From the IMG/VR virus record IMGVR_UViG_3300031237_000001, positions 4,181-68,180 of that record: a stretch of 64,000 nt of DNA, one strand, 5' to 3'. Every line of letters starts with the position of its first letter. Within the stretch, counting starts at the first letter, position 1. Source of the DNA: a virus. Below, in pieces: positions 1 to 64,000 of the stretch. The translations under genes and the position numbers were made by a program. Under the pieces are notes generated by a model. The model was given only the letters and a program-made list of their open reading frames with translations, was not told the DNA's origin and ran no database searches.

Positions 1-663
1 GTGTACACGTGCTTCGGTAACAACCCGCGCCGAGGAGCCGAAATGGTATTGCTCGGTCACGTCGTACAAGATGCTTCGTGGTTGCCCGGCGAAGATTGGG
101 ACAAGCGGCACGCCCGTTTCCTGAAGCTCCTCCATTCCCTCTGGGTCCCGCTGCCCCTGGAGCACGAACGGACCCGCGAGTGGATCAAGCATCAGTACCA
201 GTACCTCGCCCACTGTTATCAGGACGTGGAGCGGCCCGAGTACAACCGGTCCGGTATGCTCGTTTATCCCGTGCCGGACTACAAGCTGAAGCGGCCGACG
301 ATTGACCCGCACTGGACCGAGGAGTATAAGGGGGCGGTGCAGGCGGAGGCGGAGGTGTTCAACAGGCAGGAGATAGAGCGGGCGCAGAGAATAGCGACGG
401 TTGACAATCATCTGGCGGTTGTTACGATCCGCCGATTTTACCCCGACTACCTGAAAGGCTGGGAGTACACTCTATCGTGTCAAGCGGACGTTAACTTGAT
501 TCACAACCCCCCACAACTACGACAGGCCGACTGGTGGGAGCGGGAAGCGGAGCGCCCCTCCGAGACCGACTGTCCCGGCCACCTCGGTACGAAGCACGGG
601 ACACACGACCACTGCGGTTACTGCGGCCGTACCGGGCTCAAGCTTGAGGAGGTCACGACATGA
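1..663 (+). CDS. hypothetical protein (possibly 5'-truncated), C-terminal Cys/His cluster
   Basis: Long ORF ending in SD GGAGG with stop/start coupling to the next gene; HCGYCG motif. Confidence 0.6.
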   Translation: MYTCFGNNPRRGAEMVLLGHVVQDASWLPGEDWDKRHARFLKLLHSLWVPLPLEHERTREWIKHQYQYLAHCYQDVERPEYNRSGMLVYPVPDYKLKRPTIDPHWTEEYKGAVQAEAEVFNRQEIERAQRIATVDNHLAVVTIRRFYPDYLKGWEYTLSCQADVNLIHNPPQLRQADWWEREAERPSETDCPGHLGTKHGTHDHCGYCGRTGLKLEEVTT

Positions 664-836
664 CGCAAGACACGAGAGAACTTCTGGCCCGCGCCTTGAG
701 ACGGGCCGCCGAGGCTTGGGACAAAGACGCGGATAAATGGGGTGCTCCAAAAGATCCGGAAGAAAGCCGCTTACGTTCTGATGCGGTTTACGCTCGGGGC
801 TTCGCCGAGGCCCTGGAAAACGGGTGCGACCTGTGA
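660..836 (+). CDS. small hypothetical protein (MTQDTRELLARALRR...)
   Basis: ATGA overlap with the upstream stop, SD GGAGG; 58 aa, translated by hand. Confidence 0.5.
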   Translation: MTQDTRELLARALRRAAEAWDKDADKWGAPKDPEESRLRSDAVYARGFAEALENGCDL

Positions 837-1063
837 GCCGCTGTGAAGACTGGGTCGGCCTGGAAGCTCCCGGCCTGGTCGTACCTTGCGGCGCCTACCG
901 CCTCCACCCCCACTCTGTAATCGGCCTGGCCTGTACGCTTCCCCAGGGACACAAGGGACCGCACCACGCTCACACATTTACCGCCTGCCTCTGCGTCTGG
1001 CCCCAGGCGTCGGCCTGTCCGCATTGGGAGGCGGCGGAGAAGGAGCACGTATGCACGAAGTAG
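833..1063 (+). CDS. Cys/His-rich small protein, paralog of 10873..11091
   Basis: CExW..LE...CGA...CT....H...HHAHT...C..VW pattern shared with 10873..11091. Confidence 0.6.
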   Translation: MSRCEDWVGLEAPGLVVPCGAYRLHPHSVIGLACTLPQGHKGPHHAHTFTACLCVWPQASACPHWEAAEKEHVCTK

Positions 1064-1263
1064 AAGCGATCATTCAGAAGTGCCCCGAAGATTGGCGCCG
1101 GTTCTGCGACGGCGAAAGCCTCTCCGTCTATACTTCGCAGCTCTACGAGCATCTTTACAACTTCTACCTAGCCGAAGGAGAAATGCCCTTGGGCGTGGCG
1201 AAGGCCCGGACGGGCGACCCGGACGAATGGATCGCTACGAAGCTGGAGCGATTTCTCCCTTGA
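1051..1263 (+). CDS. hypothetical protein
   Basis: SD AAGGAG before ATG 1051; protein-like C-terminal part of ORF 886..1263. Confidence 0.6.
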   Translation: MHEVEAIIQKCPEDWRRFCDGESLSVYTSQLYEHLYNFYLAEGEMPLGVAKARTGDPDEWIATKLERFLP

Positions 1264-1288
1264 CAACGGGGTACGAAAGGCGTATAAT
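1260..1288 (+). promoter_or_regulatory. sigma70-type promoter
   Basis: Perfect TTGACA-17 bp-TATAAT, followed by SD AAGGAGG and ATG 1309. Confidence 0.85.
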
Positions 1289-1308
1289 CGACCGCAAGGA
1301 GGTCAACC

Positions 1309-1788
1309 ATGTGTTGCTGTGCGAAACCAAACGTAAACGGTGAGCCGGGATACTCCTGGGATGGGAAGCAGGTAGGAGTACACCCAGTCAATCCGCCGAC
1401 CTTACAAGAAGGCGACAGGCTGCTATTCGATGAGCCTGGACGCTGTGGTGGTATGGATAGTCACTGCCACCACTACCGGATCGTCGGTGAGAGAACCTTG
1501 CTTGTTAAACACGGCGGGGGCGAAGAACGCATTCGCCTTTCCCTTCCGGGGGGAAAGTTTCCCTTCCGAGGATTCGAGACGATGGACTCGAACATGCGGT
1601 ACTGGCTGCTCAACGCGATCTATCACGCCTATGTAGATGGACGAAGCGCCGGACATGACGCGACGGCGCGGGAGTACCGCGAGGCTCTTGTGGATGGCCG
1701 CCTACGAAAGCGTAAACTGCCAACGCGAGGCGTCAAAGTCTGGATCGAGCCCAGGGAAGCCGTTTTTCACCTCGGAGCTAAGGCGTGA
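1309..1788 (+). CDS. hypothetical protein
   Basis: Promoter plus strong SD; 159 aa ORF. Confidence 0.7.
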   Translation: MCCCAKPNVNGEPGYSWDGKQVGVHPVNPPTLQEGDRLLFDEPGRCGGMDSHCHHYRIVGERTLLVKHGGGEERIRLSLPGGKFPFRGFETMDSNMRYWLLNAIYHAYVDGRSAGHDATAREYREALVDGRLRKRKLPTRGVKVWIEPREAVFHLGAKA

Positions 1789-2003
1789 GTCCCCGCTACC
1801 CGTGCCAAGTCTGCGGGCGCCCCGTGACCTTCCTTTCCCGCGGTCCACACTCAGCGCGGCGCACCAAGGCCGACGCCCAGCACGATCTGTGCGGCGCCTG
1901 CTTCCGGGCCGAGCTGGACCGGCGCCGTCCCCGGCCCTCCCACTTTACTCAGGGAAACCTCATTTACGAGGCCCCTTTTTACGAGGAGATGAATCTAACA
2001 TGA
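1785..2003 (+). CDS. small zinc-finger protein
   Basis: CxxC ... CxxC; GTGA coupling. Confidence 0.5.
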   Translation: MSPRYPCQVCGRPVTFLSRGPHSARRTKADAQHDLCGACFRAELDRRRPRPSHFTQGNLIYEAPFYEEMNLT

Positions 2004-2368
2004 TGACGAATCAAAGCTGCCTGCGCCGGCCCAACGGCGACGGCTTCTACTTCCGTTACTACACGTCGGACGACTTCTTTCATCATGGGACCAAAGGTCT
2101 GCCGACGGTCGAAGTCCGCTTGGATTACAACGGCAACCGTTACACTGGCTGTGCCTGGTGCTCACCTCACGACGCCTGGTCGCCCGAGGTCGGCCGCAAG
2201 GTCGCCTTAGCCCGCGCCCTCTCGCAGATCCCGCGCCCCGCCCGCCGCCCCTTCTGGTCCATGTACTTCGCTCGTTCTCCTCGCTACGAACGTCAACTGC
2301 GGCGTTGCCTGCGACCCTTCGTTCTCGCTGCGTCTCAAGGAGATAAGCCATGTGCCTCTATCGAGTAA
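2000..2368 (+). CDS. hypothetical phage protein
   Basis: GxAxCSPxDxW...GRKVALARAL motif common in small phage proteins; SD GAGGAG. Confidence 0.6.
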   Translation: MMTNQSCLRRPNGDGFYFRYYTSDDFFHHGTKGLPTVEVRLDYNGNRYTGCAWCSPHDAWSPEVGRKVALARALSQIPRPARRPFWSMYFARSPRYERQLRRCLRPFVLAASQGDKPCASIE

Positions 2369-2751
2369 CAAAGGTCAGAAACCTGCCCGTTCAGGTAACC
2401 GCCTGGAAGATCCTCGGTGTTTACGGGAACGATCTCAGAACGCCCGTTCAAAATACGAAGATTAAAAGGGACGAATGGAACGTCGTTCCTACCAAGTTTA
2501 CACTGGAAGCGGAAAATAATAGCGGTCGTTGTTATACAGGCGGTTTTCATGCTTATGCCCGCCTCGAAGACGCCCGCGTTTCCTGGATGCTAGAAGACTG
2601 TCCTGACAGAAAGATCTTCCGTGTCCATCTTCGAGGACTCCTTTGTTTTGGGCGGGGCGACGGCGGCAGTTGTAGCAAGCTTAGCGATCAGTGGGTCGCG
2701 TCCAAGATGCGCGTCGTCCGCGAGGAGCCTGGAGGTGCGTCATGTGTCTAG
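2350..2751 (+). CDS. hypothetical protein, tandem paralog A
   Basis: Shares MCL.RV, KIL, TPV, WNV, GFHAY.RLEDA, LRGL, GDG, QWVA..MRV with 2742..3137. Confidence 0.75.
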   Translation: MCLYRVTKVRNLPVQVTAWKILGVYGNDLRTPVQNTKIKRDEWNVVPTKFTLEAENNSGRCYTGGFHAYARLEDARVSWMLEDCPDRKIFRVHLRGLLCFGRGDGGSCSKLSDQWVASKMRVVREEPGGASCV

Positions 2752-3137
2752 CTCGTGTCGTCACCACGTCCGATCTTCCCGCCTCGGTCGTCGCCTACAA
2801 GATTCTGAGAGAGAGGCCCCGCACAATGGAGCTGGGAGATCTGTATACCCCGGTGCGTTACGAGCCGCTTCACCCTGTTAACTGGAACGTAGCTGCGTGC
2901 GCTAATCAGTTGAGAGCAGAAGACGATAGTGGGATGTATGAAGCAGGCTTCCACGCCTATCAACGCCTGGAGGACGCCGCACGTTCTAGTTGGTCCGGCT
3001 CCGTTTACGAAGTCGAGTTGCGGGGGCTGACTGCCAGCGGTCTCGGAGACGGCACGACACATGGGGAGAAGACGCCGCAGTGGGTGGCCCGGGAAATGCG
3101 CGTCCTCCGCCGCCTGCTGCCTGAGGTGCTCCTGTGA
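2742..3137 (+). CDS. hypothetical protein, tandem paralog B
   Basis: See paralog A; SD GGAGG before ATG 2742. Confidence 0.75.
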   Translation: MCLARVVTTSDLPASVVAYKILRERPRTMELGDLYTPVRYEPLHPVNWNVAACANQLRAEDDSGMYEAGFHAYQRLEDAARSSWSGSVYEVELRGLTASGLGDGTTHGEKTPQWVAREMRVLRRLLPEVLL

Positions 3138-3220
3138 TCTGGCGGGACATAGCAAAGGCCGTCGCCTCCGCCTGCCTCCTCCTCGTCGCCCTCCTCGTCT
3201 GGGCCTGGCGGTCCCGGTGA
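3134..3220 (+). CDS. single-TM micropeptide
   Basis: MIWRDIAKAVASACLLLVALLVWAWRSR; GTGA coupling. Confidence 0.45.
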   Translation: MIWRDIAKAVASACLLLVALLVWAWRSR

Positions 3221-3335
3221 CGCCGGTTCAAGTCTGGAGGATAAAAAAGGGGGACCAGTTGACGGAGAATCAGCGGCGACTTCTACAGATAGAGCGTGTA
3301 ACCTTTCCGCTCCAAGAACCGTCTCAAAGTAGAAG

Positions 3336-3755
3336 ATGAAGAAGAAGTTCTGGACGGCGAAAGAGCAGGCGGTTTATAGAGCCCAGGGAGATCAAGGCCC
3401 CGATCCTGCCGCCGCTCCCTCGTTGCCCCGGGTCTTCCGCGTCTTCTTCTCACAGTTCGAGCCTGTGTACGCCCGCACAGGTAACACCGGCCGCATGTAC
3501 TCCTTCACGTTGACCTGGGAGATCGCGGTCGGTACGAAGCTCCTCGGCATGTCGTTGACCCGCTGCCAGTTCCAGGTTCTCAAGTCTGGTGTGAAGGGGC
3601 CGCTCTACCGCTGGGCGCCGGCCCAGAACGTCAAAGGCTTCGCTCACTTCCACAACAACATACCGTACCCCGATCTGTACACCTACGTCCTCGACGAGTT
3701 GATGAAGACGCCCTATGCTGCCCGTCTTGGACGCCCCAAGGAGGAGGACCTTTAA
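3336..3755 (+). CDS. hypothetical protein
   Basis: 139 aa ORF in operon context. Confidence 0.6.
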   Translation: MKKKFWTAKEQAVYRAQGDQGPDPAAAPSLPRVFRVFFSQFEPVYARTGNTGRMYSFTLTWEIAVGTKLLGMSLTRCQFQVLKSGVKGPLYRWAPAQNVKGFAHFHNNIPYPDLYTYVLDELMKTPYAARLGRPKEEDL

Positions 3756-3759
3756 GAAG

Positions 3760-3945
3760 ATGCGGCGAAACTACGTAGACACGGCGATCCTGGTAGGAAG
3801 TCTCGGCGGCAAGGTTCTGGTAGAAACTGTTGATGGTTTAGACGGGTGGGAACTGGAGCCCGCGAACGCTCGTCGCCTTGCCAAGAGCCTAGTGAAGTTC
3901 GCGGACATCGCCGAGCGCAAGATGCTGCTGGAGGACCTTTCATGA
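3760..3945 (+). CDS. small hypothetical protein
   Basis: SD GGAGG upstream; coupled to the next gene. Confidence 0.5.
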   Translation: MRRNYVDTAILVGSLGGKVLVETVDGLDGWELEPANARRLAKSLVKFADIAERKMLLEDLS

Positions 3946-4418
3946 TTCTGGAAGCTGTACCACCGGACGAGATCTTGCCGCCCGCTGAAGTAGTCAACGA
4001 ACAGCCCGCGATGCGTCAAGTCGCCCGGCGCATCGTCGATCTGGTCGAGCAGACGGGCCTCAGTGAGGAGAAGGCCGCCAGTCAGGTCTGCCCTCTTCCG
4101 TGGGCCTCGTTGATGAAGCGGGACGACTTCGTAACCGCGATCACGGAGATCCGCTCTCGTTACGGTGCCATCAGCGACGAGGAGCAGAGGGAGTTGATAA
4201 AGGCTGGCTGGACGAAGCAGATGGTAGACGGCCTTTTATCCGACGATCCCGTTACGAAGAAGCTGGGACAGGACGCCTCTAAGTTACTCGCCCCTCAAGT
4301 CGGCCTCGCTCAACAGCCGAGCGTCCAGGTCGGCGTTCAGATCGGCGGCGATCTAGCGCCTCTGCTCAAAGATGCCGACGTAGCTTCCGTAGTCAGGGAG
4401 GACGACGCCGATGTCTAA
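3942..4418 (+). CDS. hypothetical protein, possible terminase small subunit
   Basis: N-terminal HTH-like helices, helical middle, beta-rich SVQVGVQI tail; size fits TerS (inference). Confidence 0.35.
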   Translation: MILEAVPPDEILPPAEVVNEQPAMRQVARRIVDLVEQTGLSEEKAASQVCPLPWASLMKRDDFVTAITEIRSRYGAISDEEQRELIKAGWTKQMVDGLLSDDPVTKKLGQDASKLLAPQVGLAQQPSVQVGVQIGGDLAPLLKDADVASVVREDDADV

Positions 4419-4689
4419 GGCGAGAATGACGCACGAAGAAACGCAGAAGCTGCGCGACCTCTGGGCCAGCCACGAGTTCAAGCGGGCCTCTCCTGTCAAC
4501 CGCCTGATCCGCCGCTTCGTCGTCGGCCTTTTAGACGAGATCCTCCTTCGGGACGCCGAGATCGCTGCTATCGAGGAATGGACGGGTCAGTCGCGTCAGC
4601 AGATGACTCGGAAGCAGACGATAAATGCTAGTCACTGTACATGCGGTGTCTGCCAAGAGTGTGACTGGGTGCGGAGTCACGCCGTATGA
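4411..4689 (+). CDS. hypothetical protein with C-terminal HCTCxxCxxC
   Basis: ORF with SD GGAGG; Cys cluster. Confidence 0.6.
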   Translation: MSKARMTHEETQKLRDLWASHEFKRASPVNRLIRRFVVGLLDEILLRDAEIAAIEEWTGQSRQQMTRKQTINASHCTCGVCQECDWVRSHAV

Positions 4690-4931
4690 TCCTGCGAGAT
4701 AAGCCCGACGAAGACGACGAGGTACCGGATGACTTGCGCTTCCAGCTCTACCAGTGGGACCCGCGGTTGTCGCGGCCCAAGGTGCCGCACCTCTCGGGAG
4801 ATGCTATCGCCTCCATCTGCGGGCGTCCCGACACGTCCAGGCGCATCCAGGACCTGATGAACGCAGTCGCCCAGAAGTTGAAGAAGGTAGAAGAGGCAAA
4901 GGAGAAGGAGACGAAAGATGGCGAGGTTTAA
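4686..4931 (+). CDS. hypothetical protein
   Basis: ATGA coupling. Confidence 0.5.
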   Translation: MILRDKPDEDDEVPDDLRFQLYQWDPRLSRPKVPHLSGDAIASICGRPDTSRRIQDLMNAVAQKLKKVEEAKEKETKDGEV

Positions 4932-5127
4932 GGACGTGGAATGGAGCGTGGAAGCTGACAGGAGCAACCGCGTCTCTTGGGATCAAGTTCAAGCTTCTAT
5001 TCTCATGGACATCCGCGACGAGTTGAAGCAGTTGAACCGGATCTTTTCGTGCCCCAACTTCTTGGCGATGCCCCGGGATCTACGTGCGATTCGTCTGAAT
5101 ACTACGAAGAGAAAGGCGAAGACGTGA
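4918..5127 (+). CDS. hypothetical protein
   Basis: SD AAGGAG; coupled to the nuclease gene. Confidence 0.6.
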   Translation: MARFKDVEWSVEADRSNRVSWDQVQASILMDIRDELKQLNRIFSCPNFLAMPRDLRAIRLNTTKRKAKT

Positions 5128-5939
5128 AGGTAAACTGGGACCGGGTTAAAGCGGCTATTGAAGAGGAAGGCGTTAAGAGGGCGAAGAAGCCGCTGGCCCG
5201 CTTCGACCTGGAGGACGCGGTCGATCTCGTCCGCCTCGCCGCAAACAAGTGGCTCGACGAGGACCTGCGTCTCCTACGAGCCCCCGTCTTCGAGGTTAGC
5301 TTCCGTCAAGAAGTCGTCCCGGGCGTCTACGCCAAGGGCGTCCTGGACGTGTTCACCGAGCATCGTCCCGCGGTCGAAACCGAAGCCTACCTGCCCTGCG
5401 TCATCGACTGGAAGACTCGTCAAACGGCCGACGTTGACAGCGACTGGGCTCGTGACCTCCGCGACTCGGCTCAGTGGCGCATTTACGCCTGGGCCAGCCG
5501 GGCTCCTCACTTTTTCTACCGGGGTCTCTCCCGCCGCTCTCGTAAGTGCCGCGAAGTTCCCATTCAGGTGCCCGAGGACAATGACGCTTGGGTGGAGAAC
5601 TACCTGCGGGGGATCGCTGCGCAGCACGTCGCTCTTACTTCTGCCGAGTTACCCGTGTGGCCTCAAGTCAAACCGCGGGCATGTAGGGCTTGGGGAAGAG
5701 ACTGCGAAAGGCGAGATAGTCTACGCAATACTGGTAATTGCGGTCCTCCCGAGGCTTTGCGAGGCAGCAGGGACCTTAGTTATACGGCAATCGAAAGATT
5801 TCTGCTTTGTCCTGAGCGTTATCGTTGTCATGCTCTAGCACCGGACGGCGAGTATGAGTCTGACGACTCTCTCTTCGGAAGTGCGTTCCATGCCGGTGCG
5901 GCCGAAGCATGGCGTCAGGCTTTTCAGGAGGAGAACTGA
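5124..5939 (+). CDS. PD-(D/E)XK nuclease, Cas4/AddB-like, circularly permuted
   Basis: FEVSF, GVLD, VIDWKT, QxxxY motifs; LSYTAIERFLLCPERY and FGSAFHA at the C-terminus; four Cys. Confidence 0.8.
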   Translation: MKVNWDRVKAAIEEEGVKRAKKPLARFDLEDAVDLVRLAANKWLDEDLRLLRAPVFEVSFRQEVVPGVYAKGVLDVFTEHRPAVETEAYLPCVIDWKTRQTADVDSDWARDLRDSAQWRIYAWASRAPHFFYRGLSRRSRKCREVPIQVPEDNDAWVENYLRGIAAQHVALTSAELPVWPQVKPRACRAWGRDCERRDSLRNTGNCGPPEALRGSRDLSYTAIERFLLCPERYRCHALAPDGEYESDDSLFGSAFHAGAAEAWRQAFQEEN

Positions 5940-5940
5940 G

Positions 5941-6135
5941 ATGGAACACGATCTTATACTACGTCCAGATGGGAAAGCGTACTTCTGTAGGTCGTGTCTG
6001 CGCTTGTGGTTGAGCATGCCTCCCGACCCTGAAGCCGTGTGCCCCAGTACGCCACCGCAGAGCCGGCCCGAGGACTTTAACCGGAACCTTCAGGAGTTGG
6101 CGAAGTGCGCCGGAGCTGAAAGCGAGGGTTTGTGA
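5941..6135 (+). CDS. small hypothetical protein (CxxC)
   Basis: SD GGAGGAG before ATG 5941. Confidence 0.5.
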   Translation: MEHDLILRPDGKAYFCRSCLRLWLSMPPDPEAVCPSTPPQSRPEDFNRNLQELAKCAGAESEGL

Positions 6136-6335
6136 GAAGTACCACCGGCGCTCACACCTCTTTCGTACCCATACTCGGGGTCGCTACGCTGTACCGCTTC
6201 TCGAACCGGCGCTGGCTCGTTCAGTGGTGGTTCCAGATCGGAGCCGATCAGAAGCCGCCGCCGATTCGTGCCGAAGAGATCATCGCCCTTCTGGAAGAGG
6301 TCGTCGCCGAGAATCGGGAGCCGTTGACGAAATGA
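6132..6335 (+). CDS. small hypothetical protein
   Basis: GTGA coupling. Confidence 0.45.
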   Translation: MRSTTGAHTSFVPILGVATLYRFSNRRWLVQWWFQIGADQKPPPIRAEEIIALLEEVVAENREPLTK

Positions 6336-6547
6336 GGACGCGCCCGGATTTTCGCCGTCCCGTTCCTGTTGAGGCCCGTCATCAATGCGGCCCGTTTAAG
6401 GGCGTAGCTTACCGTCCCGGCCTAGGCACCGTGCGCTGCCAAGGCTGTCGCCGTGTCAACCTTTACGAAGGCGGGCAGAGAGATTGGGACGACCTGCTCG
6501 CCGGGATGAAGTCTATGAGACGAGGGGAACGTGGGGCGCTTCTCTAG
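6332..6547 (+). CDS. small zinc-ribbon protein
   Basis: HxC ... CxxC; ATGA coupling. Confidence 0.5.
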   Translation: MRTRPDFRRPVPVEARHQCGPFKGVAYRPGLGTVRCQGCRRVNLYEGGQRDWDDLLAGMKSMRRGERGALL

Positions 6548-6863
6548 GTTACGTCAGGCTCGCGAAGCCGCCGGGCGCCGGGAGAACGAAGATGACCTGG
6601 CTAAGGAGCTGAACATCATCTTGCGGACTACACACTATGAGGACCATGACCACTTCCGCCGGGCCGTATCTCGTTGCGTGCAGCGTGTGCCCGTTTGCTA
6701 TCTCCCTACTCTTCTCGGCGGTGAGCCTCGGCGTATCTCTACTCGTTTGGGTATCGAGATACCTTCCGACGCTGAGTCGCCCCGGCCCCGGCGAAAGAGG
6801 CGCGTCACTGAAGCCCGCCTGCTCCAGTTGCAGAGAGCACGGGAGAGGAGACACGCCCGATGA
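6531..6863 (+). CDS. basic hypothetical protein
   Basis: SD GAGG, GTG start. Confidence 0.5.
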   Translation: MGRFSRLRQAREAAGRRENEDDLAKELNIILRTTHYEDHDHFRRAVSRCVQRVPVCYLPTLLGGEPRRISTRLGIEIPSDAESPRPRRKRRVTEARLLQLQRARERRHAR

Positions 6864-6976
6864 CGGTGGCTGAACCGCCCGAAGTCCTCCTCGGCGCCCT
6901 TCTCTGCTTCGTCCTGGCCGGCTTCCTGCTTTACCTAGCCTTCAGCGACGGGGACGGTACGAGGTTCAGATTCTAA
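6860..6976 (+). CDS. single-TM micropeptide
   Basis: MTVAEPPEVLLGALLCFVLAGFLLYLAFSDGDGTRFRF; SD GAGGAG; ATGA coupling. Confidence 0.5.
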   Translation: MTVAEPPEVLLGALLCFVLAGFLLYLAFSDGDGTRFRF

Positions 6977-7234
6977 TGACGTGGCCTTCTACGACGATCT
7001 TAGATGACCGCCGGGCGTCGGGTGACCACGGGGCGTCACGTCGCCTCCGCGGCTGGTACAGCCGTCGTCCGGGGCCAACGTCCTCATCTCGTTCAAAAAG
7101 CTGGGTCCACAGGCCGTGTTCCCGTCTCAACTGCCACAGTTTCAGTTCCGTCAGTGTCAAGATGCCTTCCTCCTGCCCCGTCTACATGCACGCCGCTTGT
7201 CATACGGGCTGCGTACAAACGGCAAAAATAACCC

Positions 7235-7264
7235 TTGACATACGATGCGGATCTGTGCGAAGAT
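7235..7264 (+). promoter_or_regulatory. possible sigma70 promoter (weak -10)
   Basis: A-rich UP region, TTGACA-18 bp-(TG)cGAAGAT, ATG at 7272. Confidence 0.4.
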
Positions 7265-7271
7265 AACTGGT

Positions 7272-7566
7272 ATGGACGGCGACGTAGAGATCAAGTTCCA
7301 AACAGGGAGGCCGGAAGGAAATGAGCTACGAGTGCGTGACGTGCGGTTCACTCTGCACCCTGAGTCGGAGAGACCTTCAGAACCGTCGGTCCAAGTAAGC
7401 CGAGTGCCCGACACGATGTGGTGGGATCAGAATTGCGTGACATGCCAAGAGATCTGGAGCGCGGGAGGCTTTGGTCCATCCCACGTTGGTTCTAAAGTAC
7501 TGCGAGAGCGGTTCCTTAGCTTCGGGAGGCCAGAATGCCCACTGCACCTGTGACACATGCTTTTAA
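7272..7566 (+). pseudogene. small Cys-rich protein gene with an apparent +1 frameshift
   Basis: CVTC...GFGPSHVGSK continues as YCESGSLASGGQNAHCTCDTCF* only if one A is removed at 7494-7496. Confidence 0.5.
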
Positions 7567-7663
7567 CTGCGCGGACGTTTTTACAGCGGTTGTCGGCGGT
7601 TCGTTTATCGTGGCGTTCGTGGTATTCGCTGTAATCGTGGCGGTGAAATTATGCAAGAAGTGA
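7550..7663 (+). CDS. single-TM micropeptide
   Basis: ...VFTAVVGGSFIVAFVVFAVIVAVKLCKK. Confidence 0.4.
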   Translation: MTHAFNCADVFTAVVGGSFIVAFVVFAVIVAVKLCKK

Positions 7664-7878
7664 AGTGCGCGGGTAACCTGCCGGACGGCTGCGTCGACCC
7701 GTCGGACCTGGATTACTACGAGCGTGTGAACGGCCCCGACGAGGACCCGCAGGACGAGGACGACGAGTCCGATCTGCCGCCCGAGTGTGAGCTGGACGAG
7801 GACTACGAGGCGTGGCTGGACGAGGTTTACAAGCAGGACGACCGGTTTTATCAGGACGCCTGCCGCGTTGCTTCTTAA
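7651..7878 (+). CDS. small very acidic protein
   Basis: NLPDGC motif followed by a D/E-rich stretch. Confidence 0.55.
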   Translation: MQEVKCAGNLPDGCVDPSDLDYYERVNGPDEDPQDEDDESDLPPECELDEDYEAWLDEVYKQDDRFYQDACRVAS

Positions 7879-7913
7879 GGAGACGAGATGCACATTAAGG
7901 TGTGGGCCGAGCG

Positions 7914-8066
7914 ATGATGAAACTTGGTAGCGTCGGCGAGACACGGTTTGAGGCCGACAAACGTAGAGCTAATACAATCGGACTTTACGTGCCGCTTTTC
8001 ATTTCCCTGCTTACGGGATTGGTTGGCTTTGTCTCGTGGTGGATAAGTCTTAGGGAGACAAGATGA
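7914..8066 (+). CDS. single-TM small protein
   Basis: MMKLGSVGETRFEADKRRANTIGLYVPLFISLLTGLVGFVSWWISLRETR; coupled to 8063. Confidence 0.45.
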   Translation: MMKLGSVGETRFEADKRRANTIGLYVPLFISLLTGLVGFVSWWISLRETR

Positions 8067-8461
8067 TGAAACTTGACTTGACGAAGCCGGTTCGTCTGAA
8101 GAATGGTAACGAGGTCAGGATTTACTGCATGGACGGCGGCGGCAACTATCCTGTTCACGGCGCCTACAGGAGTAGCGTTGACAGTAACATCTGGATCGTG
8201 GCGGCGTGGGACATGAAAGGGTTCGCTAACATCTGGATAGGTACCACAGAGAACATGGCTAACTTGGTCAACGTCCCCGAGCCCTTCACTCGCAGCGGCT
8301 GGGTGAACATCTATCCTTATGCCTCGGGGCGTCTTTGTAATCATCCTGGCGTCGGCGCAACGGTGTATGAATCGAAGTCAGACGCCGATAAGAATGCACT
8401 GAACGACCGAATCGCCGTCGTCCCCTTCACGATTACAGGTAACGTAGGAGACGGCCTGTGA
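8063..8461 (+). CDS. hypothetical phage protein
   Basis: LDLTKPVRLKNGxEVRIYCxDGGGxYPVHGA pattern; SD GGGAG. Confidence 0.7.
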   Translation: MMKLDLTKPVRLKNGNEVRIYCMDGGGNYPVHGAYRSSVDSNIWIVAAWDMKGFANIWIGTTENMANLVNVPEPFTRSGWVNIYPYASGRLCNHPGVGATVYESKSDADKNALNDRIAVVPFTITGNVGDGL

Positions 8462-8973
8462 AGGTCGCCCGCGTCCTGCGCATCATCGAGTACGTCGGCC
8501 CCGAAGCGTGGGTAGAGCAGAACTGCATCGCCCAGCGCAAGATCAAGGGCCGTAAGGTTTTCCCGAACGGCGGCTACATCACCGAGGGTATCCTGGGCAA
8601 CACCGCGGAGCTCCTAGAGTGTTCCGCGCTTCAAGAAGCCGCCGAAGCCCTCGTGAACCAGAAGCTCTGCCCGGACTGCGGCGGTGGTCAGAAGTTCGAC
8701 TCGACACTGTGCCGTACCTGCGGGGGCCGCGCTTACGTCTCGGCCATCGTGGACTTCGACGAGACCGCCGAGGAGTTGCGCCGTGAGGCTGATAAGGCTA
8801 CCACGCCGCCTCGTGAAGATCATCGCCTGGGAGCTGAGGAGAGAGAAGACCCAGACGACCTTTGCGCCTGCGGTCACTACAGATCTCAGCATCGTCAGCT
8901 TGAGTATCAATGCGGCGGCGTCGGCCCCGACTGGCAGTGCCCCGCAGCCTGCCCCCACTTCGTAGCAAGTTAA
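8458..8973 (+). CDS. hypothetical protein with zinc fingers
   Basis: CPDCGGG...CRTCGG and CACGH...H...C...C..C motifs. Confidence 0.65.
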   Translation: MKVARVLRIIEYVGPEAWVEQNCIAQRKIKGRKVFPNGGYITEGILGNTAELLECSALQEAAEALVNQKLCPDCGGGQKFDSTLCRTCGGRAYVSAIVDFDETAEELRREADKATTPPREDHRLGAEEREDPDDLCACGHYRSQHRQLEYQCGGVGPDWQCPAACPHFVAS

Positions 8974-8982
8974 GGAGCGTTC

Positions 8983-9435
8983 ATGAATACACGTTATCTG
9001 TACATCGTAGCGGCCGTCCTCCTGTTGACAGCCGCTACCCCGCAGCACCCGAATCACTCGGTTCGCCTCGACCGCCTCCAGGTCTCTGCCGCCGACAATG
9101 ACAAGTACCTTCAGATCGTCGCCGGCAAGGTGCAGCCGTCCTCCGGCGTTCCCCTGCCCGTCTTCGTCGATGCCGCGCTCAATGTGACGACAGGTGTCCT
9201 GCCGATTCTGCGCGACGGTACGACGGGGGTACTCACCTTACCGTCTGCGCCTAATCCGCCGCAGTCCCTGCACCTCTATGTAAATGGACTTCGTCAAGTC
9301 CTGGGTCGGGACATCATCCTGAACGGCACTATCGCAACACCGGGGCCGGACCAGACTTTACCGGACGGCCGCGTGTACACACCGAAGGGAGCGATCTTGG
9401 ATGCTGACGAGATCGTCGCCGATTATCGACGCTAG
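8983..9435 (+). CDS. predicted secreted/membrane protein
   Basis: N-terminal signal-like segment; LYVNGLRQxxGxD beta motif; SD AAGGAG. Confidence 0.65.
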   Translation: MNTRYLYIVAAVLLLTAATPQHPNHSVRLDRLQVSAADNDKYLQIVAGKVQPSSGVPLPVFVDAALNVTTGVLPILRDGTTGVLTLPSAPNPPQSLHLYVNGLRQVLGRDIILNGTIATPGPDQTLPDGRVYTPKGAILDADEIVADYRR

Positions 9436-9447
9436 GAGGAGACCGTC

Positions 9448-9915
9448 ATGGAACTGGTAATTAACAGGTGCTATGGAGGCTTTTCCTTATCGCCTCTTGC
9501 TGTTCAGGAATTGGCGAAGAGAAAGGGTAAGAAGTGTTTCTTCTTTACGTATGACTGCGACAAGGGCTACGTGCCTACGACGCTGGAGAAGTTGTTAAGT
9601 AAGCGTACTCTGTTCTTCTGCGCCTTTTCTCGCGCTGACGCTCCGACACTACTTAACCGCAGCAAGGACTGGGGCGAGATGACGACGGAAGAACGACAGG
9701 CAGAGAATGCTTTGCACGATGAACTAGATCTGCCATCTCGTCCGCCAAATCGTTCCGATCCTGATCTGATCGCCGTTGTTCGGGAACTTGGTGAGGCAGC
9801 TAACGGAGGCTGTGCCGAGTTGGCAATAGTGTCCGTTCCAGATGGCGTAGAGTGGGAAATCGACGAGTACGACGGCGTGGAGCACGTCGCCGAAACGCAC
9901 AGAACTTGGAGATAA
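9448..9915 (+). CDS. conserved hypothetical phage protein
   Basis: VINRCYGGFSLS...RSDPDLIAVVRELG..ANG..A.L.IV..PD.V.W.I.EYDG.E pattern; SD AGGAGG. Confidence 0.8.
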   Translation: MELVINRCYGGFSLSPLAVQELAKRKGKKCFFFTYDCDKGYVPTTLEKLLSKRTLFFCAFSRADAPTLLNRSKDWGEMTTEERQAENALHDELDLPSRPPNRSDPDLIAVVRELGEAANGGCAELAIVSVPDGVEWEIDEYDGVEHVAETHRTWR

Positions 9916-9934
9916 AAAAGGAGAACCTTGAAAC

Positions 9935-10876
9935 ATGGCCGAAGCCGACCGAAGCAAAACGATGATGCTGACGACGGGGAAGGGTAAGGGTGGCCCGACT
10001 AAAGCGGGTAAGCTGCCGGGCCACCGGGCCTCGGAACGAAAGGAGCCGCGCCCGTTCAAAGGCATGTGGTACGGCGAAAGTGGAATGGGCAAGACGTACA
10101 TCGTCGTCCAGCTTTTACTGGTGGGCTTTAAGGTCCTCTACTTCTCGACGGAGATGGGTGGTGACGGTTTAAGGACGGTCGAGTCGGCCCTGAAGAAGCT
10201 GGGGCGTGAAGACCTCCTCGCCAACCTCTACGAGGCCCCGGCCTTCGCCGACTATGAGGAGGTCAGCGACTTCCTTCAGGACCCGGCGTCTCGCTGTCCC
10301 GGTTTGTGGACCGACTTCCAACCGGACTTCATCTTCTGGGACGGCTTCACCGAGTTCCAGCTTCTCTACCTGGAGCGTTACATCGCCGACGAGCTCCAGC
10401 CTGATAACCCGCGGGCCGATAGAGAAGCCGGTCTCATGTCTGTGGAGAAGGACTGGAACATGGTGATGAACGGTACGCTTCGAGGTAGCCACGATTTCTT
10501 CCAGATCCGGGATCCGCAGACGGGCCGGGAGCCGCACAAGATCGTGACGTGTAAGCAGGCCGAGAAGGAGAGAGATGCCGTGCCGGGTGTCGAAGGTAAG
10601 CCGGCGCCGATGAAGGCGAAGAAGACCTTCATCCTTCAGGGGGCGGCGAAGAAGATCTTCGAGGGCGCCTTCGACTTCATCTTCCTCGCTGCCAAGAAGG
10701 ACTCGCTCAAGCCGGGCGAGCCGCCCTCCTTTGTCTGGCGTGTGCAGGCGTCGGAGAAGCAGACGGCGAAGGTCCGCGGCTGTGAGTTTACCGAGAAGGA
10801 GATCCCGGCCGACTTCTCCTCTCTATGGTCACGCCTCGGCCTGCCGCTTCCCGAAGACAAGGAGAAGACGACGTGA
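9935..10876 (+). CDS. AAA_24 / Sak4-like ATPase (recombination)
   Basis: Walker A YGESGMGKT, Walker B IFWDG, C-terminal AKxR. Confidence 0.8.
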   Translation: MAEADRSKTMMLTTGKGKGGPTKAGKLPGHRASERKEPRPFKGMWYGESGMGKTYIVVQLLLVGFKVLYFSTEMGGDGLRTVESALKKLGREDLLANLYEAPAFADYEEVSDFLQDPASRCPGLWTDFQPDFIFWDGFTEFQLLYLERYIADELQPDNPRADREAGLMSVEKDWNMVMNGTLRGSHDFFQIRDPQTGREPHKIVTCKQAEKERDAVPGVEGKPAPMKAKKTFILQGAAKKIFEGAFDFIFLAAKKDSLKPGEPPSFVWRVQASEKQTAKVRGCEFTEKEIPADFSSLWSRLGLPLPEDKEKTT

Positions 10877-11091
10877 AGATCATCCGCGACGAAGTCAACG
10901 AACCGTGTGAACAGTGGGACGTTCTGGAGAAGGAACCGGAGACCTGCGGTGCTTTGTGCGAAGATCCTGAGATGCCGGTCTTTTTGTGGTACTCATGCAC
11001 ACGTGAAGACAAGCACCCACCATCGCATCATGCTCATACATTGCGTGGTTGCGTCGCCGTCTGGGACGACGAGGTCAAGGAGACGACGTGA
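10873..11091 (+). CDS. Cys/His-rich small protein, paralog of 833..1063
   Basis: Shared HHAHT motif; GTGA coupling. Confidence 0.6.
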   Translation: MKIIRDEVNEPCEQWDVLEKEPETCGALCEDPEMPVFLWYSCTREDKHPPSHHAHTLRGCVAVWDDEVKETT

Positions 11092-11603
11092 CGTTTAAGG
11101 GAGAAGTCTATCTGACGCACGACGAGTTGAAGGACGCGGTTGAAGTGGAGAAGATCGTGGAGAGCGTCCTCCGTCAGCTCTACACGCCGTCTTACCTGCA
11201 CGTCTCCGTCGCCCCGTGGGAAGGTGATCTGCCGAGCCCGTCTCAGGACGATCTCTCCGCGGCTCTATCCACGCTAGAAAAGGGCGTCGTCACAAGTCCC
11301 GTCGCCGAAGGTACCTTGGGAGAGCCGAAGCAGGGGCCTCCGGTGCCGGGCGCCCTGACATTCACCGAGTACTACGCCGCCTTCGCCGACATGACGTTCC
11401 GCGCCTTGCAGGGTCTCTTCCAGGACCCGAAGAACTGGATGCATACGTGGCGGGGCGGCTGGACGCAGATCGACGGCTCCTTTCGTTCGCAGAACATGCG
11501 GGTCCCCGAGACGTTCGGTCTCGTACTCGTCCTCGGCGACAAGGCCCTGATCGAGGTTCAGCGGCGTCTCGGCGACCCTTCTGCTCTGGAGGTCATCCAG
11601 TGA
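11088..11603 (+). CDS. hypothetical protein
   Basis: SD AAGGAG, GTGA coupling. Confidence 0.6.
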   Translation: MTFKGEVYLTHDELKDAVEVEKIVESVLRQLYTPSYLHVSVAPWEGDLPSPSQDDLSAALSTLEKGVVTSPVAEGTLGEPKQGPPVPGALTFTEYYAAFADMTFRALQGLFQDPKNWMHTWRGGWTQIDGSFRSQNMRVPETFGLVLVLGDKALIEVQRRLGDPSALEVIQ

Positions 11604-11639
11604 TAGCAAGTCAAAGACAGTTGTTTCTAAATTTACTAG

Positions 11640-11771
11640 CATCGTATGAAGGGGATGTGTCGGGCGACCCGGTAGAGATCAGTCGGCAGACTAGCGGAGA
11701 CGTAAGCAAGGCTGCTACGAAAAGCGAGCTGTCGGAGCCGGGTCGTCCAGCAGATCCCCCTGAGACGAATG
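11640..11771 (+). ncRNA. candidate rod-shaped structured RNA
   Basis: Four nested helices (GGGGAT/ATCCCC, GGGCGACCCGG/CCGGGTCGTCC, TCGGCAG/CTGTCGG, TAGCGG/CTGCTA) with G-U pairs in + orientation. Confidence 0.6.
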
Positions 11772-11794
11772 AACACTAACCGAAAAGGAGATGC

Positions 11795-13003
11795 ATGAGA
11801 TACACACTTTTGACGCTACTCTTGACCGCGTGCTCTTGGGCCGCGTCTACGACCGCCGATTACGTTTCTGTCGTAAGCGGTCAAATCGTTAACATCAGTT
11901 CCAGTACGATTCAGTCCGTGCAGATCAGCGAGTACACACCGACGGGACGGCGTATGACGGGCGTACGAGGCCCTCTGAACTGGCTCCCCGGCGCGGTACT
12001 GCCTCAAGTCTTCGCGCAGAACGCGGTGATTGACAGTCTTGTCCTCGACGATGGCACTGTGATCGGTGATGAGCAGTCGGTGATGGTACGCCGCATCCGC
12101 GGCATGGCTTCTGCGCGGCTCGCCTTGGAGAGTCTCGACGGCGCCGCCCTTCAGAAACAGGCCGCTAAGGAGGAGAGCATCGCCGGCATGGATACTGACT
12201 GGAGCGACCTCTTTCTTACCCGCCTAGCTAAGGAGAAGCTGGCAGCCGCCCCGACGATAGACGCAGCGTCTTCGCCTGAAGTCAACGCTCCGCCCATACC
12301 CGTAATGGTGGAGACTCTCTCGTGTCGGCCCGCAACGGTGCAGATGGGCAACTACTCATCTTGCACCTTTACGCTCAACCAAGTGTTACGAAAGACGACG
12401 AGCTTCGTAACTGGTAGTGACTCACCTTACGCCCGGCCCGTGGTTAACACGGTGAGCGTACCCGCCGGAATAAACGCCGGATCGTTCTCCGTTTTGACGT
12501 ACACGTTGCAGGATGGCGTCGATCAGGTATTGGCAACCATCAGCCTCTTCGGCCCTAACAACGGGGTGCAGACAACCATCCTGGTCAAAAGAGACAATTC
12601 TGGGGTGATAACGAGCGTCCATCTACACGGTACTACTGGTCAGTGTCCCGACTACTTCAATCTTCCGCCGTATGAAGGCTTGGGATGCACCGCCACGAAG
12701 ACCGATCCAGCTCCTGAAGGGTACACTCAGATGGTCTACGCTTCTATGGCCGGGTTCTGCTCGCCGGGCAGCGCAGTTACTCAGGTCTCGGTATACCCTG
12801 AGTCGTGGCATACCTGTTCGACTCCGGTCTTCATTCAGATCAGGGTTGGCCTCCTGGCGGAGTTCCGAGGCGTTTGGTCCGAGGCATCGGCATCGGCTGT
12901 GAACCCGCCCATCGACGGTAGAACCTCGGCCTTTGCGGACTGCTTAGGTAATACTTACGCGGAGCCGTCTTTTGATTACGTCTGCGGCTCCTACAACCCG
13001 TAA
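11795..13003 (+). CDS. predicted secreted protein with Ig-like and Cys-rich domains
   Basis: Signal peptide MRYTLLTLLLTACSWA; beta-rich LSCxPATV...CTFTL...VSVPAG...SFSV segment; several Cys. Confidence 0.7.
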   Translation: MRYTLLTLLLTACSWAASTTADYVSVVSGQIVNISSSTIQSVQISEYTPTGRRMTGVRGPLNWLPGAVLPQVFAQNAVIDSLVLDDGTVIGDEQSVMVRRIRGMASARLALESLDGAALQKQAAKEESIAGMDTDWSDLFLTRLAKEKLAAAPTIDAASSPEVNAPPIPVMVETLSCRPATVQMGNYSSCTFTLNQVLRKTTSFVTGSDSPYARPVVNTVSVPAGINAGSFSVLTYTLQDGVDQVLATISLFGPNNGVQTTILVKRDNSGVITSVHLHGTTGQCPDYFNLPPYEGLGCTATKTDPAPEGYTQMVYASMAGFCSPGSAVTQVSVYPESWHTCSTPVFIQIRVGLLAEFRGVWSEASASAVNPPIDGRTSAFADCLGNTYAEPSFDYVCGSYNP

Positions 13004-13098
13004 CCTTTGCGCAGAGAGAAACGTCTTAACTTGTAGACAGGTAGCCTGATGCTACTTTAACCGTCAACCAAAACTAACCAAAACGCAAGAAGGAGATT

Positions 13099-13716
13099 AT
13101 GCCTCTACCCAGAACAGAAGTGAAGAAGAAGCCGACGCTAGCGTGCCTCGGCTACGTCAAGGATGTCGGCGCCCCCAAGGTCAACGAGACGACCGGGACG
13201 ATCTCAGTGCCAATCGAGATCGAAGCCTTAGAGCAGGGCCAGGGCCGCAAGTACTACTTCTCTTACAAGCAAGAGATGCTCGAACCGGGCTTCTCTCCCG
13301 CCGATGCGGACCCAGGAACGGAGTTCCTCTACCGGAAGAACCTCGCCGTCGAGGATGAGGACAGCTTCGACGAGGGCGATGTTTCCGCGTTGAAAGCGAT
13401 GACCGGCGACGCTTACGAAGAGGTCACCGAGGAGCTCATCAAGGTGAACGGTCGCGGCGCCGAGGGCGTCGCCGAGGTCCTCCGCGAGCGGCTCCTGGCC
13501 CTGGCCGAGGACGGCTTGAAGTTCGGCTACGTCCTTCGACAGCAGTACGACAAGACGGGCGAGACCGACGACGCCGGCAAGGCGATCAAGAAGGCGACCA
13601 AGTGGTACGAGGTCGGTACGTTCGCTATCCCGACCGACGCGGTCCTGGCGCGGTGGGAGAAGCGGGCGAAGAAGGCCAAGGCCGACAAGCCCTTCATTCT
13701 CACCTTTGAGACGTAG
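13099..13716 (+). CDS. probable single-stranded DNA-binding protein
   Basis: Strong SD AAGGAG, acidic, beta-rich N-terminus, near Sak4-like ATPase (function inferred from context). Confidence 0.45.
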   Translation: MPLPRTEVKKKPTLACLGYVKDVGAPKVNETTGTISVPIEIEALEQGQGRKYYFSYKQEMLEPGFSPADADPGTEFLYRKNLAVEDEDSFDEGDVSALKAMTGDAYEEVTEELIKVNGRGAEGVAEVLRERLLALAEDGLKFGYVLRQQYDKTGETDDAGKAIKKATKWYEVGTFAIPTDAVLARWEKRAKKAKADKPFILTFET

Positions 13717-14055
13717 GTTAGCCGTGGTGCCCCGTACTGTCGGGCGGGGTTAAATGGGGTCCCTGGAGCGGGCGCAAGTCCGAATCCTCCAAGCAGTAGG
13801 CGTCGGATTAGACACCCGGCGAAACCCAGCCACTTAACGGAACGGGCTGAGTGCAGCGAGCGGCGAGAGCTGATGGGTGAATCGTGGTCGCTCTACGACC
13901 CCCGCGTCTGTACCATCCGAGAGGATCTAGCCCGATCATTTCTAACTTAACCAGTCAACCACGCATCTTTGCCACGAGAAGTTTAGTCGGGCTGAACTAA
14001 ACGGGTGCTCAGTTAGGTCCTTCAGCGAAGGGCAAACCTGAGCATCAGCCCTCTA
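13717..14055 (+). ncRNA. candidate large structured RNA (three domains, pseudoknots)
   Basis: No credible ORF; GNRA hairpins at 13770-13781, 13861-13872, 13915-13926; loop pairings TACTGT/GCAGTA and GGGCTGA/TCAGCCC. Confidence 0.7.
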
Positions 14056-14063
14056 CCTTAACT

Positions 14064-14258
14064 ATGCATATCATCGAAGCCTTACGGTCGTACCAGTCGA
14101 GGGTTGAAGCGAGACTCAGCGAGAAGACCTCCTGGGGCCGCGTCGAGTTGAAAGCCATCCTTGACGAGGAGTACCGCGCCATCCTGGAGAAAATCGTCGT
14201 GGACAGCATGGAGGCGTACCGAGCCGAGAGGGCCACTTCCGGTCTGGAGGACAGATGA
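14064..14258 (+). CDS. small hypothetical protein
   Basis: LSEKTSWGRVELK motif; coupled to the next gene. Confidence 0.6.
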   Translation: MHIIEALRSYQSRVEARLSEKTSWGRVELKAILDEEYRAILEKIVVDSMEAYRAERATSGLEDR

Positions 14259-14527
14259 AGCAGACGAAAGTTCTATGCGACATATGCGGCCGGGAGAAGG
14301 CGACGACTATCTGGTTCACCATCGACCGCCAGATGGACGCCGCAGGTAGCATGGACGACGTTTGCGAGTCCCTGGACCTGTGCGGCGAACATATGTTCGA
14401 GTGTTACTCGATTCTGCTCCTACGTGAAGAGGACCCGGCGAAGAGAAGGGGCGCGGCCCGCCACGTTTACATGACGTTGCGTGCCCGTACCAAGAACTCC
14501 CCGCTACGTTTGGAAGATCTGTCGTGA
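14255..14527 (+). CDS. small zinc-binding protein
   Basis: CDICG ... DLCGEH; SD GGAGG. Confidence 0.65.
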   Translation: MKQTKVLCDICGREKATTIWFTIDRQMDAAGSMDDVCESLDLCGEHMFECYSILLLREEDPAKRRGAARHVYMTLRARTKNSPLRLEDLS

Positions 14528-15174
14528 GCGTCCGTCGCAAACCTGCTCTGTGCAACCTCTGCCCGTACGCGAAGATCGGGGGCGGCTTCGTCCCCGACTG
14601 GTGGCCGCCGTCCGAACCTCGCCTCGCCGTCTTCCTGGAGGCACCAGGCGGCGACGAAGTCCTTCTCTGTGAACCTATGGTCGGTCGCGCTGGCCGCTTC
14701 TGGGAACGTGCCCTTCTACGCCCCCTCGGTCTCTGCCGCGACGAGGTCATCATCGCCAACTGCTTACGCTGCCGGCCGTGGGGACCGCCGAAGCTGCCGA
14801 ATCAGTTCCCGTCTGGACCGCTCGCCAAGAAGGTCATGCAGATCTGTCGGCAGTACGACTTCTTTCACGGGCAAGCCGGCTCCCTCGTCCCGCGGGGCCT
14901 CGCCGACTGGGACCCGAATCTCTTCGTCATCACGTATCACCCGGCCGCGATCCTGCGTGAACGGGCCTTCTACCGGCTCGCCCTGGCCGACTTCGAGAAG
15001 GCCGGTAGGTACATGGAGAAGGGCTGGCGCGTCTGCGTCCTCTGCGGCGACAAGGCGGCGTCACTCGTCTGGCCTTTGGTTAATAAAGGCGGGGTTGAGG
15101 CTTGGCGCGGTCACGTTTTCACCGCCTCGTTGAAGTCGCCGCGTGCATCTCAATTACCGAGAGGTTTACGATGA
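14524..15174 (+). CDS. uracil-DNA glycosylase family 4-like protein (rearranged C-terminal segments)
   Basis: CxxC, EAPG..E...PMVGRAG, NCLRCRP, TYHPAAILR. Confidence 0.8.
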   Translation: MSVRRKPALCNLCPYAKIGGGFVPDWWPPSEPRLAVFLEAPGGDEVLLCEPMVGRAGRFWERALLRPLGLCRDEVIIANCLRCRPWGPPKLPNQFPSGPLAKKVMQICRQYDFFHGQAGSLVPRGLADWDPNLFVITYHPAAILRERAFYRLALADFEKAGRYMEKGWRVCVLCGDKAASLVWPLVNKGGVEAWRGHVFTASLKSPRASQLPRGLR

Positions 15175-15329
15175 AGGTTACTCTGTGGTTATTCTGGCTC
15201 CTTATTAGAAATAGGGTCGTGGGCAACGTGTCGTCGGCGGGGTACAGCCATCGGGACGAGCAGTACGCCTTGGCCGATAAGATCGTCAGGGAGGTACTGC
15301 GCGATTTGGATGAGGAGTTTGTGAAGTGA
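15171..15329 (+). CDS. small hypothetical protein
   Basis: ATGA coupling, SD GAGG. Confidence 0.45.
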   Translation: MKVTLWLFWLLIRNRVVGNVSSAGYSHRDEQYALADKIVREVLRDLDEEFVK

Positions 15330-15342
15330 CAAGGAGACTGCA

Positions 15343-15531
15343 ATGAGATACATTTTAGCTCTGGACTTTGAACCGCTCGATCATGAACGTCGCAGTTTAG
15401 ATCATGAGAATTGCAAACAGATGCTTCGTATCTTGGAGAGTCTCCTGACGCTTTGGGGCGTCCCTTACTATCTGAGCCCGCCTTTGCGGGAGGACCTCGC
15501 CGAAATCGAAGCCGTCGTGGAGCAGAAGTGA
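15343..15531 (+). CDS. small hypothetical protein
   Basis: SD AAGGAG. Confidence 0.55.
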   Translation: MRYILALDFEPLDHERRSLDHENCKQMLRILESLLTLWGVPYYLSPPLREDLAEIEAVVEQK

Positions 15532-15611
15532 ACGAAGCTCTACATCTCGCCGCTTGGGGTCTCCTCCTCGTCGCCTTGGGCCACGTCATCGGTTCACGGC
15601 GTCAGGGCTGA
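15528..15611 (+). CDS. single-TM micropeptide
   Basis: MNEALHLAAWGLLLVALGHVIGSRRQG; GTGA coupling. Confidence 0.45.
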   Translation: MNEALHLAAWGLLLVALGHVIGSRRQG

Positions 15612-15616
15612 CGAAC

Positions 15617-17737
15617 ATGGCGACTAAGTTCACGAAAATCGCCCTTCCCGAGTTGAACCTGCCGGTTCAAATGAGCCTGCTCGCCGGGCAGACGCCTCGG
15701 GCGGCCCGCGACCTTTACACGCCGTTTCCACACGTCTACCGGAATCTGGAAGCTCTACCCAAAGTCATCCAGGACTGCGTGTCCAAGTCGCCTGGCCTCG
15801 TCGGTATGGACATGGAGTACGATACGTCGAGGGGTAACAAGCCGTCGATCCTCGGCCTCTCCGGGTTGAACTACGCGATCTCGGTACCCTGGTCGGAAGA
15901 GTGCGTCGGCGCGTTACGTACCTGCATCGACCGGGGCCTGAAGCTCGTCGCTTATTCTACGATGTCGGCGGATAAGCCCTGCGTGGACCCCTACGTGAAG
16001 ACGCGACGAGAAGACTGGCTCGACGCGATGCTCAGTCACTACCTCGCTCATCAGGACCTGTGTAAGCGGCCTAGTAAAGAGGAGGATGATGACCCGGGTG
16101 CCCTCGGCTTCATGAACCTGTGGACCGCCTACTCGCTCGTCGGGGACGCGCCGAACTGGAAGCGCTGCCGGGGCATCGATTGTCACGGTCCCTGCCCGTC
16201 TCACTCCGTCTTCGACTACAACGCCGCCGACTCCTGGGCCGGCCTCGTCATCGAGATAGAGAACGGTAAGGCGCTCGACGCCATGGGTGTCCCCGCTTCT
16301 CTACGCGCCGAGATGCTGGAGCTGAGCGACCTCTGCGCGTCGATGGAGCGGCGTGGGATCGGCGTAGACAGAAGCGTCGTCACCTCCTTAGACGCGGAAT
16401 TGAAGTCTCGGCAAGCGGCCCTGTTCAAGTCGAACGAGCCGTTCAACCCGAAGTCTCCCAAGATGGTCGTCGCGTGGTTCAAGGAGCAGGCCCGCCTTCT
16501 CAAGCTGCCTGAGCTAGCCGTTGAGAAGAACGACAAGGAGAGCGTTCAGGAGGCGGTGCTCGCCTTGGGTAAACGCTACCTGATCGACGGCGAGAAGCCT
16601 GCCGAGATCGTCGAGGGCTTACGAGACGTGGCTGATCTACCCGCGCCTGGCCTCGCCCTCTGTGATCTGTACGACTTCAAGGCGGGTGGAAAGGGTCTCA
16701 AAGCTTGGTTCGACGAGCGGTACTTCGGCCGCGATGGCCGTCTTCATCCTCGGTTCATCACTACTGGTGCTTCCACCGGCCGCCTCTCCTCGTCCCGTCC
16801 GAACTGGCACAACGTCGTCAAGGCCGGTTGGGGCCTGAAGATGCGCTCCGCTCTCGTCGCCGCCCCCGGCTACCAGATCCTGCGGGCCGACTGGAAGCAG
16901 CTTGAGTTACGTATGTGTCTCTACCTCTCCGGGTACGATCCCAAGGACATTCAGGGGGACGCCTTCACGTGGCTCGTCGAGCACAGCAGCGGCCAGTTCT
17001 CCCGCGCTTCTAAGTTGACGGGGAAGAAGGAACGGGACTTGGCGAAGATCACGTCGCACGGCACGGACTATCTCATGGGCTTCAAGGTCTTCACGTACGA
17101 CGAGATGGACTCGCTCTCAACGAAGCGGGCCGAGGCAGCGGGCGCCCTGCGTCTCTACCGGGACTGGGAGTACGGCGGTGGCGTCGTCGGGTTCACCGGC
17201 GTTCATCTCGCGGAGATGCTGTTCGGTGACAAGAGCTTCGAGTCCCGCCGTAAAGCCCTGGAGATTCAGGAGGACGTGTACATCGGCGCCTTCTCCTCCA
17301 TTCGTAGATGGCAACGGCAGGTCCTGGCCGAGATCGAAGCCCGTGGCTACGTCAAGTACCCGACCGGCCGTTTCCTGCGTCTCTCCGGGTCCTCTTGGGA
17401 CGAGGAGTCCCGGCCCCGGGCGATGGAAGAGGACGCGAAGATAGGCGTCGCTGCTCTGGGCCAAGGCGTCTCCGCCGATCACGTTCAGGCGGTGATGCTC
17501 CGTTTTCGGCGTGAGCACGGCGACCTAGGAGTACCGACGCTCCAGGTTCACGACGAGCTTCTCTACGAGGTCCCGCTTGAGTGGGGCCGCGAGAAGTGTG
17601 CCGAGTTCATCCGGCCGATGACGGAGGAGACGTGGCGCCTACCCGGCTTCTCGGCGCCGGTTGACGCCGGCCTCGGCGCGTCGTGGCTCGAAGCGATGCA
17701 GGCCGCCGACGACCCGAAAAGGAGACTGCAAGTATGA
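15617..17737 (+). CDS. polA: DNA polymerase family A with 3'-5' exonuclease domain
   Basis: ExoI DMEYD, ExoIII YNAAD, TGRLSSSRPN, motif A ADWKQLELR, motif B RDLAK...Y, motif C QVHDEL. Confidence 0.92.
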   Translation: MATKFTKIALPELNLPVQMSLLAGQTPRAARDLYTPFPHVYRNLEALPKVIQDCVSKSPGLVGMDMEYDTSRGNKPSILGLSGLNYAISVPWSEECVGALRTCIDRGLKLVAYSTMSADKPCVDPYVKTRREDWLDAMLSHYLAHQDLCKRPSKEEDDDPGALGFMNLWTAYSLVGDAPNWKRCRGIDCHGPCPSHSVFDYNAADSWAGLVIEIENGKALDAMGVPASLRAEMLELSDLCASMERRGIGVDRSVVTSLDAELKSRQAALFKSNEPFNPKSPKMVVAWFKEQARLLKLPELAVEKNDKESVQEAVLALGKRYLIDGEKPAEIVEGLRDVADLPAPGLALCDLYDFKAGGKGLKAWFDERYFGRDGRLHPRFITTGASTGRLSSSRPNWHNVVKAGWGLKMRSALVAAPGYQILRADWKQLELRMCLYLSGYDPKDIQGDAFTWLVEHSSGQFSRASKLTGKKERDLAKITSHGTDYLMGFKVFTYDEMDSLSTKRAEAAGALRLYRDWEYGGGVVGFTGVHLAEMLFGDKSFESRRKALEIQEDVYIGAFSSIRRWQRQVLAEIEARGYVKYPTGRFLRLSGSSWDEESRPRAMEEDAKIGVAALGQGVSADHVQAVMLRFRREHGDLGVPTLQVHDELLYEVPLEWGREKCAEFIRPMTEETWRLPGFSAPVDAGLGASWLEAMQAADDPKRRLQV

Positions 17738-17939
17738 AGGAAGGAACTCTTGTGCGAGCCGTCACAGACGGCGCAGAGTACGTAGGGTACTTCATTTCCG
17801 GCCAAGAATACGATTTCGTACTGTCACGGAGATGGCCGTCTCGTGGACCGGATGACCGTTTTGGGCTTTTGACCGAGTGCTTCCGGCTCGAAGCGATGCA
17901 GGCCGCCGACGATTCTGCGAGGAGGTTACAAGTATGAAG
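17685..17939 (+). repeat. direct repeat, copies 200 bp apart
   Basis: 28 bp exact GGCTCGAAGCGATGCAGGCCGCCGACGA at 17685-17712 and 17885-17912, extending imperfectly to AGGAG...CAAGTATGAAG. Confidence 0.9.
17734..17937 (+). CDS. small protein ending in a copy of the PolA C-terminus
   Basis: SD AAGGAG, ATGA coupling; ends LEAMQAADDSARRLQV. Confidence 0.6.
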   Translation: MKEGTLVRAVTDGAEYVGYFISGQEYDFVLSRRWPSRGPDDRFGLLTECFRLEAMQAADDSARRLQV

Positions 17940-18470
17940 TTCGCTGTCGAAGAAGCCTTTCGCACGATGTACGGTCTCGTTACAGATCGCGTAACATCTC
18001 TGGCGTTGCGAGAATGTTGTCGTTATGCCCTGGGAGACCCGAGGTTCGCTAAGGGCTACGGCTCCTCGGTGGACACGTCTCATAAGCACCACGCCTATTC
18101 AGGCGGCCTCGTCGTTCACACCGCCGAGGTTGTTACCGCCGCGGTAAGCATGGGAGAGACAGTTGGCGCGGATCTGGACGTGCTCATCACAGCCGCGATC
18201 TGGCATGACTTCGCCAAGATCCACGATTACGATGAGCACGGAAACGGCACGAAGTACCGGGATCTTATCCGGCACGTCTCTGGTAGTTTCGCTGAGTTTA
18301 CATGGTACTGGGATGTGATAGAGCATCCAAAGTACGAGGAGATCAGCCACTGTATCCTGGCTCATCACGGCCGCAAGGAATGGGGCTCGCCTGTTGAGCC
18401 GCAGACGAAGGAAGCCGCCTGCCTGCATTACGCCGACATGCTTTCTATGCAGTTCGGAGCAGGTCGTTAA
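17934..18470 (+). CDS. HD-domain hydrolase, YhaM/Cbf1-like (no OB fold)
   Basis: HHAYSGGLVVHT, WHDFAK, ILAHHG..EWGSPV.P.T.EA..LHYAD. Confidence 0.85.
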   Translation: MKFAVEEAFRTMYGLVTDRVTSLALRECCRYALGDPRFAKGYGSSVDTSHKHHAYSGGLVVHTAEVVTAAVSMGETVGADLDVLITAAIWHDFAKIHDYDEHGNGTKYRDLIRHVSGSFAEFTWYWDVIEHPKYEEISHCILAHHGRKEWGSPVEPQTKEAACLHYADMLSMQFGAGR

Positions 18471-18471
18471 C

Positions 18472-18549
18472 GTGTGGGTCCGACGCATCCTCCTCGCCTG
18501 TATCTTCTGGTACTTCGCCTTCCTCATCTGCTATGAGTTGGGCCGTTAA
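18472..18549 (+). CDS. single-TM micropeptide
   Basis: MWVRRILLACIFWYFAFLICYELGR. Confidence 0.4.
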   Translation: MWVRRILLACIFWYFAFLICYELGR

Positions 18550-18552
18550 GGG

Positions 18553-18636
18553 GTGCTCGCCCTTCTCGATACCGCCGTCCTCGTCGTCGTCTTTGTCCTC
18601 GTCGTCTTCTCCCTCTACGTTCTGAGAAAATGGTAG
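18553..18636 (+). CDS. single-TM micropeptide
   Basis: MLALLDTAVLVVVFVLVVFSLYVLRKW. Confidence 0.4.
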   Translation: MLALLDTAVLVVVFVLVVFSLYVLRKW

Positions 18637-18770
18637 TCGCCCCGGGTAACCCTGTAACCTTCTTCTTACCAGGAGCGTCTTATCTATAGAAGCCGAAGAT
18701 AAGATGCTTACCCACACGAAACCAACCCACCGGACCCAAGAAGAGATACTCGTTTCAAACGAGTCCTCTC

Positions 18771-19172
18771 TTGCCTGAGCCGAAGGTACCCCGTAAGAAG
18801 ATAGTTTACGCGGCTCTGGAACCGCCCGACGACGCCGACCCGCGCCGGACGCCGCGTGCTATTGGCATGGCGATTAACAACGCGGTCATAGAGGCGCGTG
18901 CCCCCGAGACCCTCGGCGGTCCTATTCAACCGGCCCGGCTGAGAAGCCTGCGTGAGTACACCTTGGCCTTTGTCGAGCCGGCCTTCAACCACATGGAGGA
19001 GGGCGTCTTCGACATGCGTCCCGAGGAGCTCGTCTTTATCTTCTGTGCCGCCGCCGCCTTCGTCCAGGCCAAGGTGATCGCCGCGCACGAGAAGGACGAC
19101 AAGTTGGCGTCCAAGCTCTTGCAGAACTCCGTGGCCCTGGCCGACTTCTTCCGGCCGGAGAAAGCCTCCTAG
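18771..19172 (+). CDS. hypothetical protein
   Basis: 133 aa helical ORF, TTG start uncertain. Confidence 0.55.
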   Translation: MPEPKVPRKKIVYAALEPPDDADPRRTPRAIGMAINNAVIEARAPETLGGPIQPARLRSLREYTLAFVEPAFNHMEEGVFDMRPEELVFIFCAAAAFVQAKVIAAHEKDDKLASKLLQNSVALADFFRPEKAS

Positions 19173-19175
19173 TCT

Positions 19176-19370
19176 ATGCCCCTCTCCAAAGTAACTCTGG
19201 AATCCATCCGGCGCTGCCACGATTTGGCGTCTGAACGTATCTTGGTGAACACGAAAGCGTGGCCGGACACGTGGCGCGGCTCTGAGATCTGCTTCGTAGA
19301 GTGTGCTTGGCGCGATGTGGACGAGCTTCTGCGGGAAGTCGAGAGACTTCAACGAGAGGTATCGTCGTGA
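19176..19370 (+). CDS. small protein, tandem paralog A
   Basis: S.VTL..IRR...E..F.E.AW.....LLREVERL shared with 19367..19591. Confidence 0.65.
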   Translation: MPLSKVTLESIRRCHDLASERILVNTKAWPDTWRGSEICFVECAWRDVDELLREVERLQREVSS

Positions 19371-19591
19371 TCTCACCAGTTACGCTTCAGTGCATCCGAC
19401 GGCAACTGGAAGGGACTTCCCGGGAGAAGTTGTGTCACTTCGCAAGTACCCTCTATGACCCGGAAGCAATGGACAGGAAGACGCCGGAAGCGCGGTTCAT
19501 CGAGGACGCCTGGGATCACATGGCCGATTTACTCAGAGAAGTCGAGAGGCTACGAGACGTGGAGTTCCGAATGAGAGGACTGGAAAAGTGA
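19367..19591 (+). CDS. small protein, tandem paralog B
   Basis: See paralog A; GTGA coupling. Confidence 0.65.
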   Translation: MISPVTLQCIRRQLEGTSREKLCHFASTLYDPEAMDRKTPEARFIEDAWDHMADLLREVERLRDVEFRMRGLEK

Positions 19592-20169
19592 CGACATTAC
19601 TGACCGCAGCGATCATCCTTCTACAAGCTGTCGAGCCGCACCGCGTCCTGACCGAGGCGAAGTACGCGCCGCGGCAGAGGAACGTGATTTGGAAGATCAA
19701 CCTGTATCAGGGCGAAGGGAGTGAGTACGTTCCTGTGCCCGGCGCTGTGGCGCAGAACTACCGCCTGGACTTTGCGAAGGCCGCTGTGTCCCGGGAGAAG
19801 CGAGTGAAGACGCTACCCCGCGACCGAAGCGACATGGCCGAGATCGTCATGGAGAGAGTCCTCATCCCTTACGTTTCCCTCGCCCGGGACGAGTGCTCGG
19901 TGAAAGACGAGCTTCCGTGGCGTTCCTTCTCGGTGGATACGTTTCAGGGAGTAGCCTCCTTCGAGTTTGCTGGTCTGCCCTTTCTGCCGACGATGGATCA
20001 TCGAGGCGTCATCCACTGTGAGTCGCACGAAGTAGCTTTGCATCAGGAAGAGAATCAGAAGCTGGGCGAAACGATACGTTCCATCCTACGCCTGCTGAAC
20101 GAACTGACCGCTTGGTTCGACGACTTGGGCGTCATCAACGGCGAGGTCGTCGCAGGAGGATCTCGGTGA
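19588..20169 (+). CDS. hypothetical protein, possible signal peptide
   Basis: MTTLLTAAIILLQA N-terminus; coupling. Confidence 0.6.
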   Translation: MTTLLTAAIILLQAVEPHRVLTEAKYAPRQRNVIWKINLYQGEGSEYVPVPGAVAQNYRLDFAKAAVSREKRVKTLPRDRSDMAEIVMERVLIPYVSLARDECSVKDELPWRSFSVDTFQGVASFEFAGLPFLPTMDHRGVIHCESHEVALHQEENQKLGETIRSILRLLNELTAWFDDLGVINGEVVAGGSR

Positions 20170-20408
20170 ATGTCTTCGCCGCGCGCGACAGGGAGAGACG
20201 TGAGAGACTGTGGGACGCCTCTTTCGTAACGTGTACCAAGCATCCTGAGCGTCGCTGTCAGAGAAGCTACTACGTAAGGAGAGGATGCCGCCGCTGTAAC
20301 AGTTGTAAGAACGGAGCGAGGTGGAAAACGGAAGCTTATAGGATCTATCATCGCTGGTACTTGAGGAGCTACCGCCGTTACCGCGCCATACAGGAGAGGA
20401 AGATCTGA
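20166..20408 (+). CDS. small basic Cys-rich protein
   Basis: CxxH ... CxxCxxC; SD AGGAGG. Confidence 0.5.
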   Translation: MNVFAARDRERRERLWDASFVTCTKHPERRCQRSYYVRRGCRRCNSCKNGARWKTEAYRIYHRWYLRSYRRYRAIQERKI

Positions 20409-21253
20409 TGACGGTCACACCCACGCAGGATTACCTGAACCGCCTGGAGAAGCAGGCGCCGAAAGATGTAGTCGCCCTGACCTACTCCATGCAGTATGGA
20501 GACGAGTCCAAGTATGTCTCGGCCGCTTTCTCGCCCCGCAAGTACCCCGACGGCCTGGAGATCCTGCACATTACCGACGTGCAGTTCGGTCATAAGTGCT
20601 GCAAGGTCGATAGGTTCATCGAGTATCGCGACTGGGTCCTCTCGGAGCCGAACCGCTTCGTCTTCTTTGGCGGCGACATGGTCGATAGTGCGACGGTCCT
20701 TTCCGTAGCATCTCCCTACGAGAACACGGAGGAGCCGCAGGGGCAGGTCTACCGCTTCGTTGAACTCGCCATGCCGATGCGCCACCGCATCCTCGGCTAC
20801 GTCGGCGGCAATCATGAGCGGCGATCGGTGAAGACCTTCGGCGACTTGGGCCATCTGATCGCCACCCTTCTACGAGTCCCTTACTCGTCAGGCAAGCAGT
20901 TCGTGGACATTCATTACGGGAAGCACGCCCCCTTCAAGTCGAGTCTTTGGCACGGCGGGTCAGGTAGTCGTACCAAAGGCGCAAAAGCCCAGATGCTTCA
21001 CCGCTTCATGACCCAAGGCGACAGTCAAGTTTACTGGGTCGGACATCTGCACGACTGGATGATGATTGGCGACGTGCGCGAGCGTCGCGGCAACGGCGGC
21101 ATCAAACTGGAAAAGTTCGCCGGTGTCATGTCCTCGTCGTTCCTAGAGCATTACGGTACCTACGCCGAGGTGGCCGGCCTTTCCGCCGGGGACATCAACA
21201 TGTGGTGCCTAGAGTTGAAGCCCGATGGTAAATGGCTCCTGAGGATTCGCTAA
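20408..21253 (+). CDS. calcineurin-like metallophosphoesterase
   Basis: DVQFG, GGDMVD, GGNHE, WHG, GHLH motifs. Confidence 0.85.
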   Translation: MTVTPTQDYLNRLEKQAPKDVVALTYSMQYGDESKYVSAAFSPRKYPDGLEILHITDVQFGHKCCKVDRFIEYRDWVLSEPNRFVFFGGDMVDSATVLSVASPYENTEEPQGQVYRFVELAMPMRHRILGYVGGNHERRSVKTFGDLGHLIATLLRVPYSSGKQFVDIHYGKHAPFKSSLWHGGSGSRTKGAKAQMLHRFMTQGDSQVYWVGHLHDWMMIGDVRERRGNGGIKLEKFAGVMSSSFLEHYGTYAEVAGLSAGDINMWCLELKPDGKWLLRIR

Positions 21254-21327
21254 TGACAAGAATCGTCTTGCCAATAATTGTTGGTTTGTTGTTAGGTCTT
21301 GTATTTCTGCGAATAGTAAAGAGATGA
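21253..21327 (+). CDS. single-TM micropeptide
   Basis: MTRIVLPIIVGLLLGLVFLRIVKR; coupled on both sides. Confidence 0.5.
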   Translation: MTRIVLPIIVGLLLGLVFLRIVKR

Positions 21328-21917
21328 GCTACGATACAAGTTCTTTGACTCCTGTCGTTCGGCCCGTGCTTGATAAGATAAAGCCGAACTTCATCTGCGC
21401 CAAGTGCAAGGAGGGCTTCCACAACTTGGGTAGCCTGGCGATTCACGAGGAGACGATTCACGAGGTTCCGTTCACCAAGACGATGCGCGGCTCACTTACC
21501 GAAACGGTCGGCCCTCCTTATCCATCTTCAGGCGGACGTATCGACAACGACGTTCAGGACGGCCCTTATCCTGCTCTTGACGCGCCGAGACAAAAGGTCG
21601 TGTACATCTCGGGTCCCTACCGAGCGGCGACGGAGAACGGTGTTTACGAGAACATTCAAAGGGCGCGTGTCGCCGCCATGAAGTACTGGAAGCTGGGGTA
21701 CGCCGTCATCTGTCCGCACCTGAACACGGCCTTCATGGGCGAGCTCGGCGGTTCTCCCGAGGACGACCAGGAGATACTTATCAATGGGGACCTGGAGTTC
21801 GTACGGCGCAGTGACATCATCGTCATGCTGCCTCGCTGGGCCGACTCAGACGGCGCCCGCCAGGAGTTGATGGAAGCTCGCCGTCGTGGTAAGGAGGTCG
21901 TGTGGGAGAGTCTATGA
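21324..21917 (+). CDS. C2H2 zinc finger fused to a DUF4406/nucleoside 2-deoxyribosyltransferase-like domain
   Basis: CAKC..GF.....LAIHEETIH; VYISGPY, ICPH, DIIVMLPRW..S.GARQE. Confidence 0.75.
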   Translation: MSYDTSSLTPVVRPVLDKIKPNFICAKCKEGFHNLGSLAIHEETIHEVPFTKTMRGSLTETVGPPYPSSGGRIDNDVQDGPYPALDAPRQKVVYISGPYRAATENGVYENIQRARVAAMKYWKLGYAVICPHLNTAFMGELGGSPEDDQEILINGDLEFVRRSDIIVMLPRWADSDGARQELMEARRRGKEVVWESL

Positions 21918-22093
21918 GCCCGGTTCAAGAAGCGGTGATGACGGAGGAGAGAGGGCAGAAGCCCTGCACGGTAAGCATCGTACTGTATTGGGATGGAGAG
22001 GCGGGAAGTGAAGCTGATGCCCGCCACCTCTGCCGGCGCGAAGGCGAGATGGTGGACTGGAACGTGACGTGGAAGGACGAGGAGGACGGATGA
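21914..22093 (+). CDS. small hypothetical protein
   Basis: ATGA coupling. Confidence 0.45.
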   Translation: MSPVQEAVMTEERGQKPCTVSIVLYWDGEAGSEADARHLCRREGEMVDWNVTWKDEEDG

Positions 22094-22347
22094 TGAATTT
22101 TCTTCGTAACTTAGCATGGCGGTTTCTCCTCACAAAGGAGGAGGCTGCTAACTTCAATGCCGAAGTGGATGCTTTGTGGGCTCGCGTCATCTCCTTGGAG
22201 AAGGCTGAGAAACGGCACCTGGAGTACATCGAGTATCTACAAACGTCGATGCGGATACGAGAGGGCGAGGCCAACGAGTTCCGGGACCGCCTGTTCAAGC
22301 TGGAGGCACGCCGCGCAAAGACGGCGAAGAAACGGAGGAAGACATGA
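22090..22347 (+). CDS. coiled-coil hypothetical protein
   Basis: SD GAGGAGG; coupling. Confidence 0.55.
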   Translation: MMNFLRNLAWRFLLTKEEAANFNAEVDALWARVISLEKAEKRHLEYIEYLQTSMRIREGEANEFRDRLFKLEARRAKTAKKRRKT

Positions 22348-22598
22348 GTGGAGACGCTAAGGTACGGAAGAACTACTGCCGGGCCTGCGGCGAGAACAAA
22401 GGACACAACTTCTCGACGTGCAAGAACGTCAACGGTCTGAGGAAGATCATCGTGTCGCAGGACGGCCAGATAGAGAGCGGCCTCGACCTTCAGGCTCGGC
22501 TGAAGAGGGCTGAGACGTTAGCTCGGGACTACGAGATCACCGCTCGGTTCTACCAGAGGATCATCGAGAAGTTGTGTGAAGTAAAGGAGAGCAAGTAG
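22344..22598 (+). CDS. zinc-knuckle protein
   Basis: CxxCG...GHN..TC. Confidence 0.6.
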   Translation: MSGDAKVRKNYCRACGENKGHNFSTCKNVNGLRKIIVSQDGQIESGLDLQARLKRAETLARDYEITARFYQRIIEKLCEVKESK

Positions 22599-23060
22599 AT
22601 GAGACGTGAAGACTTTCTAAAGGAGATTGGCGAGACCTTCGTCGCCGCGGGCCGCCTGATCTCGGCGAAGAATGACGACTATGCGGCGGACGACGACGCC
22701 TTCCTGAACTTCCGCAAGGCCGCCGAGATCGCCGGGACGGACGTGGCAACCGGCATCCTCGTGCGCTTCGGCGATAAGGTGACACGTCTTGGTAACCTCA
22801 TCGACCGGGACCCCAGCGTCGTCGGCGAGACGGTGGACGACACGATCCTCGACGCCATCAACTACCTGGCGATCCTGCGCGTCTGGCTCAGCTTTCAAGC
22901 GTCTGCTCATTATGCACAAACGACCGTGGACACGATAAACGATTTCCCGTCTGTCAACGAGGAGAAGACGTGGGGCGAGAAGGCCGCGGACTTCCTGGGA
23001 GGTCTCTTGGGAAAACGAGGGACCGAGAACCTGGAAGACTACTCGATGACAGGGAGATGA
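22599..23060 (+). CDS. DUF1599 / nucleotide-modification-associated domain 1-like protein
   Basis: KNDDYA...FLNF...GILVR..DK..RL.NL...ETV.DT.LD..NY. Confidence 0.75.
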   Translation: MRREDFLKEIGETFVAAGRLISAKNDDYAADDDAFLNFRKAAEIAGTDVATGILVRFGDKVTRLGNLIDRDPSVVGETVDDTILDAINYLAILRVWLSFQASAHYAQTTVDTINDFPSVNEEKTWGEKAADFLGGLLGKRGTENLEDYSMTGR

Positions 23061-23200
23061 CTACGTGACTGAGGTTGTCCGGCTGGTGAAGCAACGGGCG
23101 CGTCGTTACCGGCGCCTGTCGTTACGAAGCAAGCTGCGGCAGGTCTACGCCTACATCTACTTGAGCTAAGAAGGGAATACTCCGACGAGGAGAAGGTGAG

Positions 23201-24034
23201 ACGAGCTACGAAAACGACAACTTCGGCCGCGAGATCGTCGCGCAGAGGCTGGGAGACCTCGTCACGAAGGAACTCCCTAACGAACCGGCTTGGATCGGTC
23301 CTTACCTCCTCCCCCGCGGCGGCCGTCTTCTCTTCGGCGGCGAGACGAAGATCGGTAAGTCGTGGCTCTTACTCGAACTGGCACGCGCTCTATCTCTCGT
23401 TGCTTCCCCTTTCGACTCAGCCCTCTTCCAAACGGAGCCCGGCGCCCGCGTCCTCATCGTCGAGCAGGAGTTAGGTGAGAGAGGCTTGCAGGAGAGGGTG
23501 CGACCTATTTTCGCGGAGCACGAGACGGACGACCGACTCTGGTACGTCAGCCGCGTCCCTCAGTTACAACTGAACTCTATGGAAGGCCGGGACCTGCTCT
23601 GCCGGCTCATCGAGCAGGCGGAAGCGAACGTGCTCATGATCGACCCTATCGGCAAGTGCCATACTTACGACGAGAACTCGAACACGGACATCGCCCGGCT
23701 GTGGGCGCACCTGGAGACGATCCAATGGCAGTACCGGGCCGAGTCCCTAAGCTTAGTAATCTCCCATCACTTCGGGAAGCCGTCTACGGACCCGAAGTAT
23801 CACCGCGACCCCCTGGACATCAACAACTTTCGGGGCGCGTCCAAGTGGATTTCAGACCCGGACACCCTCGTCGCCGTTCAGCGACTCGGCGACATCTCCG
23901 GTCCATACAAGGCGTGGCGTTTGAAGGTAGGCTTCACGTTGAGACACGGCGAGGGCTTGCCGGACATGATTCTGACGGTCAACCGAGATAACGACCGGCG
24001 CGTGCTCTTTGAGAAGTTTGCCTCGGAGACCTAG
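23201..24034 (+). CDS. AAA_25 RecA-family helicase-like ATPase (non-canonical start)
   Basis: In-frame extension of ORF 23486..24034 contains Walker A GGETKIGKS; also VEQE, MIDP, SHHFGK, FRGAS. Confidence 0.8.
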   Translation, partial: TSYENDNFGREIVAQRLGDLVTKELPNEPAWIGPYLLPRGGRLLFGGETKIGKSWLLLELARALSLVASPFDSALFQTEPGARVLIVEQELGERGLQERVRPIFAEHETDDRLWYVSRVPQLQLNSMEGRDLLCRLIEQAEANVLMIDPIGKCHTYDENSNTDIARLWAHLETIQWQYRAESLSLVISHHFGKPSTDPKYHRDPLDINNFRGASKWISDPDTLVAVQRLGDISGPYKAWRLKVGFTLRHGEGLPDMILTVNRDNDRRVLFEKFASET

Positions 24035-25317
24035 CGAGGCGGAGATGGTAAGAATGCTTCCCTCAGGCGCATCCCCAAGTCCCGCCCCGTGCCGCCGATA
24101 AAGAGTTTCTCTAGCGGATCGGTGCCTTTCTCCGCCAGTTCCCGCAGCTCCTTGGACAGAACGAACGGTAGGATCGTCTTCTCTGCTGCGGCCGTAGCTA
24201 CCGCGCCGCCAGGACCGCCCATCATTCGGAAGGCTACGCGGGAAGCCATGGCCTCGTGTGGATTGCGTAGGATACCAGCCGGATTCGGAGAGGACAGGAC
24301 CTCTTCGCGCAGGTCCTTAAGAGAGTCTCTCCAAACATCGGGTAGCGCGTTGATGAGATCCGCGTCCTTGTCGAGCCTCTCTATAAACGCTTTCTTGTTG
24401 AGCAGGTACTTGCCCGTGTTCATGTCCAGCGTAGCGGATTTGCCGGGACGGGTAACGTCGTCGAGGTACAGGGAGATCAGCTTCGCCTGATCCTCCACGT
24501 CGGAGATCTTCATGATGCCGGCGAAGCCCGGAGCCGACTTGAGCATCTTCTCCGCCGCCCCCTTGTCCTTCGACCGGATGATCTCACGGGCCGCTCGGGT
24601 CTGCTCTCGCGTGAGAGATGACATCCCAGACGGCTGATACGCGCCGGCCCTTGGCACTCGCACTTTGTCGAGCAGGTCGATCAGGGCCGTCTCCCCCCAC
24701 TTCTTGATACGTCCCGGGGGCATCGTGGTCTGCGCCGTCCCCTGTATCGTTTGCTCCAGGTCCTTCTGTACATTCTTGGCACCGAGCCGGGCATGAAGCG
24801 GCAGACTAGCGCCAGCGACGAGCCCTTCAGCCCCCGCGCCTCCAAGTAGCGTCGCCCCTCCTGACAGGGCTGCCTGCGTCGGGTCCTTAGTTTCCAGCCC
24901 CGTTCCAGCCGCGGCTCCCAAAGCGGGGCCGAGAAGCCGCGCCGGTAGTTTGGCTCCGGGGGGCAGGGCGGCTTGAACCATGTTGGCGCCGGTCGAACCC
25001 GCCGAGAAGTTCGGGTTGAGTGCTACGTCCAGAAGACCGGATGCCGCTCCGGTCAAGCCTCCGATGGCAGCGCCGCCTGGGCCGCCGAGCAGACCTGCCG
25101 CCGCTCCCGATGCAGTAGGTAGAGCGACTCGGGCCAGAGCGCCGCCCAGGAACTTAGAGAAGTCCTGCGGCTTCTTCTGCGCCGCCACTACCTTCTCGGC
25201 CTTCTCCAACGCGGCGAGACCGGCGCCCGGCTTCATCTCCGTGTAGATCTTCCCGCCTTCACGGTAAGTGATGGAGGACTCGTCTTCCTCTAAGATCTGT
25301 CGTTCAGCCTGGGGCAT
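24031..25317 (-). CDS. putative internal virion/ejection protein
   Basis: G/A-rich hydrophobic helices; last gene of the late arm. Confidence 0.55.
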   Translation of the reverse strand: MPQAERQILEEDESSITYREGGKIYTEMKPGAGLAALEKAEKVVAAQKKPQDFSKFLGGALARVALPTASGAAAGLLGGPGGAAIGGLTGAASGLLDVALNPNFSAGSTGANMVQAALPPGAKLPARLLGPALGAAAGTGLETKDPTQAALSGGATLLGGAGAEGLVAGASLPLHARLGAKNVQKDLEQTIQGTAQTTMPPGRIKKWGETALIDLLDKVRVPRAGAYQPSGMSSLTREQTRAAREIIRSKDKGAAEKMLKSAPGFAGIMKISDVEDQAKLISLYLDDVTRPGKSATLDMNTGKYLLNKKAFIERLDKDADLINALPDVWRDSLKDLREEVLSSPNPAGILRNPHEAMASRVAFRMMGGPGGAVATAAAEKTILPFVLSKELRELAEKGTDPLEKLFIGGTGRDLGMRLREAFLPSPPR

Positions 25318-25318
25318 C

Positions 25319-26905
25319 TTACTTCGCCTCCACGCCGACGACCCGCCGCTGATCGTCCAGGACGAGCCGCTTCCCTCTCTTGTCCGCAGCCATTCTCAGC
25401 AGGGCGACGGCCGAGGGCACGTCGATCTTAGCCGGGTCCTTGCCGATCTGTGCCGTGACCGCGTCGGCATACTGGTCCATGACGCTGTTCAGGTCCAGGT
25501 CGTCTGGTGTAATCCCCGCCTGCTTCATCATCCTTGACGCCACGGTCCCGACGTAGAGGAGCGACAGCCCGTGGATGTACAAGCGCGGGTCCTTGGCCAG
25601 AACAGTAGGGAAGACCTGTTCCAACCACTTCGCTTCTCGGAAGCCGTACTGTACACCCGTCTGCTGTTTCAGGTAGGATGAGACCATCCGAACCTGCTCC
25701 TGCAACAGCGTCTGTTGCGGGCGGCTCAATGAGCCGACGGTGGCCAGGATCGTAGCGCCCGGTAGGTTCTGCAAGCCGAGCGACTCAGGATTCTTCACGA
25801 CGTTGGCCAAGACACCGCGGATCTGCGACTCGATTCCGTAAAGCTGCTGGACAGTATCGCGGGTCTTCGCGTCAATAGTCCTCTTCGGTAGGGCAACCTG
25901 TGTCGGATCGCCGCCTGCTTTGGGAAAGTTGAAGTAGACCGGCTCGTTCGTGTACGGATCGTACCCGGCGAAGCGAGGGGCGAAGTTCGGAGCCATCCCG
26001 GCCTGCGGTGGGTACTTGCCGGACTTGCCGATCTCGTCCAGGTTGCGCAGGAAGATAGGCTGGTACGCCTCGAAGTCGTTCGGGTCCAAGCCCTTCGACT
26101 GCATCTCCTGCACAGTCATCTCCTGTGCTTTCTGCACTACGTTGGACGGCCCTAAGGAAGTCGCTTTCTTGAGCGCCTCAGTCCGAGCCTCAGCCTGCGC
26201 CGTTTGTGCCTTCTTCAACTCGTTCTGGAACTGTTCCGAGGTGAGGTCTCCCTGCAAGCGCCTCTGGGCGATGTCCTGCATTCCTTCTTGATAAGCTATT
26301 TTCGCGTCGGTCGTGCGGTTCCTCCACTCCATCTGCTGTTGGAACTGATCCGCCTTCTGTCGCATGACGTTCAGCTCCGACTGTTCCCGGCGTGCCCGTT
26401 CTTCTGCCGCCCGCCTCTCCGCCGATGCCGTCGCCAGTTCCCGCTGCATAGAAGGGGCGACCTTCGCGTACTCCTGCTCGGCCTCGGCCCGTGCCTTCTC
26501 CCGCGTCGATGGCCCGCCTTGTCCTAAGGTACGGACGATCTCGGCGAAGATGTTCGCCTTCTGCTTCCCGGTCCTCTCGCCCTTCTTCCCGAAGAGTTCC
26601 TCCATGCGCCGCTGCGCCCGCTTCTCCGGCGTCTCTTCCAGGTAGGCCCGCGCCTTTCTCTCCGTCTGCTTTCGCGCCTCCTCCTCTTCGTCCTCCAGGC
26701 TCGGCACGGCAACGGTAGGCGCTTCTGCTTGGGGTGGAGTCTGCGCGAGCAACCCTCGGATGATGTCGTCCGGCGAGATCTGAGGCTGTAGTTGCTGTGG
26801 TAAGCCCGCCTGCACCCCGGGTGGTAGAGAACCTGGAGCTTGACCGGGGACGCCGAGGAGAACGTCCAGACCGCCTGCGTCGAAAGGTTGAGTGAAGCCG
26901 TCCAT
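25319..26905 (-). CDS. putative internal virion/ejection protein
   Basis: Q/E/A-rich coiled coil; podovirus synteny. Confidence 0.55.
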   Translation of the reverse strand: MDGFTQPFDAGGLDVLLGVPGQAPGSLPPGVQAGLPQQLQPQISPDDIIRGLLAQTPPQAEAPTVAVPSLEDEEEEARKQTERKARAYLEETPEKRAQRRMEELFGKKGERTGKQKANIFAEIVRTLGQGGPSTREKARAEAEQEYAKVAPSMQRELATASAERRAAEERARREQSELNVMRQKADQFQQQMEWRNRTTDAKIAYQEGMQDIAQRRLQGDLTSEQFQNELKKAQTAQAEARTEALKKATSLGPSNVVQKAQEMTVQEMQSKGLDPNDFEAYQPIFLRNLDEIGKSGKYPPQAGMAPNFAPRFAGYDPYTNEPVYFNFPKAGGDPTQVALPKRTIDAKTRDTVQQLYGIESQIRGVLANVVKNPESLGLQNLPGATILATVGSLSRPQQTLLQEQVRMVSSYLKQQTGVQYGFREAKWLEQVFPTVLAKDPRLYIHGLSLLYVGTVASRMMKQAGITPDDLDLNSVMDQYADAVTAQIGKDPAKIDVPSAVALLRMAADKRGKRLVLDDQRRVVGVEAK

Positions 26906-26907
26906 GT

Positions 26908-28638
26908 TTAGAATCCTAAGAAAGATCCGGCGAGATCGCCGAGGCCGCCGGTCCAGCCGCGTACCCCCGCCCCTTCTCGATTGCCGTAAGCATCGGAGAA
27001 CATCGGATTGAACAAGTTCGTTTCGCTTCCGTACCGGCCGCCTGCGAAGTTGAGTTGGTTATTCGCCATCCCCGTCCACGGCGCGTAGATGTTACTCAGA
27101 GCTGTCTGCGCCGTATTCGTCACGCCGCCTAAATTGCTGAACGCTTGGTTCTGCGCCTGACTAATGTTGCCGAAACGCTGGTTCCCGAGGGCGCCGCCCG
27201 TCAGGAGATTGTTGATGTACGTGTCGTACAGACCGCCCTGCGTACCCAGGAGTTGGTTGTACAGGCCGCCACCGCCGAGCGCCATCCGGTTCATCCCTTC
27301 GAGTGCCCCTTCTGCCTGACCCAAGCCGCCCAGCCGCTGCCGGTTGTACTGATCGAGTAGGGAACCGCCGAGCTGCATCCGCTGCGTCTCCGCCCCGAGC
27401 CCGCCGAGGCCCAGCCGACCCAGTTCACTTTGAAGGGCCGTCTGCTGCCCTTGAGCCTGACCAAGCAGGCCGCCGGCGCCGAGCCAGCGTCGAGAGGCCA
27501 TGTCCTCCAGGTTCCCCAGGAGTCCGGCGTTGATCCCGAGCCGTTGGTTCTCTAGGGCTCCTTGACTTTGCGCGAGTTGGCCGCCCTGCGCTTGTCTCTG
27601 TAACATCAGCGCCTGCCGTTCGAGCAGGGCTTTCTGCACCGCGTCGGCCTCTTGCGCCATCGCGGCATCGGAGAACTCCCGCATCCCCTGGTTCTGCAAA
27701 CCCGAGGCTACCGTCGCGCCGGGGCCGCCCCCACGAGCCAAGGCTCGCTGCATGTACGCCTGTCTCTGCTGAGCCGAGGCTCGACCGGCCGTGTCCCGGG
27801 CGAAGCTCAGGACCGTTTCAAATGGCAGGAGCGGTTCGTCCGCCGCCTGTGTCGCCCCAAGTTGCTGCATGTAGGCGGAGATCGGCGACGCCCCCTGCTG
27901 TAGAAGACCCTGAAGAGCCGCGCCCTCTCCTACCGCTCCAGTCGGCGTCAGGCCGCCCGTGCCGAACATCCCGGCCAAGCCGCCCTGGCCAGCCTCGGCC
28001 ATCTGCTGAGTCAGCGGCGTCTGCCCACCCCACTGAAGGGCCTGGTTCGCATAGTCCATGAGGCCCCGGGTGAAGGCCGTCTGACCCTCCCGGCCCAGGA
28101 GCTGGCCGCCTGTGTCCGCCTGCTGGCCCATCTCCCAACCCCGGCCCGTCCCGATGTCCATAGCGCGGTCCAGGATGTTCTGACCGGGTTGCGACCAACC
28201 GCCGCCCAGGAAGAGTTGCGCCGCGGTAGGCATGACCTGCGGACCGCCGCCCGCCCCACCCTGCGCGAGTCCCTGGATACCACTCTGGGCGCCCTCCATC
28301 TCGGGCGTCGTCCACTGACCGAGGTTCCGGGCCAGATCGAGCAGACCGCCCTGCGCCCACGGCTGCTGCATGTCCCAAGTCTGCGGCAGGATGCCCGGGC
28401 CGCCTTCGCCGCCGCCCCAGAGGAAGCCCTGCCCGGCGTTCGCCCCGCCGAGAAAGAGGTCTCGTAGAGGATTCTGATTGGAGATGTACGCGTTCTGGCC
28501 AAACTCCTGCGCCGCCCGCTGATTGTTCAGGATGCTGATGAGCGCGGCCTGAAGCCAGTCGTTCAGATTCTGCTGGCTGACTCCGGTGAAGATGGAGCCG
28601 AGAGGTCCGGTAACATCGCTGGTTCCAACAACTGGCAC
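26908..28638 (-). CDS. putative DNA ejection/pilot protein
   Basis: G/Q/A/L-rich low complexity, ends GLGDLAGSFLGF; synteny. Confidence 0.55.
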   Translation of the reverse strand: MPVVGTSDVTGPLGSIFTGVSQQNLNDWLQAALISILNNQRAAQEFGQNAYISNQNPLRDLFLGGANAGQGFLWGGGEGGPGILPQTWDMQQPWAQGGLLDLARNLGQWTTPEMEGAQSGIQGLAQGGAGGGPQVMPTAAQLFLGGGWSQPGQNILDRAMDIGTGRGWEMGQQADTGGQLLGREGQTAFTRGLMDYANQALQWGGQTPLTQQMAEAGQGGLAGMFGTGGLTPTGAVGEGAALQGLLQQGASPISAYMQQLGATQAADEPLLPFETVLSFARDTAGRASAQQRQAYMQRALARGGGPGATVASGLQNQGMREFSDAAMAQEADAVQKALLERQALMLQRQAQGGQLAQSQGALENQRLGINAGLLGNLEDMASRRWLGAGGLLGQAQGQQTALQSELGRLGLGGLGAETQRMQLGGSLLDQYNRQRLGGLGQAEGALEGMNRMALGGGGLYNQLLGTQGGLYDTYINNLLTGGALGNQRFGNISQAQNQAFSNLGGVTNTAQTALSNIYAPWTGMANNQLNFAGGRYGSETNLFNPMFSDAYGNREGAGVRGWTGGLGDLAGSFLGF

Positions 28639-28792
28639 GGGGCTTTACCTCACCTCTACTTTACCTTCCAGGACGTGCGGAACCGTCTGTAACGAGGCGG
28701 GACAGGCAAAGGGGCAGGGGCAGCAAAAACGTCTGTATAAGTTGTTGATTCGACGTGATTCCCGAGCCGGGATTTCGGGGCAGGCTACTGGG

Positions 28793-28960
28793 TCAGTCTT
28801 CACGGGACCAGTCTCTCAGAACCTGCCCGGCGTCCTCCCGCTCGTAGGCCGCCCAGCCCCGGTAGAAGCCGCGGCGGAACCCCCAGGCGTAGGCCCCGAG
28901 GACGCCGAGGAGGAAAGCGGCGGCGACGATCTTCGCCACGATTACTGGGTCAGTCGGCAT
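28793..28960 (-). CDS. small membrane protein
   Basis: IVAAAFLLGVLGAYAWG hydrophobic stretch. Confidence 0.5.
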   Translation of the reverse strand: MPTDPVIVAKIVAAAFLLGVLGAYAWGFRRGFYRGWAAYEREDAGQVLRDWSRED

Positions 28961-29217
28961 CAGATGATTACCTTCCATCCTGTAGATTTCAAGAGGTACA
29001 GCTTCTCTTCACTTTCGACGAAGGCCATAGTGCCTGTCTCAAGTCCGGCCTCGGTTACCAGCCAGTCTCTTTCAGCTACCGTCGCGCAACGGTGCGTGGC
29101 GAGCATCACGTACTTCGTGTCGTCGCCGTAGAAGCGAACGAACTTTCCGTTGTCGATGATAAAGCGGGTAAGTTTTTTCACGACGACACCCCGTAAGTCC
29201 TCAAAGTAAGATGCCAC
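28960..29217 (-). CDS. small virion-region protein (true start probably downstream)
   Basis: GTMAFV...KLYLL..TGW motif seen in fibre modules. Confidence 0.5.
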   Translation of the reverse strand: MASYFEDLRGVVVKKLTRFIIDNGKFVRFYGDDTKYVMLATHRCATVAERDWLVTEAGLETGTMAFVESEEKLYLLKSTGWKVII

Positions 29218-30629
29218 GTCACGTTATTGTCCAGGGCGCCGGTGACCTCGACGAGCACGTCGCCCGCCGACAGAGTGAAGTTAGCATCCCACCCCGCCTG
29301 ATCTTCGTCGGCGTTCTTCGATACGGCGCCGATTAGCGTCGCCGTTCCTGCGACATTCTTGTACACGGCTGATAGCTTGTACCGCGCCCCGTCCTCAGCC
29401 GTCCCGGCCGTCCCGCCCGTCCGCCGCGCCACGACGACGGCCTCCAGGGCCAGCGTAGTCGTCGCTGGCACCGCCACGGTATGAAGCGTCGTGACTGTCG
29501 CATCAGTCGTCGCCACGCGATTCTGGTAAACCTTCTCTGTCGGGTCATCTCCCGTCGCCGTAGACGAGAGCCTCTGGACCTCCGCGCCCAACGTCGTTTC
29601 CTGGACGTGCAGGCGAGCCCCTGGAGTCGCCGTTCCCACGCCGAGGAAGTTCGACGTGTCGTCCCAGAAGAGATTCGCATTGTCCTCGGTCAGGATAGTT
29701 CCATTTGAGAAAGGCACGGACCCGGCGGTGAACGCGGTCGCCCCGGTTCCGCCGTTACCTAGAGGCAGGGTCCCCGTCACATCCGCGGTCAGGGAGACGG
29801 CCCCGAAGCTCGGGGCGCCCGCAGCGTTTCCGTGCAACACCGTCGTCGTCGTACCAAGGCCGACCGGAGTAGACGGCGTCGCGCCGGCCCCGCCACCGAG
29901 TACCAGCGCATTCGCGGTCAGGGCTGCGGACGATGCTAAGGTCGTCGCGGCCGTGAAGCCCAGGACGCCTCCCGACGTACCCCCCGTCAAACCCGTCCCG
30001 CCGCGGGTGACGGGTAAGGTGCCGGTTACATCGGCGGTCAGACTCACCGCCGAGAAAGCCGGTGCCCCTGCCGCGTTCCCGTGTAGTACTGTGGTCGTCG
30101 TTCCAAGCGAGCCTAGCTGCGTCAGCGAGCCTGCCGTCGTTCCGACGAGGACGATTCGATTAGGTGTCGTCAAAGCCCCTGCACCGAGGGCAACGTCGCT
30201 CACCTCCGTCGTGAAGCTAACCGAGGGCGACTGGAACAGGTCGCTGACGACGCCGGATTTCATCTGCGTCTGTACGTACGCGGTCACCGGCAGACCGCCC
30301 GAGGACTCCAGCTTCAAAGTGGCAGGCGACGTGGTGAAGGACGAGGGTCCCTGCGGCGTATCACCGCCCTCGAAGAGGCCGGTGACATACACGTTGTAAT
30401 GGTCGATGAACCTGTGTAACGGCGGCTCGGGATTGTCCCAGACAAGGGTGACCTGCGTTCCTCCGACGAACGGCTCGACCTTCAGGACGCGCAGGGAAGA
30501 GACGATGGGGACGCGGGTCAGCCCTCGTTGTCTCGGTGGCAGCCCCGTTCCCTCCGCTGCGCCGAGCTGGTTGACGAGCGTCTCCGTGATGAAGGTCGTC
30601 TCGGCGTTGATGTCTCTTTGACGGGGCAT
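29178..30629 (-). CDS. tail fibre-like protein
   Basis: Duplicated LGTTTTVLHGNAAGAP.F.AVSLTADVTGTLP...GGTG block; NLFWDD..N.LGVGTATP.A.LHV. Confidence 0.75.
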   Translation of the reverse strand: MPRQRDINAETTFITETLVNQLGAAEGTGLPPRQRGLTRVPIVSSLRVLKVEPFVGGTQVTLVWDNPEPPLHRFIDHYNVYVTGLFEGGDTPQGPSSFTTSPATLKLESSGGLPVTAYVQTQMKSGVVSDLFQSPSVSFTTEVSDVALGAGALTTPNRIVLVGTTAGSLTQLGSLGTTTTVLHGNAAGAPAFSAVSLTADVTGTLPVTRGGTGLTGGTSGGVLGFTAATTLASSAALTANALVLGGGAGATPSTPVGLGTTTTVLHGNAAGAPSFGAVSLTADVTGTLPLGNGGTGATAFTAGSVPFSNGTILTEDNANLFWDDTSNFLGVGTATPGARLHVQETTLGAEVQRLSSTATGDDPTEKVYQNRVATTDATVTTLHTVAVPATTTLALEAVVVARRTGGTAGTAEDGARYKLSAVYKNVAGTATLIGAVSKNADEDQAGWDANFTLSAGDVLVEVTGALDNNVTWHLTLRTYGVSS

Positions 30630-30730
30630 GTTACGAAACTTTTACCCAGCCGCTTTTCAGAAGCGCCTTGATTATCTTCGGTAGGTCCTTCCGCTTCGGG
30701 AGAATGATGGGGCCATAGTCGATAGCCATT

Positions 30731-30988
30731 TTACTTCACATCCTCTCGGAAGAGTTCGCGGGCACGCGCCTGCGCCCGGTTGAACGCACCCACGTCCAGG
30801 CGCCGCCGAACCGAGGAGCACTGTTCAGCCTCGGTGAGTAAAACGCCCTCGGGGCAGCCGAAGTACCGCCGTATGAACGTGTCCCAGGCTACCTCGAAGC
30901 GCACGATGCGCTGCGTAAAGACCGGGTCCAGTTCAGGGGCACGTAGACCGCCTGCCAGAAGCAGGAAGAGAAGGAGGAGTCGCAGCAT
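30731..30988 (-). CDS. small secreted/membrane protein
   Basis: Hydrophobic N-terminus; two Cys. Confidence 0.55.
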   Translation of the reverse strand: MLRLLLLFLLLAGGLRAPELDPVFTQRIVRFEVAWDTFIRRYFGCPEGVLLTEAEQCSSVRRRLDVGAFNRAQARARELFREDVK

Positions 30989-30989
30989 C

Positions 30990-31778
30990 CTACTTTACTC
31001 CGCGGGCCTCTTCGCTTTGCAGTTTTTTCTCAAGCGCTTCGAGCCTTTCTATTGCTGAATCAATCCAGTTCTTTTTTCGTGGTGGAGCTACTGGTTGCGT
31101 ATCGCCTCCGGGACGGATCATCCTTGCAAGAACCTCTCCTGCTCTTGGGCTTGCAATCTTAACGTGTTTTAGAAGCGCCTTCAAATACGCTTCTCGTGTA
31201 TCGGAGTCAACGGGGAGCCGTCCAGGATTAGCAGCGAGATACGCCGGGGCTTCATAGTCCGAGTCTCCAAATACATCTACTGATCGAAAAGCCGAGGCCA
31301 CTTTTTGAAATAGCGGCTTTATGTCGGAACGAGAATTGAAAGCGTGCATGTCCACACCTAATTGCGACAGTAGATTGTGAACGCTCTCGTGCCGGATGAT
31401 GCGGTTGGTTTCGTCGGTAGAAGCTGCCGGGTTGACGTAGATCGAGCCCCTATCCTTCGGAATACGCCGTTGAAGTTCTGTCGGCAAACGCTCGATGTCA
31501 CCAGGCACCGGCGAGTAATCCGAGGTAAGACCCGTGCCCGGAAGGGACAGGTCTGCATCGGGAAGTTCCTTCTCCGATCCTAAGAAGACGGGAGCGCGGG
31601 TGAATCTGCTCTCACCGTATCGAGGTGCTGGCAAATTCGATGGTCCAGTAAGCCCAGGAGGCAACGGAGGTCGTGGCAATGGCGGCGGAGCCGTCCCGCC
31701 AAAGGCAGCGGACCTCTTGAACGCGCCTGGCTTAAAGAACAAGTCCATCAGTTCTTCTTCGGCTATTCGTTGCGGCAT
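30990..31778 (-). CDS. HExxH metallopeptidase-like protein
   Basis: IIRHESVH followed by a downstream E (YEAPAY); lower GC. Confidence 0.55.
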   Translation of the reverse strand: MPQRIAEEELMDLFFKPGAFKRSAAFGGTAPPPLPRPPLPPGLTGPSNLPAPRYGESRFTRAPVFLGSEKELPDADLSLPGTGLTSDYSPVPGDIERLPTELQRRIPKDRGSIYVNPAASTDETNRIIRHESVHNLLSQLGVDMHAFNSRSDIKPLFQKVASAFRSVDVFGDSDYEAPAYLAANPGRLPVDSDTREAYLKALLKHVKIASPRAGEVLARMIRPGGDTQPVAPPRKKNWIDSAIERLEALEKKLQSEEARGVK

Positions 31779-31780
31779 CC

Positions 31781-34105
31781 TTAGACTCCTGAGTTCGGCG
31801 CGAAGGCCACCTGAAGGGAGCAGAGTTGAAAGAGGTCCCGTGTCCCCTTCTTGAGGATCTCTACCGCGATCCTCTGCCCCGTCGTATTCACCGGGTACGT
31901 CGCCGTCTTGTACGCGATACTCTGCCGTCGCCGCGCCGGTTCCTCCGCCGGGTCCACGCTGATCGGGTCGTTGTACAGATCGTCCCAGTAGTAGTAGACG
32001 CTCGGGTCCCGGTCAGGTAGGTTGTCCAGGCCTGTGAAAACGAGCCGCTCCATGACGATGTTGTAGGCGGTTGGCACGGCGGCGGGCGCCCGAAGTGCGT
32101 TGACGTGATTACCGGGTGGAACGCGGAAGAGAGACGTGACCGCGTCGAAGTCGTAGCCGATGACCGTACCCGACGTGGTCCCTGTGCCGATGACATCCTG
32201 CCCCGTTCGTAACGTCGGGTCGATACGCACCAAACGGCCCTGTCCCGCCGAGGGGTCCCAGACGTAGAAGACGAGCCTTCTCTGCGACTGGCCCTCGAAG
32301 ATGCGGCCTGAAAGCATCGCTGTGGAGCGGATCGTCCAGGGCGTGGACCAGAAGTCCATCTTCCTCTGTGCCGACAGCTTCAGGTCGTAGATCCACTGGC
32401 GAGACAGCCGCGGGTCCGCATCATTGTGGGACGCGACGACGAGCCACTCCTTCTCCAGGTCGCCGAAGTACGCTAACTCCACACGGCCCCCAGCGTTCAC
32501 CGCGTCGATGATGTCGGTGAAGAGGGGATCGGAGATGACTTTCATGTCACCCCCGGAGATGAGCACGATACGAAAGTCGTGTGACAGAAGGGCGACGACG
32601 CCGCCGAAGCGCGTGATCGCCCCGGGGTGTCCCGCGGGCGCCCCCAGGTTGTCGAAGATGGGCCGGATGTTGAATGTCGCCAGATTCGTCCCCGTCACCT
32701 GATACGTCGCTTGGAGAGTGAACACGTAAAGAGCGTCGTCCGTCTCCTTCACATTGATAACGGTGGTCGGCAGCCGGAAGAAGTTTCCATTCGTCCCGTA
32801 GAACCAGCTCTCCTCGGGTATCCCAATGCTGACCTCCTCGTCGCCGGAGAAGAAGAGTACGTTGTCCACACCGTACCAGAGACGGCCGGCGTAAACGGCC
32901 ATCGGCGTCGATCTCTTCACCGGGTCCGTCCCGACGATGAGTGGCGCCGTCGTTGTCGGCGGCGGGTTGTTCGAGTCCTCCGACGGTGCGATCTGCGCCG
33001 TGTCCAGGAACTCGTCCGGCAGCGGGTCGTTGAAGGTCGTCGAGGACGCGCCGGTCCCGAGTGAATCGTCCGTGTAGTTCACCGTGACCGCTCCAGGATT
33101 CGCCAGCTCCTCCAGGAGGAAACCGGCACCGCCACCATCGGTCGAGCGGAAGACGGCTAGGGTAGGCACATTCGTCGTATCCGCGAAGCCCGTCAACTGC
33201 ATCACCGGCTTGAGATCTCGGAAGGGTCCCGTTCGACTGGGTAGCTTGTCGGGATTCGTCTCTATCGGAGCGCGGGACGAGTAGTGATTGGTTAGCGTCT
33301 TGCCCGCATACGTGTACTGCCAGAAGAAGTTCACGTCCACCTGATGGTCTGAGGCCGACCAGTTGCGCCACAGTACCGCCGCATCATCCCTGTGAGCGGC
33401 GGCCGTAGTCCCTTCGATGGCGCGGGTCACCGTCCAAGCGGTGCCGGGCAGACCCGCCGTGACTGTCATCCGCTCGAAGTCCACTTGGATGTTGAAGGGT
33501 ACGGCGGGGAAGCCTGTGTCGGCATCCACATTGATCGTCAAGTCCCCGGCGGCAGCATCGGCAGAGAGTTTCGTGATCGCGCCGACGACGTGCGCCGGCT
33601 CGCTCGGCGGTAACAGCCCCCAGAGACTGACGGTTACCGAACCGCCCGTCCCGTCGAAGATGACCGAGCACAGTTTGTCCTCCGTCGCATCGGGCGTTCC
33701 CTTAATGTACGCCTTACCACGGGAGAAGCCGACCTCGTGAGGCACCGTAGACCTGTTGATGTTCCGCAGCGTGCCGACGGTCGTCCAGGCAGGAGACGCC
33801 GCGTCGAGCCGCAGGTACTCCATCTGATACCGGCCCGTCGTCGAGTTGAAGACGGAAGCGAGGACGAAGAGTTTCGACGGCTTGTCGAGCGTCTCGTAAA
33901 GCCACGTGCGGCTGACTCGCCTCGTAGACTGCGACGACGACAGCTCGATAGTGCCCGGCCTCTTCGCTAACTTGCCACCGAAGGTAACGTAAGTATTCTC
34001 GCCCCTGACGAGCCGAACCGGCTCCTCCTCCAGCTCATTGAGGATGCGGTTGTACGGCAGGTAAAGCGGGATGTCTTTGGTATCCCACTGAGTAGAGTAG
34101 CTCAA
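31781..34105 (-). CDS. tail nozzle / packaged-DNA stabilization protein (tail tubular B-like)
   Basis: LAKRPG near the N-terminus, beta-propeller-like repeats, YAGRLW, size and synteny. Confidence 0.7.
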   Translation of the reverse strand: MSYSTQWDTKDIPLYLPYNRILNELEEEPVRLVRGENTYVTFGGKLAKRPGTIELSSSQSTRRVSRTWLYETLDKPSKLFVLASVFNSTTGRYQMEYLRLDAASPAWTTVGTLRNINRSTVPHEVGFSRGKAYIKGTPDATEDKLCSVIFDGTGGSVTVSLWGLLPPSEPAHVVGAITKLSADAAAGDLTINVDADTGFPAVPFNIQVDFERMTVTAGLPGTAWTVTRAIEGTTAAAHRDDAAVLWRNWSASDHQVDVNFFWQYTYAGKTLTNHYSSRAPIETNPDKLPSRTGPFRDLKPVMQLTGFADTTNVPTLAVFRSTDGGGAGFLLEELANPGAVTVNYTDDSLGTGASSTTFNDPLPDEFLDTAQIAPSEDSNNPPPTTTAPLIVGTDPVKRSTPMAVYAGRLWYGVDNVLFFSGDEEVSIGIPEESWFYGTNGNFFRLPTTVINVKETDDALYVFTLQATYQVTGTNLATFNIRPIFDNLGAPAGHPGAITRFGGVVALLSHDFRIVLISGGDMKVISDPLFTDIIDAVNAGGRVELAYFGDLEKEWLVVASHNDADPRLSRQWIYDLKLSAQRKMDFWSTPWTIRSTAMLSGRIFEGQSQRRLVFYVWDPSAGQGRLVRIDPTLRTGQDVIGTGTTSGTVIGYDFDAVTSLFRVPPGNHVNALRAPAAVPTAYNIVMERLVFTGLDNLPDRDPSVYYYWDDLYNDPISVDPAEEPARRRQSIAYKTATYPVNTTGQRIAVEILKKGTRDLFQLCSLQVAFAPNSGV

Positions 34106-34118
34106 CGACGCGCCTCCT

Positions 34119-35489
34119 TTAGAAGCCGCCGCGACTCTGCTGGGCGAAGGCCGGGTAGAGCATTGACGCGCCGCCTCGTCCTAAAGAGGGAGGCCGCGCT
34201 TGGAACCGGGGCTGGAACGGATTCATGCCGCCGCCTTGCGGCTGAAAGGGACGGACGCCGCCGTAGATACTTTGCAGACCTTGGAGGAGGGAAAGCATGT
34301 CCATGACGCCACCACCGCCGGGCACGCCGCCCGGACTTCCCAGGCCGAAGCCGCCTCCGCCGCCGCCCAGAAGCATCTGGAGAAGACTGCCGATGTCCAA
34401 GCTACCGCCCCCTAGATTCGCCGGGCCGCCGGGGCCACCGAGACTCGCACCGCCGAGGCCGCCTCCTTGCGGAGTAGGAGCAGGAGCCGCCGCCGGTCGT
34501 GCCTGCGCCGCCGGACCGCCGCCGCCCGGTCTACCAGGGCCGCCGGGGCCGAACGCACCCGGACCTTGGTGAAGGCCCGCCTGAGCATAAGCATCGGGCG
34601 CCGGGTTCGCCATAGCTTGGCCACCCGTCAACTGACCGGGGAGCCACGGAGAAAGCGGGCCGCTAACCGTCTGCCCCGGATTCTGCAACTGCTGTTGTTG
34701 TAGACCGGCGGTGAAGAGGCCGGGGTTCGACCTCATCAACTCGGTTGAGTACGACGTACCGACGTTCTGGTAACCCGGTAAGAAGGACTGACCGCGCCGT
34801 CCGAGGACCGGTGGTTGAATACCCTGCGGGCCGTAGATGGAGCCGAGGTCCGTGGGGCCGCCTAGGTTGCGACCCGACTGAGGATCGAACGGAGCCAAGC
34901 CGGTGAAGTCCACCATGGAAGCGCCCGGCTCCCACTTCTGCTGCCCACCGAACCAGTCCATGAAAGCCTGGAAAGGATTGCCTTGAGCCTGTGCAGACGG
35001 GGCGACCATTTGGCCGCCCGGATTCATCGCCGCCTGCCTGGACCGCGCTGGCAGGTTCATCGTCGCAGACGGCTGTTCGGCCGGTGCGCCACCGCCCGGG
35101 TTGTACCCGCCGCCGTACAGACCTCTACCCTGCATCGTCGCCAGGATGTTCGTCCCGGCGCCGAAGGTGTCAGGAGCCATGTCGCGCAGCATCGTGGAGA
35201 AGCCTGCTGGATTCGCCCGCGATGCCGAACCGGCGCCCCAGTCCCGCCCCGCTTCTCCGGGCATCCACAGACCGCCGCCCGCCGCGCCCGCTAGAGGATC
35301 AGCCTGCCAGGAGCCCTCCCAGCCTCGAACCGCCGCGCCAGTCGGATCTGTGTAGGTCTGCGTACCATAGGTCTGTTCGCGCCGCGCCTGACGGTCCTCC
35401 TCGGTCGTGCCCGGAGCCTCGCCGCCGTCGCCCGCGCCTCGGTATGCCTCTTGCTCCGCCGCCGTCCAGAAACCGTTCTCGTCAGGCAT
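34119..35489 (-). CDS. G/P/Q-rich low-complexity protein
   Basis: 456 aa ORF, SD GGAG, strongly biased composition. Confidence 0.65.
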   Translation of the reverse strand: MPDENGFWTAAEQEAYRGAGDGGEAPGTTEEDRQARREQTYGTQTYTDPTGAAVRGWEGSWQADPLAGAAGGGLWMPGEAGRDWGAGSASRANPAGFSTMLRDMAPDTFGAGTNILATMQGRGLYGGGYNPGGGAPAEQPSATMNLPARSRQAAMNPGGQMVAPSAQAQGNPFQAFMDWFGGQQKWEPGASMVDFTGLAPFDPQSGRNLGGPTDLGSIYGPQGIQPPVLGRRGQSFLPGYQNVGTSYSTELMRSNPGLFTAGLQQQQLQNPGQTVSGPLSPWLPGQLTGGQAMANPAPDAYAQAGLHQGPGAFGPGGPGRPGGGGPAAQARPAAAPAPTPQGGGLGGASLGGPGGPANLGGGSLDIGSLLQMLLGGGGGGFGLGSPGGVPGGGGVMDMLSLLQGLQSIYGGVRPFQPQGGGMNPFQPRFQARPPSLGRGGASMLYPAFAQQSRGGF

Positions 35490-35507
35490 CTTACATGTCT
35501 CCTCTGC

Positions 35508-35741
35508 TTACTTCATCACTGGCTTCGCCCTAGGGATCGCCAGCTCATCAGCCTGCCTCTTCTGCCGGGCCTTCACCTCATCCGCGTAGTTCTGCGCCCG
35601 TTTCTTCGCTGCTTGATAGTCAGCCGGGCTTGGGGCGGGTGACGCCGCGGACTTCTTGCCCTGACCGGCGGCCGCTTTCAACGCAGCTGAGCCGAAGAGG
35701 AAGTCCCCGAGTTTATCCCAAGCAGACCTCTCCTCGGCCAT
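35508..35741 (-). CDS. small hypothetical protein
   Basis: Operon context. Confidence 0.55.
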   Translation of the reverse strand: MAEERSAWDKLGDFLFGSAALKAAAGQGKKSAASPAPSPADYQAAKKRAQNYADEVKARQKRQADELAIPRAKPVMK

Positions 35742-35742
35742 G

Positions 35743-36171
35743 CTAGTCCGCCTTCTTCTTCGCCAGGTTCATCAAGTCCACGGCGGTCGAGTAGGTACCG
35801 AAGCGCTTGATGTACTCCACGTCGAAGGCTTGGAAGTTGCCCGTTCCCACGTGCTTCGCCAGCATGTAGACGCGGGGATGGACACCCACGCTACCCTGGA
35901 AGCTGCCCTTACTCACAGCGAAGACGAACTCGAAGTCGCCGATCTTAACCTTGTCGGGATTCAGGCCCCACGTCTCGAAGCGGGCCAGAGCCTTGCCTAG
36001 GTCTCCAACGATCTCGGGCGCAGCGTCGGCGGGCAGAATCTTCGCGCCCTTTGTCAGGTGGTACTCAACGTCACTGAGCGTAATGGGCGGCGCGGCGTAG
36101 ACCGCCGGGGCCGCGCAGAGAACCAGCGCTATCAGAAGCGCCGTTAGACTTCGGTAGATTTTCGTTTTCAC
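35743..36171 (-). CDS. predicted secreted protein
   Basis: Signal peptide MKTKIYRSLTALLIALVLCAAPAVYA; SD AGGAGG. Confidence 0.65.
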   Translation of the reverse strand: MKTKIYRSLTALLIALVLCAAPAVYAAPPITLSDVEYHLTKGAKILPADAAPEIVGDLGKALARFETWGLNPDKVKIGDFEFVFAVSKGSFQGSVGVHPRVYMLAKHVGTGNFQAFDVEYIKRFGTYSTAVDLMNLAKKKAD

Positions 36172-36222
36172 TGTCTCTCCTCCTGGACTGCGACGGGTGA
36201 ACCACCCGCCTTTACATCCTCG

Positions 36223-36384
36223 TCACTTCTTTCGTTTCGTGCTCAGTTCCCTCTGGCCCGCCTCGTGCTTGCGGGCGTTTTCCGTCGCGTAAAACACGCG
36301 CTTGGCCTTCTCCGTCCCGTACTGCTTTTGCATCGAGGCCATCACCTTCTCGCCGTGACCTTTGAAATGTTCTGACAGCGGCAC
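36223..36384 (-). CDS. small basic phage protein
   Basis: MPLSEHFKGHGEKVMASMQKQYGTEKAKRVFYAT..., a recurring M.KQYG...VFYA phage pattern. Confidence 0.6.
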   Translation of the reverse strand: MPLSEHFKGHGEKVMASMQKQYGTEKAKRVFYATENARKHEAGQRELSTKRKK

Positions 36385-36387
36385 GGG

Positions 36388-36558
36388 TTAATCTCCGTCT
36401 ACACACTCGACATCGACCACGTCGGAGAAGACCGTCTCCATCGGGGCCGGCCCGCCCCACAAGCCGTACTCCCTGAACTCCTTTTCCTCTTCGCTCTGCT
36501 CGGCCTTGACGCGGGCGTCCGGGTCATACGGGCCGAAACTCATAAGTCTAACGTGCAT
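36388..36558 (-). CDS. small acidic protein
   Basis: SD GAGG, upstream -10 motif. Confidence 0.45.
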   Translation of the reverse strand: MHVRLMSFGPYDPDARVKAEQSEEEKEFREYGLWGGPAPMETVFSDVVDVECVDGD

Positions 36559-36624
36559 AGACGGAACCTCTCCACCCCATTTTATCGTCGTCCCTCTACC
36601 CGACCGTTTCTACGTAAAAAAGCC

Positions 36625-36653
36625 TTGACTTCTCCTCGGGGACCTGCTAACAT
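36625..36653 (+). promoter_or_regulatory. sigma70-type promoter, antisense to the late arm
   Basis: A-tract, TTGACT-17 bp-TAACAT with extended TG. Confidence 0.75.
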
Positions 36654-36659
36654 GACTTT

Positions 36660-37031
36660 ATGAGCAGACGGTTCGCGCCCTCGGTGGCTCCGCTTCCCAA
36701 CCCTAACCTTGGCCACCGAGGGTCTGCTCATCGTTACGATGCGCGACCAAAGGATGAAGGGGGCCAGCCGAGGGACGCCGGCGGCGACCCCGCCGGAACC
36801 GCGGAGATACTGGCCTATGTCCGCCCGTCGGCAGCCCCCTTCACAAGTTGCAGGACCGAACCGCCTAGCGTGGACGTAGGCCCTGCTCAGAAGCTGTGCG
36901 ATGATCTAAGCCGCCTTTAGGGGGTAGGAGAAGATGCCGTCAGTTGTTGCTTGGGGCCGTCTTGGTCCCCGCTTGCAAGGAGCGACACAATGCGCGGCTA
37001 TGCAGGTTCGAGTCCTGCTCGCACAGTTCCA
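36660..37031 (+). ncRNA. structured RNA ending in a tRNA-like module with CCA
   Basis: Long hairpins at 36660-36731 and about 36755-36843; acceptor-like GCTGTGCGA(36893-36901)/TCGCACAGT(37019-37027), T-arm GCAGG-TTCGAGT-CCTGC, then T-CCA. Confidence 0.7.
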
Positions 37032-37034
37032 TTT

Positions 37035-37787
37035 CTAAGCCATCAGTAAGGAGTTCGGGGAGTAGATGGAGGACCCGGTCGGCCCGGCCAAGGCTTCCCT
37101 CGGGGCGATAGCCGGGGCGCCCAACTCTAAGCCCTCAGCCGACGCCATCCCGGCGATTCGCTCCAGGCACAGGGCTAGTTGACCTGTGTACTGCGACCCC
37201 TGACCCTTGACGTGGATGACTTGACCCGCCCGAGGGTCCCCGGCGATCTGCCATGCGGCCCACTTGAGGGCCTCGACCCAAACGTCGAAGTAGATGTCGT
37301 CGAAGGGCAGGGCGGTTGACAGGAGCGTCGAGGCGAGTACCTTCGTCGGCCTCTTCTTGTACGTGCCCTGAACGATGTACGTGGAGCACGCCGCGTTCGA
37401 TGGGACGCGGGGATAGACGCGGAAGGCCCGCCGTGCCCGCTCGTACCCGATGGCGTGGGGCATCGCTCGAACGTGCGTCTCTCTCAAGTCCTGGATGACG
37501 GAGAGATCGAAGCGAGCCGGCGGGTCCGAGTTCAGTAGTAGTAGGGCGGCCAGTCTCAGCCCGTAGAAGTCGGCCGGTACGCTCACCGCGGGCGGCCCGT
37601 GATCCTGTTCATCGGGGATGAGGTAGAAGGGCGGTAGGGAAGCCAGCGTCTCGCGCCAGTCGAAGGACATCCAGATCAGGTTCGTCGCCATGTTCGCTAT
37701 CGCCGCGGCGAACTCGTCCTCCACGTTCCGGTTGAGCTGCTTCGCCGCGATCTGAATAGCATCCTGATACTTGTACGTCGCCGCCAT
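37035..37787 (-). CDS. head-tail adaptor / tail tubular A-like protein, paralog 2
   Basis: W...W, P.DF..L, R..P.P, GTYKK, DPRAG.V...GQ motifs shared with 38730..39443. Confidence 0.6.
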   Translation of the reverse strand: MAATYKYQDAIQIAAKQLNRNVEDEFAAAIANMATNLIWMSFDWRETLASLPPFYLIPDEQDHGPPAVSVPADFYGLRLAALLLLNSDPPARFDLSVIQDLRETHVRAMPHAIGYERARRAFRVYPRVPSNAACSTYIVQGTYKKRPTKVLASTLLSTALPFDDIYFDVWVEALKWAAWQIAGDPRAGQVIHVKGQGSQYTGQLALCLERIAGMASAEGLELGAPAIAPREALAGPTGSSIYSPNSLLMA

Positions 37788-38282
37788 TTACTCCACGATT
37801 CCTTTCAACAGGCCGAGAAGTGTACCGACGCCCTCTTCCTTACCAAGCTGCTTCTCTGTCCGGCGCGACCACGTCCACTTCTTGACGGCCTGCTTGAGAG
37901 ACTCGGTCTCCTCGGTCAGCTCCTTGGCCGACTTCACTTCGACGCCGCGTCCTCGCAAGACCTTCGACAGGGCTATCGTCTCGGTGATCTGCCCGCCCAG
38001 GTTCGGTAGAGAAGCCTTCTCCTTCTGAACCTCCTCTAGGAAGTCCTTCAAGCCTCGGGCCGAGTCCCACGGTCGCGGCGCCCGTTTCATCTTTACCGAT
38101 GCTAGCACAGGTAACAGGGCGCCTGCAATCGGCAGGTAGTCCAGGAGCTGCTCCGTTATAGCACCGCCGAAGAGGGCGCCAGGAGACGCGGCGATCTCCG
38201 GTCTCAGGGCCTGGGACTGGGCGGCGGCGTCCAGGTCGGCCTGCGTCTTCGGGGGCCACGTAGCTTGAGGGGCGACTGCCAT
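37788..38282 (-). CDS. hypothetical protein
   Basis: ORF abutting the adaptor; upstream TGTAAACT -10-like box. Confidence 0.55.
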   Translation of the reverse strand: MAVAPQATWPPKTQADLDAAAQSQALRPEIAASPGALFGGAITEQLLDYLPIAGALLPVLASVKMKRAPRPWDSARGLKDFLEEVQKEKASLPNLGGQITETIALSKVLRGRGVEVKSAKELTEETESLKQAVKKWTWSRRTEKQLGKEEGVGTLLGLLKGIVE

Positions 38283-38300
38283 CTCACCTTCAGTTTACAC

Positions 38301-38330
38301 TTGACAGGGGCCGAAGACATCCGTTAGAAT
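38301..38330 (+). promoter_or_regulatory. sigma70-type promoter, antisense to the late arm
   Basis: TTGACA-18 bp-TAGAAT, ATG 7 nt downstream. Confidence 0.75.
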
Positions 38331-38337
38331 AGAGGAC

Positions 38338-38733
38338 ATGAGCTTAGAAAGATGGATTCACTTCCAACCCGCCTTCGACAAGAGAAGTTCAGATCCCAAC
38401 AAAAGCTACGGTATACACGGCGTTGACATGACGTGGTACGTTCGTGGTTCGGAAGGGGCGGTGCAATGGAAGGTCTACACACACTGGCACTGGCTGAAAA
38501 TGTCAATACAAGAACCAATGACGGTAGATCTGGGTTACCATTCTTATAAGCCTCGTTATGAAGGGCAGGACTGCATTACCGAATCCTGCGAGATTTTGTA
38601 CGGAAAGCCCTGTTACTACGATGGTTCTTCATTGAATGCGGAACCTGTGTTTAAGATCCTTTTGGAAAAGGGTAGCGATGCGGTCTGGGAACACTTAGAG
38701 GGGTTTTACCGCTCGGTCTTCTCTGAAGGCTAA
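38338..38733 (+). CDS. hypothetical protein (moron-like, lower GC)
   Basis: Own promoter; GAVQW, DLGYHS..P.YEG, C...G..CYYDGS.L.A motifs. Confidence 0.75.
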   Translation: MSLERWIHFQPAFDKRSSDPNKSYGIHGVDMTWYVRGSEGAVQWKVYTHWHWLKMSIQEPMTVDLGYHSYKPRYEGQDCITESCEILYGKPCYYDGSSLNAEPVFKILLEKGSDAVWEHLEGFYRSVFSEG

Positions 38734-39443
38734 CGACGGTCGCTCTGCGCCTCGGGAGCCGTCCGCGTCGAGAACAGCGGCATCTTCTCCCGTTCCCGCA
38801 TGATCTGCAACGCAGCCTCGAACTGCGCCCGCTGCCCTGAGAAACTGTACCTGTTACCGTCCACCTTCACGTCGCCGGCCCGCGGGTCGTCCGCGTACTT
38901 GTACGCATAGTAGAGGACGCCCTCTTCATAAACCCAGGCCCACTCGTCGTTGAAGCCGAGGAGGCCCTGCGTCGAGGAGTTCGCCCGGGTCACCGTCGTC
39001 GCCGCCTTCTTGTACGTCCCCAAGAGCTTCGTCGTCCCCGAGGACAGAGCGCCGGGCTTCGGTTGCAACCGCAGGACCCCGGCCTGTCCGGGTGTCCCAG
39101 TAACCGCAACCTTCGACGGGTTGCCGACGATGCCTACGTCCGTGTGGAGGAACTCCTCTACGTCGAGCCCTCTGACCGTCTGCTCCGAGCCGCTATCGGT
39201 CGTCACGATGTAGGCGTCGAGCAGGTAGAGGAAGTCGGACGGTAGGCTAGGCGCATAATCCTGAGTATTGGCGAGGACGGTCACAGAGGGGAACGCGCCG
39301 ACCGTCCAGCGCCACGGAGCGGCCATCCACATGACCTTGTGCGCCGAGTCGAGGATGCGGGCGTCCACGTCCTCTAGCGGCATGTTCTTTACGAACGTCT
39401 TCGCGTAGTCGAAGGCTTCGATAGGTCGGTAGATAGTAGCCAT
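38730..39443 (-). CDS. head-tail adaptor / tail tubular A-like protein, paralog 1
   Basis: PWRWT, Y..SLPSDF, G.P, LRLQPKP, DPRAG; synteny. Confidence 0.65.
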   Translation of the reverse strand: MATIYRPIEAFDYAKTFVKNMPLEDVDARILDSAHKVMWMAAPWRWTVGAFPSVTVLANTQDYAPSLPSDFLYLLDAYIVTTDSGSEQTVRGLDVEEFLHTDVGIVGNPSKVAVTGTPGQAGVLRLQPKPGALSSGTTKLLGTYKKAATTVTRANSSTQGLLGFNDEWAWVYEEGVLYYAYKYADDPRAGDVKVDGNRYSFSGQRAQFEAALQIMREREKMPLFSTRTAPEAQSDRR

Positions 39444-39446
39444 GGG

Positions 39447-39653
39447 CTAGCTCGTCGCCGTCCATAATGGCGTCCAGGGGGTGTTCCAAGGATTCGTGCC
39501 GCCTGGATAAGCCGGGTATGGTTGCTGCCAAATCGGCGGGTAGGAGATGAACGGGAACCAAGGAGGGCGGCCACACGTTTTACACGTGCCGCAGTACGGG
39601 CACACGTGCGGATCGTTCTGCTCCAGCTTGCCAGTTGTACTTTCGTTAAGCAC
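39447..39653 (-). CDS. small Cys/Pro/Trp-rich protein
   Basis: CPYCGTCKTCGR followed by a P/W-rich tail. Confidence 0.55.
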   Translation of the reverse strand: MLNESTTGKLEQNDPHVCPYCGTCKTCGRPPWFPFISYPPIWQQPYPAYPGGTNPWNTPWTPLWTATS

Positions 39654-40031
39654 CTAGATCGGGCCTCCTACGAGCTGCGGGTCCGGCCGCAGATGCTGTG
39701 GAGTTTCCTGACTGGTAAACTCTTTCGCGCAATAGGCGCAGATAAAGTGTTCATCGCGGTGATGGTCCCTCTGCCCCGCCAGCGCCGTGCGCATACTGGG
39801 CTTGATGTGCATACAGGCGGCCTGTGCGGCGATGATGCCGGCCCGGTCCTTCGCGGCAGCCTCGGCGTTCATCCGCTTGAACGCGATCATCTGCTCCTTC
39901 TGCTCATTCTCCCGGTCCTGCTCCTTCTTGGCGCGGGAGATATTCAACCGGGCCTGCTCGATTTGCAGACGCATGTACTCGTCTTGCAGGTTCTCCCCCG
40001 GCAGACCGGGCATCTTTTCAACAGCCGCCAT
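39654..40031 (-). CDS. coiled-coil plus zinc-binding protein
   Basis: CxH ... CxxC; SD GAGGAG. Confidence 0.65.
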   Translation of the reverse strand: MAAVEKMPGLPGENLQDEYMRLQIEQARLNISRAKKEQDRENEQKEQMIAFKRMNAEAAAKDRAGIIAAQAACMHIKPSMRTALAGQRDHHRDEHFICAYCAKEFTSQETPQHLRPDPQLVGGPI

Positions 40032-40188
40032 GTATGCTCTCCTCTTTGTAAACTGCTTTGAAACAGACCTCGTGCATGAGACCCTTTATAAGAATCCCAC
40101 TTTTTGCGTCGATCCTCTCCTGTTCTTCTTGACTGATAGGTTCCCTGCACCAGGAGCAGATAGTCAACCGTTGGTCTGCGTCGTTCAC
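40018..40188 (-). CDS. small zinc-finger protein
   Basis: MNDADQRLTICSWCREPI...MHEVCF, translated by hand; SD GAGG. Confidence 0.5.
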   Translation of the reverse strand: MNDADQRLTICSWCREPISQEEQERIDAKSGILIKGLMHEVCFKAVYKEESIHGGC

Positions 40189-40210
40189 TAGGTCCTCACG
40201 ACCTCCACGT

Positions 40211-40588
40211 CTATTTTACCGCACGACTTTTCTCGTAAAGCCGCCAGAACTGCGCGGTCATCTTCTCCACAGCCTGGGCAAGCTTCTCCTCGCCGCGTTT
40301 GGTGAGGACGCGGACCTTACGCCTGGCGGCCCACGTCATGCCGGCATGGACCATTTCGTGCGTCACAATACCGGGCACGACGCTTCGGGGAGCGAAGAAG
40401 ATCTGTCCGAGTTCGGGTCCGTCAGCGCACCAGGATACAACGATGGCTCGAAAGTCCATTCTGCGCAGGTTCGTCAGAGCATGATAGAAACGGAACATCT
40501 TGTGCTCCGAACGAAACAAGCGCACGGTAAAGTAGCTCTTTTGACGGCGACCTTCGGGATAGACGCGGAAGTGAAGGGGCGTGGACAT
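40211..40588 (-). CDS. HExxH metallopeptidase-like small protein
   Basis: IVTHEMVHAG ... EEKLA. Confidence 0.6.
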   Translation of the reverse strand: MSTPLHFRVYPEGRRQKSYFTVRLFRSEHKMFRFYHALTNLRRMDFRAIVVSWCADGPELGQIFFAPRSVVPGIVTHEMVHAGMTWAARRKVRVLTKRGEEKLAQAVEKMTAQFWRLYEKSRAVK

Positions 40589-40606
40589 CTACCTTGGCCG
40601 TGTGAC

Positions 40607-41248
40607 CTACCAGGGCCGTGTGAAAGGACGCCGTCCCGTATTCTGAGCCCACTCCGGAGAATTGTCGGGGCCGTAGAAGTGCTTCTCGGCGTCGGGTATA
40701 CGGACGATGCCGTCGGCGATCAACTGGAGGAGGATGGAACGCCAGCCTTTCATCCACGGCCGCCACGGCTGCTCCACCCGTTTGAATCCCGGCCGCAGGT
40801 CACGAGGGTCCCAGATGTACCCGTGCCCCGGCTTGAACTCGTAGTGCGGCAGGTCAGAGCGGTGCAGGACCTTCTGGGACAGGTCCGGTACATCCTCGAC
40901 CTTGCGAGTCATCGGACTTCTCTCCGGCATGATGTCGGCGTGGTAGAGCGTCGCCCAACGGACTTGACCGTCCGCGTCTCGAAGGGACATGCGGTTGAAG
41001 CGGTAACCGGGGACGATCACAGTGAACTCAACCTGCGGTAGGAGCCGTCTCATCCGACGCTCGAACTCCGCCGCGGTCATCATCCGTCCCATACGGCGCG
41101 GCGTATTCGTCGGGTCCGTTTCCTCGTCGAGTAGGTACTGTGAGTTGACCGTCTCCATCTTTAACCAGTTAGAGACCTGCTCCTCGTGCTCCCTGACCCG
41201 CTTTTCTTCGGCGAGCCGTTCAACCGCTGCGCTGTCCAGAGTTAGCAT
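40607..41248 (-). CDS. hypothetical virion-region protein
   Basis: 214-codon ORF, SD GAGG. Confidence 0.65.
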   Translation of the reverse strand: MLTLDSAAVERLAEEKRVREHEEQVSNWLKMETVNSQYLLDEETDPTNTPRRMGRMMTAAEFERRMRRLLPQVEFTVIVPGYRFNRMSLRDADGQVRWATLYHADIMPERSPMTRKVEDVPDLSQKVLHRSDLPHYEFKPGHGYIWDPRDLRPGFKRVEQPWRPWMKGWRSILLQLIADGIVRIPDAEKHFYGPDNSPEWAQNTGRRPFTRPW

Positions 41249-41324
41249 ACGACCTCTATAAGTAAGGCGATGACGGCTCCGACGAGGAGAATCCAAGGGA
41301 CGACAGGGTCAAGTAAAACGCGGG

Positions 41325-41579
41325 TCATCGACCCCTCTGGGACATCTTCTCCAACGCCGCCTCGATCTTCTCCAGCCGTTTATCCACGATGCGCCATCGC
41401 TCCTCGCTTACCGCATGGTTCGCCGTTATCTCGACCAACTTCGCTTGCAGCCGCTCATTGGTAAACGTCGAGTAGAGAAGCAAGGCGGCGACGACAGAGG
41501 CAATCAACTTCATGGCCCACGGCCCGAAGGCGGTCGGATTCTGTTCGGTGGGCGACGTAGATGTGATGAGATCGGGCAT
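41325..41579 (-). CDS. membrane protein with coiled coil (holin/spanin-like candidate)
   Basis: One TM segment plus VDKRLEKIE coil. Confidence 0.45.
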   Translation of the reverse strand: MPDLITSTSPTEQNPTAFGPWAMKLIASVVAALLLYSTFTNERLQAKLVEITANHAVSEERWRIVDKRLEKIEAALEKMSQRGR

Positions 41580-41584
41580 AGGCT

Positions 41585-41995
41585 CTATACAGTAGCGTCG
41601 GGCGAAGGCGGCGCGGCGCCGACGGACGGGGAAGTCAGCGTCGGAGTCGGTGGAGTGAACGGGTCGGTCGTCACGGTGAACTGAGCGGACGGCCCGTTGA
41701 TCTGCCTGTCCGTCGAGTCGTACCAGTAAGCGACGTAGCGTGTATTCGGCGGGCTCAGGTCCTCGTTGTAGAAGAGGGCCGCTTCCGTGTGGTACTTGCC
41801 CGCCTTAATCGGGACGCGGGCGAAGTTCGGCACTCTCTGCTGCGGCTGAAAACCCTTGACGGAGATGTTCGCGTAGTTCACGCCGCCGACCGTAGGCGGC
41901 ACGAGGACGGCTAGGAGGTAGCCTTCAAACGTCTCGCCTGTGGACCACGCGAGCGTCGGCGTCTGTGAGAACTTCCCTTGACGCGGAAGGGCCAT
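41585..41995 (-). CDS. hypothetical structural protein
   Basis: Beta-rich with N.DL.P.NT.Y motif; SD AAGGAG. Confidence 0.6.
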   Translation of the reverse strand: MALPRQGKFSQTPTLAWSTGETFEGYLLAVLVPPTVGGVNYANISVKGFQPQQRVPNFARVPIKAGKYHTEAALFYNEDLSPPNTRYVAYWYDSTDRQINGPSAQFTVTTDPFTPPTPTLTSPSVGAAPPSPDATV

Positions 41996-42154
41996 CTACT
42001 TCGCTCCTTTCAAGGGGGCCATGACCTTATCGACGAAGGCGTACCAGTCGCGCCACGCCTGCACGCGGTTCTCCTTGGGGATGTCCGTCAAGATGATCTC
42101 GAAGATTCGCAGGCCGGTGTTCACGGCCTGTAGAGCCAAAGTTAACGGGTCCAC
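41996..42154 (-). CDS. small hypothetical protein
   Basis: MDPLTLALQAVNTGLRIFEII...; SD GAGG. Confidence 0.5.
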   Translation of the reverse strand: MDPLTLALQAVNTGLRIFEIILTDIPKENRVQAWRDWYAFVDKVMAPLKGAK

Positions 42155-42201
42155 CAGTTACGTCCTCAAGACCAGTTTAGCATCCATGCAGTGACGGTCC
42201 A

Positions 42202-42241
42202 GAAACAGGAAAGGCGGGGCAGCCGAAGCTGCGCCCGCCTT
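42202..42241 (-). terminator. intrinsic terminator after the capsid gene
   Basis: GC-rich stem with cTTCGg loop followed by TTTCCTGTTT on the - strand. Confidence 0.7.
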
Positions 42242-42262
42242 ACCCAGCCTTTCGCCAAACGT

Positions 42263-43264
42263 CTAGCCGAGGGTGCTTTGGGGCTTCAGGGTGATGAAGC
42301 GGTAGGAACCGCCGATACCCGCCGGACCTTCCAGGACCACCGAGGAGAAGATGAAGTTGTAGCTCACCGCAGCCCCGATCACACCTTCCGGGTCGGCGAT
42401 GGTAGCATTCTGCGGCCCGCCGGGGATGACCCGGATAGCGAACCGCTCCTTCGCCGGGTCCACGATGCGCTGCGGGCCACGACCTTCCAGGTCCACGGTG
42501 CCGACGCCGTTCTTCCCGAAGACGTACACCTTGTACGTATTCGGGCCGGCGGCCGTCTTCACGTTGGTCGATTCGATGACGCGGCACCCACCCCATACAG
42601 TAACCTGCCCGCGGTCCTCGTACTTGACCAGCGGCGAGTTCATGACGTTGGTGTTGTACTTGAAGGTGTCCGCCAAGCCCACGACCGTCGGGTCGTTGAC
42701 CAGGTCGAAGCTGACGAAGGGCGACATCACGACGAAGAAATTGCCATCGTCCATGGGCTGCACGTCTCGGTTGCTCAGGATGTGCTTGGCCGCCCGGATG
42801 TCGGCGCCCTTCAGCGTAGTCCCTGACAACAGGGCTTGGTTCGTCGAAGCGTCCTCGGCGTCGAAGACGTTCCGGGTGATGGTGTCCACGGAGAGACCGG
42901 CCTGGTAACCCAGCCGCTCACTCGCGTTCTGGACCGCCGGGTCGATGGCGGTGGACACGAGAAAGTCGCTCAGGTTGATGAAGGCCGAGTACTGAGAGAC
43001 CGTAGACTGCACGACGCGGGTTCCCACGGAGAGCGAGGTCCCCACGGTGCCCTCGGTCGTGGCCGTGGTATTCGCCGACAGGTTCTGGTAGCGGTACCAC
43101 TGCACGGTCTTGCCGCTCTGCTTGTCCACGGTGTCCTTCATACAGGGCTCGTGGAAGCGGAACTTCTTGGTCAGGATGTCCAGGCCCCTCTTCTTGTACA
43201 GAATCGCCTGAAGGTGCGGGAGACCCGCCGAGGTCGTCAAGTTTACAGCCGGTGCGTAAGCCAC
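42263..43264 (-). CDS. major capsid protein (N4-gp56-like HK97 fold)
   Basis: GKTVQW.RY..L...T...TEG, QY..F...SD, LGYQAG.SVD.I.R, DP...IG; SD AGGAGG; synteny. Confidence 0.85.
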   Translation of the reverse strand: MAYAPAVNLTTSAGLPHLQAILYKKRGLDILTKKFRFHEPCMKDTVDKQSGKTVQWYRYQNLSANTTATTEGTVGTSLSVGTRVVQSTVSQYSAFINLSDFLVSTAIDPAVQNASERLGYQAGLSVDTITRNVFDAEDASTNQALLSGTTLKGADIRAAKHILSNRDVQPMDDGNFFVVMSPFVSFDLVNDPTVVGLADTFKYNTNVMNSPLVKYEDRGQVTVWGGCRVIESTNVKTAAGPNTYKVYVFGKNGVGTVDLEGRGPQRIVDPAKERFAIRVIPGGPQNATIADPEGVIGAAVSYNFIFSSVVLEGPAGIGGSYRFITLKPQSTLG

Positions 43265-43376
43265 AGTCTAAAGCCTCCTGATAGCGGAGCGGCACAAGGC
43301 CATCCGCATCTCCTACTTCAAGGGTAGACTTCGCTGTGTGCCGCCCCGTCCGCTTTGGGCGGTGTTCAAGGAGGGG

Positions 43377-44270
43377 CTACTGACCGGGAGCGAAGAGGTG
43401 ACTCTGCTTGCGCAGGAACTCTTCCAGTTGTGGGGCCGTCATCTGCTCTGCCATGGAGACGAGGTCAGGGGGCGGCTCGGCCCCGCCACGTCCACCGAGA
43501 CTGGGCGGCGGTAAGGCGCGGCCCCCGCCGAAGCCTCCGAGGCCGTACTGCTGAATGGATGCGGGCGGCTGGTTGACCTGTGGCTGGGCGTACGGAGACT
43601 GTGCCGGCTGCGTCGGCGCCTGCCCTGGAACCGCGTCCTGCCGGGGCTGAAGCTGAAGCGCCCCACGATTAGCCGCGACGAGATAGGCGGCTTCGAGCCC
43701 GTCCACGGTATAGGGCAGGTTCAAGTAGGCCCGGGTCTGATTGATGATTGAAGCATTCTGCTGGTTCGGGATGAACTCGGGATGCAGGTCCTTGAAGCGC
43801 CCGGCGACCATGGCTTCCTGGGTCTGCGTCATCATCTGCGCCGCCTGCACGAGGTCCTCGATGCCAACGCCGTACTTCTCCCGCAGTGCGTAGTTGATGC
43901 CCTCAGCCGGGTCCTGCTTCAACCGCTCGACGAAGGTTTCGAGGTCCGGCCCCTTCGGCGGGGCGGCCGGTGTCTGCGCCGGCTGGGGCGTCTGGGCCTG
44001 AGCCTGCGCGGCCTGGATAGCCGCCTGACTCTCCTGGACGACCTTCTGAATCGCCTCCCCGAGCTGCTTCTCGTCGGCGAACTCATAGACCTGCCCGCCG
44101 ACGGGTACTTTCAAGGTCGTTGACGCGGGTACCGGGGGAAGCGCGTTGGGGTCGACCGCCGCCTGACCAGGCTGTGGCGTGGTGAGAATCTTCTGCATCT
44201 CCTGGCGGATCAGGTCGGTCAGGGCGTCGGCTTGCGGGGTACCGTTGTTCGGCAGGGCGGGTGAAGTCAT
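43377..44270 (-). CDS. capsid scaffolding protein
   Basis: P/Q/A-rich, KV.VGGQ, F...HPEF, terminal helix; between portal and MCP. Confidence 0.65.
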   Translation of the reverse strand: MTSPALPNNGTPQADALTDLIRQEMQKILTTPQPGQAAVDPNALPPVPASTTLKVPVGGQVYEFADEKQLGEAIQKVVQESQAAIQAAQAQAQTPQPAQTPAAPPKGPDLETFVERLKQDPAEGINYALREKYGVGIEDLVQAAQMMTQTQEAMVAGRFKDLHPEFIPNQQNASIINQTRAYLNLPYTVDGLEAAYLVAANRGALQLQPRQDAVPGQAPTQPAQSPYAQPQVNQPPASIQQYGLGGFGGGRALPPPSLGGRGGAEPPPDLVSMAEQMTAPQLEEFLRKQSHLFAPGQ

Positions 44271-44378
44271 TTAACTCAGTCTCCTTAAAAGTGCAAGGGC
44301 AGGTTCGCGGCCGGGAGCATCCCGCTCCAGGAAATTCTTCTCGGTCACCTGCCCCACGTCCATTCTACACGACCGTCT

Positions 44379-44750
44379 TCATTCACTTTCCTGTGCGGCG
44401 GCGGCTTCTCTCAACTCGTGGTAACGTCGCAGCGTCGCTAAGATCTGGGCCTTGGCCGACGGGGACGCGGTCTCCTCGGTCACGCCGTCCGGCTCCTTCG
44501 CTCGGGCCTCCTCCTCCAGGTCCTCGGCGAGAGCCTCGGGCGTCCATTTGAGTAAGGCGGCGACTTCGCGTAGAGCCTGCCACTTGGCGAGGATGCGCAG
44601 AGCTTTAGGACCATCCTCCTCGGCGTCGAGACGATCCGCCGTCCAGTCGATCCGGGCCTGCAAGGCGTCCAGTAAAAGGGGCCAGCCGGGCGTGTACTTC
44701 AACTCGACGACAGCCTGTTTCTGTTCGGGGGTCAGCGCGACGCTCGTCAC
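44379..44750 (-). CDS. conserved small protein downstream of portal
   Basis: L..TPGW.LL motif; synteny. Confidence 0.65.
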   Translation of the reverse strand: MTSVALTPEQKQAVVELKYTPGWPLLLDALQARIDWTADRLDAEEDGPKALRILAKWQALREVAALLKWTPEALAEDLEEEARAKEPDGVTEETASPSAKAQILATLRRYHELREAAAAQESE

Positions 44751-44762
44751 TGACCCATTTTA

Positions 44763-47060
44763 CTACTTGGGTTTTCGGCTCGATTGGGCCGGGGCCTTCG
44801 TCGTCCGCGCCCGCCCGATCTTCGCCGCAGCCTTGGCCTTGGCCTCGCCGGTGACGCGCTCCGTCTCCACCTTCTGTTCGTTCATCCGGCTCTGCATCTG
44901 CGCGTCCATCTGCGCCTGCATCATCTGCTGCCGGGCCGAGTTGACGAAGTCCATGTGCCCCAGAGCCATCGCTTGCTGGCCCTTAGCCGCTTCGAGCTGC
45001 ATGGACTGCCTGCCCTTGGCCATCTCGAAGTCCATCTTCTGCCGCTGGGCCGCCGCATCCAGGACCATCTTCTGCTGGGCCGTGGTCAGTTCCATTTCGG
45101 CCAGGGCCTTCTCGATACCGAACTCCATGATGGACTTCTGCATTTCCATCTGGGCCTTCTGCGTCTCGATCTGAGCCTGCATCGGGTCGGCCTGCTTGGC
45201 GATGAGCGCCTTCTGAATGTCGCCCTTGACCTTCTCCTGGACGGCGACGATTTTCTTGTCGGCCATTTGAAGCCGGGTCTGAGCGTCCATCTGAGCCTTC
45301 TCGCGGGCCGCGACGACTTCGGGCGGCGGCTGCTTCCTCGCCTCGACCTCCTCCTCGGTCATCTTCCGAACGAGGTTGTAGTTGCGTCCGACGCCGGTCG
45401 AGTCCTTCAGCATCGTCAGCATCTCGTCCCAGTCGATGGTCTTCTTAACCCGGGCGAGCTCCGACATGAACGGTCCCTGAACGAGGAACTGCATGAGGAA
45501 GGGGAAGGTCGCGGCCAACTTCTGCTGCGTATTCACCCGGCTGGCGGCCGACATCTTGAAGCGTACCGGTTCTCTAAGGACCTCGCCCCGGACGAAGGTG
45601 GTGCGGCCTCCGTCTCGCGCCGGTAAGAACTGATTCGGCTCGGTGTGAACGCGCATCATCGCGTACATCTTCGTCAGCATGGGTACGATCAGGTAGTCCT
45701 CAATGTTCTTGATGATGTAGCTGATACGACCGGCCCCGCCCTGGAGCTGCGCATCGACCCCGCCCTTCGTCCGGTTCACGTTCCCCGGTCGAGGCACGCC
45801 CATGCCCATGGAGTTGACGCCGGTTCTCCTCTCAGCCAGCATAGATAGGTACTCGACTTCGGGGAAGACGTTCAGCAGTTGGCCCGCAGGCATGAGGACC
45901 TGCATGTCGTCGGCCGCTTCCATGGAGTAGAGGGCGCCGGGCCGCCATCGCTGTTGGGACGGCGTCAGCATCCCGTTCCGCTTCATCGACCGCGGCGGGT
46001 GGATTCGCAGGCTGACCTCGTCCAGGTGATTGTTCATCAGCCCTTCGATGTACCGTTGATTGCCCTCGTTCATGTCGGCGAGGCAGGAGGCGTAGAAGCG
46101 GCCCGGTACGATGTAGCACGGCGCGATAGCGAAGGGGATGAAGCCATACGGATTCTCTATGTTCAGGGCGACCCAGACGCGGTTGAGCACCCACGTTATT
46201 CTGGACTTCGTGTACCGAATGAGTACCTCGACTTTGCGCTCAGAAGGAACCGGCGAGAAGTTCTCCGTCCCCGGATGGTAAGCGACGCCCCTCATCGCCT
46301 CCGCGTACTGCTTCGTCGTATCCGCGTTCGAGATCGGCGTCGTCCGTGAGAGATAGGCAAGGACTGCACGAGACGGGATCTTCAGGCGCGAATCCCCGGC
46401 CTTCATCTCTTCTAGGTCATCGAGACTGACCGTGCGACGCCAGATGACCGACCGGGCCTCGTCCACATTGGGCGTCGGACATGTCGGGTCCACGTAAATG
46501 TCCCGAATGTCCACCCACTCTGGCTTCGGCAGGCTGGCCGAGCCGTCCCAGGCGAGGTGGACGCCACCGTTCCCATACTGCAAGATCTCGTGAATCGCCA
46601 GGTTCAGCTCGGCCATGCCGGTCAGTCCCGAGGGACCCTTCGCGTGTTCCAGGGCGTACTTCAGGACCGCCTTGATCTGCCGGCCCCGCTTCTGCTCCCC
46701 AATCTCGTCGAACTCGGCGTCCACGGAGAACCAGTCGTCGTCCCCGTTAGCTGTGACCGCCGCGTTGATGAAGGGCAGGGCCGAGAGAATCTGGTCGAAG
46801 ACGAGAGGCATTCCCAAGGAGCTGCGCGGTATGCCAGTGCCCTCCCAGACCTTCGGGGGAACCCAACCCCAGTAGAGACTATCGTTATTGTTCCAGCGCC
46901 GGTCGTGGTTCAGTGTGCGGAACGTCTCATACTTGAAGAAGTTCTGGAGAACCTCCTGAAGCGCATACTGGTCGGTGACGCTCTCCTGGAGGAGACGCAG
47001 GTCCTCCGACTCTAAGTTGACGGCGGGCAGGGTGGGAGGTGCAGTCTCGACGGCGGGCAT
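44763..47060 (-). CDS. portal protein (P22-like with coiled-coil barrel)
   Basis: YGNG, DIYVDP, NPY..IPF, PGRFY, TGVN, C-terminal Q/M/A coiled coil. Confidence 0.85.
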   Translation of the reverse strand: MPAVETAPPTLPAVNLESEDLRLLQESVTDQYALQEVLQNFFKYETFRTLNHDRRWNNNDSLYWGWVPPKVWEGTGIPRSSLGMPLVFDQILSALPFINAAVTANGDDDWFSVDAEFDEIGEQKRGRQIKAVLKYALEHAKGPSGLTGMAELNLAIHEILQYGNGGVHLAWDGSASLPKPEWVDIRDIYVDPTCPTPNVDEARSVIWRRTVSLDDLEEMKAGDSRLKIPSRAVLAYLSRTTPISNADTTKQYAEAMRGVAYHPGTENFSPVPSERKVEVLIRYTKSRITWVLNRVWVALNIENPYGFIPFAIAPCYIVPGRFYASCLADMNEGNQRYIEGLMNNHLDEVSLRIHPPRSMKRNGMLTPSQQRWRPGALYSMEAADDMQVLMPAGQLLNVFPEVEYLSMLAERRTGVNSMGMGVPRPGNVNRTKGGVDAQLQGGAGRISYIIKNIEDYLIVPMLTKMYAMMRVHTEPNQFLPARDGGRTTFVRGEVLREPVRFKMSAASRVNTQQKLAATFPFLMQFLVQGPFMSELARVKKTIDWDEMLTMLKDSTGVGRNYNLVRKMTEEEVEARKQPPPEVVAAREKAQMDAQTRLQMADKKIVAVQEKVKGDIQKALIAKQADPMQAQIETQKAQMEMQKSIMEFGIEKALAEMELTTAQQKMVLDAAAQRQKMDFEMAKGRQSMQLEAAKGQQAMALGHMDFVNSARQQMMQAQMDAQMQSRMNEQKVETERVTGEAKAKAAAKIGRARTTKAPAQSSRKPK

Positions 47061-47106
47061 GTGGGCTCACCCCATTCTACCCGTCGTTGCGCGGGCACTC
47101 GTAGAC

Positions 47107-48984
47107 CTAGAAGCCGGTACGGTTGACGTAGAAGGAGTCGTAAGGACCGGGGAAGACGCCGGGCGGCGCGACATCAGCGTAGATCTTGTCCAGGGGCTCC
47201 TGACCGGTCAGCCGCTCCCAAGCGTCCTGAATGTACTGCTGCCGACGTGATAGTAGAGGGATGCGCCCTTTAACGCCTTCTCTCTGGGCCGTGCGACCGA
47301 ACCAGTCGCGCCCCTGGAAGATGTCCGAAAGAGCGTCGAGCATGTCGTCGTGCTCGGTGACGCCGAAGCCGGTCATCTCCCTTTTTAACCAAGTCAGCGT
47401 CTGACAGAACGTGCAGGTCCCGCCTCGTGGTCCGTCCTCAGTCGTGCGGCACGAGCACATGTCCACGAAGATAATGTCCTTGTGCCGGTACCACGGCTGC
47501 AACGTGTTGAGTATCCTCTCCTGTTTCCTCTGCGTATTGTCCCGCTTGAGCAGCTCCCAGGGTATCCAGTACTTGGGCTGGTCCGGGTGCGTGTCCTGCT
47601 CCCGCCGGAAGCCGGTCATGAGTCCCCGGTTGAAGCTGACATCCTCTATCTTGACCTTGTCGGGCGCCCAGGCTTCGTTCAGACGGAAGACCAGGTCGAT
47701 GACCTGATCCGGGTTCATCTTCTCCCGAATCATCGTCACGACGTAGGGCAGGCCGTCCTCGCCCCAGCCGACGACGAAGGCGGCGGTCGCGTTGCTGCGA
47801 GGCCCGGCGGTCTCGCTGGTGTCGATACTCATCTCGTAGGAGGTGATCCTCACGTGCTGGAGGAAGTACTTCTGCGGGATGAACCGGGGGTAGTTCAGCT
47901 TCTCGTCCCAGGGAAAGGGCGAGAAGAGGTACTCCGACGGGCAGTTAAGCTGCTGGGCCGGGAAGTTCTCGCTTCTCAGCGGGTCCAGGCGCTTCGCTTC
48001 CAGGGCCTCGACCGGGAACCGCTCGGGCCACCAGGGCTGCCGGCGCAGGTCCGGTTCCTTCTCCGGGTCCTTTGGGGCCGGCTTCGTCTCGTCCAGCAGG
48101 TAAGGTAAATCGAGCTCGTCGGGGGTGAACTGCTGTGGCCTGCCGTCCGGCGTCCGCTTCTTGTAGCAGCCTCGTGCATGGATCGTCCACTGCTTCTTCT
48201 CCGGCGGTCGCTTCGCCTCCTCGACGATGATCGTCCCGTAGAGGTCCTCCTCGTGGTAGCGCGTACCCTCTACGTCGATCCAGCCGTCGAAGCGCACGAG
48301 CAGGTTCTCCATCATGGCGAAGCTGCGGATGATCGAGCGGTTCTGCTCGACCGACTTCGAGTTGTTCTCCTCGACCACATCGGAGAACTTCATCACGTCG
48401 TAGTGGTAACCCGCCGTCCCTTTATCAATGGAGGCCGTCATCACCGTAGCCTCTTTGCGGATCACGCCGCGGCCCCGCGCTTCGGACGTGAACTGCGCCC
48501 GCGTCCCCCAGTCGAGGACCTTCTTCTGCGGGCAGTGCTCAGGGAAGAGGGCGCGGAAACGCGGGTTCGCCTGGAAGTGCCGCTTGACCTCGAAGAGGAA
48601 GTCCTCGGCCTTACCGTTCGTCGCCTGAACGACGAGCATGGCGATGTCCGGGTAGTTAATGATCCATTGGATCGTGTGGGCCGCCACGTTGATCGTCGTC
48701 TTCAGATGGCCCCGGGGGTCCAGGATGAGCAGGCGCCGCTTCTCAGACGGCAGGCTGTACAGAGGTACCAGAGGCGTGTACATCCAACGGCCGTCGAAGA
48801 TGTCGTTGGCCGCGAACTGAGCGCGATTGGGGCGGGGGAACTTCTGGAGCCGGTCCAGGAAGGGATGGACCTCTCGTTTAACGTCCGTGTAGCCGAGGAC
48901 CTCTCTACAGAGCCACTCTAGGTCGGTCCTGGCCCGCCACCTCTGGACCTTCCAGGCGTCGATCTCTTTTTGCGTCAGGGCCAT
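47107..48984 (-). CDS. terL: terminase large subunit
   Basis: PRGHLKTT, G.HYD...D, GTRYH.EDLYG, WPERF, IDTS, HDD.LDAL. Confidence 0.9.
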   Translation of the reverse strand: MALTQKEIDAWKVQRWRARTDLEWLCREVLGYTDVKREVHPFLDRLQKFPRPNRAQFAANDIFDGRWMYTPLVPLYSLPSEKRRLLILDPRGHLKTTINVAAHTIQWIINYPDIAMLVVQATNGKAEDFLFEVKRHFQANPRFRALFPEHCPQKKVLDWGTRAQFTSEARGRGVIRKEATVMTASIDKGTAGYHYDVMKFSDVVEENNSKSVEQNRSIIRSFAMMENLLVRFDGWIDVEGTRYHEEDLYGTIIVEEAKRPPEKKQWTIHARGCYKKRTPDGRPQQFTPDELDLPYLLDETKPAPKDPEKEPDLRRQPWWPERFPVEALEAKRLDPLRSENFPAQQLNCPSEYLFSPFPWDEKLNYPRFIPQKYFLQHVRITSYEMSIDTSETAGPRSNATAAFVVGWGEDGLPYVVTMIREKMNPDQVIDLVFRLNEAWAPDKVKIEDVSFNRGLMTGFRREQDTHPDQPKYWIPWELLKRDNTQRKQERILNTLQPWYRHKDIIFVDMCSCRTTEDGPRGGTCTFCQTLTWLKREMTGFGVTEHDDMLDALSDIFQGRDWFGRTAQREGVKGRIPLLSRRQQYIQDAWERLTGQEPLDKIYADVAPPGVFPGPYDSFYVNRTGF

Positions 48985-48999
48985 GTTGAGGACGCCAGC

Positions 49000-49260
49000 C
49001 TAACCCCCAATTCCGATTGTCGATGAAGTCCCAGAGGCTGGTGTCGTCGTCTTCCCACATAGATCGATCTCTCCCAGCTCCGAGCCTAGTCTCGCCGGGT
49101 CGTCCCCCGGTTCGGCGGCGGGCAAGTCCATGTAGGCCAGTAGCTTCTGGAGAGTGTCGATGCTACCCAGAGTGGCGTTCAACTCGGCAAGCTGACGCCC
49201 TTTAGTATCAGCAAGTTGCGCGAGGCCATCGACGAGTAAGGCGCGTGTTATCTGCGGCAT
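49000..49260 (-). CDS. small hypothetical protein
   Basis: -10 motif 5 nt upstream of ATG; short coil. Confidence 0.55.
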   Translation of the reverse strand: MPQITRALLVDGLAQLADTKGRQLAELNATLGSIDTLQKLLAYMDLPAAEPGDDPARLGSELGEIDLCGKTTTPASGTSSTIGIGG

Positions 49261-49302
49261 ACCCCATTTTACACGCTCGGTTTACACGCGGGCCTGAGTA
49301 AA

Positions 49303-49911
49303 CTAGGAGAAGTTCGGCTTCCGCCACCCTTCGACGGTGACTTCCAGGCCGGTCGCCGAGGCGTAGAAGACGGCGCCCTCCTCACACTTCTCAGGCGGCC
49401 GGTAACCTTCCGGTGGGTTCGGTGACGGCGCCGTGTTGGCCGCAACCGAGAAGGCTTGGTACCTGTAGTTCGGTCCCGTCGGCGTCGTCCCGCCGTCCAG
49501 GTTGTCGGTCAGGTTGAAGGTGATCGCCCCGCCAGTCGTGTTGTTCAGTCGCGTCTTCACGAGCCAGATGTCCCGCGAAGAGACGATGCCCCCGGTGGAG
49601 GAAGCCTTGGCCGACGTACCGTTGACCGTGTAGGCCCCGTTACCCGCCACGTTCGTCCCGTCCAGGTGCGTCAACTCATAGTCGTTGACCGTCTTGTTGG
49701 CTACGAGCCGCCAGCCGTTGGCCGCCGTGTTCCCTTCAACTGCGGCGACGAGGATGAGGTCACCATTCGAGTAGCCGTGCCCCGCCGACGTGATGACGAT
49801 GGGAGTCGCGTTGGTCGCCCCGGTAATCGCCTTGGTCGCGGCGAGGGTCGGTGCGTTGACCCTCACCCGCACGAACTGCTCAGGTACGTTGACGCCGTCG
49901 ATGTGAGGCAT
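49303..49911 (-). CDS. virion protein with E1-FCCH-like beta domain
   Basis: ITGATNATPIVITSAGHGYSNGD...V.GNTAANG...GNGAYT; SD GGAGG. Confidence 0.65.
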   Translation of the reverse strand: MPHIDGVNVPEQFVRVRVNAPTLAATKAITGATNATPIVITSAGHGYSNGDLILVAAVEGNTAANGWRLVANKTVNDYELTHLDGTNVAGNGAYTVNGTSAKASSTGGIVSSRDIWLVKTRLNNTTGGAITFNLTDNLDGGTTPTGPNYRYQAFSVAANTAPSPNPPEGYRPPEKCEEGAVFYASATGLEVTVEGWRKPNFS

Positions 49912-49925
49912 AGTTAGCCAGCCTC

Positions 49926-50543
49926 CTACGCCGCGTAAAGCTGAATGTGATACTCGGTGCCGTTGGCGATGACCTTGATAGTCCCCGACTTCGCGTTCCC
50001 CGTCTTGTCCGCGTTGGTCGTCATCGAGTGAGTGCCCAGAGCCTCGGAGAACTTCAAAAGCCCGTCCCAAGCCTGGCTGCCCTCGTGATTCACGATCTTG
50101 GCGAAGACGATGTGCCCCGTCGGGTTCGTCGATACCTCCGAGCGAACTCGGATGAAACAGACATCGCCGCCGATGACGTGGGCCGCGGCGGTTGCCCCAG
50201 CATACATGTTCAGGCCGCGCATGTCGCTGGTCACGGTGGTAGCGCCCGAGCCCTTCAGCTCGAAGTCGATGCCGAGGCCGTTGACAGTGGCCGCCGAGAT
50301 AGCTGAGGCGATACGCGGCTTGATCTGCCCGCCGAAGACCTCGCCGGTCGTAGTGACTGTCTGATTCGGCGTCACTGAGAAGGCGATGGTGTCACCCGAC
50401 GCCTGCACGTAATCCTTGGAGTTCAGCTTGATCTGCTTGTTGTCGTTGACCGTCTCCAACTCCATGTGTTGGTTGATGCCCGAGTCGGTCTTCCCAGTGA
50501 TGCTGTGGGGGATCGTCGCCCCCGGCTTCTTTCCAGTAGCCAT
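49926..50543 (-). CDS. beta-rich tail fibre-like protein
   Basis: C-terminal GTIKVIANGTEYHIQLY fibre-tip motif; SD GAGGAG. Confidence 0.6.
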   Translation of the reverse strand: MATGKKPGATIPHSITGKTDSGINQHMELETVNDNKQIKLNSKDYVQASGDTIAFSVTPNQTVTTTGEVFGGQIKPRIASAISAATVNGLGIDFELKGSGATTVTSDMRGLNMYAGATAAAHVIGGDVCFIRVRSEVSTNPTGHIVFAKIVNHEGSQAWDGLLKFSEALGTHSMTTNADKTGNAKSGTIKVIANGTEYHIQLYAA

Positions 50544-50584
50544 TTAACTAAGTCTCCTCTTCAACCCATTTTACGCAGCCGCTA

Positions 50585-50815
50585 TCAGGGCTCCGTCCCG
50601 CCGCAGTCCGTCACGGAAGTCTCCCCGCGCTCAATAGTGATGAACGCAATGGGCATGTTCACCGTTATCTGACTGCCCAGGAGGTCCTCCGTGATCTCGC
50701 CGTCCGGGCACGTTCCCGAACCGCCCGAAGCGATGACCTCCGGCGCCAAACCGAGGAGGAGCAGGCCGGGAAGGGCCAGGGACGTACCGAGCATCGCGCC
50801 TGAAGGTGTCGCCAT
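50585..50815 (-). CDS. small virion-region protein
   Basis: SD GGAGGAGG. Confidence 0.55.
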   Translation of the reverse strand: MATPSGAMLGTSLALPGLLLLGLAPEVIASGGSGTCPDGEITEDLLGSQITVNMPIAFITIERGETSVTDCGGTEP

Positions 50816-50835
50816 GTTACCTCCTCCTCTCCGTA

Positions 50836-51012
50836 CTAAACGACCAAAGGCATGTTGACGATGTTCGCGGCGATGACGACGGCCGGCGGGATGACGCCGG
50901 CGGCGCCCATCTCGACTAAAGGCTGACCCTCGAACCAGTAGACGAAGGCCCCGTCGCTCTCGTCGCTGCCAAAAGGCTGCCCTTCATACCAGAAGGCTAA
51001 GTTCGCTGCCAT
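50836..51012 (-). CDS. small virion-region protein
   Basis: MAANLAFWYEGQPF...VYWFEGQPL (internal repeat), translated by hand. Confidence 0.5.
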   Translation of the reverse strand: MAANLAFWYEGQPFGSDESDGAFVYWFEGQPLVEMGAAGVIPPAVVIAANIVNMPLVV

Positions 51013-51014
51013 AC

Positions 51015-53513
51015 CTACACCACGCTTCTATCGTCCACTGAAATCCAGCCGGCCGTCCCGTCACAGTCCACGAAGAGTTCCCAGACGCCGTTGTCTCCCG
51101 TCGCAGTAGGGGTCGCCCCGGTCAACTGCTCCCACGTTTGCAAGCCAGCCGTCATCGTGTCGATAACCGTGTCCGAGTTGACGCCAAGGGCTGGGTTGGC
51201 CCGCAGAACCAGCCGGGGCTGATTGCCATTGTAGTCCGCGCCGCCCGCGTCACTGACGCCGCTTTTACGGACGTAGATGCTGACCGTGCGGGTACCGCCG
51301 CTCGTCGCCGTAACGCGCCACGGCCCGCTCTCCATCTTCTTCGAGGCGCTCAGGGGCGTCACACGCTGCGACGGAGAAGCGGTGCGGAAGATGACCGAGT
51401 CTATCTGCCTCGTCCCCATACCGAGGTGCCGTCGATGAGACCCGGCGGTCTGCTGCCACTTCTCGTGCGCTAAGTAGCTCGACCCCTGCATACTGGACTG
51501 GTTCAGAATCGGCGTGGCCGACGCCAAGTTGCAGTTCTCAAACGTGATGAGTAAGACAGATTTTTCAATCGCGTTGAAGTCTTGCGTATGTGCCGTCTTG
51601 ATCCCCGAGACGACGCCGAAAGTTGAGTTCCGAATCTTCAGGTTGACAAGGTTCTGCCGCGCTCCGCTGAAGTCGATGCCTGTAGCCGTTGCAAAAGACG
51701 TATCCCCCGAACTTACAATGCCGTCCCAGATACAATCTTGCAGGTAAGAAATGGTAGCAGCCGTGAAGAAGATGTTCGCCGTCGTATTTCCGAAGAGAGT
51801 CACCGTCGTCAATTGCTGCCGGACCCAGTTCATGCTGCCTTGGAACTGAATGCCATAAGAAGCATTGCGCCAAATAGTCAGGGTTGACAGCGTAGCTCCA
51901 GTGATAACGGAGCTGGCCGGAGGGTTGAACGACAGTCCTATACCGGAGTTCGAGTGAATCACGTTGTTGCTGAACGCGGTCTGTAAATCAGCGGCCAGAT
52001 AGATGATGCACGCATCGTTGCACGACGAGAGCCTGTTTCCAGTGAAAGTCCCGATGGCTCCATTTGAAATAGCAATGGCGCCGTTGAAACCGCTGCCGTT
52101 GTCGGTTCCCATCGCGGTGTTATTCGTGAAGGACCACCCGGTCGAGGTCGTGCCCCAGAAGGCGATGAAGTGCGTCGCCTTGTAGAACACACAGTTGTCC
52201 ACCGCCCACGTGCCCGTCTTCGCCCCCGCATCTACCAGGAAGCCCGAGTTATTGACGCGGAAGTCATGGATCGAGCAGTACGACAGGCTAAAGGTTCCCG
52301 AAGTCGTCTCAGTATTGATACCTCGCTTGTCGGTCGTGCTCGACCCCATGAAGGTGATCTCGACGTAGGCTGCGGTGAAGGACGCGGTCGCCTTGATTCG
52401 TATGTACCCCTGGAGCGTCGCCGACTCTCCGGTAATGACCACGTTCCGTGTCAGGTTGACGACTTCGGCCTGTGTCGGCGAGGTCCCCGAGTGCGCGTTC
52501 GTCAGGCCCGCCGCTAGCGTCACCTGAACGCCTGAGTCCACCGTTTGAATAGCCTTGGTCTCGTACTGACTGTAAGTCCGCGTCGTCGAAGCGAAACCGA
52601 GTACATCGCCCGCCGCCCAGTCGGTAGTAGCCGCCACGTCGATCACCGTAGAGGCCGCCGCCTCATCCGCGGTCAGCAGCGTGGAGACGACCGTTTTCGT
52701 CGCCCCACGCGCCTCGAAGGTCCCGCCGTTCTCGATGACGAGTCCCGAGTCCACGTTCGTCGTGCAGTCGAAGCTGAGAGTCGCCGAGGACGTGGCGGGC
52801 ATCGGAGTGCCGGACGTGCCCTGTTGCCACGTGCCGCCCCCGAAGATGTTCACCAGACCCGCTACCTTGAGCACGTAAGCTGTAGACGCCGTCGTGCCCC
52901 AGAGGAGAGTGCCGCGAACGCCGACGCCGACGGAGGAAGTCGCCGCAACGGTGCCGAAGGTAGTCGTCGCAGTGTTGTCCATCGTTACGGTGAAGCTATT
53001 ACCCGTGCCCGCCCCAGTCAACTCGCCGTTGATGTAGAGGAGATCGGCCGCGCCCGGGGCCGCCGTCGTCGTCGTTCGAGGGATGCGGAACCAGTTGCCC
53101 GCCGTTCCGTCCCGGTAGAAGGCGGCGTTGTTCGCCGAGGACGCTTTGATACCGATCTTATAGTCGGCCCCGCCGTCTCCGGTCAGCGTGGACGGGAAAA
53201 GAAAGAAGTGGGTCGAGTCGTCTGCTGACAGGTCCGAGGCGTTGACGGTGACCTCCTTCGTGGCCGTGACGCCGTTGTCGTCGGAGATGGCGATGGTGAT
53301 CGTGCCGGTCGTATTCAACCGGCGCCCGTAGAGAACGACGCCGTCGATCACGTCGAGGTTCGTGACGGTGAAGGCGGACGAGTACACGTAGGAGCCGGTC
53401 GTATTCGTGCTGGCCGACCGCGTCGTCTGGATAGCGGCGGCCCCAGCTTCTCCTACGCCCCAGGTGCCGGCGGCGGTGAAGTTCCCCGTCGCTTTGCTGA
53501 CCAGCGTAGCCAT
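51015..53513 (-). CDS. tail spike with right-handed beta-helix (pectin-lyase-like)
   Basis: AEVVNLTRNVVI followed by N/T/S/G-rich parallel beta-helix repeats. Confidence 0.7.
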   Translation of the reverse strand: MATLVSKATGNFTAAGTWGVGEAGAAAIQTTRSASTNTTGSYVYSSAFTVTNLDVIDGVVLYGRRLNTTGTITIAISDDNGVTATKEVTVNASDLSADDSTHFFLFPSTLTGDGGADYKIGIKASSANNAAFYRDGTAGNWFRIPRTTTTAAPGAADLLYINGELTGAGTGNSFTVTMDNTATTTFGTVAATSSVGVGVRGTLLWGTTASTAYVLKVAGLVNIFGGGTWQQGTSGTPMPATSSATLSFDCTTNVDSGLVIENGGTFEARGATKTVVSTLLTADEAAASTVIDVAATTDWAAGDVLGFASTTRTYSQYETKAIQTVDSGVQVTLAAGLTNAHSGTSPTQAEVVNLTRNVVITGESATLQGYIRIKATASFTAAYVEITFMGSSTTDKRGINTETTSGTFSLSYCSIHDFRVNNSGFLVDAGAKTGTWAVDNCVFYKATHFIAFWGTTSTGWSFTNNTAMGTDNGSGFNGAIAISNGAIGTFTGNRLSSCNDACIIYLAADLQTAFSNNVIHSNSGIGLSFNPPASSVITGATLSTLTIWRNASYGIQFQGSMNWVRQQLTTVTLFGNTTANIFFTAATISYLQDCIWDGIVSSGDTSFATATGIDFSGARQNLVNLKIRNSTFGVVSGIKTAHTQDFNAIEKSVLLITFENCNLASATPILNQSSMQGSSYLAHEKWQQTAGSHRRHLGMGTRQIDSVIFRTASPSQRVTPLSASKKMESGPWRVTATSGGTRTVSIYVRKSGVSDAGGADYNGNQPRLVLRANPALGVNSDTVIDTMTAGLQTWEQLTGATPTATGDNGVWELFVDCDGTAGWISVDDRSVV

Positions 53514-54650
53514 CTATAACGTCCTCGTGCCGCTGAACTGCAAGGAGATGATGTCGGCCGATTCGGTCGCCAGCGTGTCTGAGCCAGAGGAGCCGACGCG
53601 CCCGAACTTCCAGACGAGCTCCTGCCCGGCGGTCAGCCCCGTCAGGTTGCTAATCGTAATCGTGGACTTCGTAACGGGCCGCGTCGCCCCGGCTAGGACG
53701 GCGGCGACCACCGTTTGCTGCGCGTTGAAAGCCGGGTCGTACGTCGCCGAGTCCCCCGCCCCTGCGACCTGCACGCCCCACACTACGTTCTTCGTATTAT
53801 CATTCGTCGCATTTCTCCATCTTATGTCCAGCGTCAGGTTGCCGCCGTTCCACCCGGCGGGCAGGACGAAGTGGTCCTGCACGTAATTGTCCGCGCTCTG
53901 CACGAACTGCGCCACGGTCAGGTCGGTGTTGACCAGACCAGCGATACGCGATGCCGTCGGGGACGTAGCCCCGGAGGGTATCGAGAAGGCCAGAGAGGAG
54001 GTCGCGTCCTGTGTGACGCCGGCCCGGTAGTAGAAGCTGAAGGCGGTCGTCGTCGCCGGTGCCGATCCTGACGAGGCCGCGGTCAACCGTCCTTTCGCGT
54101 CTACGGTCAAGGAGGAGTACGTGTAGCTACCTGGTGTGACCGCCGTGTCGTTAAGTGAGATAGCAGGCGTTGCGCCGCCGGTCGAGGCGATAGGCGCAGT
54201 TCCGGTCACCGAGGTCACGGCAGCGGCCCCCGAGGAAGCGGCGGTCAAGCGGCCCTTGGCGTCTACCGTAATCGACGCCAGCGTGTAGCTGCCGGGGGTG
54301 ACCGCGGTGTCGGCCAAGGAGATCGCAGGAGTCGAGCCGCCCGAGGAGACGATAGGAGCGGTGCCTGTGACGCCCTGAACGAGCAAGTCCAGGGAACCGG
54401 CGGTGAGAACGTGCCAGACATCGGCTCCCGAGGAGTGAGCGGCCCCGGTCGTTCCTTCTATCCCGCGTGTCAGAGACGAGAAGGTTGTACCGGCGACGGC
54501 CCCGACGAGGATGTACTCAGTGCCGATGATGATGCGGAAGTTACCCGTCGTGGGAAAGAGGGCGGCGGACGCGACGACGAGGCTGGTCGCCCCGGCCGAG
54601 ACATCCGAGGCCAGCGTCGTGTGACTTTGATTAGCCCACTTCTCAGCCAT
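53514..54650 (-). CDS. tail fibre protein
   Basis: Two copies of VTGTAPI.S.GG.TPAISL.DTAVTPGSYT..S.TVDAKGRLTAASSG. Confidence 0.75.
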   Translation of the reverse strand: MAEKWANQSHTTLASDVSAGATSLVVASAALFPTTGNFRIIIGTEYILVGAVAGTTFSSLTRGIEGTTGAAHSSGADVWHVLTAGSLDLLVQGVTGTAPIVSSGGSTPAISLADTAVTPGSYTLASITVDAKGRLTAASSGAAAVTSVTGTAPIASTGGATPAISLNDTAVTPGSYTYSSLTVDAKGRLTAASSGSAPATTTAFSFYYRAGVTQDATSSLAFSIPSGATSPTASRIAGLVNTDLTVAQFVQSADNYVQDHFVLPAGWNGGNLTLDIRWRNATNDNTKNVVWGVQVAGAGDSATYDPAFNAQQTVVAAVLAGATRPVTKSTITISNLTGLTAGQELVWKFGRVGSSGSDTLATESADIISLQFSGTRTL

Positions 54651-54664
54651 TTATCTACCTAGCC

Positions 54665-55309
54665 TCACGGATCGGTCACATTCGGCAGAACGATCAGGTA
54701 GCCGCGCCGGATCGTCTTATTCTTCCCTGCCGCAGTCGTCGCCCGCACCGCGTAGTAGAGACGAGTCCGGTGGTTCGGCAGAGATGCAGTGGACGCCGCC
54801 GGTATCTCCACGGTCCCTTCGCCCGCCGTCGCCGAGGTAATAGTGACCCCGCCCAGTGCAGAGTTGTCGAGACGGATGACGGCGGAAGCGTCGGCGTCGA
54901 AGGTCTCGTATTTGGCGGTGAATCGAACTGTGGCGCCGGTCAAGTCGAACGCGGCTCCGTTCAATGACGCGACGAAGTCGAAAACGAAGTCGTCTTTCCG
55001 AACCATTACGAGATTCACGCCAAAATGCTCCCTTTGATAGATGTTGCCCGTCGGATACGGCCAGATCGGCGGGAAAGGCGGGTCCTCTCCATCCGGTTCA
55101 TCGGTCGTCTCCGGTTCTATTGTCTCATTGAAGAGACAGTCACTCCACGTGCTCAGAGTCAGCGCCGGCTGGTAGCCCCCGACGATCCACGACTTACCCT
55201 GCATCGTGACGCCGCCGAAACCGGCCATGGTAAAAGTAGACGCGGTAAGGATGTCTACCCAGTCGCCGATCCCGCTCGTTCTAAGCGGGTTGAAGGTTGC
55301 CGACGGCAT
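54665..55309 (-). CDS. structural protein with BppU-like Ig domain
   Basis: D...F......G.AFDLTGATVRFT...G...V.IPA..T..L....YY pattern. Confidence 0.6.
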   Translation of the reverse strand: MPSATFNPLRTSGIGDWVDILTASTFTMAGFGGVTMQGKSWIVGGYQPALTLSTWSDCLFNETIEPETTDEPDGEDPPFPPIWPYPTGNIYQREHFGVNLVMVRKDDFVFDFVASLNGAAFDLTGATVRFTAKYETFDADASAVIRLDNSALGGVTITSATAGEGTVEIPAASTASLPNHRTRLYYAVRATTAAGKNKTIRRGYLIVLPNVTDP

Positions 55310-55318
55310 CTCGTCACC

Positions 55319-56800
55319 CTACGGGACAACGAGGAGCAGGGAACCTTCTGCGCCGTTAGCTCCCGTGTTGTTATCCGTGTAATTCCACCAGTTCTTGGAG
55401 TCGAAGGACCCGGTCAGGTCCCTTGTCAACGCCTTCCTCACCGTAACAGCATCCCAGAGCTGGCCGATCATCCAGAACTGAGCGGCGACGGCGGTGGACC
55501 AACCGATGAGAGGCTCCGAGACGACCGCCGTCTGGTTGAACCACAGGAGCTCGTCGGCCATGTCGTTGCTGACCGCCTGGACTGGGACGGCGAGCCGTAT
55601 GTTCCCGGTCCCGGTCGTCCCCGCCGTATTTTCCACCGTCGAGGAGTTCAGGATGTAGTGGTTCTCTGCGTCTCGGGCATGAAGTTGGTTGCGGAAGGAT
55701 CGGACGCCCGTTGTGGAGCCGACCATCCAAACTGCGTTGTAAATCTCGTAGCCGTCACGAGCAACGCGGCCTCCAGACGTGTACGCCCCGTTCCCTACGG
55801 AACCGTCGATGGTGAAGGTCGTCGCACCCGTGACCGTAATCGCGTTCGACGTAACATTCGCAGCCGTATTTCCGCCGACACCCCGGATCGTGACGATGTA
55901 CCCGGTCGAGTACCCGTGGGCGGCGGAAGTCGTAATCTCAATCGGCGTGGCGTTCGTCGCGCCCGTAACCGTCTTCGGCTTCTGGAAATCGGGCAGCCAC
56001 GGGACGCCGCCGTGCCCGGCCCCGAACTGTGTAGTACCGACCGCGTTATCCTGCGTGAAGAAGAACTGGTACTTATCAGCGATGATACGCATGTCGATGC
56101 CGCTTCCCAGAAGCCGCATCCCGTAAGTACCGGAGCTGTTGTTCGTCGCCGTCGCCGCATCGGGCGGCGTGTGCGTTGAGACCGCGCCCTCCTCGTTGTA
56201 GAGGATGATCCGAAGCCCATCGTAGTTCGGCGCTCCCGTAGCAGTCTCATGAAAGACGTACATCTGCGTGCGCATCAACTCCGGCGTCAAGGCGCTCAGG
56301 AACTTGTAACCGCCGAAGAGAAGGTCTACGTTGGTGAAGCTCAGGGTGGCAAAGGAAGCCTGAGTACAAGCAAGTCCATTGGCGGCCGGCCCGCCCGTCT
56401 TCGCTCGCACGTCCAGGGTCGTCGCCGTTAGTCCGTACGACTCAATCGTAGGGTGCAGCGTCGTCGCCGTGGAATAGGCCGTTCCCGAACCGGCACCGAG
56501 AGTAATCGCAGCGTGCAGGTTCGACAGGGAATCGGCAAGGGAGACGCCCCGGGTAACCTCCCCGTCATTCGCATTGTTAATCGTCGTCTTGAACGTGTAG
56601 GTCTTAGCGTCGAGCGTGACCGTTGAGGTGTCCGGGGGATCGCCCGTGCCAGTCAGGCGGTTCAGTGCCTTGACCGCCTCCGTCTGCGTCCAACCGGCGG
56701 CGAGCAGAGTCGTGCGCCAGTTCTCTACGGCGGCTGTCCTGGACGCTACTGCGACGTAGAGATCGTTCCGATTCGTACCTCCGGCGTATTGTATGGCCAC
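55319..56800 (-). CDS. tail fibre/spike protein with E1-FCCH-like domain
   Basis: VTGATNATPIEITTSAAHGYSTG...V.GNTAAN...GNGAYTSGG; T-rich. Confidence 0.65.
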   Translation of the reverse strand: MAIQYAGGTNRNDLYVAVASRTAAVENWRTTLLAAGWTQTEAVKALNRLTGTGDPPDTSTVTLDAKTYTFKTTINNANDGEVTRGVSLADSLSNLHAAITLGAGSGTAYSTATTLHPTIESYGLTATTLDVRAKTGGPAANGLACTQASFATLSFTNVDLLFGGYKFLSALTPELMRTQMYVFHETATGAPNYDGLRIILYNEEGAVSTHTPPDAATATNNSSGTYGMRLLGSGIDMRIIADKYQFFFTQDNAVGTTQFGAGHGGVPWLPDFQKPKTVTGATNATPIEITTSAAHGYSTGYIVTIRGVGGNTAANVTSNAITVTGATTFTIDGSVGNGAYTSGGRVARDGYEIYNAVWMVGSTTGVRSFRNQLHARDAENHYILNSSTVENTAGTTGTGNIRLAVPVQAVSNDMADELLWFNQTAVVSEPLIGWSTAVAAQFWMIGQLWDAVTVRKALTRDLTGSFDSKNWWNYTDNNTGANGAEGSLLLVVP

Positions 56801-56837
56801 TACCTAGCTCCTTTCCGCGCCAGCCGCGGGACCGAAG

Positions 56838-57077
56838 CTAAGCGGGAGCCCCGGACGCAGCAAGCCGGTTGTACATGGCCGCAGAAGCGGCCGCGATGGC
56901 GGTCTTCAGGTTGGTCGTGGTCGTGTCGCCCGAGCCGCTGTGCGAGTTCTCGATCCAGGGCATGCTCACCGAGGTCGCTCCCGAGCCCATCGTCAAGTCA
57001 TTCGCCGTCGAGACACGGACCACCGGCGTCCAGACGCCCGCATTGTAAGTCAAAGCCAAATTGAAGCCTACTGCCAC
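56838..57077 (-). CDS. small hypothetical protein, first gene of the late arm
   Basis: SD AGGAGG before GTG 57077. Confidence 0.55.
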   Translation of the reverse strand: MAVGFNLALTYNAGVWTPVVRVSTANDLTMGSGATSVSMPWIENSHSGSGDTTTTNLKTAIAAASAAMYNRLAASGAPA

Positions 57078-57186
57078 GATGATACCCTCCTGCGGGCGTC
57101 CGAAATCGCCCTGCACCCCTATGCTACTATCGGGGTGACGGGCGGTCGTCCCCTGGCGGTGATGCCTCCTCGTCCAAGGAGGTTAA

Positions 57187-57564
57187 GTGTCGCTGTCAAA
57201 AGGTTTACGGGCGCCCCGACAGATCCCGCCGGCCCGCGGGGAGAAGGTCAAGTCCTCGAAGCTCCTCGAAGAGGACATCCGCGGCATACGGATGATGCAC
57301 GCCGACGGGTACAGCCTCGGGTACGTCGCCAAGTGCTACGCGGCCTACAAGGGTTTCAAGATCTCGAAGCAGCAGATTCACCGGATCGTCAAGGGCCAGC
57401 ATTGGGACCACGTCAAGGACAGGTTTCGCTTCGTGGACGTTCCCGGGCCGGCCGCTTCGTCCGAGGTGCGCTTCGATGCGAGCGGTCCTCCCAACGTGTC
57501 GCTGACCGGGAACGCCAGCGTAACCCCGGAAAATAAATCTGTGGAAAACGCCGTTTCGACGTAA
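57187..57564 (+). CDS. helix-turn-helix DNA-binding protein
   Basis: IR.M...GYSL..VAK.Y....ISKQQIHRIVKG..W.HV; SD AAGGAGG; divergent from the late arm. Confidence 0.65.
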   Translation: MSLSKGLRAPRQIPPARGEKVKSSKLLEEDIRGIRMMHADGYSLGYVAKCYAAYKGFKISKQQIHRIVKGQHWDHVKDRFRFVDVPGPAASSEVRFDASGPPNVSLTGNASVTPENKSVENAVST

Positions 57565-57761
57565 CCTTTTGCCTCCGGGAAGCGTCCTAAGGAGCGTAGG
57601 ACGACGAAGCGACGACGCCGAACTCTGTCTACGACAGACCTCCCCGGCCCCTCCCGCTTTAGGCTCCGGGGCCTCGGTCGCTCGCCGAGACCAGGGGGGC
57701 AAGCCCCCCGACCTCTGAACTGACCCGTCGACACCCCCGTCGACGCCCCCGCAGATTTACC

Positions 57762-57790
57762 TTGACTTCCTCCCCGTAACCTGCTAAGCT
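57762..57790 (+). promoter_or_regulatory. sigma70-type promoter
   Basis: TTGACT-17 bp-TAAGCT with extended TG; ATG 6 nt downstream. Confidence 0.7.
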
Positions 57791-57796
57791 ACCTTC

Positions 57797-58018
57797 ATGG
57801 CACTTCGAGATTCTGTAGGGACCGAGCCGCTGCCTGAGTGGCTAGCTTCCATTGAAAGCTACTTGGCGACGTTCGCGGAGGATGAGCCAGACATGACCCG
57901 TCTCCTCGAACTGGCGAAGGCGCAGCGGGAGGCGCTGGCCGTCCTGTTAATGTATGCTGATGGCGCAGAACCGCTAGCCTATGACCGCGCCCGGCGGCTG
58001 TGGGAGGGGAAGTCATGA
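57797..58018 (+). CDS. small hypothetical protein
   Basis: Directly after the promoter. Confidence 0.6.
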   Translation: MALRDSVGTEPLPEWLASIESYLATFAEDEPDMTRLLELAKAQREALAVLLMYADGAEPLAYDRARRLWEGKS

Positions 58019-58371
58019 CGCACCTGCGGGCCGAGGCGGAGAAGGTGGCGCGGCGTGTCTTGCACGTCCTGCATCTTATTCCTGACCACATGAGTTATGA
58101 GCAGGATTTAGCGGAGACAGCGGAAGTCATACTGGACTTCGCCCAGAAGCACGCCGCCCAAGCCGTGAAGCGGGCGCGGCTGGAGGGGCGCAAAGAACAG
58201 GAACTAGTGCTGGATGATGTCCGTCGTGAACTGATTGCGATCCATAGTCGTATTGATTTAGGGCAGCGTGAATCCGCCATGAGCCTTGTAGGACTGGCGG
58301 TAACGACTATTGACGTGGCAGCGGAGAAGCTCCGCGCCGAACTGGGCGCCCTGGAGCGCAACGACCCATGA
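58015..58371 (+). CDS. hypothetical helical protein
   Basis: SD GGAGG; ATGA coupling. Confidence 0.6.
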   Translation: MTHLRAEAEKVARRVLHVLHLIPDHMSYEQDLAETAEVILDFAQKHAAQAVKRARLEGRKEQELVLDDVRRELIAIHSRIDLGQRESAMSLVGLAVTTIDVAAEKLRAELGALERNDP

Positions 58372-58547
58372 AGACGCCTCCCCTAGCGCGTAAAGGTCCC
58401 CTGGAGACTAAGCAGGCGTGGATGCGCGGCGAGGTCGACGAGGTCCGGCGCCCTGTAGGACGGCCCAGGAGACCGGCTGAGCCCGCCCCCTGGTCCGAGC
58501 AGGTCGAGCGGTATACTTCTCTAATCTTCTTCGGTGTCGAGGAACGA

Positions 58548-59003
58548 TTACTTCCCTAGAAGGTCTGCTCGTATCTTCATCAACAGTTTTCCCAAACGGT
58601 TCTCCCCGAGCCACGTCCAGCCGTTGTTCGTCCACATTTTAACGGAGCCCCAGTACTTGTCGCCCCAGGAGTTCCCCTCGATCAACTCAGCCTCACCCGT
58701 CGCCTTCAACTTCTCAGCGAGTTCTCCACCCGGCGCGAACTTTTGTCGCAGTAAGCCCTCCATAACTTCCAGGCGCACGTCCATCCAATCTGGCCGCTGT
58801 TCAACGCGCCGACCCCGCCGCTTTGCTTCTCCCGGCGTCTTCGCGCCTTCTATGAACATCCGGCCCACATCATCCGCCGCCTTCGCCGCTTGGTAGGCGT
58901 GCTCCACAGTCGGGAAGACGTACCCGACATACTGAACCTCGGCCAGCCAGAAGTTGCTCAACCATCTGTACTCGCCATGGAAACTCGTTATCTGGTTACT
59001 CAT
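58548..59003 (-). CDS. NADAR (YbiA-like) family protein
   Basis: LSNF, FPTVEHAYQAAK, AK..GR, W....VM......KF, LIE....D.YWG, G.N.LG.LLM..R. Confidence 0.9.
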   Translation of the reverse strand: MSNQITSFHGEYRWLSNFWLAEVQYVGYVFPTVEHAYQAAKAADDVGRMFIEGAKTPGEAKRRGRRVEQRPDWMDVRLEVMEGLLRQKFAPGGELAEKLKATGEAELIEGNSWGDKYWGSVKMWTNNGWTWLGENRLGKLLMKIRADLLGK

Positions 59004-59064
59004 AGTCGATACGTCTCTCTCATCTTCTTCGGCGTTGACCGGCCGCGCCAACTGGGGGCTAAGA

Positions 59065-59421
59065 CTACTCGTCGTCGTTCCCGCCAAGCGGCGTTCCCCA
59101 CAGCGTCTTCACACCCTTCTTCGCCAAGTTGCGTTGCAGGTCCACCCACTCGTCCCAGTCTTCCTGTTCGCCCAGCCGCTTCAGGACCTCGTCGACATCG
59201 TCGCAAACGTCCCCCATGTGATCGCACAGAGTCAGGCTCGCTATGAAGCTCAGTAGGAGATCCCGGCTCTCCTGCGCAGCCTCGTCAAGCGCGGCCTCGA
59301 TCTCCCGGGCCGCGTCCTCCACGTCGCCCCGGCACTTCAGCCGAGGGTCCTGCCCCTCTACGTCGCAGTATCGACAGTGCCAGGCTTCTGCCAGCTCTCG
59401 CGCCTTCTCCTTGTGGCTCAT
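59065..59421 (-). CDS. hypothetical protein
   Basis: SD GGAGGAGG; coupled to the methylase stop. Confidence 0.6.
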   Translation of the reverse strand: MSHKEKARELAEAWHCRYCDVEGQDPRLKCRGDVEDAAREIEAALDEAAQESRDLLLSFIASLTLCDHMGDVCDDVDEVLKRLGEQEDWDEWVDLQRNLAKKGVKTLWGTPLGGNDDE

Positions 59422-60323
59422 GTCTCCTCCTCCGTTTCCGTCCAGGCCCGGATCACTTCCGCCGCGATTTGCGGGACGATGGCGTTTCCGAGGGCGCGTA
59501 GTTTAGCCACTCGACCGGGAACCCCATGAGCCAGGAGACGAACTCCGGGTTTAACGCGCCGGTACTTCCCTTGCGGGTCTGGTCCGATGAGCGCATAGTC
59601 GTCCCAAGTTTCACGTAAGCTACGTTCTCCAACAAGTTCCCTCTCTTCCGATCCCAGTGATCCCCCATTCCGGTAGTTGGATTGGCACTCAGTTTCTCCC
59701 CGTTGCTGGTCGGCGTCGCCCACCCGCTCAAGTCGTGTGCTACTCCAGCCAGCGTCAAGCCGTGTGTCTCCCCGTGGCTCGGCGCCGACTTGGTGTTGCG
59801 ATTCTCGTTTGGACTGCTTCGAGGTGTAGGCCACCCAGTAGAGCCGGTTCCGTCTGTGGGGCGCTCCGACGGCGCAAGCCGGCAGATCGAACGCCCGGAC
59901 GGCGTAACCTTCCCTCTCCAGGTCAGCCGCCACTCCATCGAGCCAAGCGTACCCAGCCGCGCCGCTAACCTGCTCACCGCACAGTCTGACAGGTCGGGCG
60001 GCTTGGACGAGTCGATGAAAGTCGGGCCATAGATGCCGTTCATCCAGGGTTCCTTTTCTACGACCCGCGACCGAGAATGGCTGGCACGGGCACGAGCCCG
60101 TCCAGATGGGCCGGTCGTCCGGCCAGCCCGCGAGTCTGAGTGCTGCGGACCAGCCGCCGAGTCCGGCGAAGAGGTGGACCTGTCGATAACCTCTGACATC
60201 ATCGGGCGAAACCTCCTTGATCGACCGCTCATCCACGTCCCCGGGCGCGATCAGACCCGCTTTTATCAAGTTTCTGAGCCACTGGACGCAGTACTGGTCG
60301 ATCTCGTTGTAGTAAGCGGCCAT
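59418..60323 (-). CDS. C5 cytosine DNA methyltransferase, alpha-like chain
   Basis: YYNEID, LFAGLGG, GSCPCQPFS, GEQV, VGAPH.R.R.YW, LRALGNAIVP. Confidence 0.9.
   Translation of the reverse strand: MAAYYNEIDQYCVQWLRNLIKAGLIAPGDVDERSIKEVSPDDVRGYRQVHLFAGLGGWSAALRLAGWPDDRPIWTGSCPCQPFSVAGRRKGTLDERHLWPDFHRLVQAARPVRLCGEQVSGAAGYAWLDGVAADLEREGYAVRAFDLPACAVGAPHRRNRLYWVAYTSKQSKRESQHQVGAEPRGDTRLDAGWSSTRLERVGDADQQRGETECQSNYRNGGSLGSEERELVGERSLRETWDDYALIGPDPQGKYRRVKPGVRLLAHGVPGRVAKLRALGNAIVPQIAAEVIRAWTETEEET
59453..60232 (-). CDS. nested out-of-frame methyltransferase partner (beta-like chain; start uncertain)
   Basis: Alternative frame stays open for 259 codons with GWPTP repeats and motif IX-like LNPEFVSWLMGFP.EW. 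Confidence 0.7.
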   Translation of the reverse strand: MSGRSRRFRPMMSEVIDRSTSSPDSAAGPQHSDSRAGRTTGPSGRARARASHSRSRVVEKEPWMNGIYGPTFIDSSKPPDLSDCAVSRLAARLGTLGSMEWRLTWRGKVTPSGRSICRLAPSERPTDGTGSTGWPTPRSSPNENRNTKSAPSHGETHGLTLAGVAHDLSGWATPTSNGEKLSANPTTGMGDHWDRKRGNLLENVAYVKLGTTMRSSDQTRKGSTGALNPEFVSWLMGFPVEWLNYAPSETPSSRKSRRK

Positions 60324-60331
60324 TTCCAGAT

Positions 60332-60360
60332 AGTTTAGCAGGTTTCGCGGCAAAAGTCAA
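60332..60360 (-). promoter_or_regulatory. sigma70-type promoter for the methyltransferase operon
   Basis: TTGACT-17 bp-TAAACT with extended TG on the - strand. Confidence 0.75.
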
Positions 60361-60421
60361 CGGAAAAGTGCGTTTTTCGGCGTGAAAGTCGCTCAGTAGG
60401 GGCTTTTCGACGCCCGGAAGG

Positions 60422-60673
60422 TCAGAAATCGCCTTTGTAGAGCAGTTTCGGCTCGATTTTGCCCTTCCGCAGCCTGCGAAGGTCCGAAATTAGCCTCCGA
60501 AGGGCCACCTCGGGGTCCAACCACTCGTCACCGGGGTAAAACTCCAGGTAGGCGGCCCACAGAAGGTTCACCAGGCGCTCGTAGGCGGCCACGATCTGCC
60601 GGCCCCGGTCGTAATCGTCGGGCTTCTTCGTCTTGGTAACGCTGGTGGCCCACTTCAAGCCGTTTAGAGGCAT
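60422..60673 (-). CDS. small hypothetical protein
   Basis: Operon context. Confidence 0.55.
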   Translation of the reverse strand: MPLNGLKWATSVTKTKKPDDYDRGRQIVAAYERLVNLLWAAYLEFYPGDEWLDPEVALRRLISDLRRLRKGKIEPKLLYKGDF

Positions 60674-60692
60674 TCTTTTGTGTCCCCGACGG

Positions 60693-61001
60693 TCAGTCCG
60701 TGTACTCTTCGACGATCAGGAAGCGCCATTTCCCGGGGCCGAGCTTCTCGCGCTCCCTTAGTCGCGGCTCGTACCACTTCGGCCCCTCCTCGGGCGTCTT
60801 GAAACCGTGCCCCAGGGTGCGAGCAGCATCCATGACCAGCCGCTCGGCAAGGTCATTCGGCTCCCATTCTGCCGTCGGCGGGTTACGGTACGGTATCCAC
60901 TCAATAGTCAGGACGAACTCTCGGATCGTGTCCGCGTACGGCCGCGGCTGTCCACTCCGCAGCGTTTCGACGGTGTAACGCCTATCTCCTGGTTTCGCCA
61001 T
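60693..61001 (-). CDS. hypothetical protein
   Basis: GQPRPYAD...W......YTD; ATG just after the upstream stop. Confidence 0.65.
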   Translation of the reverse strand: MAKPGDRRYTVETLRSGQPRPYADTIREFVLTIEWIPYRNPPTAEWEPNDLAERLVMDAARTLGHGFKTPEEGPKWYEPRLREREKLGPGKWRFLIVEEYTD

Positions 61002-61003
61002 AG

Positions 61004-61192
61004 TTAGAAGCCAAACTTCTCTCGGGTCTCGCCCGGCCACAGGTCGCCAGCCACCGGCTCCTCGTAGTAGCCCGGGCAGTCGAAGTCGCACAGAGAGTTG
61101 GCCATTTCTAGGGGGATGGACCGGCCCCGGGGCGCCTTTCGACGGCCGCAAGTCGTACATGTAACGGACTTTCCTACTTCTTCGGGGTCCAT
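61004..61192 (-). CDS. small Cys-rich protein
   Basis: CTTCGRRKAPRGRS...C...CPGY...P...LWPGE. Confidence 0.65.
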   Translation of the reverse strand: MDPEEVGKSVTCTTCGRRKAPRGRSIPLEMANSLCDFDCPGYYEEPVAGDLWPGETREKFGF

Positions 61193-61198
61193 ACAGAC

Positions 61199-61228
61199 AG
61201 GGTAGCACGGTTCGGCGTCACCTGTCAA
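61199..61228 (-). promoter_or_regulatory. sigma70-type promoter
   Basis: TTGACA-18 bp-TACCCT with extended TG; ATG 6 nt downstream. Confidence 0.65.
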
Positions 61229-61718
61229 GAGTTACTTTCTGAAAATTTCCCGACGGGTCGTGTCACAGGGCGGCTGCGCCGCCCGCTCGCCATCCCACTG
61301 CTCGCCTGACCCCCTGGGGTCGCCTCCACCCGCCCCCTCGACCTGGTACCTTCTTTGAAATTGGCCATTCACGTGCTCCCCTGCACGTGGCGTACCATAC
61401 TGAAACCAAGTACTTTACGCTTCAAAGTACTTTGCGCCGCAGCACGTCTAGACTCTCTAAGGGAGTACAGTAGGCAGGTAGTGAGCTATCAATAGGCGCG
61501 TGCTGATAGGCGGCCCTATGGGCCGTCTAAAGGAGTCTGATACATAGACGCGGGGCCGGCCGGCGTATCTCCGTCCCTCCGTCCTGTCCTTAGAGGGGAG
61601 GGAGGGCATATAAAGGAGGGAGGGAGGCCGTTTGGCTCACCGTTTGGCACGCAACGTGCAAGGGGGCCGGCTCACTTTACCTCGCAAAGCACTATGTTTA
61701 CCAGAGTCGAAAAAAGAC
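61229..61718. other. non-coding divergence region rich in palindromes (candidate origin or genome end)
   Basis: No ORFs; AAGTACTT x2, CACGTG x2, several hairpins, GAGGGAGGG x2. Confidence 0.45.
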
Positions 61719-61747
61719 TTGCATCCTTCCCCGTCCTCCTGTATCAT
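61719..61747 (+). promoter_or_regulatory. sigma70-type early promoter
   Basis: A-tract, TTGCAT-17 bp-TATCAT. Confidence 0.65.
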
Positions 61748-61788
61748 CGTCATAGGGTTAGGTTAGGTCCCAACCCGAAAAGGATACG

Positions 61789-62202
61789 GTGATGATAAAT
61801 CAAGTATCAGACAACGGAAGATCTGCAACGGTCCAGAGCAAACCCGCTGGATCAATCAAGACAATCTGGGCACTGCGTACCTATGACGTTTGGGGCAATG
61901 CCCGTGATGGATACGATGTAAACGACACCTATAGCGCCGGAAAGGTAGAACTGTTCATTCCGCAAACCCGCTGGAACGTCGGTACACCTCAGGAGTTCGT
62001 TAGCGCTAGTCCTACAGACAGACAGATCAAAAAGGCATTTGGCGTCAATTGCCGGATCGACACGGACGGTGATGATCTAAGCATCTATGTCAATCGTGAA
62101 AGGGACGGTTATCCCATAGGGGAAATGCATTGCGTTTCCCATGCCAGTCTCTCTCCGGTGCGTAAGGCGGAGGTCGCATATGACCCAGTATACCGAGATT
62201 AG
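61789..62202 (+). CDS. early hypothetical protein
   Basis: YDVWGNARDGYDVND motif; G.PIGE. Confidence 0.7.
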   Translation: MMINQVSDNGRSATVQSKPAGSIKTIWALRTYDVWGNARDGYDVNDTYSAGKVELFIPQTRWNVGTPQEFVSASPTDRQIKKAFGVNCRIDTDGDDLSIYVNRERDGYPIGEMHCVSHASLSPVRKAEVAYDPVYRD

Positions 62203-62362
62203 AGCCACTGAGAGCGGCAAGCTCTTTGTCTACCAGACCGGTGATCGACTCGGATTCTTCGCCGATGGACCGATTGAACTGTGGTTACCCGGTCAGATCA
62301 CTAGCGACCCTGATGGTATCAAGGTCCGTGTAGTCGCTGTTTCTCAGGAGGTCCGATCATGA
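62180..62362 (+). CDS. small early protein
   Basis: SD GGAGG. Confidence 0.55.
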   Translation: MTQYTEIRATESGKLFVYQTGDRLGFFADGPIELWLPGQITSDPDGIKVRVVAVSQEVRS

Positions 62363-62541
62363 CTATTTACGTCGCACAATGTGCGAATGGTTTTCTCAAG
62401 GTAACGGACGAACGGGACTGTATCCCTCCGGACGCCCACACCATCGAATCCTTCCGTAACGTGTCCCTCGTTTCCATAGACGCGGGAGATCATGGGCTAG
62501 TTGAAATCGAACTAGTTCAAAAGGGAGCTAACCGGTCATGA
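62359..62541 (+). CDS. small early protein
   Basis: SD AGGAGG; coupling. Confidence 0.55.
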   Translation: MTIYVAQCANGFLKVTDERDCIPPDAHTIESFRNVSLVSIDAGDHGLVEIELVQKGANRS

Positions 62542-63095
62542 GCTATCCTGGAATCGACTATGGCCTAGGCCAGTCGAACATCGACAAGTCAACGGGGATA
62601 CACTACGGCGTTATCTCCCAGCATAGCGTCAACCCCGACGCTCTGGACGACCTTGAACCCGACTATGGCCCTCCGACGTGTCCCAAGTGTGGCGGCGAAG
62701 TAAAGGCGTCGGACGAAGTACCCTCCGAGGTGTCCGATGCTGAATGGTTCAACGTTAACGCGGACTATGCCTGCTCCAAGTGTGAGGAGTGCTTTTGGTC
62801 TGAGGATTGCTTCCCTGAGGAGTCGCAAGGATTCAGCTACTCCACGGACGGATACGAGCTCGCCGATTGTCTTGACTCTGACATCTTCGTCCTCCGCTCT
62901 CCGTACTACACCTTTGCTCAATTCTGCTCTCCGTGTGTCCCGGGCGCCGGCAATCTCGACACGTTCGTTTCCGAGGAGGACGGCGGGGTGAAGTGTTACG
63001 CTCTCGGTCATGAATGGTTTGACGCAGAGAACCCCTGTCCTTACCCTGTCTACTCCGTCAAGACGGGCGCCTTAGTACTGCCTGAGGAGGTCTAA
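62538..63095 (+). CDS. early acidic Cys-rich protein
   Basis: N.D..TGIHYGVIS, CPKC, C..C, SPY....FCSPCVPGAGNLD. Confidence 0.75.
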   Translation: MSYPGIDYGLGQSNIDKSTGIHYGVISQHSVNPDALDDLEPDYGPPTCPKCGGEVKASDEVPSEVSDAEWFNVNADYACSKCEECFWSEDCFPEESQGFSYSTDGYELADCLDSDIFVLRSPYYTFAQFCSPCVPGAGNLDTFVSEEDGGVKCYALGHEWFDAENPCPYPVYSVKTGALVLPEEV

Positions 63096-63352
63096 CGTGT
63101 CTAAACCTAACATTCGCAAAGCACAATCTGTTTTTGACGCCTTAGAAAAGCTCAATTGGTCTTACGGGCGCGGCGATCTAATCCGCATCATCCCTCCGGT
63201 AGACGGTCGTATCTCTCAACCCCACACCAGTAAAGCCCAGCGTTTACCACGCGGTTGCAAGATGGAGTATTTCACTTACCGTTTTGACGGCCGCAGTGTT
63301 TACGCTCTCGGACACCAGCGGAAGATAGCTCCGCTGCCTGAGGAGGTCTAAC
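63078..63352 (+). repeat. 19 bp direct repeat at gene junctions
   Basis: CTGCCTGAGGAGGTCTAAC at 63078-63096 and 63334-63352. Confidence 0.9.
63097..63351 (+). CDS. small early protein
   Basis: SD GAGGAGG within the repeat; GTG start. Confidence 0.6.
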   Translation: MSKPNIRKAQSVFDALEKLNWSYGRGDLIRIIPPVDGRISQPHTSKAQRLPRGCKMEYFTYRFDGRSVYALGHQRKIAPLPEEV

Positions 63353-63355
63353 CCA

Positions 63356-63802
63356 ATGAGTCAACCTGTTTGGCAACACGTCGGAAGTATCGGCGACAAA
63401 GACCCTATAGCCTACGGTGGCGGGTTCATCTATGAGGACACAACAGGCGTCTATCCGTCAGAGGTCGCATGGTTCGAGCCCGCCCCTGATGAGGAATGGC
63501 ACAAGACGGAGGGCAAGACGCCCTTGCAAGTATACCGTTTCATCCTGGAACGCGATCCTGAATCCGAGTGGTGGTGGAAGCGGTTAACCGAGGTCGCAAA
63601 CACGTGTGACCTGTCTACGCAAGACGCGCAAGACATGGCGTGTAGTACCGACGTGAGACAACGGGCCGCGCTATACGCTTGCCTCATTTACTACTTTGGG
63701 GCCTTTGAGTTTGATAGCGACCCTCTCACTATGACGGAGGACGAAGCATATCAGCGTTACGCTACGGAAATCGCGAAGAACCTAGGGCGGGAGGTCCGTT
63801 AA
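63356..63802 (+). CDS. early hypothetical protein
   Basis: IGD.DPI.YGGGF...D.TG.Y motif; SD GAGGAGG. Confidence 0.7.
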   Translation: MSQPVWQHVGSIGDKDPIAYGGGFIYEDTTGVYPSEVAWFEPAPDEEWHKTEGKTPLQVYRFILERDPESEWWWKRLTEVANTCDLSTQDAQDMACSTDVRQRAALYACLIYYFGAFEFDSDPLTMTEDEAYQRYATEIAKNLGREVR

Positions 63803-63803
63803 C

Positions 63804-64000
63804 ATGACACGTTATCCGTATTGCATTCAGTGTACCGACCAAAGGAGCGGTAAGGTCGGCTGTTTTGCTTACGATCCAGCGGAAGGAAAAACAGCCGGAA
63901 ATTTCCACGCGATTACACCCGTGTTCGATAACTTGGGTAAATTCTATACATGGGCGAAAAAGAACAGTTTTCCGTACCATCATGGAAGGTCAACCGAAAT
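63804..64000 (+). CDS. early hypothetical protein, 3'-truncated by the window edge
   Basis: SD GGAGG; MTRYPYCIQC...ITPVFDNL...; open to the end of the window. Confidence 0.55.
   Translation, partial: MTRYPYCIQCTDQRSGKVGCFAYDPAEGKTAGNFHAITPVFDNLGKFYTWAKKNSFPYHHGRSTE

Follow-up and report, generated by a model that had tools for sequence, protein, structure and literature searches.

The RecB-like nuclease fold is common to AdnA, AddB, Dna2, ACE1 and the CRISPR-associated Cas4 proteins (SSO0001, PDB 4ic1; Pcal_0546, PDB 4r5q; and the type I-C protein). These enzymes are named "iron-staple" nucleases because their Fe-S cluster pins a distant N-terminal cysteine to three C-terminal cysteines; EXO5 is counted among them as well. 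The family signature has been given as one distant and three clustered Cys, motifs I-III and QhxxY (PMC4176176, in part), and in AdnA, AddB, Dna2, ACE1 and Cas4 the first Cys and motif I are N-terminal and precede the remaining three Cys by 130-300 residues. A circular permutation is on record elsewhere in the PD-(D/E)XK superfamily, in nucleases of the Hef/XPF type (PDB 1j22), a distant family without an Fe-S cluster in which the core helix alone has moved. Among phages, the "Healer" repair module of Pseudomonas phage Phi47 consists of a Cas4-domain exonuclease (Gp61), a Sak4-like protein (Gp64) and a DUF669 protein (Gp63) (PMC13687109, in part).

The gene analysed here, P0001, lies in a 64,000-nucleotide stretch of an uncultured soil virus record (hereafter the window; Table 1). 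Its product is very probably a naturally circularly permuted phage nuclease of the Cas4/RecB PD-(D/E)XK family and of the Fe-S iron-staple type. P0001 is predicted to share the fold of the enzymes named above, but in the family to which it belongs the four Cys positions fall within about 41 residues. It further differs from iron-staple nucleases in that it lacks a PF01930 match and a fused helicase and has no cas genes beside it. By description it is also set apart from the Hef/XPF type, given that a module of ~60 residues including an Fe-S ligand has moved, within the RecB/Cas4 clade.

Table 1 Features of the nuclease gene and its surroundings (window coordinates)
Feature	Position	Strand	Remarks
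P0001 gene, 271-aa Cas4/RecB-like PD-(D/E)XK nuclease, very probably circularly permuted	5124..5939	+	GTG start at 5124, TGA stop at 5937-5939
Residues 1-208, helical region and nuclease core up to the Cys-rich loop	5124..5747	+	PF12705 69-237, hhalign, VIA-align
D95-W96-K97, motif III (D/E)xK	5406..5414	+	D95 and K97 in 146/146 aligned members
Contiguous putative Fe-S ligand region (C187, C194, L200, C206, C229)	5682..5810	+	
Relocated N-terminal module, residues 212-271	5757..5936	+	PF12705 2-51; phrog_69 90-140; P0154 match
Upstream 69-aa ORF	4918..5127	+	Stop overlaps nuclease start (GTGA)
Downstream 64-aa ORF, Cys-rich	5941..6135	+	Begins 2 nt past nuclease stop
Sak4-like / AAA_24 ssDNA-annealing ATPase gene	9935..10876	+	phrog_124, E 3.5e-5
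Conserved 205-aa protein of the module	13099..13716	+	Homologues in L002, L004, L005
UDG-superfamily protein	14524..15174	+	PF03167, E 4.5e-6; syntenic in 5/6 loci
Family A DNA polymerase	15554..17737	+	PF00476, E 5.5e-27; phrog_17; syntenic in 4/6 loci

Swapped order of the nuclease profile

Whole P0001 was matched by PF12705 with 37.2 bits (E 3.9e-9; gathering cut-off 22) in two stretches, residues 9-187 aligning to profile positions 69-237 and residues 218-265 to positions 2-51. The original prediction had called for two PF12705 hits in exchanged order, and positions 69-237 indeed came ahead of positions 2-51. When the two parts were scanned separately, residues 1-199 were matched to positions 69-237 (E 2.4e-4) and residues 200-271 to positions 2-51 (E 8.6e-5), the two pieces scoring 21.6 and 23.0 bits, right at the gathering cut-off of 22. 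The same swap was seen with phrog_69, to which the C-terminal module aligned at profile positions 88-140 and the core at 173-323. A single colinear alignment of whole P0001 to a PD-(D/E)XK family, named beforehand as the result that would speak against permutation, was not found, nor did the protein show the colinear PF12705 order, in which the N-terminal Cys helix and motif I precede the core. The observation of a nuclease gene with swapped order was thus confirmed.

Relatives of P0001 were found in 170 protein clusters at E<=1e-3, almost all of them colinear over the full length, with matches extending down to about 25-30% identity. Homologues with the same order had been expected, and of the 154 proteins collected (P0001-P0154), 153 were permuted. 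The linker and both termini were conserved among these homologues, and the same architecture was present on six independent viral contigs. In related viral loci, the C-terminal 66 aa were matched to PF12705 profile positions 1-52 in four of four, while the N-terminal part was matched to later positions in two of four (one weakly) and had no PF12705 hit at E<=1 in two of four.

A canonical-order protein, P0154, was among the five proteins returned by a word-indexed search with profile A2. Together with 80 relatives it forms a sister family, which is also viral, matches phrog_1218 and phrog_69, and was in canonical order throughout (81/81); a single colinear PF12705 hit (positions 1/2-246) was obtained for each of the three members scanned. 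The two families have in common the motifs SxS...CP(R/E)xxR, FGxAxx(H/G), E, D, (D/E)xK, QxxxY and VWP...C-x6-C-x5-C. In P0154, however, the module (residues 35-82) lies before the core (112-295), whereas in P0001 the module (212-271) lies after it. The P0154 family also has ExK, and the motif I His is mostly absent (G78 in P0154).

Direct comparison of the two families gave the rotated order with several tools. The permuted-family HMM was aligned to P0154 with HMM positions 213-262 on residues 35-82 and positions 27-206 on residues 112-295, and BLASTP of P0001 against a canonical-order natural relative returned two swapped pieces (E 2e-5 and 7e-5). Using hhalign, positions 38-206 of the permuted alignment A2 were matched to canonical positions 119-290 (probability 98%, E 1.4e-13), the match stopping at the third Cys of each family. 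When the P0001 sequence was doubled and compared to the canonical-family HMM, one colinear domain was obtained over the junction (residues 215-466 on HMM 12-263), with 18.3 bits and an i-E of 8.7e-6, the best piece on its own reaching 8.7 bits. Across the family this doubled-sequence test was weak: among 146 members, 38 had a best domain that crossed the junction and 15 gained >5 bits, and the median best score went from 13.5 to 12.85 bits.

No NCBIfam family was found for P0001, and PHROGs holds no family of its own for the permuted proteins, five of 12 sampled members having no PHROG hit. No match at E<=1e-3 was returned by tblastn of P0001 and P0010 against 50,697 GenBank phage records. Among GTDB genome contigs, patterns from alignment A1 gave 64 pattern matches, of which 0 were confirmed; given that these patterns were narrow, the result does not show that cellular genomes lack such proteins.

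The swapped order could be an artefact of assembly or gene calling, in which nuclease fragments were misjoined or an ORF fused parts of two tandem genes. The window does come from a metagenome-assembled virus record, and the run that covers the whole stretch (X1) may be the record's own source. Identical contigs without joints or loose ends were nevertheless found in three other soil runs/studies (X2 spanning 4983-6200, X3 5365-6200 and X4 5617-5925). Because these contigs are identical across the junction, P0001 is not an assembly artefact, in agreement with the earlier view that the gene is not an assembly break. The colinear clusters, the six viral contigs and the conserved linker and termini point the same way, as does the absence of a second PF12705 match in the 68-kb genome, so that an artefact is exceedingly improbable. 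The reading of P0001 as a natural circular permutant is thus supported by the swapped order, the same-order homologues and the unbroken contigs.

A longer frame from TTG-4977 was rejected as the start of P0001. Because the homologues begin at the position where the 5124 start falls, 5124 was taken as the start.

Catalytic residues, cysteine ligands and predicted fold

Residues 1-208 correspond to the stretch that comes after the motif I helix in a canonical enzyme. They contain beta strands with E57, D75 and D95-W-K97 and a helix with Q117...Y121, and the motifs listed beforehand for this part were all located: FEVSF (E57), GVLD (D75), IDWKT (D95, K97) and QWRIY (Q117, Y121), with C187-x6-C194...C206 after them. 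In the model, motif II D75 lies on strand 68-80 and D95-W-K97 on the adjacent strand 90-99. The C-terminal motifs likewise follow the core as described, first LSYTAIERFLLCPERY (C229) and then FGSAFHAG (H256). They form the relocated module, in which the helix pair SxT...LCPERYR carrying C229 is followed by the motif I helix FGSAFH (G252, H256), and which matches residues 32-82 of canonical P0154. The linker between the Cys loop and this module is conserved in length (13-31 residues, median 16).

RecB motifs I (GxxxH; G252/H256), II and III and QhxxY are therefore all present, each kept in at least 143 of 146 aligned members. D95, K97, C187, C194 and C229 were each found in 146/146 members, D75 and Q117 in 145/146, and H256 and Y121 in 143/146. 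The equivalents of these residues are metal ligands and catalytic residues in Cas4 Pcal_0546 (PMC4176176, in part).

All four putative Fe-S ligands had been proposed to be contiguous. This held for the family, in which the four Cys columns (Cys in 146, 146, 145 and 146 of 146) are contiguous rather than split 1+3 and lie within a median of 41 residues. A correction applies to P0001 itself, which has L200 at the family's third Cys column and C206 six residues on. P0001 was the sole exception at this column among the 146 aligned proteins, although the loop holding the shifted C206 is unchanged in length compared to the family; C-x6-C-x5-C was present in 121 of the 154 proteins collected. Because P0001 alone is without the family's third Cys, cluster binding is less certain in it than in its relatives.

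That difference also bears on whether P0001 might be a catalytically dead derivative with a DNA-binding or structural role, as in other Cas4 descendants; a Cas4-derived nucleocapsid protein is described in an archaeal virus (PMC4625639, in part). The missing third Cys column would suit such a derivative. However, P0001 keeps D75, D95, K97, Q117, Y121 and H256, positions that hardly vary across the family, and six residues beyond the missing Cys a replacement Cys is present, the loop having kept its length, which makes loss of activity very improbable.

The AlphaFold model of P0001 had a pLDDT of 95.2 and a pTM of 0.91, with pLDDT values of 87-98 for residues 211-270 and 64 for the last residue. 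Using VIA-align, residues 1-206 of the model were aligned to AdnA 839-1039 (Z 9.2, 180 residues aligned, rmsd 4.5) and ACE1 73-266 (Z 8.1, 168 aligned, rmsd 3.4), and likewise to AddB 850-1140 (Z 7.6), type I-C Cas4 36-209 (Z 6.0) and SSO0001 (Z 7.3), the model also matching Dna2 (Z 7.7); Z values near 8 are moderately above the tool's quoted background, and the sequence profile evidence weighs more for a RecB-like fold. The top Foldseek match was 4ic1, and sequential alignment gave TM values of about 0.35-0.4. On this modelling, P0001 is predicted to have the RecB-like fold. A PDB sequence search with P0001 returned 0 matches at E<=10, and a search with the family profile returned weak matches to MGME1 and AdnA (E 0.1-0.7), with the pieces in swapped order.

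The alignments of P0001 skipped the first about 31-74 residues of each target domain (AdnA, AddB, ACE1 and Cas4). The model of a canonical relative, in contrast, was aligned from the domain starts to AdnA 784-1038 (Z 15.6), AddB 776-1134 (Z 15.2), ACE1 12-271 (Z 14.5) and Cas4 5-203 (Z 8.8). After rotation, the secondary-structure elements of the permuted and canonical models paired one to one. The predicted structural equivalence of the C-terminal module to the canonical N-terminal module rests on these motifs, on the order of elements and on the unaligned part of the PDB targets.

P0001 is predicted to fold as one domain and to bind an Fe-S cluster. Alternatively, the sequence could be permuted while the fold is completed in trans, in a domain-swapped dimer or a ring where each C-terminal module would pack on the core of a different chain, so that the monomer would not be a closed permutant. 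Oligomers are known among relatives, Cas4 SSO0001 assembling as a decamer of dimers and SSO1391 being dimeric (PMC4176176, in part), and the first core helix is domain-swapped in the superfamily member T7 endonuclease I (PMC3424549, in part). Completion in trans nonetheless appears quite unlikely, since the monomer model was confident including the C-terminal module, and a linker of conserved length beside the Cys loop fits an intramolecular connection.

Gene neighbourhood and predicted role

The nuclease gene is coupled to its neighbours, as had been noted from the sequence, through the GTGA overlap upstream and a 2-nt gap downstream, where ATG 5941 is preceded by a AGGAGGAG stretch. No family match was found for the upstream 69-aa ORF in Pfam and PHROG scans, and the downstream ORF gave weak RING-type zinc-finger matches alone (E about 0.1). 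No RNA holders were listed for the stretch.

In five of six related loci the permuted nuclease gene is immediately followed by a Sak4-like gene. In the window it is not adjacent but about 4 kb downstream, the interval being filled by small ORFs of unassigned function, and in locus L003 none was found within 4.7 kb downstream. The product of the window gene scored 19.9 bits against PF13479, below the cut-off, vs 35.2 bits, above it, for the L007 orthologue. The conserved 205-aa protein had no Pfam or PHROG match.

The canonical-order loci are arranged in a similar way. An AAA_24 gene, detected there with Pfam alone, follows the nuclease in four of four loci examined (directly in three), with PolA further downstream. 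When 27 canonical-family loci were compared by BLASTP with the window ORFs, the polymerase was matched in seven loci and the nuclease in one, and nothing else. By description, the P0001 neighbourhood resembles the Phi47 "Healer" module, in which a Cas4-type exonuclease gene stands beside a Sak4-like annealing ATPase (PMC13687109, in part), except that a DUF669 match was not found in the window.

The placement in a Sak4-like/PolA module fits a predicted role as a recombination exonuclease. P0001 is predicted to be a Mg/Mn-dependent 5'-to-3' exonuclease that would resect DNA ends for the Sak4-like annealase, and such resection would serve phage recombination-dependent replication or break repair.

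The nuclease might instead degrade host DNA, act in anti-defence or manipulate CRISPR spacer uptake in the manner of Cas4. A link between Cas4-like proteins of phages and spacer acquisition by the host has been described (PMC4804229, in part), and the ~4 kb between the nuclease and the Sak4-like gene in the window counts in the same direction. Moreover, because a published Cas4-exonuclease/Sak4-like module counters CRISPR cleavage via repair (PMC13687109, in part), anti-defence and recombination overlap. Yet the Sak4-like, UDG-like and PolA genes that are syntenic in relatives, together with the canonical form in the same slot, point to replication and recombination. No PF01930 (Cas_Cas4) match to P0001 was obtained at E<=10, and the 48 larger ORFs scanned in the window contained no Cas domain. 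A role other than end resection is accordingly judged unlikely.

Origin and meaning of the permutation

The canonical chain runs from a helix pair with the first Cys through the motif I helix (GxxxH, with the metal-site His) and a helical region into the beta-sheet core (motif II D, motif III (D/E)xK and QhxxY), ending with the three C-terminal Cys. The P0001 chain, as proposed here, begins just past the motif I helix, proceeds through the core to the three-Cys loop, and ends, after a linker of ~16 residues, with the former N-terminal module as its terminus, and the four ligands thereby become contiguous. In canonical enzymes the two chain ends come together at the Fe-S cluster, so the fold can survive if these ends are linked and the chain is cut open behind motif I.

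The permutation probably arose once, most simply when a canonical gene was tandemly duplicated or fused and the product then shed its two ends. Given that no two-copy intermediate, with the module at both ends, was found among the 154 + 81 proteins, the duplication route is one that we infer.

No paper describing a permuted Cas4/RecB-like nuclease was found in a literature search. The string "permut" has 0 occurrences in PMC5704561, and nuclease, Cas4, RecB and phage have 0 occurrences in the main text of the CIRPIN survey (PMC13552848). The chances are about evenly balanced that this is the first described natural permutant in the Fe-S iron-staple RecB/Cas4/AddB lineage, of single origin and so far recorded only in uncultured, mostly soil, phages, with its ligands collapsed from a long-range clamp between N- and C-terminus to a contiguous knuckle of ~41 residues and the canonical slot beside the Sak4-like annealase kept.

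The finding opens no long-standing question. With a canonical sister that is still recognisable and occupies the same slot, the family should be useful for the study of permutation origins and for permutation-aware homology search. Because profile libraries match permuted proteins only piecewise, recombination modules of soil-virome phages are under-annotated. A natural family with sequence-adjacent ligands also probes the purpose of the iron staple and offers a compact Fe-S module for study. If the reading is true, long-range stapling of the chain ends would be dispensable for function in the RecB/Cas4/AddB lineage.

Segment order and integrity of the gene

The PDDEXK_1 profile (PF12705; cut-off 22 bits) matched P0001, the nuclease encoded at 5124-5939, in two stretches (37.2 bits for the full protein, E 3.9e-9). 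These parts stand in swapped order, because residues 1-199 scanned alone aligned to profile positions 69-237 (21.6 bits, E 2.4e-4) and residues 200-271 to positions 2-51 (23.0 bits, E 8.6e-5), the reversed pair of matches that the original prediction had expected. The same swap was found with PHROG family 69 (exonuclease): the C-terminal module of P0001 aligned to profile positions 88-140, and positions 173-323 were matched by the core in other members of the permuted family.

When 1.84 billion cluster representatives were searched exhaustively with phmmer, 170 proteins matched P0001 at E<=1e-3 (135 at <=1e-10 and 21 at <=1e-30). Among the 150 matches listed, nearly all were colinear with P0001 in one stretch over the whole length, and lengths were 240-344 aa, six fragments excepted. 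The permuted-family alignment (n = 146) comprised P0001, the stored protein P0004 and 144 of the 150 listed, with the six fragments (<230 aa) left out. Homologues sharing the order of P0001, as anticipated, were identified by using HMMs of the core (residues 1-208) and the relocated module (212-271), which placed the module C-terminal to the core in 153/154 proteins of the first set. The last 66 codons aligned to PF12705 positions 1-52 in all of four related viral loci, and the N-terminal part aligned to later positions in only two of them, one weakly.

An assembly artefact was ruled out by identical contigs over the core/module junction and by the phmmer matches, nearly all of those listed being colinear; the phmmer matches are the more telling of the two. 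Logan contigs (not raw reads) from four soil-metagenome runs in four studies carried an identical stretch with no joint and no loose end. One run, X1, is a possible source of the window record; contigs of the further runs X2 (4983-6200, one contig), X3 (5365-6200) and X4 (5617-5925) all continue across the junction, in agreement with the earlier view that the gene order does not come from an assembly break.

The virus record spans 68,180 bases, of which the window takes in 4181-68180, and is graded complete by CheckV; the window G+C is 60.5%. Coupling of the gene to its neighbours, also proposed at the outset, is real because the stop of the upstream ORF overlaps its start (GTGA) and ATG 5941 follows a AGGAGGAG stretch (see table). 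A longer frame from TTG 4977 was rejected as the gene start, homologue N-termini coinciding with the 5124 start. Pfam and PHROG scans detected no nuclease remnant in either flanking small ORF, and no second PF12705 match was found elsewhere in the phage record.

Features of the nuclease locus and of other genes in the window
Feature	Position	Strand	Details
Upstream ORF	4918-5127	+	69 aa
P0001 gene	5124-5939	+	GTG 5124 start, TGA 5937-5939 stop, 271 aa
Next downstream ORF	5941-6135	+	Cys-rich; weak RING-type matches
Cys-rich ORF	8458-8973		several CxxC pairs
Small ORF	9448-9915		phrog_16527
Sak4-like/AAA_24 protein	9935-10876	+	phrog_124, E 3.5e-5; orthologue in related locus L007 above Pfam AAA_24 cut-off
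205-aa protein	13099-13716		no Pfam or PHROG match
'DNA repair exonuclease'	20408-21253		phrog_7339
Nucleoside 2-deoxyribosyltransferase-like DUF4406 protein	21324-21917		
493-aa protein, structural gene block	55322-56800	-	PF16190 (ubiquitin-activating enzyme E1 FCCH), E 3.3e-7, above cut-off
C5 cytosine methyltransferase	59421-60353	-	

Canonical-order relatives and structure models

The single exception among the 154 proteins, P0154 (342 aa), has its module at 35-82 and its core at 112-295 by the permuted-family HMM. BLASTP of P0001 against P0154 aligned two segments whose order is reversed (132-195 to 226-286, E 2e-5; 210-258 to 32-80, E 7e-5). P0154 and 80 relatives showed canonical order in 81/81, and both pieces scored <1e-3 against the permuted-family HMMs in 65 of these. 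The two cores were aligned by using hhalign (permuted 38-206 to canonical 119-290; probability 98%, E 1.4e-13), with the alignment stopping at the third Cys in both families, and the signatures VWP...C-x6-C-x5-C, SxS...CP(E/R)xxR and FGxA were common to both. An HMM of 76 canonical proteins matched single P0001 in three out-of-order pieces (best 8.7 bits) and doubled P0001 in one colinear domain crossing the junction (215-466 to HMM 12-263; 18.3 bits, i-E 8.7e-6); family-wide this doubled-sequence test was weak, the best domain crossing the junction in 38/146 and the median score not rising.

The canonical family is abundant in viral contigs (at least 462 confirmed among the first 598 pattern matches), and PF12705 gave one colinear match (positions 1/2-246) in the three canonical-locus nucleases scanned. 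Most canonical relatives carry Gly in place of His at motif I (the GxxxH helix) and ExK instead of DxK at motif III. Beyond its Cys cluster, P0154 continues through residues 296-342 (strand 313-316, helix 317-333), a C-terminal extension that recurs in canonical relatives (alignment A4) and is absent from the permuted family.

An AlphaFold2 model of P0001 (146-sequence alignment) was confident, including the C-terminal module (pLDDT 95.2, pTM 0.91). The best Foldseek PDB matches were Cas4 SSO0001, AdnA, DinG entry 9kqh, RecE, ACE1 and MGME1, at query-normalised TM of only 0.28-0.39. With VIA-align, model residues 1-206 were aligned to AdnA 839-1039 (Z 9.2, 180 aligned, rmsd 4.5), ACE1 73-266 (Z 8.1), Dna2 176-414 (Z 7.7), AddB 850-1140 (Z 7.6) and type I-C Cas4 36-209 (Z 6.0), residues 210-271 lying outside all of these alignments. 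The control, a P0154 model (pLDDT 91.7), aligned from the domain starts of AdnA (784-1038; Z 15.6, 233 aligned), AddB (776-1134; Z 15.2), ACE1 (12-271; Z 14.5) and Cas4 (5-203; Z 8.8). What the permuted model fails to cover is thus, in each target, precisely the initial 31-74 residues, which hold the first Cys and motif I.

Predicted helices 42-50, 52-60 and 69-87 of P0154 correspond to 220-228, 230-238 and 247-270 of P0001, and helices 90-100 and 116-137 to 5-20 and 26-50; strands and later helices follow in the same order after rotation. On this correspondence between models, the P0001 chain is predicted to be opened directly after the motif I helix, with the former termini joined by a linker (13-31 residues, median 16, in the permuted family).

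Conserved residues and putative cysteine ligands

D95, K97, C187, C194, C229 and R234 (P0001 numbering) were present in all 146 aligned members, D47, D75 and Q117 in 145, G252 in 144, Y121 and H256 in 143, and E57 in 142. The catalytic-motif residues are equivalent to the metal-ligand and catalytic residues described for Cas4 Pcal_0546 (Asp123, Glu136, Lys138, Gln149, Tyr153), in which the proposed fourth metal ligand, His94, lies 30 residues past the N-terminal Cys64, compared with 27 past C229 in P0001; the Pcal_0546 cluster ligands are Cys64 and Cys200, 203 and 209 (PMC4176176). Whereas the first Cys is 130-300 residues from the other three in canonical enzymes, the four Cys columns of the permuted family span a median of 41 residues, so the contiguity first noted for the putative Fe-S ligands extends to the family.

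The third Cys column is Cys in 145/146, P0001 being the single member with Leu (L200), and C206 follows six residues on. P0003, 68% identical, has Cys and Ala at these places with equal loop length. Contigs of the four runs agree on this sequence (window 5721-5741). By sequence, L200/C206 resembles a ligand shift.

Putative phage recombination module and relation to known permutations

The record is that of a tailed phage (SU10-type portal and adaptor, capsid protein, large terminase) which also encodes a family A polymerase, a UDG-superfamily protein, an HD protein and a C5 methyltransferase. The PF16190 domain is unexpected in a phage structural region. Permuted homologues are encoded in six viral contigs of 48-74 kb. 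A homologue of the Sak4-like gene comes next after the nuclease in 5/6 related loci, followed by homologues of 13099-13716, the UDG-like gene and then the polymerase. In the window, ~4 kb of small ORFs (5941-9934) lie between nuclease and Sak4-like gene, one alone with a family match; this looks like an accessory-gene insertion into the module. The 205-aa protein, which keeps its place between the Sak4-like and UDG-like genes in related loci L002, L004 and L005, could by position be guessed to be an SSB or DUF669-like annealase partner.

Four canonical-family loci were examined: in each, the nuclease is followed by an AAA_24 gene (as the immediate neighbour in three) and PolA lies downstream, with an SF1 helicase upstream in 3/3 whose upstream ORF was scanned. 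Many contigs in this set (L008-L087, e.g. L057 114-10014, L040, L081, L062) are 41-47 kb, with the order SF1 (UvrD-like) helicase ... PDDEXK_1 nuclease, AAA_24, small genes (dNMP kinase in L040, DUF6378 in L081), family A polymerase. A phage repair module that pairs a Cas4-domain exonuclease with a neighbouring Sak4-like annealase has been described (PMC13687109), and Sak4 proteins are described as RecA-like annealases (PMC2896510). Together with the Sak4-like synteny, this module suggests that P0001 is a putative metal-dependent exonuclease that would resect DNA ends for the annealase.

Circular permutation as an event type is already known among PD-(D/E)XK nucleases, given Hef, in which the C-terminus supplies the first core helix (PMC3424549). 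For the Cas4/RecB Fe-S clade, a full-text literature search turned up no paper describing such an event. The word stem 'permut' has zero occurrences in the text of the Cas4 phylogenomics paper, and the main text of a 2026 survey of permutations was found to make no mention of nucleases. GenBank phage records gave no match to P0001 or the stored protein P0010, and PHROGs has no family dedicated to permuted proteins. Members do occur in public databases under generic names, some with PF12705 precomputed; in the ESM Atlas, viral sequences make up 75-100% of clusters of 53-97 members, and BFVD A0A6J5MFE0, annotated 'PD-(D/E)XK nuclease superfamily', matched the P0001 model over its full length (TM 0.81; second match 0.74, later matches <=0.55).

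The swapped profile order, the 153/154 homologues and the canonical-order P0154 family support the original reading of a natural permutant, and the circular permutation of P0001, a phage Cas4/RecB-like nuclease, is real and conserved. Its interest for work on protein evolution and on the 'iron staple' concept is moderate; its practical value lies in annotating phage recombination modules.

Follow-up and report, generated by a model that had tools for sequence, protein, structure and literature searches.

The window analysed here is a stretch of 64,000 nt of DNA comprising bases 4181-68180 of a 68,180-nt IMG/VR virus record, and it is present in five soil-metagenome DNA runs and in no listed RNA run. 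Its source is a tailed phage whose genes include those for the major head protein, the portal, the terminase and a tail fibre; no RNA polymerase was found among the 32 larger ORFs scanned. Within this window, a gap of 347 nt (13717-14063) separates a gene coding for a 205-residue protein from two small orphan ORFs, which are followed by a UDG-superfamily gene and by PolA. The features of the region are the following:

13099-13716, plus strand: upstream gene, 205 aa, with a strong Shine-Dalgarno site; the 'SSB-like' gene of the preliminary description
13718-13938, plus strand: strain-variable 221-nt cassette with the motif copy and domain 2, defined by one contig of run X5, with a 2-nt ambiguity in position
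13724-13833, plus strand: predicted expanded copy of a three-way-junction motif, 110 nt, most of domain 1 of the preliminary description
13838-13938, plus strand: lineage-specific domain 2, in which CGGGCTG/TAGCCCG and GTGCAG/CTGTAC enclose two 4-bp hairpins with GAGA caps
13939-14063, plus strand: leader common to the deletion variant, with an imperfect hairpin (14004-14046) that ends 17 nt before the o64 start codon
14064-14258, plus strand: ORF o64, start codon without a Shine-Dalgarno site
14255-14527, plus strand: ORF o90
14524-15174, plus strand: UDG-superfamily gene (Pfam UDG, E 4.5e-6)
15554-17737, plus strand: PolA (Pfam DNA_pol_A, E 5.5e-27)

The 205-residue protein gave no sequence match in Pfam, PHROG or PDB. 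A clue to its nature was provided by its confident AF2 model (pLDDT 88.3), for which the best Foldseek rows were OB-fold ssDNA-binding proteins, namely PrgE (E 3.9e-3), followed by RPA and SSB, with no row reaching 1e-3. Judged from this model, the protein is likely an OB-fold protein, and the 'SSB-like' label is weakly supported. A Shine-Dalgarno site precedes 40 of 62 genes, and none was seen upstream of o64. As for o90, the search for relatives returned a sole candidate protein (1/1), which was o90 itself.

The 16 sequence words quoted in the preliminary description were all found in place (16/16), and its view of the gap as non-coding is borne out by GC3, codon usage and profile searches alike. 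The GC3 excess typical of the flanking genes is absent from every frame of the gap, the codon-usage log-odds of seven gap frames or pieces range from -0.03 to -0.58 (genes, +0.24 +/- 0.18), and the eight six-frame pieces of the gap matched no family in Pfam or PHROGs. A decayed gene was rejected, as no Pfam or PHROG match was obtained, and so was read-through of the upstream stop codon: 77 open codons follow the TAG in frame, but their codon score is -0.30 and the proteins of the relatives end at the same residue. An origin of replication was also discarded, because the GC skew does not turn here (its maximum, at 23255, coincides with a gene-strand switch) and the gap is not among the windows of lowest GC. 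A scan of 13000-14600 for sigma-70 promoters yielded one promoter-like site, on the minus strand (13124-13096), and a scan of the same interval for intrinsic terminators yielded none; CTTAAC, or its longer form TCTAaCTTAAC, was rejected as a phage promoter, in view of the lack of any genome-wide pattern. ARAGORN called no tRNA or tmRNA gene in the window, either by default or with -ps, and gave only junk at -ps80 and -ps70. Searches for relatives of the gap sequence itself were equally negative: blastn found no match in the phages collection, two gap 20-mers had no match each in viral contigs, comparison with four records gave a best E of 0.66, and nothing significant came from blastn, nhmmer, tblastx and blastn-short against 10-36 loci and the masked own genome.

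A conserved element within the gap emerged from R2, a covariance model made from domain 1 alone (13722-13834) and used to search 271 kb. Beyond itself, this model matched L002 at 2124-2176 (24.1 bits, E 0.0013-0.006) and L006 at 1861-1921 and 1954-2014 (about 19 bits), and all three matches are syntenic, lying just 3' of the homologous upstream gene in these two related lineages. The fold that they share consists of an outer helix, GUGGU/GCCAC, a hairpin 1 (G.U, C-G), the sequence UAAA, and a hairpin 2 (U-A or C-G, then G-C), and the inner pairs of hairpin 1 differ completely between the matched copies. A strict word pattern, which was derived from the window and its two relatives and for which about 15 random matches are expected by a rough estimate, was found in IMG/VR at 31 loci, representing 25 unique sequences on diverse phage contigs. 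Among these unselected matches, 16 of 25 had at least 3 extra contiguous pairs in hairpin 1, counted beyond the two fixed by the pattern (shuffles gave a mean of 1.82 such matches and a maximum of 7 in 2000), and the nine matches with 0-2 extra pairs may be due to chance. In addition, the outer helix runs on into the unconstrained flanks by 2.04 pairs, compared with 0.63 for mismatched flanks. The matches of a looser pattern scan were mostly random and, among those listed, only L050 scored with R2.

The covariation of the family was evaluated in an alignment (A5) of 27 copies picked for stems of at least 5 bp, with the window left out, which was also the basis of another model, R3. In this alignment 86.7% of the cells pair, compared with 71.3% in shuffles, and the covariation score is 0.359, against 0.110 +/- 0.016 for shuffles (none of 500 as high) and at most 0.153 for slid partners. 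Four pairs of hairpin 1 display all four Watson-Crick types, with 0-3 unpaired cells, and the first pair of hairpin 2 (42-79) occurs as UA in 22 copies and as CG in 5, so that it is formed in all 27. The pairs of the outer helix are invariant in 26-27 of the 27 aligned copies, and are partly fixed by the search pattern. Across carriers' contigs of 31-65% GC, the core is invariant and the arms are variable. Comparative support exists for 13724-13833, with strong covariation of hairpin 1 and the flanking outer helix in the family, but not for domain 2, domain 3 or either of the two pseudoknots that had been drawn in the gap. Covariation of this kind does not distinguish RNA from single-stranded DNA.

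In the window, the motif starts 7 nt past the stop codon of the putative OB-fold gene, on the strand of the flanking genes, and its parts can be assigned as follows:

13724-13728 with 13829-13833, plus strand: outer helix GUGGU/GCCAC (R3 alignment)
13729-13735 with 13744-13750, plus strand: hairpin 1, GCCCCGU/GCGGGGU, 7 bp, loop 13736-13743
13751-13754, plus strand: junction UAAA (R3 alignment)
13755-13758 with 13825-13828, plus strand: hairpin 2, UGGG/CCCA
13765-13790, plus strand: GCAA-capped hairpin, included in a hairpin 2 loop insertion of about 62-66 nt

This copy, at 110 nt, falls outside the compact size of 50-75 nt, the longest other copies having 73-75 nt. With R3, 13724-13833 was the only match in the 64 kb (38.9 bits, E 7e-7), a score that is partly circular because the words of the pattern came from the window and its two relatives; the independent evidence for the family is that of the unselected pair counts and the pattern-free R2 matches. 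With the filters off, 13724-13833 was still the sole real match in the gap, and no second copy appeared. The copy folds no more stably than shuffled sequence (z about 0 for 13718-13837). Taking the model scores and the covariation together, 13724-13833 is a predicted member, in expanded form, of a small three-way-junction RNA motif of phages. The proposal of a novel structured RNA on the plus strand is thus retained in a reduced form: such an RNA is predicted to be present, but it spans 110 nt rather than 340, its architecture differs from the one proposed, and 13724-13833 is the sole part with comparative support. The invariant G.U pairs of the motif and its co-orientation with genes agree with an RNA of the plus strand.

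The novelty of the element was maintained as well. The window had no Rfam match at the gathering threshold, and at E <= 10 it gave GP_knot2 only (E 5.6, minus strand, 14047-14092), which was judged junk; a search of 13705-13950 with Rfam 15 at E <= 10 gave none. Nor did Rfam match at the motif positions in L002 and in 13 motif loci. A description of the motif was not found in Rfam 15 or in the literature searched, and one may exist elsewhere; the three-way junction is an apparently uncatalogued, conserved phage RNA fold.

Further information about the motif was derived from its genomic neighbourhood. Same-strand tRNAs lie near it in 12 of 36 loci, as called by ARAGORN, with which Rfam agrees, and the arrangements include the following:

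L184: tRNA-Glu, 3 nt, motif, 6 nt, tRNA-Leu
L168, L101 and L180 (identical sequence): tRNA-Glu, 5 nt, motif, 7 nt, tmRNA
L170: tRNA-Lys, 3 nt, motif, 8 nt, tRNA-Ser
L165 and L175: motif, 4 nt, tRNA-Leu
L188: tRNA-His, 12 nt, motif
L166, L167 and L072: motif within arrays of 21-24 tRNAs

In L167, the motif lies a few nucleotides behind what, when read by eye, is an unannotated tRNA-like element ending in CCA. The motif begins 4-39 nt past a same-strand stop codon in 10 of 19 other loci, and most of these stop-codon-adjacent loci have a further 150-330 nt of non-coding DNA after it. The neighbours that could be named were DNA polymerase, ribonucleotide reductase, PhoH, primase/helicase, an SSB and, in one case, a head protease, and the motif is often found in replication modules. 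The BLAST searches for a cultured phage with the motif returned tRNA or unrelated matches only, R3 found nothing in the Xoo-sp13 and RHph_I1_18 loci, and H27 was rejected as a carrier phage on account of its bacterial-looking DNA. Taken alone, the adjacency of the motif to its neighbours would also be compatible with a small RNA gene or a mobile element.

The tRNA-sized slot that the motif occupies between tRNAs, with spacers of 3-8 nt, would suit a stand-alone small RNA gene, whose product would be matured through the processing of the tRNA array and act as a decoy or regulator by binding a conserved protein of the host or the phage. The single copy of the motif in each of the phage records (exactly one in 5/5) and its combination of an invariant core with variable arms, as in protein-binding RNAs, are in keeping with such a gene. 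Against it, in the window and in 10 of the 19 other loci the motif abuts a protein gene without any tRNA, and none of the 151 bacterial genomes searched carries the motif, so that no host RNA was seen that could have served as its model. A small RNA gene of this sort is, in our opinion, a minor but real possibility.

The comparison with known RNAs points to resemblances in placement rather than in structure. With the tRNA and tmRNA genes of phages the motif shares the strand, the spacing of 3-12 nt to its neighbours and the paired 5' and 3' termini, but it is shorter (50-75 nt) and has neither a cloverleaf nor an anticodon loop; a tRNA, even a degraded one, was rejected, as the motif was not called by ARAGORN or by the Rfam tRNA model. 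GOLLD and ROOL are large phage-associated RNAs of several hundred nucleotides, often near tRNA genes, whose function is unknown. The motif resembles them as a phage-borne structured RNA often near tRNAs and differs from them in size, and neither the window nor the motif loci gave a match to any Rfam family.

Pistol, to which domain 1 had been loosely likened with the reservation that the GU cleavage site was missing, requires that its P1 loop pair with the P2-P3 junction in a 6-bp pseudoknot, and that a G-U cleavage junction link P2 and P3 (PMC6154101, section 2.3). Relative to the features given in that section, the motif is similar in having a short hairpin followed by an A-rich linker, in its association with phages and in its size. 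Nevertheless, the family has no loop-loop complementarity beyond chance (the longest, from loop 1 to loop 2 over the 27 copies, is 3.56, compared with 3.52 in shuffles), no junction strand other than UAAA is unpaired, so that there is no G-U junction, and the Rfam Pistol model gave no match. The motif is thus not a pistol ribozyme, both the pseudoknot and the G-U junction being absent, the latter as the preliminary description had noted.

A closer parallel in placement is offered by the theta ribozymes, which passages of Kienbeck et al. 2024 (PMC10879173) describe as minimal HDV-like ribozymes beside phage tRNAs in Caudoviricetes. Theta ribozymes and the motif are alike in being small, in belonging to Caudoviricetes, and in often lying a few nucleotides from tRNA 3' ends or else in non-coding DNA, oriented like the nearest gene (PMC10879173). 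They differ in that theta ribozymes have the HDV nested double pseudoknot, in which the P1 3' strand is internal and precedes P1.1, P4, J4/2 with the catalytic C and the P2 3' strand, whereas the motif is a closed three-way junction, and in that the former come mostly from gut phages and the copies of the latter from soil and other sources (PMC10879173). The motif was rejected as an HDV-like or theta ribozyme, because its 5' strand pairs with its last 5 nt and nothing comes after, and because no HDV-type Rfam model matched; the threading was done by eye and not with the descriptor of those authors.

The motif might also be a new class of self-cleaving ribozyme, which would cut at or near its own 5' edge and so give the upstream tRNA or mRNA a free 3' end, in the manner of theta ribozymes. 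The distance from the 5' edge of the motif is 3-5 nt to the tRNA 3' end in L184, L168 and L170, and 4-12 nt to the stop codon in five loci and the window, a placement of the same kind as that given for theta ribozymes in section 7 of PMC10879173, and the junction core is invariant in phages that range from 31 to 65% GC. However, no Rfam ribozyme family matched, the outer helix covaries into the 5' flank, so that the cut would fall inside a helix, and in L165 and L175 the motif is upstream of the tRNA, with nothing known before it. For these reasons, we judge self-cleavage at the 5' edge decidedly unlikely.

The history of the site was approached through its relatives. Scans of viral contigs with the OB-fold gene, UDG or PolA as single proteins found no close relative; a PolA search gave 35 proteins, and the alignment of 12 of the 35 led to 10 viral, 3 genome and 14 metagenome loci. 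All along, the relatives preserve the succession of OB-fold gene, UDG and PolA, and the DNA between the first two differs in every lineage, so that the junction of the OB-fold gene and UDG is a cargo site, different in every relative. In the closest one, L012, amino-acid identity is 69% and 79% for the two flanking genes and nucleotide identity is 71-76% in coding DNA, and the site holds a gap of about 120 nt with a terminator-like hairpin and a T run, followed by two unrelated ORFs; the motif is absent, and no similarity of L012 to the gap, o64 or o90 was found. In L002 the site consists of 636 nt with tRNA-Ala and tRNA-Tyr, and in the other relatives it is a gap of 40-170 nt or contains extra ORFs. 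The relatives also have inteins and an HNH-type insert in the vicinity. The motif is present in three lineages, and in none of the records of five other relatives (0/5).

A second source of variation was found among strains of the same phage, when contigs of four runs were compared over 12000-16000. Runs X3 and X4 match the window across the site, and in X5 a single 151-nt contig (depth 2.1) passes directly from 13717 to 13939, with flank mismatches of 1/64 nt and 0/84 nt. Because this contig skips 13718-13938, the first 221 nt of the gap, which comprise domain 1, domain 2 and the three GNRA hairpins, are variably present. X5 also skips 15171-15527, between UDG and PolA, and both skips rest on single contigs of low depth. 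The 221-nt indel starts 1-3 nt past the stop codon, and the cassette has no terminal inverted repeats and no second copy in the genome. A group I intron, considered in view of the indel and the GNRA loops, was rejected: its 5' exon should end in U and the intron itself in G, whereas the last base of the indel is A, T or T in its three possible registers, Rfam Intron_gpI gave no match, and the element stands after a stop codon and not inside a gene. Since it is lacking in the five other records and in the variant strain, the motif is dispensable.

The sporadic distribution of the motif, the start of the indel so close to a stop codon and the inteins and HNH-type insert nearby could all be accommodated if the fold acted in DNA, either as a single-strand hairpin signal or as the end of a mobile element, which would explain both the patchy spread and the 221-nt indel. 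We regard this as very unlikely, given the lack of terminal inverted repeats and of a second genomic copy, the fact that comparison of the gap with 401 + 401 bacterial genomes gave only matches of 23-31 nt, at chance rate, and hence no match in the 802, the strand of the motif, which is always that of the neighbouring genes or tRNAs, and its invariant G.U pairs, which would become A-C mismatches on the other strand.

There remains the gap as a whole. The three GNRA hairpins that had been pointed out are present, within 146 nt, with loops at 13774, 13865 and 13919 and stems of at least 4 bp, and in comparison with local dinucleotide shuffles they are an excess (3 seen, mean 0.21, P(>=3) = 0.0015), but the cluster is not significant genome-wide, since one with three hairpins arises somewhere in 129 of 300 simulated genomes of similar size. 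The free energy of the whole gap is unexceptional (MFE z = -1.12, with 13 of 100 shuffles equally good), as are those of its minus strand (z = -0.65) and of its first 221 nt (z = +0.10 and +0.49 on the two strands), and the ensemble diversity of the gap is ordinary. The pseudoknot proposed for domain 1, TACTGT/GCAGTA, has a pair probability of 0.00 in the full-gap ensemble, and it joins a non-conserved loop to a lineage-specific insertion. The hairpin GTTTAGT/ACTAAAC of domain 3 and its loop pseudoknot, with probabilities of 0.00-0.02 in the same ensemble and no homologue, fared no better, and of the two helices proposed to close domain 2, GTGCAG/CTGTAC reaches 0.77 but CGGGCTG/TAGCCCG stays at 0.00-0.02. 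The fold of domain 2 becomes the MFE structure when the 221 nt are folded alone, with a z of only -1.42, and R1, a model of this domain, recovered nothing but its own sequence from 271 kb, the next best match having E 0.63. For a sequence of the same size and composition, our own arithmetic predicts about 5 perfect 7-mer complements, 1.3 repeated 8-mers and 0.7 repeats of 10/11 by chance, and the remaining hairpins and pseudoknots of the gap are indistinguishable from chance. The part that follows the indel, 13939-14063, is somewhat stable, alone in the gap, because of the long hairpin 14004-14046, whose pair probability is up to 0.77 in the full-gap ensemble: z is -2.23 for 13939-14070 (6 of 200 shuffles equally good) and -2.56 for 13939-14063 (own script), and the 50-nt window at 14001 ranks 77 of 12790 in stability. 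Over 13939-14022, the X5 contig shows no mismatch.

The view that the whole 340 nt or so form one multi-domain, pseudoknotted RNA, be it a large ncRNA, a tandem ribozyme or a cis switch controlling the replication genes, can still point to the local GNRA excess and to GGGCTGA (13844), which in the full-length ensemble pairs at 0.72 with TCAGCCC (14045) and links the two halves, but it is largely refuted and highly improbable, considering the ordinary folding energy, the chance level of its pseudoknot pairings, the lack of any Rfam match other than the junk one, the unrelated sequence in the closest relative and the variant that lacks 221 nt and keeps the rest.

The observations can be integrated by assuming, as we hold to be moderately probable, that the gap is a composite, made of a copy of the motif with a role in processing or at 3' ends, of lineage-specific hairpins, and of the leader of the o64-o90-UDG-PolA genes. 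From the motif, its covariation, its contexts and the indel, we infer the transcription, processing and function that follow. The motif would be co-transcribed with the upstream unit and fold with paired termini, and our best guess is that it would mark a processing or 3'-end boundary of the upstream RNA. If tRNA-processing nucleases or another endonuclease cut at its borders, a stable small RNA would be set free, and the upstream tRNA or mRNA would be left with a defined, protected end and a short trailer. Because the motif is co-oriented with its neighbours, has invariant G.U pairs and paired termini, and abuts an upstream 3' end, the RNA might be recognised by a factor common to many hosts, or be self-acting. 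In the window, 13838-13938 and the motif would together constitute the 221-nt accessory cassette that is missing in the variant strain, and 13939-14063 would be the leader of the downstream genes, with one stable hairpin. A need for a transcript boundary behind the OB-fold gene would fit the terminator-like site that L012 has at the same spot in place of the motif.

For this locus, the composite reading means that a defined element of 110 nt and an unsupported spacer replace a speculative ribozyme of 340 nt, and the compact copies, of 50-75 nt, provide a short RNA amenable to cleavage, RNase P or Z, and binding assays. In a bolder extension, which we deem unlikely, the motif would be a new catalytic or nuclease-guiding class of RNA in phages of many hosts, setting the 3' ends of tRNAs and early mRNAs. 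It would then be a counterpart to the theta ribozymes with an unrelated structure, and its copy in the window, expanded and strain-variable, would stand directly behind an OB-fold replication gene. Small processing RNAs such as theta ribozymes are already known from the tRNA arrays and replication modules of phages, and a second motif, similarly placed but structurally unrelated to these, would widen the picture.

An element of about 80 nt resembling a tRNA is located within tRNA arrays, both in L167, a locus that carries the three-way-junction motif, and in cultured phages:

L167 2068-2146, tRNA-like element
Xanthomonas phage Xoo-sp13 49933-49996, tRNA-like element
Rhizobium phage RHph_I1_18 15126-15196, tRNA-like element

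The element has an acceptor stem, a T arm and a CCA end, and it lacks normal D and anticodon arms. Its identity in cultured jumbo and T4-like phages is 79-86%, and these phages bear no annotation at its site; in RHph_I1_18, it occupies an unannotated slot with tRNA-Ile on one side and tRNA-Phe on the other. At another locus, L006 (2029-2515), and also in L021, an apparent tRNA gene is found in two halves, with about 430 nt between them:

L006 from about 2029, 5' half of the tRNA-like gene
L006 about 2480-2515, 3' half (T arm and acceptor)

The insert contains an ORF with HNH-like Cys/His motifs. ARAGORN made no call for the split gene at L006 2029-2515, which may be an intron-bearing tRNA.

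Another conserved block is shared by the loci L002 (2440-2530) and L006 (2516-2620), immediately 5' of tRNA-Tyr in the former and of UDG in the latter. It is closed by an outer helix, GAGAC.../...GUCUC, and its AAUAAACGGGG segment resembles the junction of the three-way-junction motif; a search with R3, the covariance model of that motif built without the window, detected this block in neither locus.

The UDG and PolA matches are themselves split in relatives. In L002 (2611-4362), about 850 nt interrupt the UDG match, all within a single 583-aa ORF, and this interruption looks intein-like. The PolA match is interrupted by about 900 nt in L006 (3542-6544) and by about 440 nt in the locus L009 (6001-8259). 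Several PolA homologues are 945-1029 aa long, and one has intein and LAGLIDADG domains (Pfam).

In the window, o64 (14064-14258), the first ORF after the gap, has a coding-like codon score (+0.31). It lacks the Shine-Dalgarno site present in 40 of the 62 genes of this phage, and the hairpin at 14004-14046 ends 17 nt before its start codon.

L012, the region's closest relative, lies on a contig of 3.7 kb that was assigned to a bacterial MAG with the label uncultured Streptomycetaceae. This placement could hint at the host, or it could be an artefact of binning; the GC content of the phage is about 60%. At the UDG-PolA junction, L012 carries a cytosine-methyltransferase-like ORF (1958-2920), and 357 nt lying between the UDG end and the PolA start (window 15171-15527) are skipped in a contig of the soil-metagenome run X5. 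This junction is a second variable cargo site.
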